Below, one piece after another: positions 1 through 18,142 of a stretch of DNA of 18,142 bases (the first letter of the stretch is position 1; the number at the start of each line of letters is the position of its first letter). The notes beneath the pieces were generated by a model that was given only the letters and a program-made list of their open reading frames with translations, had not been told where the DNA came from and searched no databases. Source of the DNA: Gemmatimonadota bacterium (GTDB taxonomy: Bacteria; Gemmatimonadota; Gemmatimonadetes; Gemmatimonadales; GWC2-71-9). Location: NCBI GenBank assembly GCA_039586365.1, contig JBDHKN010000090.1:1-18142 (forward strand). The letters are read 5' to 3'. Position numbers and translations under genes: made by a program.

Positions 1-117
1 GCGGCGTCAGCCGAGCGTCTCGGCTCGCCACCGTTGCCACCGCAGTCGGAACTGCAGCCGTGGTTGGAGGTGGACACCATAGCATAGTGTGTGGTACCGT
101 GCAACGTTAGAGCGGTA

Positions 118-203
118 TTGGGACAGCAACATACGTTTTTGGGACAGTCCCGCCCATTTATGTCCTCTGCCCCCCATTCTTTGGACCACCTAGACCGGGA
201 CAG
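118..203 (+). repeat. Short direct repeats TTGGGACAG x2 (21-bp period) plus a third GGGACAG
   Basis: TTGGGACAG at 118-126 and 139-147; GGGACAG at 197-203; palindromes GGGAC-A-GTCCC (141-151) and GACAGCTGTC (199-208) in a lower-GC non-coding stretch. Confidence 0.35.
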
Positions 204-479
204 CTGTCTGTTTGTAGCCTTCTGACGGGGAATTATCGGAGTCTACCTTGCTGTCATGACCTCCAGCTCCTAACCGCACCGTTCAGTCGCGATGGACCCG
301 GCACGGCGGTACCCCTGGGGCGAGCGATTTCGTTTGCCGATGGTGTTGGGGCAGGCCTGATGGTGGTGGGGCCAGTGTCACACCCCTATCGGATGATCGG
401 GCGACGAAGCAGTCCCGAGCGTGACACGGAATGGGAAGCTCAGCAGCTTCGCTGCGATAGATCCCAAGGAGGCCCTGCA

Positions 480-683
480 GTGATCCGTTTCCCACCCCAC
501 CACAGGCACATCGCTGATCCCGCGCTGGGTGAGTCCACCCACTGCATCTGCCATCTGATGGACGAGGTGCCTCCCGGCGGCTGCGGCCGTAGCCACTGCG
601 TGAATCGCACTGAGCCAGCCGAGGCAGAGGATGGGCCTGAGCCCGATACGCCTGTTGAGCGCCAGCAGGAAGAACCGGCATAG
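480..683 (+). CDS. Small His/Cys-rich hypothetical protein (67 aa) with acidic tail
   Basis: AAGGAGG (466-472) 7 nt before GTG at 480, in frame with ORF 360..683; MIRFPPHHRH...HCICH...CGRSHC...EEPA. Confidence 0.4.
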   Translation: MIRFPPHHRHIADPALGESTHCICHLMDEVPPGGCGRSHCVNRTEPAEAEDGPEPDTPVERQQEEPA

Positions 684-723
684 CGGCCCGCCACGCGAAG
701 TCGGCTGAGGGGACTACGGCGCC

Positions 724-981
724 TGCCGGCGCGCCGGCTGCCAGCGCCTCGCGAGTGGCCGCGAGCCGCTGCTCCACCTGGTCGCGCGGCAGATCGATCA
801 GCACCCCGCCCGGCACGTAGCTGCGCGCCAACTCCCCGACCTGGTGGCCCTGCTCGAACTTGTCCTCCAGCGACATGTCGGGCACCAGTTCCGGTGCGTC
901 CGGCTCGTGTACCGTCCACCACAACAGACCGTGGCACTGGCATCCGGCAACGAAGTGGCTCTTGGAGAGTTGCTGTGGCAC
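724..981 (-). pseudogene. 5' fragment of a DUF2779-type (predicted PD-(D/E)XK-like nuclease) protein
   Basis: First 86 aa (LSKSHFVAGCQC..LLWW.VHEP..PEL....F.QG.QVGELAR...PGGVLI...AT..AL.AGAPA) match the recalled N-terminus of DUF2779 proteins; the ORF then loses protein-like character instead of continuing with the usual IFEA..F..D motif. Confidence 0.6.
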
Positions 982-1262
982 TGTGGTAGTCCTGGCTCCG
1001 ATGGTACTAAGCTACACGAAACCTGTGACAAGCAGCGCGAACCCGTGCCGTCTTCCCCTGCCTCTTACCGTCTTGTCACGCCGGCTACCGCAGCTCCCCC
1101 CCCGGCAGTTTTCTGCTGCAGCGGATCGACGATGCGGATCCCCCCGAAGGGGGTGAAGTCGCGGTCGCGGGGCGCGCGACAGTTATGGAGCCCTCGTGCC
1201 GAGCAGCGGCATGGAGGCCCGGACGTCTGCCATGAGCGGGGAGCCGCCCCCTCCGCAGAGCC

Positions 1263-1293
1263 CGTGTGACGCGCTCGCGGCACCCCAGGGTAT
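1263..1293 (+). promoter_or_regulatory. Degenerate copy of putative ECF promoter motif
   Basis: CGTGTGA-N15-CCAGGGTAT; same spacing as the copies at 2157 and 5943, sharing CGTnnGA and GGTAT; 92 nt upstream of the ATG at 1386. Confidence 0.35.
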
Positions 1294-1385
1294 CATCATT
1301 GCCCAGGAACTGTGAGTGGCCGCAGGCAACCAACCCGTCCCTCCCGTGACTGAGGCGCTGTTCCACTTTTCTCGTGAGGTGTGCC

Positions 1386-2090
1386 ATGTTGAGGCGTCTC
1401 GTAGCGGTTGTCTCGTGTGCCGCGGTTCTCGCGGTCGCTATCGCTGTTGCACCTTTGGCCGGCCAAACCGGGCGGGTGTGGGTGGAGCCCCGGGTCGGTT
1501 GGCTCGTCCCGACCCGAGACCTCGGACGGACCGACATCGTCGCCAGCGCAGGATTCGGTGTCTTTGAGCGAGCGGACCAGAGCGCCGTTCTCGGCCTTGG
1601 AGCCGGAGTCGAGCTCGGTTCCCGGTTGGCCCTGCGTGCTGCGGTAGATCGCTCGTTGGACGCGACCGTTGTCGGAGAGTGGAAGTGCGTCCCATTCGTC
1701 GGCTGTCCCGACGTTCTTCTCCCGCTGGAAGGTGAACTGAGCCGCTGGACGACGGTGATCGACGTTTTGTACCGTCCGGCGACGCCCTTCCCGGTAGAAC
1801 CCGTCGTGTTCGCCGGGTTCGGGCTCCAGCGCAACCAGCTCGGCTGGAATCAACCGGAAGCGGACGTGACGCTTCCCGCCTTCTCGTTCAGCGAGACCGA
1901 ACCCGTATATCGGTTGGGCGTGGGGGCTGAGCGGTCGCTCGGTCGGGTCAAGTTGTTCGGTGAGGTCGACGCCACGGCCGTCCGCTTCGGCGGCGGTCTC
2001 TACGAAAGCATCGAGGGCAACGTCGCAGCTGACCGCACGCTGTCCGTGGACATGGGATTCGTAGGCGGCGTTCGGATTCGACTTTGGTAA
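1386..2090 (+). CDS. Outer membrane beta-barrel protein (234 aa)
   Basis: GAGGT RBS before ATG 1386; signal peptide MLRRLVAVVSCAAVLAVAIAVAPLAG; alternating amphipathic strands; C-terminal strand GGVRIRLW ending in an aromatic residue. Confidence 0.75.
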   Translation: MLRRLVAVVSCAAVLAVAIAVAPLAGQTGRVWVEPRVGWLVPTRDLGRTDIVASAGFGVFERADQSAVLGLGAGVELGSRLALRAAVDRSLDATVVGEWKCVPFVGCPDVLLPLEGELSRWTTVIDVLYRPATPFPVEPVVFAGFGLQRNQLGWNQPEADVTLPAFSFSETEPVYRLGVGAERSLGRVKLFGEVDATAVRFGGGLYESIEGNVAADRTLSVDMGFVGGVRIRLW

Positions 2091-2156
2091 GGGTGCTCCC
2101 CGTCTGGTAGATCCCGGACATCGTCCCTCACGGTGCAGCGTCGCCCGAAGCGGCCC

Positions 2157-2187
2157 CGTCAGAACTCCCGCCGGCCGGGCGTGGTAT
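2157..2187 (+). promoter_or_regulatory. Putative ECF sigma-dependent promoter
   Basis: CGTCAGA(2157-2163)-N15-GCGTGGTAT(2179-2187), identical boxes and spacing to 5943-5973; directly upstream of the receptor-sigma-antisigma genes. Confidence 0.7.
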
Positions 2188-2206
2188 AAGTGTGGGTGCA
2201 TTATCG

Positions 2207-4711
2207 ATGATGCGACTTCCCCTCGTACCAACGGTTGCAGCCCTGTGCTGCCTGGTGCCCCAGGGGCTGGGTGGGCAGGACGCGCCGGCCGATACCGCGC
2301 GCTCTGGAGTGATAACCGGGACCGTGCTGGACGCGGAGACGGGCGTGCCGCTGCGCGGAGCCACGGTCGCTCTCGCCCTCGCTGCCGACGGTGTCATCGT
2401 CGCCCGCGCCCCCGACGTCCTCTGGTCCGCCGGTGCGGCGACCACGACGGACATGCAGGGGCGGTACCGCTTCGATCGCTTGCCACTCGGCCGGTACATC
2501 CTGCGCGTTCGCCGACTCGGGTATCGGCCCGCGCAGGTGACGGTCAATCTGGCTCGCTTCGAGCCGTTCCAGGTGTCGGTGGGCCTCCGGGTCCGGCCGA
2601 TCGCGTTGGAGCCCGAGGAGGTCAGGGTACTGGCGGCCCCGTTTGGGATCGACCTGGCGGCCCGCGAGCAGCCGACGGCCCGGTTGGCGGCGGCCGACTT
2701 CAAGCACCGTCGCTTCCTGACCAACGATAGTCGCGTCATCACACGGGGAGAGGTGATCGAGGCGGTGACGCTGGGCGAGTCCGACTTGTTCCGCGCCCTC
2801 CAGCGGCTCCCCGGTGTTGCGACGCGCGACGACTTCACGGCCGAGCTGTGGACGCGTGGCGCCCCGTGGACCCAAACGCGCGTCTACTTCGACGGGATGC
2901 CGCTGTACAATCCGGTCCACACGTCCGGCATCTTCTCAGCAGTGAATCCCGACGCGTTGGGCGCGGTGATCTTCCTCCCGGGTGTCCGGTCGCCGGCGGT
3001 CGGAGAAGGCGCGGCGGCCGTGATCGATCTCCACTCGCGCCCCGCGGCCGCCGAGCGGTGGTCCGGCGCGGTGGAACTGTCGGCGGTGAGCACGAGGGCG
3101 ACCCTCGACCGGCGCTTCGACGGCGGACGCGGGGGGATCATGCTCGCCGCCCGGCGCTCGTACGTCGACCTCTTGATGGAAGCTCTCGCCGGCGTCACCG
3201 GGGATTCGGCGCTACGGATTCCGTATGCGTTCTTGGACGGCGCCGCCCGCGTATCGCTTCCCATCGGACGTGTGGCCCTCGTCGAGGCGAGCGGCATGAT
3301 GGCGTGGGACCACTTGGGGGGCGACGTGCGGAACCTGATACGGGGGTCGGACGGTTCGTGGGGCAACACCACGGGACGCGTCAGCGTCGTGGCCCCTTTG
3401 GGCGATCTGCTCACGCGGACCACTATCGGGGCTACCTGGTTCCGCGGCCACGTCGACCGTCCGTCGGCCGCGCAACTGCCGCTGGCGGACAGCGCACCGG
3501 TTCACGCGCGGACGAACAACCAGCTCGACTACACCAGGGTCGAGACGGTGATAGAGGGCTCCTCGGCGGGCGACCGGAGCGGATGGTCGGCGGGAATCCA
3601 GCTGGAGAACCAGGTGCAGTTCTACGATGGCCCGTACCCGCGGCCCTATCCGTCGGACATCGTGTACGATTCGCTCCAGGTCACGGCGCGGCGCTCTTCA
3701 ATCGCGCTGTGGGGTGACACGCGCTGGTCGATCGGGAACGCATTCACCGTCGACATCGGGCTGCGAGCCCAGCTGGGTGACTCGGCTCCCAACGCCGCGG
3801 CCGTCACACTCTCGCCTCGCCTGGCTGCCCGCTATGTGATCGCCGCCGGGCGGGCCACGGCCTCGGTCGGGTACGGACGGTCCTACCAGTACGCCCAGGC
3901 GGTCGCGCCCGCCGGACCGGACATCGGTCCGGACCTGCACCTGACCGACGTGTGGCTGCTGGCTGGAGGCGCGGTGCCCGCCCTGCGATCCGATGTCTTC
4001 ACGCTCGGGATCGAGGGATGGCTCTCGGGTGCGTGGTTGGGAAGCATCAACCTGTACCAGCGGTCTGCGGTGGGGATGACGGTACCGGATCCCACGCCCG
4101 GCCTGTACACGAACATGCGGCCCGTCTTCGTGTCTGGCCGGAACACAGCGTGGGGTGTGGAGTTGTCGGCCCGCAAGCTGGTGGGCCGATGGACGGCATC
4201 GGTTGGCTACACCTACGGGTTCTCCACGATCGAGGCCGAAGGACTGGTCTATTCGTCACCCGCCGATCGGCGAGGAGTCCTCGACGGGACGGTCTTGCAC
4301 GGCGTCAGCCAATCGTTGCGGGTGGGGGGTGCGCTCTCGGTGGCGAGCGGCCAGCCCTTCACTCGCTTCGTCATCCAAACGCTCCCGTGCGACACGATCG
4401 CCGGTCCGTGTCCACCGCCCGCGGGCGCCCTGACCATCGAGCAGCCCAATGCGGAACGGGTTCCGACCTACGCAACCGCGAGCCTTTTGGCCGACTGGCA
4501 CCAGGCATTTCGCGGCTGGGAGTTAAGAGTGTACCTCCAGATGCGCAACGTGCTGAACCGCCGCAACGCGGTCACCTATGCAGGCTCGCTGGGAGGTTGC
4601 GAGCAACCGCCCTCCGGTCTCGTGGCGATCAAGCGCCCCGACGGGATCTGCGATCTGTTCGACAGAGGTTTGCCGTTGTTACCGCTCGCAGGGGTGACCG
4701 TCGCCTTCTGA
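2207..4711 (+). CDS. TonB-dependent receptor with N-terminal carboxypeptidase-regulatory-like domain
   Basis: Signal peptide; G.ITGTVLDAETG.PL.GATV...TD.QGRY.F..LP.GRY.L.V.RLGY domain; plug motif DLFRALQRLPGV...RG....QT.VYFDGMPLYNP.H..GIFS..NPDA; barrel ends in VTVAF. ATG 2207 preferred over GTG 2192 because of the promoter position. Confidence 0.85.
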   Translation: MMRLPLVPTVAALCCLVPQGLGGQDAPADTARSGVITGTVLDAETGVPLRGATVALALAADGVIVARAPDVLWSAGAATTTDMQGRYRFDRLPLGRYILRVRRLGYRPAQVTVNLARFEPFQVSVGLRVRPIALEPEEVRVLAAPFGIDLAAREQPTARLAAADFKHRRFLTNDSRVITRGEVIEAVTLGESDLFRALQRLPGVATRDDFTAELWTRGAPWTQTRVYFDGMPLYNPVHTSGIFSAVNPDALGAVIFLPGVRSPAVGEGAAAVIDLHSRPAAAERWSGAVELSAVSTRATLDRRFDGGRGGIMLAARRSYVDLLMEALAGVTGDSALRIPYAFLDGAARVSLPIGRVALVEASGMMAWDHLGGDVRNLIRGSDGSWGNTTGRVSVVAPLGDLLTRTTIGATWFRGHVDRPSAAQLPLADSAPVHARTNNQLDYTRVETVIEGSSAGDRSGWSAGIQLENQVQFYDGPYPRPYPSDIVYDSLQVTARRSSIALWGDTRWSIGNAFTVDIGLRAQLGDSAPNAAAVTLSPRLAARYVIAAGRATASVGYGRSYQYAQAVAPAGPDIGPDLHLTDVWLLAGGAVPALRSDVFTLGIEGWLSGAWLGSINLYQRSAVGMTVPDPTPGLYTNMRPVFVSGRNTAWGVELSARKLVGRWTASVGYTYGFSTIEAEGLVYSSPADRRGVLDGTVLHGVSQSLRVGGALSVASGQPFTRFVIQTLPCDTIAGPCPPPAGALTIEQPNAERVPTYATASLLADWHQAFRGWELRVYLQMRNVLNRRNAVTYAGSLGGCEQPPSGLVAIKRPDGICDLFDRGLPLLPLAGVTVAF

Positions 4712-4721
4712 CCGCGAACTC

Positions 4722-5213
4722 GTGCTCGCCGCGTTGCACGAGCACCGCGCGCCCCTGTTTCGCTACGTGGCGAGGCTCACCGGCGACGCGGACGTGGCGG
4801 AAGAGGTCGTGCAAGAGACGTTCGCCCGGCTGGTCACTCGGTCGCCCCAGCGCCTGGTCGATCTGCGGCCGTGGCTGTTCACGGTCGCGACGCGCTTGGT
4901 CAGGGATGAGGGTCGGCGCTCTCGGCGGCGCTTGCGACTGCTCGGGGCGCGGCCCCAGCGCCAACCGCTGGGCGACCCGCCGGACGACCCGGCGAGTAGC
5001 GCCGTGCGGGCCGACCTGCGCGCGAAGGTGCGGGCGGCGCTCGCCGGATTGCCGCAGCGGGACCGGACGGTGCTGCTGTTGCGAGAATCGGGGTTCTCGC
5101 ACCGGGAGATCGCGGAGGCGGTCGGAACGACCACGAAGTCGGTGGGGACAATGATCGCGCGGGCGCTGGACAGGCTCGCCCGAGAGCTCGCGCTGGACGC
5201 GGAGGACGTATGA
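4722..5213 (+). CDS. ECF RNA polymerase sigma factor (sigma-70 family, SigX-like C-terminus)
   Basis: Region 2 LFRYVARLTGD..VAEEVVQETFARL...WLFTVATRLVRD; region 4 L..LPQRDRTVLLLRESGFSHREIAEAVGTTTKSVGTMIARA. Confidence 0.92.
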   Translation: MLAALHEHRAPLFRYVARLTGDADVAEEVVQETFARLVTRSPQRLVDLRPWLFTVATRLVRDEGRRSRRRLRLLGARPQRQPLGDPPDDPASSAVRADLRAKVRAALAGLPQRDRTVLLLRESGFSHREIAEAVGTTTKSVGTMIARALDRLARELALDAEDV

Positions 5214-5938
5214 CGGCTCACCTGCAAGACGCTACGCTCGTGCGGCAGCTCGACGGAGCACTCGAGGACGACGAGATCGCGATCGTCCCGCTGCACCTCG
5301 CATCCTGCGGCGCGTGCGCCGAGCGGCTCGCCACACTGGGCCGGCGGTTTGAGCGGCTCGGCGAACTGCTGGCCGCAACCGACGTCCCGGTGCCGACCAC
5401 GGCGCTGCGCGCCCCACGGCGGTTTGTGCCCCAACGGGCAGGCGCGGCCGCGGCCGTCGTGCTGGCGTTCGCGACCGGCGTGGTGGCGGTCCGGCCGGCC
5501 CGAGCCTGGATCGTCGAGCGATCCGTCGAGCTGTGGACGCTCGTGACCGGTGGCGCCGAGGCTGCCCCCGCCGTGGACGAGGGGCCGGCCGCCCCCACGG
5601 CCACGGCTGCCGCGGTGTCGTTCACGCCCTCCGGTCAGCAGTTCCTCATCCGCGTTACAGGGTATCAGCTGGCCGGAACGGTCACGGTGGAAACGGCCGC
5701 GGTATCCGAAGTGACGGCGGAGGTGCGGGGCGGTGGCGAGACCGAGGATATCGTGGTGCTGCCGGACGGACTGCGGATCGTCAATGCCGGCCAGTCGACT
5801 GCTGATTACCACGTCTTGGTGCCCGCGACGCTCCGCGAGATCACCGTCGAGGTTGCGGGCCGCGTGGCAGCCAGGTTGGAGCCAAGCGGGGCCCTGTCGA
5901 CCTGGACGGTATTGTTGCGAGCGAACCGCGCGGGCTAG
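5210..5938 (+). CDS. Zinc-binding (ZAS / zf-HC2) membrane anti-sigma factor
   Basis: ATGA overlap with the sigma stop; H4 plus HxxxCxxC (HLASCGAC); hydrophobic segment AAAAVVLAFATGVVAV; beta-rich C-terminal domain. Confidence 0.85.
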   Translation: MTAHLQDATLVRQLDGALEDDEIAIVPLHLASCGACAERLATLGRRFERLGELLAATDVPVPTTALRAPRRFVPQRAGAAAAVVLAFATGVVAVRPARAWIVERSVELWTLVTGGAEAAPAVDEGPAAPTATAAAVSFTPSGQQFLIRVTGYQLAGTVTVETAAVSEVTAEVRGGGETEDIVVLPDGLRIVNAGQSTADYHVLVPATLREITVEVAGRVAARLEPSGALSTWTVLLRANRAG

Positions 5939-5942
5939 ATCA

Positions 5943-5973
5943 CGTCAGACACCGGATCGTTGGCGCGTGGTAT
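5943..5973 (+). promoter_or_regulatory. Putative ECF sigma-dependent promoter
   Basis: CGTCAGA(5943-5949)-N15-GCGTGGTAT(5965-5973), matching 2157-2187; lies in the 79-bp gap before the lipoprotein gene. Confidence 0.7.
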
Positions 5974-6017
5974 GTGAGAAGCAACTCATGCACTGGTGGG
6001 CCGAGACGGAGGGACAT

Positions 6018-7475
6018 ATGCGAGTCAAGACCTTGGCGGGATGGAACCTCGCGGCGCTGGTAGCCTTGGCGCTGGCGGCGGGGTGTGACTCCGGACCCGA
6101 GGGGCCGGAGTTCGCGGGTACGCGCGTATTGCTCACGGATGCGCCGTTCCCGTTCGATGAGGTCTCCCGCGTGGATGTGTACATCGTGAGCGTGGACGCG
6201 GCGGAAACTGCGGATACGACGGGCGGAGGGGGACCGTGGACCAACATCGTCACGCCGCGCCAGCGTTTCAACCTGCTCGACCTGCAGCGGGGCACGACGG
6301 CAATCGTGGGCGAGGGCGACCTCCCGGCCGGGCATTACCAAGCGGTGCGGGTGGTGATCGACACCGACTCGTCGTCGGTCTCGTACCGAGGCGGCGGTCT
6401 CGCCGAGGTTCATTGGCCGGTGGCCGGGGAACTGGCACTTCACGCGCTGGTGGAGGAGCCCGTTGCGGTTCCAGAGAGTGGCAGCGAGATCGTCATCGAC
6501 TTCGACGTCGGCAGGAGCTTCTGGGTGAACGAGTGGCAGGCCGACTCGATCGGGCCGCCCGGCTGGGGGCCGGACTTCTTCTTCGTTCCGTGGATCCGGG
6601 CGGTAAACGAGGCGGCGACCGGCGGCATCGTCGGACGGTTGCTGGGAGACGCCGACGGAGACGGCACGCCGGAACCCATCGAGAACGCCACCGTGAGCGT
6701 GCTGCGGGGCGACGTACTGGCCGGACCGCTCACGTGGTGGACGGTGGCGACCGGTGCCACGGACGCGAACGGTGATTTCAAGATCGACTTCCTACTACCC
6801 GGCAGCTACATCGTGCGCGCTACGCCGCCGCGTGCCGTGCCACTGGGCGCGGCCACGGTGACCGGTGTCGCGGTCACCGTCGGCAGGGACGCCAGCGTTC
6901 CCTTGGTGCTCGCCAGCGCCGAGGCCGCCTCGGTGGAGATCGTGGGCCCGAGTCAGGTCGAGGTCGGGCATGAGATCGCGTTGCGCGCGGTGGTGCTCGA
7001 CGCGAACGGTGATACCCTCACGGGACAGCCGATCTCTTGGCTGTATGGGCCGCGGGACGTGGCCGACATCCACGATCAGGGCGGCGGCATACCGACGGGG
7101 GAATTCGCCCTGGTCAAGGGTCTCATGGCCGGGGTGGTCTCGATCCTCGCGTCCAGCTTTGACCTGTTCGATTCGACGTCGGTTACGGTGGTGGATCCCA
7201 ATGCGCCGCCCGTGCATACGGTGGAGCTCACGCCGGCGGCTGTGACGCTCAACGTATACGACAGCCTGATGATAGCGGTCACGCTCAAGGACGAGCAGGG
7301 GAACGTACTCGGGCCGCGCGCCGTGGGGTGGGCGGTGAGCGACACCGCGGTCGTGCAACTCATCTTCACATCGCCGAGTCACGCGAGCGTAGCCGCGGTG
7401 GCTCCGGGGACGGCCAGCGTTACCGCCACCAGCGAAGGCAAGAGCGGCACGGCAACGGTGACGGTGAACAACTAG
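6018..7475 (+). CDS. DUF4382-domain lipoprotein with carboxypeptidase-regulatory-like and Ig-like (Big_2) domains (485 aa)
   Basis: GGAGG RBS before ATG 6018; lipobox LAAGC; VLLTDAPFP...FNLLDLQ.G...LPAG.Y..VR...IVIDFDVGRSF (DUF4382); two Ig-like repeats, the last ending A.APGTASVTATSEGKSGTATVTV. Confidence 0.85.
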   Translation: MRVKTLAGWNLAALVALALAAGCDSGPEGPEFAGTRVLLTDAPFPFDEVSRVDVYIVSVDAAETADTTGGGGPWTNIVTPRQRFNLLDLQRGTTAIVGEGDLPAGHYQAVRVVIDTDSSSVSYRGGGLAEVHWPVAGELALHALVEEPVAVPESGSEIVIDFDVGRSFWVNEWQADSIGPPGWGPDFFFVPWIRAVNEAATGGIVGRLLGDADGDGTPEPIENATVSVLRGDVLAGPLTWWTVATGATDANGDFKIDFLLPGSYIVRATPPRAVPLGAATVTGVAVTVGRDASVPLVLASAEAASVEIVGPSQVEVGHEIALRAVVLDANGDTLTGQPISWLYGPRDVADIHDQGGGIPTGEFALVKGLMAGVVSILASSFDLFDSTSVTVVDPNAPPVHTVELTPAAVTLNVYDSLMIAVTLKDEQGNVLGPRAVGWAVSDTAVVQLIFTSPSHASVAAVAPGTASVTATSEGKSGTATVTVNN

Positions 7476-7548
7476 GAAGCGGACCCGCGGTCCAGCTAGC
7501 GGTGTCGCACACACCGCAGAAGGGCGTCAAGATAAGTCAGGAAACGCT

Positions 7549-7584
7549 GATTTCTGTCTCATTCGGGCCGATGAGGCAGGAATC
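7549..7584 (+). terminator. Long hairpin, likely terminator of the + strand cluster
   Basis: GATTTCTGTCTCAT/ATGAGGCAGGAATC forms a 14-bp stem with two G-U pairs (fully paired only on +), followed by TGTTGCTCT. Confidence 0.5.
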
Positions 7585-7674
7585 TGTTGCTCTCGCTTGG
7601 CAGAGAAGGCCTTGTAGGTGTTATGTGGAAGCGCGGTGCCGCCTTCGACGGTACCGCTGTCAGTTCCACCGGCA

Positions 7675-9030
7675 TCACGGGGGCGTTCTCGCACGGATCG
7701 ACACAGCCGCCGTCCAGATCTCGAAGGCTCCGTCACGTGCATCCGGCCACAGTACGTGGAAGCGCCCATCTGCGCCAGCGGCGAAGCCAAAATAGTCACC
7801 CCCGGTTGGCCATCGTCGGACCGGGAACTCACCCGCGCGAGAGGCGTCAGGGCAGGAGAGGTCCGTCGCAACCCGAACGGCGGGACCGAAGGTCAGCCCA
7901 CCATCAAGCGATGCAGCAAAATAGGGGGCGTAACATCGTCCGGACGGATCGTCCCGCCGGTCCATCCAAGCGACGCCAAGAACTCCCTGGCCGTTCACGG
8001 CAACCTGGGGCTCGGACCGCGAACCGGCCTCTGACGCTGGTGGCTCTATCGGCGTTGCGGCGGACCACACCTCACCATGATCGGTCGAATACATCAGCAG
8101 AACCGCCCGTTGCTCATCCGCTTCACAGACATGGTAGAGCCGGTCCTGGAAGGGGCCGCTCGACGTATCCGCCGCTAAGAAAGTCGGGCGATACCAGCAC
8201 TCCTCCGTGACGAGCAACGGAATTGAGAAGGACACGCCTTGATCCGAGGAGACCATGGCCCAGGTGCGGCGGCCCTGGAGCGCGCCGGCACGAGACCTGA
8301 ATCCCCCCTCGGGCACGGGGCGTTGGAAGTCGTAGTAAGTGATCAGGAGGGTACCGTCAGAGAGTACGGCCAGCCCGTCTGAGTTCAGGTTTAGGTTGCT
8401 CGGCAACACGCGAGGCAGGATGTCCACGTAAACCTGTCCTGGTCGTACGCGCCCCACAAACAAGGAGAACCGCATCCTCCCCGCTCCAGGACGCCATACT
8501 TGGCTTGACAGCACGTAGATCGTGCCGTCTGGGGCGGCGAGGGACCGCGGACCGTCATGCAGCCCGCCGAGCCCTTGCGGAACGTCGTGCCAGGTGTGCC
8601 CGGCGTCCCGAGAGAAGAATGCTAGGAGGTTGTTGGTCGAGTCCGGCAGACTAGGGTGGGTGCCGAGCGCCGTCAACACAGCGGTTCCCTGATTCGTTAG
8701 GGAGACCCAAGGGTCGCCGCACCCCACACTGACGAGGTCGCTGCGCGCCCAATTGCGTCCACCATCGGATGATCGGAACGTAGCGCAATGTTCCTCGGCC
8801 GAGGCCGGATCCGAGGCGAGGTGGACCCAGCCGACGGCCAACAAGTTGTTCGGATCGGATGGGTGCGTTGCGAGGTGTGGCTCGAGCATGACCTGTCCGT
8901 CCGGCTGACGGGCAACCAAGACGTTCTCACTAACGTCGTACGCCAACTCCTGGGCCGAGGCATCACACGGAGGAACTGCGACTACCGTAGTAACGAGCGC
9001 TACTTGCCAGAGAGTTGCTGACGATCTCAC
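7675..9030 (-). CDS. Secreted BNR/Asp-box repeat (sialidase-like beta-propeller) protein
   Basis: GGAGG RBS before GTG 9030; signal peptide ending ASA-Q; five Asp-boxes: SSDGGRNW, SRDAGHTW, SSDQGVSF, STDHGEVW, SLDGGLTF; C-terminal GDYFG motif. Confidence 0.85.
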   Translation of the reverse strand: MRSSATLWQVALVTTVVAVPPCDASAQELAYDVSENVLVARQPDGQVMLEPHLATHPSDPNNLLAVGWVHLASDPASAEEHCATFRSSDGGRNWARSDLVSVGCGDPWVSLTNQGTAVLTALGTHPSLPDSTNNLLAFFSRDAGHTWHDVPQGLGGLHDGPRSLAAPDGTIYVLSSQVWRPGAGRMRFSLFVGRVRPGQVYVDILPRVLPSNLNLNSDGLAVLSDGTLLITYYDFQRPVPEGGFRSRAGALQGRRTWAMVSSDQGVSFSIPLLVTEECWYRPTFLAADTSSGPFQDRLYHVCEADEQRAVLLMYSTDHGEVWSAATPIEPPASEAGSRSEPQVAVNGQGVLGVAWMDRRDDPSGRCYAPYFAASLDGGLTFGPAVRVATDLSCPDASRAGEFPVRRWPTGGDYFGFAAGADGRFHVLWPDARDGAFEIWTAAVSIRARTPP

Positions 9031-9409
9031 GGTGGCCTCCACGTCTTGGGTTGCTCAGCACTGTTGTGACGGTCGGGGACGGGGCTTTCCCTGTATCAGC
9101 AGGTTGGTCGAGTCTGCCTGGATGGCCAGCCTACCCAGAAGCGCGATCCACGATCCGGTTCGAAGGTCACACGCAGGTCTTACTCTCGCAATCCGAGATC
9201 AGGAGCCAGACGTGTCCCGGCGTTCAAGAGGCACGACGGATACGAGACGGCCTCGAGGGCTTCCACATAGCTATTGATGGACAGACCTGCCTATCCCGAT
9301 ATGAGCCTTCCTTGCAGCATATCCCGCTGCCCCACGTGGGACGTAAAGCTGCCGCCTAGTTTTGACTGTGGCTAGGGGTTCTCCGGTAGTCGACTACGTC
9401 TTCCGGGAA

Positions 9410-9438
9410 TTGATTTGCGATGTTCTTTTGCATACGCT
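9410..9438 (+). promoter_or_regulatory. Sigma70-like promoter
   Basis: TTGATT(9410-9415)-N17-TACGCT(9433-9438); ATG begins after 5 intervening nt. Confidence 0.5.
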
Positions 9439-9443
9439 ACACC

Positions 9444-9632
9444 ATGCGTACACGCTACCCGCTGGACCCACCACCGAAGGTCACCCGCCGTGAAGTGCAC
9501 ATATGGCTGTCCAACATCGAGAGCGAGATAGGTGACATCCTGCGTGCACCGGCAGACAAACTTCACGCCCGCCTGGTGGCTCTCCAGAGATGCGTTGGCC
9601 GGTGGCGTGACAGGCTGGGTGTTAAGCGGTAG
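9444..9632 (+). CDS. Small basic hypothetical protein (62 aa), possibly leaderless
   Basis: MRTRYPLDPPPKVTRREVHIWLSNIESEIGDILRAPADKLHARLVALQRCVGRWRDRLGVKR; amphipathic helical pattern; fits the gap and converges on the hydrolase stop without overlap. Confidence 0.5.
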   Translation: MRTRYPLDPPPKVTRREVHIWLSNIESEIGDILRAPADKLHARLVALQRCVGRWRDRLGVKR

Positions 9633-9655
9633 CCTCACGGGGCCGAACTGAGCCC

Positions 9656-10603
9656 TTATTGGCCCATCCACGCTAGCAGCTCGGAGTCGAAGAGTTCGGC
9701 CTCTTCGTATTGCGGAGTATGACCGCTCTCTTCGAACACCTGCACGGTGAGGTCCCGGAACATTGGCCGAACCGGTTCCCAACTGGATGGCGGTGCAATC
9801 AAGAAGTCGTAGCGTCCGAGTGCCAAGAACACCGGGCGGTCGAATGTGTCCAGGCCCTCGGTGATATCGATCTCGGCGAAGATCCTTCCCCACACGTGGC
9901 CGATCATGTCCATGTTCACTGAAACGCCTTCCCATAGCGGGGTGGAGTCGAAGTCCGGATCATACCAGATCTTCGGGGCGTCACGGATATAGCCCTTGAT
10001 GAATGCCTCACCGGGAGGCAGCTGTGCCAATTCTTCATCAGGCAGAGCGGCCACACGTTCATCCCAGACGGCTTTGCGTTCCGCGGACGCAAAATCCTCC
10101 CAGTATTGCTGCATCGCCTGCGTGTTCTCCGGCCCGAGGTCCGGCGCAATGCCGATCATGATGACGTGCGAGACGCTCGTTCGGTATTTCTTACCATACT
10201 CGAGCGCCATAAAAGCGTGGCCGGAGTGGCCAATCACTGCTACGCGACCCAATCCCAGCTCCTGCCTCAGCCGCTCCACATCGTCCAGCAATGTGTCGAG
10301 CGCGAAGGCGGAATTGTCCACTGGTCCAGGTGATGGGGCGAAGCCTCGATGATCCATGAACACCATGCGCAGGTGCGAACGCAAGTTTTCGGAGAACGCG
10401 CGCGGATAGTATAGGGAGCTGCCGATGACTATGGCCGGCGTGCCATTACCCTCAATGCGATAGGCAAGGTCGAAAGCCCCCGCTGCAATGGTGCCGGTCT
10501 GCACCTCCGCCACCTGCTCCTGCTCCGACTGTGAGCAAGCCCCAACGACGCACGTCAACACAAGCAATGAGAATCCGTACAGCAATTGACGGCTGTGCAT
10601 CAT
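9656..10603 (-). CDS. Alpha/beta hydrolase lipoprotein (proline iminopeptidase-like)
   Basis: GGGAGG RBS; lipobox VGAC; MDHRGF, nucleophile elbow GHSGH, acid GRYDF, catalytic His in FEESGHTPQYEE. Confidence 0.88.
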   Translation of the reverse strand: MMHSRQLLYGFSLLVLTCVVGACSQSEQEQVAEVQTGTIAAGAFDLAYRIEGNGTPAIVIGSSLYYPRAFSENLRSHLRMVFMDHRGFAPSPGPVDNSAFALDTLLDDVERLRQELGLGRVAVIGHSGHAFMALEYGKKYRTSVSHVIMIGIAPDLGPENTQAMQQYWEDFASAERKAVWDERVAALPDEELAQLPPGEAFIKGYIRDAPKIWYDPDFDSTPLWEGVSVNMDMIGHVWGRIFAEIDITEGLDTFDRPVFLALGRYDFLIAPPSSWEPVRPMFRDLTVQVFEESGHTPQYEEAELFDSELLAWMGQ

Positions 10604-10706
10604 GGTTCCACAGCCTCCCTTCGACATGAGTTCATGCGGTGAATCATGACAACTGGGCGCGAACGCTCGGAGGTCGACAGCGCAAAGATGTACATCGGTA
10701 CTAGCT

Positions 10707-10767
10707 ACTGCAACGTGGTGCGTCGCAGTGCTGGAAGGCCCCGAGCGCCGCGAGACACTCGGGGCTC
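10707..10767 (-). terminator. Tandem hairpins downstream of the beta-propeller gene
   Basis: Minus strand: GCCCCGAGTGTC-TCGC-GGCGCTCGGGGC (10738-10765), then ACTGCGACG-CACCA-CGTTGCAGT (10707-10729); U-tract weak. Confidence 0.55.
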
Positions 10768-10784
10768 CGTGAGAGGAGTCCGCC

Positions 10785-12083
10785 CTACTGTGTTATCCCC
10801 TCGATCTGCCACACCTCCACGAACGGCACGTCAAACTCTCCGCGCGTGAGCCCAGTCATGAACCATGCACCCGATGTGTCCTGAGTGAACGCATGGCGAT
10901 TGGGGGGAACTGGCAGTGGCGCAACACCGAGGTATCGCCCCTCACGGTCGAACACGTCCCACTCGTCCGCACCCGGGGGATGCTGGTCGAAGTAAAAGTT
11001 CGCGAACTCGCGCTCGCTCAACTCCCGGAGCGGGCGGATCCGTTGGACCAAGAGCGTCCCGGCCGGCCCGCAGACGAACCGAAGGTAGGCGGGGTAGGTG
11101 GACTCGAACCGGACCGCCGACTTGAACCATGCCGCGAACTGTGCCGCTTGATCCTCCTGCGCCAGCGCATCGACTCGCCTGAATAAGGCCGCCTCATCCT
11201 CTCCGGTGAGTGCCAGAGGCTCCCGGTCCAGTGTCGCGATCCGCTCGACGGCCCCATCCGCACGCTGCCACAGGAGACGGAATTCGTCACTGTGGCCCAT
11301 CACGATCATCCCATCACATAGTTCGTATGCCGGCGCCCCGCGATAGTAGTGGTGCCGCCGGGTGTCGCCTTCCCCGGTGACGAAGGCTATGGTGGGAATG
11401 CGGGCCAAGGTGTCGAGGAACGCACCGTAGAAGTCTCGCCGAACGAGGAGGTCAAACCGGGTGTCCGCCGGCGCTGCATCGGCCGGGAGTGGCCGAAGGA
11501 GCGAGACAATCTGGCCCGTGGTCGCATCGTCGTCCCAGCTGTGGATCCAGTAGCCATTGCTCGGCACCGTCGAGAAGCCGCCGAGCCATGTTCCGTCTGG
11601 CGCAATGCGGCTGGCCTGTTGGTTGCGGGTATCCACAGCGAGAATCGTATCCCCCGGTCCGAGCAGCAGATCGATGAAGCCGCCAAACTCCCCAGGACCT
11701 GCGCCCTCCCTGCCGAGCGTAGACAGGTGCACCCCCGCGGGGGAGAAGAAACGCGCGTTGTGGTACTGTTCATCGCCCACCACCACGCGGCCGTCGGACA
11801 GGATGACGAGGCCCGTGAGACTTCCGAACATGTACGTCGAGTCCCCATCGGCGACGCCGATCCGCAGCCGTTTAGTGAACGTCCACCCGTCACCCTCGCC
11901 CCACATCGGCGTACCGTGATTCTCCACGAGCACGACACCGGCGCTGTCGCGCATGGTGCCGTCCCAACTCACTGTCGCGTCACGCCGGCCGCTACACACG
12001 GCCACGATGAGCGGGAGCAGCAAGATCGACATGCCGACAATGACGCGAACGATGAGGTATCGCTGGAAACGGTATCGAGCCAT
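10785..12083 (-). CDS. 6-bladed beta-propeller (NHL/TolB-like) exported protein
   Basis: GGAGG RBS; hydrophobic N-terminus; RDSAGVVLVEN, LRIG..DG...YMFG, GREGAGPGEF and WDVFDREGRYLG motifs typical of this family. Confidence 0.85.
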   Translation of the reverse strand: MARYRFQRYLIVRVIVGMSILLLPLIVAVCSGRRDATVSWDGTMRDSAGVVLVENHGTPMWGEGDGWTFTKRLRIGVADGDSTYMFGSLTGLVILSDGRVVVGDEQYHNARFFSPAGVHLSTLGREGAGPGEFGGFIDLLLGPGDTILAVDTRNQQASRIAPDGTWLGGFSTVPSNGYWIHSWDDDATTGQIVSLLRPLPADAAPADTRFDLLVRRDFYGAFLDTLARIPTIAFVTGEGDTRRHHYYRGAPAYELCDGMIVMGHSDEFRLLWQRADGAVERIATLDREPLALTGEDEAALFRRVDALAQEDQAAQFAAWFKSAVRFESTYPAYLRFVCGPAGTLLVQRIRPLRELSEREFANFYFDQHPPGADEWDVFDREGRYLGVAPLPVPPNRHAFTQDTSGAWFMTGLTRGEFDVPFVEVWQIEGITQ

Positions 12084-12129
12084 CGAGGACCTCCCGGGCT
12101 AGTCGGCCCGCACTACCTGGTCATGCCGT

Positions 12130-12302
12130 GTCCAGCAGTCTCGTCGTCGGGCGGCCGTCCTACTGTGGCGTCTAATACGGCGTCCTACTACGGCGTCTAC
12201 TCAGACGGCGGGGCACACAAAAGGCCACCGGCGTACTGTCTCCATAGAACGGTGGCCTTGAGGGCAACACCATAGCTTGCAGCCAGGTACACGGGTCCGC
12301 AA
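12130..12302 (-). repeat. Conserved upstream element, copy 1 (promoter + hairpin + GACGCC array)
   Basis: About 85% identical by manual alignment to 13151-13313; TTGCGG-N17-CAAGCT; stem AAGGCCACC/GGTGGCCTT (12221-12259); GACGCC units at 12154 (GACGGC variant), 12167, 12179, 12192. Confidence 0.9.
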
Positions 12303-12449
12303 GGTCAAGCCAAGCCTACAAAGACAGCGGACGCAAACGGCCACGATAACGCGCTTGAGAGCGAAGACGGGGTAGGAGTAGGGTCGATGTCGGAAAGCCC
12401 ATTAATGCCCAGGTTAAGCAAATTGAGCAGTACTACTGGTAGGACACCC

Positions 12450-12527
12450 AAGCAAACGGGGCCGGACTCGTGCCCGGCCCCGCAACACGAAGCCCCGAGC
12501 GCCATCACGAGACGCCCGGGGGGGGCT
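12450..12527 (-). terminator. Tandem hairpins downstream of the small beta-barrel gene
   Basis: Minus strand: AGCCCC(CCCC)GGGCGTC-TCGTGAT-GGCGCTCGGGGCT (12491-12527), then CGGGGCCGGG-CACGAG-TCCGGCCCCG (12457-12482) followed by TTTGCTT. Confidence 0.65.
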
Positions 12528-12577
12528 CATTCGGGTGACCGATGCATTTGCCACCCAGTGTGGGATGTCTCCACTGA

Positions 12578-13111
12578 TCAGTGAGTGAACACGGAGAACC
12601 CGACCGTAGCAGCGATCCCGTTACTCGCGGCGAAGTCGTCGTTCTCAAATGAGTGCACAAAGCTTCCATCGAGGCGGATGGCTATCTGGTCTGCAACTGG
12701 CATCTTCACGCCAAAGCCACCTCCCGCGCCGAATTGTGACGCACTCTCTCCCCCACCTGTGATGAAGTTCAGGCCGGCCTGGGGCCGGAAATATGCCTGT
12801 GCTGTGCTGCGATCCGGGGTGAAGTGGAACAACCCGGATAGCGACAAGGAGATTGTGGCGATTGCCTCAGAGCCCTCTAACTTGAGGATGTTTATGGCTG
12901 TACTGGGTTCGATCGACACGTTGTTAGATACCATGAACCCGACCCGGAGACTTTGGATTGGTACCGAGAACGTTGTCAAGGTGCGGCCGTTGAAGTTGAG
13001 CCCGAGCCCCCCGTCAACCCCCAGTTCGACAGGCCGACGCTGAGCTGCGAGCAAGATCGGTATCAACAGAGTGACCCCAGCTGACGCAATGGTCCTAGTA
13101 CATGCACGCAT
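12578..13111 (-). CDS. Small outer membrane beta-barrel protein (177 aa)
   Basis: AGGAGG RBS before ATG 13111; signal peptide ending LAA-Q; strands VELGVDGGL, LRVGFMV, YFRPQAGLNF, QFGAGGGFGVK, IRLDGSF, VGFSVF. Confidence 0.82.
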   Translation of the reverse strand: MRACTRTIASAGVTLLIPILLAAQRRPVELGVDGGLGLNFNGRTLTTFSVPIQSLRVGFMVSNNVSIEPSTAINILKLEGSEAIATISLSLSGLFHFTPDRSTAQAYFRPQAGLNFITGGGESASQFGAGGGFGVKMPVADQIAIRLDGSFVHSFENDDFAASNGIAATVGFSVFTH

Positions 13112-13150
13112 TTTGTCCTCCTGTTGGAGCGTCACGAAATGAACCGGATG

Positions 13151-13319
13151 GTCCGGCAGCCTCGTCGTCGGGCGGGCGTCTTACAGGGCGTCTACAACGG
13201 CGTCCAGCTACGGCGTCTACTCAGGCGGCGGGGCACAAAAGGCCACCGGCGTACTGTCTCCATAGCAGGGTGGCCTTGAGGGCAGGTACTAGTATGAAGC
13301 GAGGTACATGGGTTGGCTA
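13151..13319 (-). repeat. Conserved upstream element, copy 2 (promoter + hairpin + GACGCC array)
   Basis: Direct repeat of 12130-12296; TAGCCA-N17-CATACT; stem 13239-13277; GACGCC units at 13175, 13187, 13199, 13212. Confidence 0.9.
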
Positions 13320-13338
13320 GGCTGGTAGAACCTCACTG

Positions 13339-13386
13339 TGTAGTATTGAAATAGAAATGTCCGGTTTGGTTGAAATAGAAATGTCC
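13339..13386. mobile_element. Orphan ISNCY/IS1202-type terminal repeat
   Basis: TGT terminus at 13339, then two exact 17-bp repeats TTGAAATAGAAATGTCC (13346-13362, 13370-13386); minus strand reads GHFYFNQTGHFYFNTT, like the recalled GHFYFxLT ends of these elements; no transposase in the window. Confidence 0.7.
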
Positions 13387-13441
13387 TCTTTCGGAGTTTG
13401 TTTGTTCCAGGTGGATCGGACGACTCTCTCCGGTCTGGATA

Positions 13442-13828
13442 GTGACTGCCGTAGCAGCCGTCATTGGTGTTGGCTGGCTGGTGGAGATCTCGCTGCGAGA
13501 CGTCTTGGACGGTGTGACGGGACTGCTGCGACTAATGCGCTTCGACGTTGACAGACATGTGCCTATCGGGCTGGTTGTCGCGGTCGTCTTGGCTGTATTC
13601 GGGCTAGTGATCGCTTGGCCATCCGCATACCGCAAGCTCAGGCGCTGGAGCCGGGTCATGACTGTGCTCAAGTGGGTGAAGGCCTGGTCGGGCTGGCTGT
13701 TGGTACCGATCTTCCTGCTTCCACTCTGGGTTGCGCTGATCGTTCCGCTCCTGGCGGCTTACAGTCACTGGTGCCACGCGCGTTCGTTCCTGCGGGCAAC
13801 CGCAGTACGTCATCACCATATGGATTGA
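13442..13828 (+). CDS. Hypothetical membrane protein, probably 5'-truncated
   Basis: About three hydrophobic segments; GTG start with no clear RBS; frame stays open and protein-like upstream (SRWIGRLSPVWI) back into the IS end. Confidence 0.45.
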   Translation: MTAVAAVIGVGWLVEISLRDVLDGVTGLLRLMRFDVDRHVPIGLVVAVVLAVFGLVIAWPSAYRKLRRWSRVMTVLKWVKAWSGWLLVPIFLLPLWVALIVPLLAAYSHWCHARSFLRATAVRHHHMD

Positions 13829-14152
13829 CCGGACGCTCGAGCAACACCGGGCCCGAGCTATTGCTGATGCCGCGTGCCCAACAGAGGCGCGTCGCACAGA
13901 ACCGAGAGAGCTGGCGCGGCGGTGGAATCCGTGCTTCGTTGCTGATTGTGGATGAGAGTGGTGGCGAAGAACCTTGTGAGGCATGGCGCTGCCCTACATG
14001 CGGGTTCGTCGCACTGCATGTGGGGCCGACCGAACAACCCAGCGAGTGTCAAGCAGTGGTACGCGGCGTTGGAATGCCGAGCCACTAAAGGGCCTGGCCT
14101 AAAAGGCTCTCTGGACTCCGCTACACCACGAACAGCTATGCCCCCAAATAGC

Positions 14153-14227
14153 TTATTTGTCGCTCATTCGTTGCCGCAACTCCCCGAGCCAGTTCACCAC
14201 CATGACCAACTCGGTGGCTGGCCCCCC
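14153..14227 (-). pseudogene. C-terminal remnant of a Ser/Thr kinase-PD40/TolB-like protein
   Basis: Manual translation GGPATELVMVVNWLGELRQRMSDK* resembles the recalled terminal ELxVVxNWxxEL motif of these proteins; starts right after the permease stop. Confidence 0.6.
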
Positions 14228-14228
14228 T

Positions 14229-16912
<2,684 letters not shown>

Positions 16913-16916
<4 letters not shown>

Positions 16917-17236
16917 ACCGGTTCCACCCCCTCCCACATGCGGAGGTGGGCCATGCGGGATGCCTTTAGGGCCTCCCAACCCTCAGGAGTCAGCTCGAAG
17001 AACCGCTTTCCCTTTCCACCCCTGGCAGGATCGTGGTCGGCCTTCCTCGACACGACGAGATTCTGATTCTCCAGTCTCACCAGGGTCACGTGCACGGTGC
17101 TCACCGACACCTCCCGCCCCGAGACGTTGAGAAGCTCGTCCTGGATCGCGTTGCCGAATGCCTGATCGCCGAGACGCGCCACGGCCAGCATCGTCAACTG
17201 CTGGAGGTCGCCCAAGTGGATGCGTTTGTCTTTCAT
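16913..17236 (-). CDS. PadR-family transcriptional regulator (107 aa)
   Basis: LGDLQQLTMLAVARLG..AFG..I...L....GREVS...VHVTL.RLE....V.S......RGGK.KRFFELT.EG. Confidence 0.92.
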
Positions 17237-17276
17237 CTCGTCCCGCTCACGTGGATTCGAGGAAGCTCGCACACCG

Positions 17277-17306
17277 CAATATGACATTGTCACATTGTGT
17301 TCGCAA
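17277..17306 (-). promoter_or_regulatory. Sigma70 promoter with overlapping palindromic operator for the leftward padR
   Basis: Minus strand TTGCGA-N17-CATATT (17306-17278); palindrome CAATATGACA-T-TGTCACATTG (17277-17297, one mismatch) covers the spacer and -10. Confidence 0.7.
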
Positions 17307-17525
17307 GGGAGAAGGAACTGGAGACCTCAGCTCGTTCGGAACCTGCTGGGCACAGTAGTCGGAGGCGGGAAAGGCTTCTTTCGGAGGGACCCGTGAGCAA
17401 ACTGCTCTCCACCTATGTCCACGTTGGATTGAGTCTCTTCTCCCTCGTGCCGCGAGTGGAGTGTGCCTGGGAGGCCATGTAAAACGACAGGTGGGGGACA
17501 TCAGCCTCCTGAAACCTATTATTAA

Positions 17526-17538
17526 TACTAACGTAGTA
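17526..17538 (+). promoter_or_regulatory. Palindromic operator upstream of the rightward padR
   Basis: TACTA-ACG-TAGTA perfect inverted repeat in an AT-rich patch 45 nt before the ATG at 17584. Confidence 0.55.
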
Positions 17539-17583
17539 AAAATCATATTAGCAGTAATCATCCGTGATCGACGTGGAGAGCCG

Positions 17584-17925
17584 ATGACCGAGCTGCGCCT
17601 ACGGGAGTTTGAGGAGCTGGTCCTGCTGAGTGTGCGGATGGAGGGGGATGACGCCTGTGGAGTGACGATCCAGCAGGTGCTCGACCAACAGGCCGGAAGG
17701 GCCGTGTCGCTCGGCGCCATCTACACGGCGCTGGACCGCCTGGCCCGGAAGGGATTGGTGGAGTCGTGGTTGGGTGAGCCCACTCCCGTGCGAGGGGGCC
17801 GCCGTAAACGGCACTACAGGATTACTCCGGCAGGCCTGGAGCTACTCACCGAGGTGCGGCGGACACGCGAGCGGATGTGGCGGAAAGCCGGCCTGAGTGA
17901 TGTGAAGCAGGAGGCCACGGGATGA
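17584..17925 (+). CDS. PadR-family transcriptional regulator (113 aa)
   Basis: GGAG RBS; EFEELVLL.V.....ACGVTI...L....GR.VSLGAIYTALDRL.RKGLVES..GEPTP.RGGRRKR.Y.IT.AG. Confidence 0.93.
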   Translation: MTELRLREFEELVLLSVRMEGDDACGVTIQQVLDQQAGRAVSLGAIYTALDRLARKGLVESWLGEPTPVRGGRRKRHYRITPAGLELLTEVRRTRERMWRKAGLSDVKQEATG

Positions 17926-18142
17926 AAGCTCCCCTGCGGTTGGCCAGGGCGCTGATCCGCTGGCTCACCTCGAGGGCGCGGCGCAGCGAAGTCGAAGGTG
18001 ATCTGCTGGAGGCATACGCTGCTTGGCTGCGATCGAAGGGCACTGTGTCCGCGCGGCTCCGCTTGTGGCGTGAAGTGCTGTTGATCCCCGTGTGGCGTGT
18101 CATTGGCACGGTGCGAGCGCACCGTGACGGGAGCCCGCGTGC
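17922..18142 (+). CDS. N-terminus (permease prefix domain) of a second probable ADOP-type ABC permease; partial, runs off the window
   Basis: Not in the ORF track; ATGA overlap with the padR stop; MKAPLRLARALIRWL......EVEGDLLEAY......G...ARLRLWREVL parallels the prefix of the permease starting at 16916. Confidence 0.8.
   Translation, partial: MKAPLRLARALIRWLTSRARRSEVEGDLLEAYAAWLRSKGTVSARLRLWREVLLIPVWRVIGTVRAHRDGSPR

Follow-up and report, generated by a model that had tools for sequence, protein, structure and literature searches.

Dispersed, putative chromosomal expression frames with a conserved core and varied cargo in a Gemmatimonadota bacterium

The window, the whole 18,142-nucleotide stretch analysed (contig JBDHKN010000090.1, positions 1 to 18,142), contains two minus-strand units in which a predicted promoter, a stem and a conserved core precede an ORF that is followed by a terminator-like hairpin. 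The source genome is denoted G000, other genomes carry further G numbers and contigs are given with the prefix C. The features are as follows.

13291–13319, minus strand: predicted sigma70-like promoter of type B (TAGCCA-N17-CATACT), unit 1
13237–13277, minus strand: lineage-variant 5' stem (AAGGCCACC..GGTGGCCTTTT), unit 1; found in the genus, missing from many other copies
13143–13249, minus strand: conserved core of unit 1, with CGGTGGCC, GCCCCGCCGCC, four GACGCC repeats, the invariant 22-mer ending at 13159 and a degenerate CGGTGG partner
12578–13111, minus strand: cargo 1, outer-membrane beta-barrel protein of 177 aa (Pfam match, PF13505)
12492–12522, minus strand: terminator-like hairpin at the end of unit 1, which partly copies the core's 5' half in inverted orientation
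12458–12481, minus strand: second hairpin after unit 1, from a separate small repeat, outside the shared frame
12274–12302, minus strand: predicted sigma70-like promoter of type A (TTGCGG-N17-CAAGCT), unit 2
12219–12259, minus strand: 5' stem of unit 2, a type-B stem behind a type-A promoter (mosaic leader)
12130–12231, minus strand: conserved core of unit 2, with four GACG(C/G)C repeats; weak plus-strand rod (z −1.4)
10785–12083, minus strand: cargo 2, probable beta-propeller exported protein of 432 aa
10738–10765, minus strand: terminator-like hairpin closing unit 2 (12-bp stem, 4-nt loop)
10703–10733, minus strand: second hairpin after unit 2, unique in the genome, outside the frame
9656–10603, minus strand: context, alpha/beta hydrolase; also 3' of the hairpin in G002, with a different gene before the hairpin
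13337–13433, plus strand: context, fragment from an ISNCY element's left end, situated 18 nt upstream of promoter B and outside the system

On alignment the two leaders (13151–13321 and 12130–12304, minus strand) were identical at 147 of 175 positions (84%). They end 40–41 nt before the start of the beta-barrel ORF and 47 nt before that of the probable propeller ORF, respectively, in agreement with an earlier sequence-only reading, which had described leaders of about 170 bp with about 85% identity lying 40–47 nt before two unrelated ORFs. The related hairpin that it had placed after each ORF was also recovered: the closing hairpins, 56 nt past the stop of 12578–13111 and 19 nt past that of 10785–12083, have GTCTCG and GGCGCTCGGGGC in common. 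The second hairpins that it had counted with the frame both exist, 10 nt (12458–12481) and 4 nt (10703–10733) beyond the closing hairpins, but are unrelated to each other and fall outside the frame; the former belongs to a small repeat with other copies at 9595–9649, on C8 and on C63, and the latter is present once in the genome. Of its two cargo identities the beta-barrel stood, whereas the propeller is only probable: 10785–12083 has no Pfam match and only a weak NHL-type match, and the assignment is made because a similar cargo on C54 matches a 6-bladed propeller family. Targeting of the frame by the ISNCY element was considered and rejected, as the full copy in G002 is located elsewhere, with a duplication of ~15 bp.

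The order of the leader is predicted promoter, variable stem, core. The predicted sigma70-like promoter (TTGCGG or TAGCCA, 17–18 nt, CA..NT) was found in 107 of 191 copies, compared with 5 of 191 shuffled copies. Its distances from the core cluster near 11, 20, 26, 34 and 39–44 nt, and in the shortest class the predicted transcript would start about at the core. Leaders can be mosaic, combining promoter and stem types in various ways. The promoter-leader, originally taken as a single frame, does precede varied ORFs, but the promoter is exchanged separately from the core; in the C10/L193 pair promoters B and A replace each other, although the hairpin on one side and the core on the other are shared.

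The closing hairpin has a 12-bp stem and a conserved loop; by eye, it partly copies the 5' half of the core in inverted orientation (about 21 of 25 nt). Among 49 hairpins, part of whose stem is fixed by the selecting pattern, variation keeps the top-strand pairs (99 G.T versus 5 A.C), a bias that a terminator would be predicted to show. TTGC is present within the next 18 nt in 21 of 64 hairpins. RNA pairing between leader and hairpin (antitermination) was rejected, the duplex energies being no better than those of shuffled leaders.

In the 5.44-Mb genome G000 (86% complete), searches with BLAST and a profile gave 41 leader matches, merging to 35 loci on at least 20 contigs. The hairpin profile gave 18 sites at E < 0.1; a 19th match (C50, E 0.11) inside an integrase pseudogene was dropped as chance. 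Leader and hairpin models gave nothing better than E 0.47 against the reversed genome, and the leader motif is not spread over ordinary promoters in G000. Using gene calls from a purpose-written hexamer script, 31 of the 34 leader loci with a next gene were found in the same orientation as that gene (the three exceptions are partial copies), and 17 of the 18 hairpins come after a co-oriented gene. Eight of the 18 lie 20 nt or less from the next leader, ten close a leader-headed unit and 13 are leader-linked on either side (rough binomial P about 1e-20, with a profile seeded on hairpins first seen near leaders, so that divergent unlinked hairpins may be under-counted). The hairpin is consequently not a repeat unlinked to the leader. 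As a component of the frame, the terminator-like hairpin is tied to the leader but follows the first ORF within 100 nt in only 9 of the 35 leader loci; one more follows two ORFs, and 25 loci have no hairpin after the cargo. Three units form an array on C10 and two each on C44, on C29 and in the window; arrays were also seen on C54 and C18, and G002 has four to five leaders on single contigs.

BLAST of the leader against the source assembly and its relatives returned dispersed copies with co-occurrence of leader and hairpin around variable ORFs: a lineage-wide family rather than one local duplication with unvarying cargo. The leader was found in 7/7 same-genus genomes and in 1/53 other relatives, and a 20-nt core pattern (one mismatch) in 25 of 401 Gemmatimonadota genomes. 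Three genera within one family carry this pattern in many copies (G000, 24; G174, 15; G146, 13; G181, 9; G207, 8), with single matches elsewhere in the phylum, some of them likely chance. Of 80 titled loci from 103 GTDB matches, 78 were Gemmatimonadota. Metagenomes gave at least 125 matches; scanned for the exact hairpin–promoter junction, they gave none. Neither the 50,697 phage records nor the 72,556 plasmid records gave a match; IMG/VR gave four pattern matches and none to the hairpin. Rfam gave no match at E ≤ 5 in 9000–14500 and two chance matches (E 7–8) in seven other loci. The element was not found described in the open-access literature, supplements aside; it could be listed in a table of RNA motifs or of repeated promoters.

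The core is an imperfect palindrome of 80–120 nt consisting, in order, of CGGTGGCC, 5–7 nt, (G)GCCCCGCCGCC, one to six GACGCC repeats at 12–13 nt, a 22-mer and a degenerate CGGTGG partner. The 22-mer, which ends in GAGACC, is invariant and kept across several genera. The arms differ by transitions only, so that the antisense strand pairs via G.U/G.T whereas the mRNA strand acquires C.A mismatches. Folded with RNA energies, the antisense strand gave z −3.9 for short copies (30/35 below −2; 35 of 95 copies) and z −4.0 for long copies (21/25 below −2; 25 of 50 copies), while the mRNA strand (z +0.55 and +1.5) was neither more nor less structured than shuffles. With DNA energies the mean z of the antisense strand was only −0.84. 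The bottom strand was more stable than the top strand in 144/145 copies. The plus strand of the unit 1 core forms a single rod when folded as RNA (−58.6 kcal/mol, z −3.9).

The predicted antisense fold comprises an outer helix, an unpaired spacer, a long inner helix and a variable tip. In 56 aligned copies the inner 22-pair helix was 92.9% paired, compared with 35–59% in slid controls, most pairs being invariant and the right arm largely fixed by the search pattern. The outer helix, whose arms are CGGTGGC / GCCACCG-like without AAC/GTT, was only 70% paired, and only two pairs change on both sides. Pair-improving changes were not enriched at wobble positions (21/706 versus 32/733, p 0.21), and RNAalifold on the mRNA strand gave six pairs without covariation. 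Three other identities of core or stem were rejected: a GRCGYC methylation or restriction array, since GACGCC is not avoided (0.99 of expected); a leader peptide, since reading frames differ among copies; and group II intron D5, which one stem variant resembles, since Rfam gave no support.

The cargo in G000 includes TPR proteins, M48, S15 and M1 peptidases, DJ-1, methyltransferases, ABC permeases, thioredoxin-like proteins and many unassigned proteins; its members have 100–1100 aa and are mostly exported. By a crude heuristic, 22/27 cargo proteins were signal-peptide-like, compared with 71/192 neighbours (p 1.5e−5) and 1287/4278 overall. The cargo, first described as envelope or surface proteins, is thus enriched in exported proteins but not confined to them.

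Reuse of the frame with exchanged cargo was supported, the cargo differing both within the genome and among relatives. At the window-equivalent locus in G002 the hairpin and the hydrolase (84% identical) are kept with a different gene upstream, and a beta-barrel homologue lies in a different array (G002:C145), between core and hairpin and behind another promoter type. Among 244 units there were 46 pairs with shared cargo, many spanning different species, and the same cargo was found in different neighbourhoods. In 12 aligned pairs of this kind, the 5' homology started at the core's 5' (CGGTGG) edge behind a different promoter in five, upstream of the promoter in four and at the 3' 22-mer in one, and was ambiguous in two. 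At the 3' side, one of six inspected homologies stops just after the hairpin. Varied breakpoints of this sort fit homologous rather than site-specific exchange; those inside cores are not placeable because any two cores are roughly 80–90% alike.

A sigma gene of RpoS/RpoD-like type, encoding 297 aa, is present twice in G006. One is at a tRNA cluster, as in G000, G002 and G003; the other lies 13 nt behind a core, without the tRNAs or the native downstream gene, and has more amino-acid changes. This one example suggests that a gene may be captured de novo behind a core. A TPR gene in G002 was rejected as a second candidate because it carries a decayed core.

No recombinase gene was found tied to the frame. 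G000 has 11 tyrosine-recombinase matches, of which only an island integrase at tRNA-Leu on C74 lies within 1 kb of a leader; it also has one IS110 and, by motif scan, a single RT, a group II intron RT on C91 unlinked to the frame. IntI (TIGR02249) was not over the cut-off in G000 or G002 and was over it in 32/61 relatives; no core was present within 20 kb around IntI of G006 or on the IntI contig of G003. Genus-specific IntI-like matches proved to be tyrosine recombinases next to Y2 transposases, with no copy of the element, and were set aside. Y2 transposase is present in 8/8 genus genomes, and no core or hairpin match was found near 25 Y1/Y2 transposase loci. Clustering of 865 proteins from 163 loci, judged from sequence heads, gave no recurring adjacent recombinase. 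Neither these loci nor the cargo lists contained a core–transposase–hairpin unit, and the IS genes there look independently inserted. A dif-like site is present on C48; no dif-like 28-bp site was found at any unit border.

A search for an excision or circle junction between leaders in contigs of four runs gave no convincing circle, and the joints, at 85% likeness, fit paralogous loci. In all four a sharp 3' edge was seen, with loose ends piling at 12138–12140. Flank synteny gave no empty site, the regions being non-syntenic among the species compared.

These comparisons established the anatomy, copy number, linkage and cargo turnover of the frames and the mosaicism of their leaders. They are read here as a dispersed chromosomal family of expression frames in sediment Gemmatimonadota, to which we give an even chance that the cargo is exchanged by homologous recombination between cores, in the manner of the PeSL (promoter-early stem-loop) cassettes of T4-type phages (PMC2839356, PMC4122927), with anatomy and exchange mechanism taken from PMC2839356. 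The predicted promoter would drive a transcript starting at the core or up to ~35 nt before it and stopping at the hairpin. A crossover between two cores would excise or insert core–ORF–hairpin–promoter units and so give arrays in which a hairpin abuts the next promoter. The core would leave the mRNA strand unstructured while the antisense strand folds, and so may insulate against antisense transcription or stimulate recombination; rare microhomology joins may set a new gene (for instance the extra sigma factor) behind a core. PeSL-like homologous exchange is favoured because the varied breakpoints, the mosaic leaders and the lack of a linked enzyme fit it. By itself it leaves the invariant 22-mer, the one-strand palindrome and a new gene's first core unexplained. 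Against it also count that neither an excised circle nor an empty site turned up and that 25 of the 35 leader loci lack a hairpin behind their cargo.

A rival is a non-integron cassette system, with the core as a single-strand hairpin site analogous to attC at which an unlinked enzyme captures ORFs and builds arrays. The 22-pair antisense helix (92.9% paired), the greater stability of the bottom strand in 144/145 copies, the 22-mer invariant over several genera, the 5/12 breakpoints at the CGGTGG edge and the near ORF-precise placement of the sigma-factor copy behind a core all point this way, and a bottom-strand fold favoured by G.T is given as an attC trait in PMC5027507. The fold is, however, significant with RNA parameters (z −3.9, −4.0) and not with DNA parameters (mean z −0.84), the wobble test gave p 0.21, the outer helix is 70% paired with only two two-sided pair changes, AAC/GTT is lacking, the site precedes the ORF, no enzyme is linked and the other breakpoints lie elsewhere. 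We hold this explanation to be rather unlikely, and we are equally doubtful of its fuller form, a second, integron-independent cassette system in which an antisense-only fold of 80–120 nt and an unlinked enzyme or RNA-based process would give near-precise ORF capture, even of a conserved sigma-factor copy, and build up arrays of self-expressing envelope genes on the chromosomes of sediment Gemmatimonadota. Somewhat less probable is a cis-regulatory 5'-UTR element or mobile promoter-leader, whose copies would multiply or be retained because a protein or the antisense structure regulates the envelope genes, with cargo differing through ordinary duplication and rearrangement. With it agree the core that, in the shortest distance class, begins roughly where transcription is predicted to start, the mRNA strand (z +0.55, +1.5), the one to six GACGCC repeats, which could bind a protein, the signal-peptide-like cargo (22/27 versus 71/192 neighbours) and the absence of the closing hairpin behind most leaders; repeated upstream regions of such a type are common (PMC3575422). 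Yet the tied, sequence-conserved hairpin, the hairpin–promoter–core junctions and the relocation of whole units would be left unexplained, ordinary promoters do not generally carry the motif and no Rfam family matches. Non-autonomous transposon ends (MITE, REP/RAYT, IS91- or IS1111-like) with passenger genes appear very improbable. The inverted similarity of hairpin and core (about 21/25 nt, by eye) would suit them, as would the CCCCGGGC..GCCCGGGG hairpins that flank RAYT-type genes in relatives and resemble the outer arms, and the Y2 transposase in 8/8 genus genomes; but that similarity is only sub-terminal, nine G000 units compared by eye lack a target duplication, the 25 Y1/Y2 loci have no core or hairpin match nearby, tblastn did not find the relatives' RAYTs in G000 (86% complete) and the 163 loci contain no core–transposase–hairpin unit.

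The frames bear on how bacteria give newly acquired ORFs working expression signals and on how gene cassettes first arise. They occur naturally in hundreds of copies on chromosomes of an uncultured phylum, with a sharply conserved core, exchangeable promoters and a hairpin at the end, and make the PeSL idea testable outside phages. If an enzyme reads the one-strand palindrome, this would be a new structure-specific recombination system of biotechnological interest.

Several known systems were compared. Like the hairpins here, REP/REPIN elements with RAYT are short, GC-rich and intergenic with CCCCGGGC arms; the frame differs in having a fixed direction, each copy lying on the 5' or the 3' side of a gene, in its few copies and in not having been found beside RAYT genes. 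Xer/dif cassettes (pdif, IMEX) have dif-like sites at unit borders, and none are present here. Non-autonomous IS elements and MITEs have terminal inverted repeats, a target duplication and an autonomous partner, none of which was found. A retron msr-msd or group II intron derivative would have a linked RT or a D5/D6 match; the frames have neither, only the unlinked RT on C91. A known riboswitch or cis-RNA would be expected to match Rfam, and no such match was obtained.

With integron attC sites and CALINs (PMC5027507) the frames share tandem ORF-sized units, an imperfect palindrome better formed in the bottom strand via G.T and a helix–spacer–helix–variable tip layout, which is predicted here from RNA energies and pair counts but only weakly from DNA energies, and without an excess of pair-improving changes at wobble positions. 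They differ in lacking RYYYAAC/GTTRRRY, in a site that precedes the ORF (attC follows it), in giving each unit its own predicted promoter and often a terminator-like hairpin (integron cassettes are mostly promoterless) and in conserving sequence and not structure alone; moreover, IntI is absent from G000 and, where checked, unlinked in relatives. The frame resembles attC in shape but fails its defining tests, and the earlier judgement that this is no classical integron holds.

PeSL cassettes (PMC2839356, PMC4122927) likewise have repeated junctions of terminator and sigma70 promoter (both predicted here) between accessory ORFs in variable regions, a GC-rich stem-loop, exchange at various positions within or close to the repeat and no known dedicated recombinase; ORF insertion, deletion or replacement at the repeat between related genomes was found here too. 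PeSL lies in hyperplastic regions of T4-type phages, whereas the frames are chromosomal and dispersed over at least 20 contigs; their most conserved part is the core of 80–120 nt, predicted to be transcribed, downstream of the promoter and not the promoter itself; their cargo is of 100–1100 aa and mostly exported; and, of the mini-circles that PeSL forms from neighbouring repeats, none was seen here in contigs of four runs, whose joints fit paralogous loci. The frames thus likely work like PeSL without being members of it, being chromosomal and possessing a conserved core that is predicted to be transcribed. Putative mobile promoters (PMC3575422) are upstream regions at least 80% identical before unrelated genes in one genome, without Rfam matches, as here; whereas those usually come in pairs, the frames are far more numerous, are tied to a 3' hairpin and form arrays, and the promoter itself is the variable module. 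They fit the broad class of putative mobile promoters (PMC3575422).

In G006, a relative, 19 of the 22 pattern matches to the core, the conserved palindromic part of the leader, lie on both strands within C1:0.59–2.63 Mb, one third of the chromosome. An extra copy of the conserved RpoS/RpoD-like sigma gene was found downstream of a core in this genome (L041:4401–5460 / L174); it differs from the copy in G002, a second relative, at ~18 amino acids, versus ~7 between the native copies. Insertion-sequence genes were located 93 nt (L091) and 164 nt (L109) 3′ of cores and are presumably IS5-like and IS256-like, respectively. Further features in the window, the source genome (G000) and G002 are as follows.

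G000 C44:13127–13391, C107:2342, C128:13509, C131:54879: long leader variant
G002 L156:3227–3532, L159:1637–1948, L162:1478–1759, L369:2173–2493: recurrent family of ~100-residue proteins, in or adjoining arrays
Window 12458–12481, 9595–9649; G000 C8:18860–18930, C63:65170–65250, C63:65605–65645: small repeat family, separate from the terminator-like hairpin
Window 13337–13433, + strand: left-end fragment of an ISNCY element
Window 14229–17925: MacB/FtsX duplicated permease and two PadR regulators

In the long variant, ~110 extra nucleotides of predicted hairpins lie between promoter and core, and ABC permease genes lie downstream of two copies. The ~100-residue proteins are taken by us to be Nif11-like leader proteins in appearance. 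The MacB/FtsX–PadR content is ordinary for the source group.

The small repeat consists of GGGGCCG..AGTTCGGCCCC plus ~45 nt and is sometimes placed after the hairpin; in the window it seems to be interrupted by the hydrolase segment. In one contig of run X1 (record 4), the hydrolase gene breaks off midway and the sequence continues inside the propeller gene, with 1422 nt skipped (window 10140–11563); this reflects either a deletion in a strain or a chimeric assembly.

Elsewhere in the source genome, a group II intron with a reverse transcriptase, presumably of class C, is cut by the contig end (C91:31800–33514). Relatives carry RAYT-like Y1 genes (L327, L331, L334, L329, L330, L338 and L339), the first three adjoining a recN-like gene, and these are accompanied by REP-like hairpin repeats of their own; one flank, at L339, contains GCCCTCAAAGGCCA, resembling the start of the leader stem in the source genus.

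The ISNCY fragment in the window is 95–99% identical to element ends in G002 and G006. In run X4 a right end of the element lies ~15 nt before the left-end fragment, the arrangement expected where two ends meet in a tandem or circle junction and the target duplication separates them.
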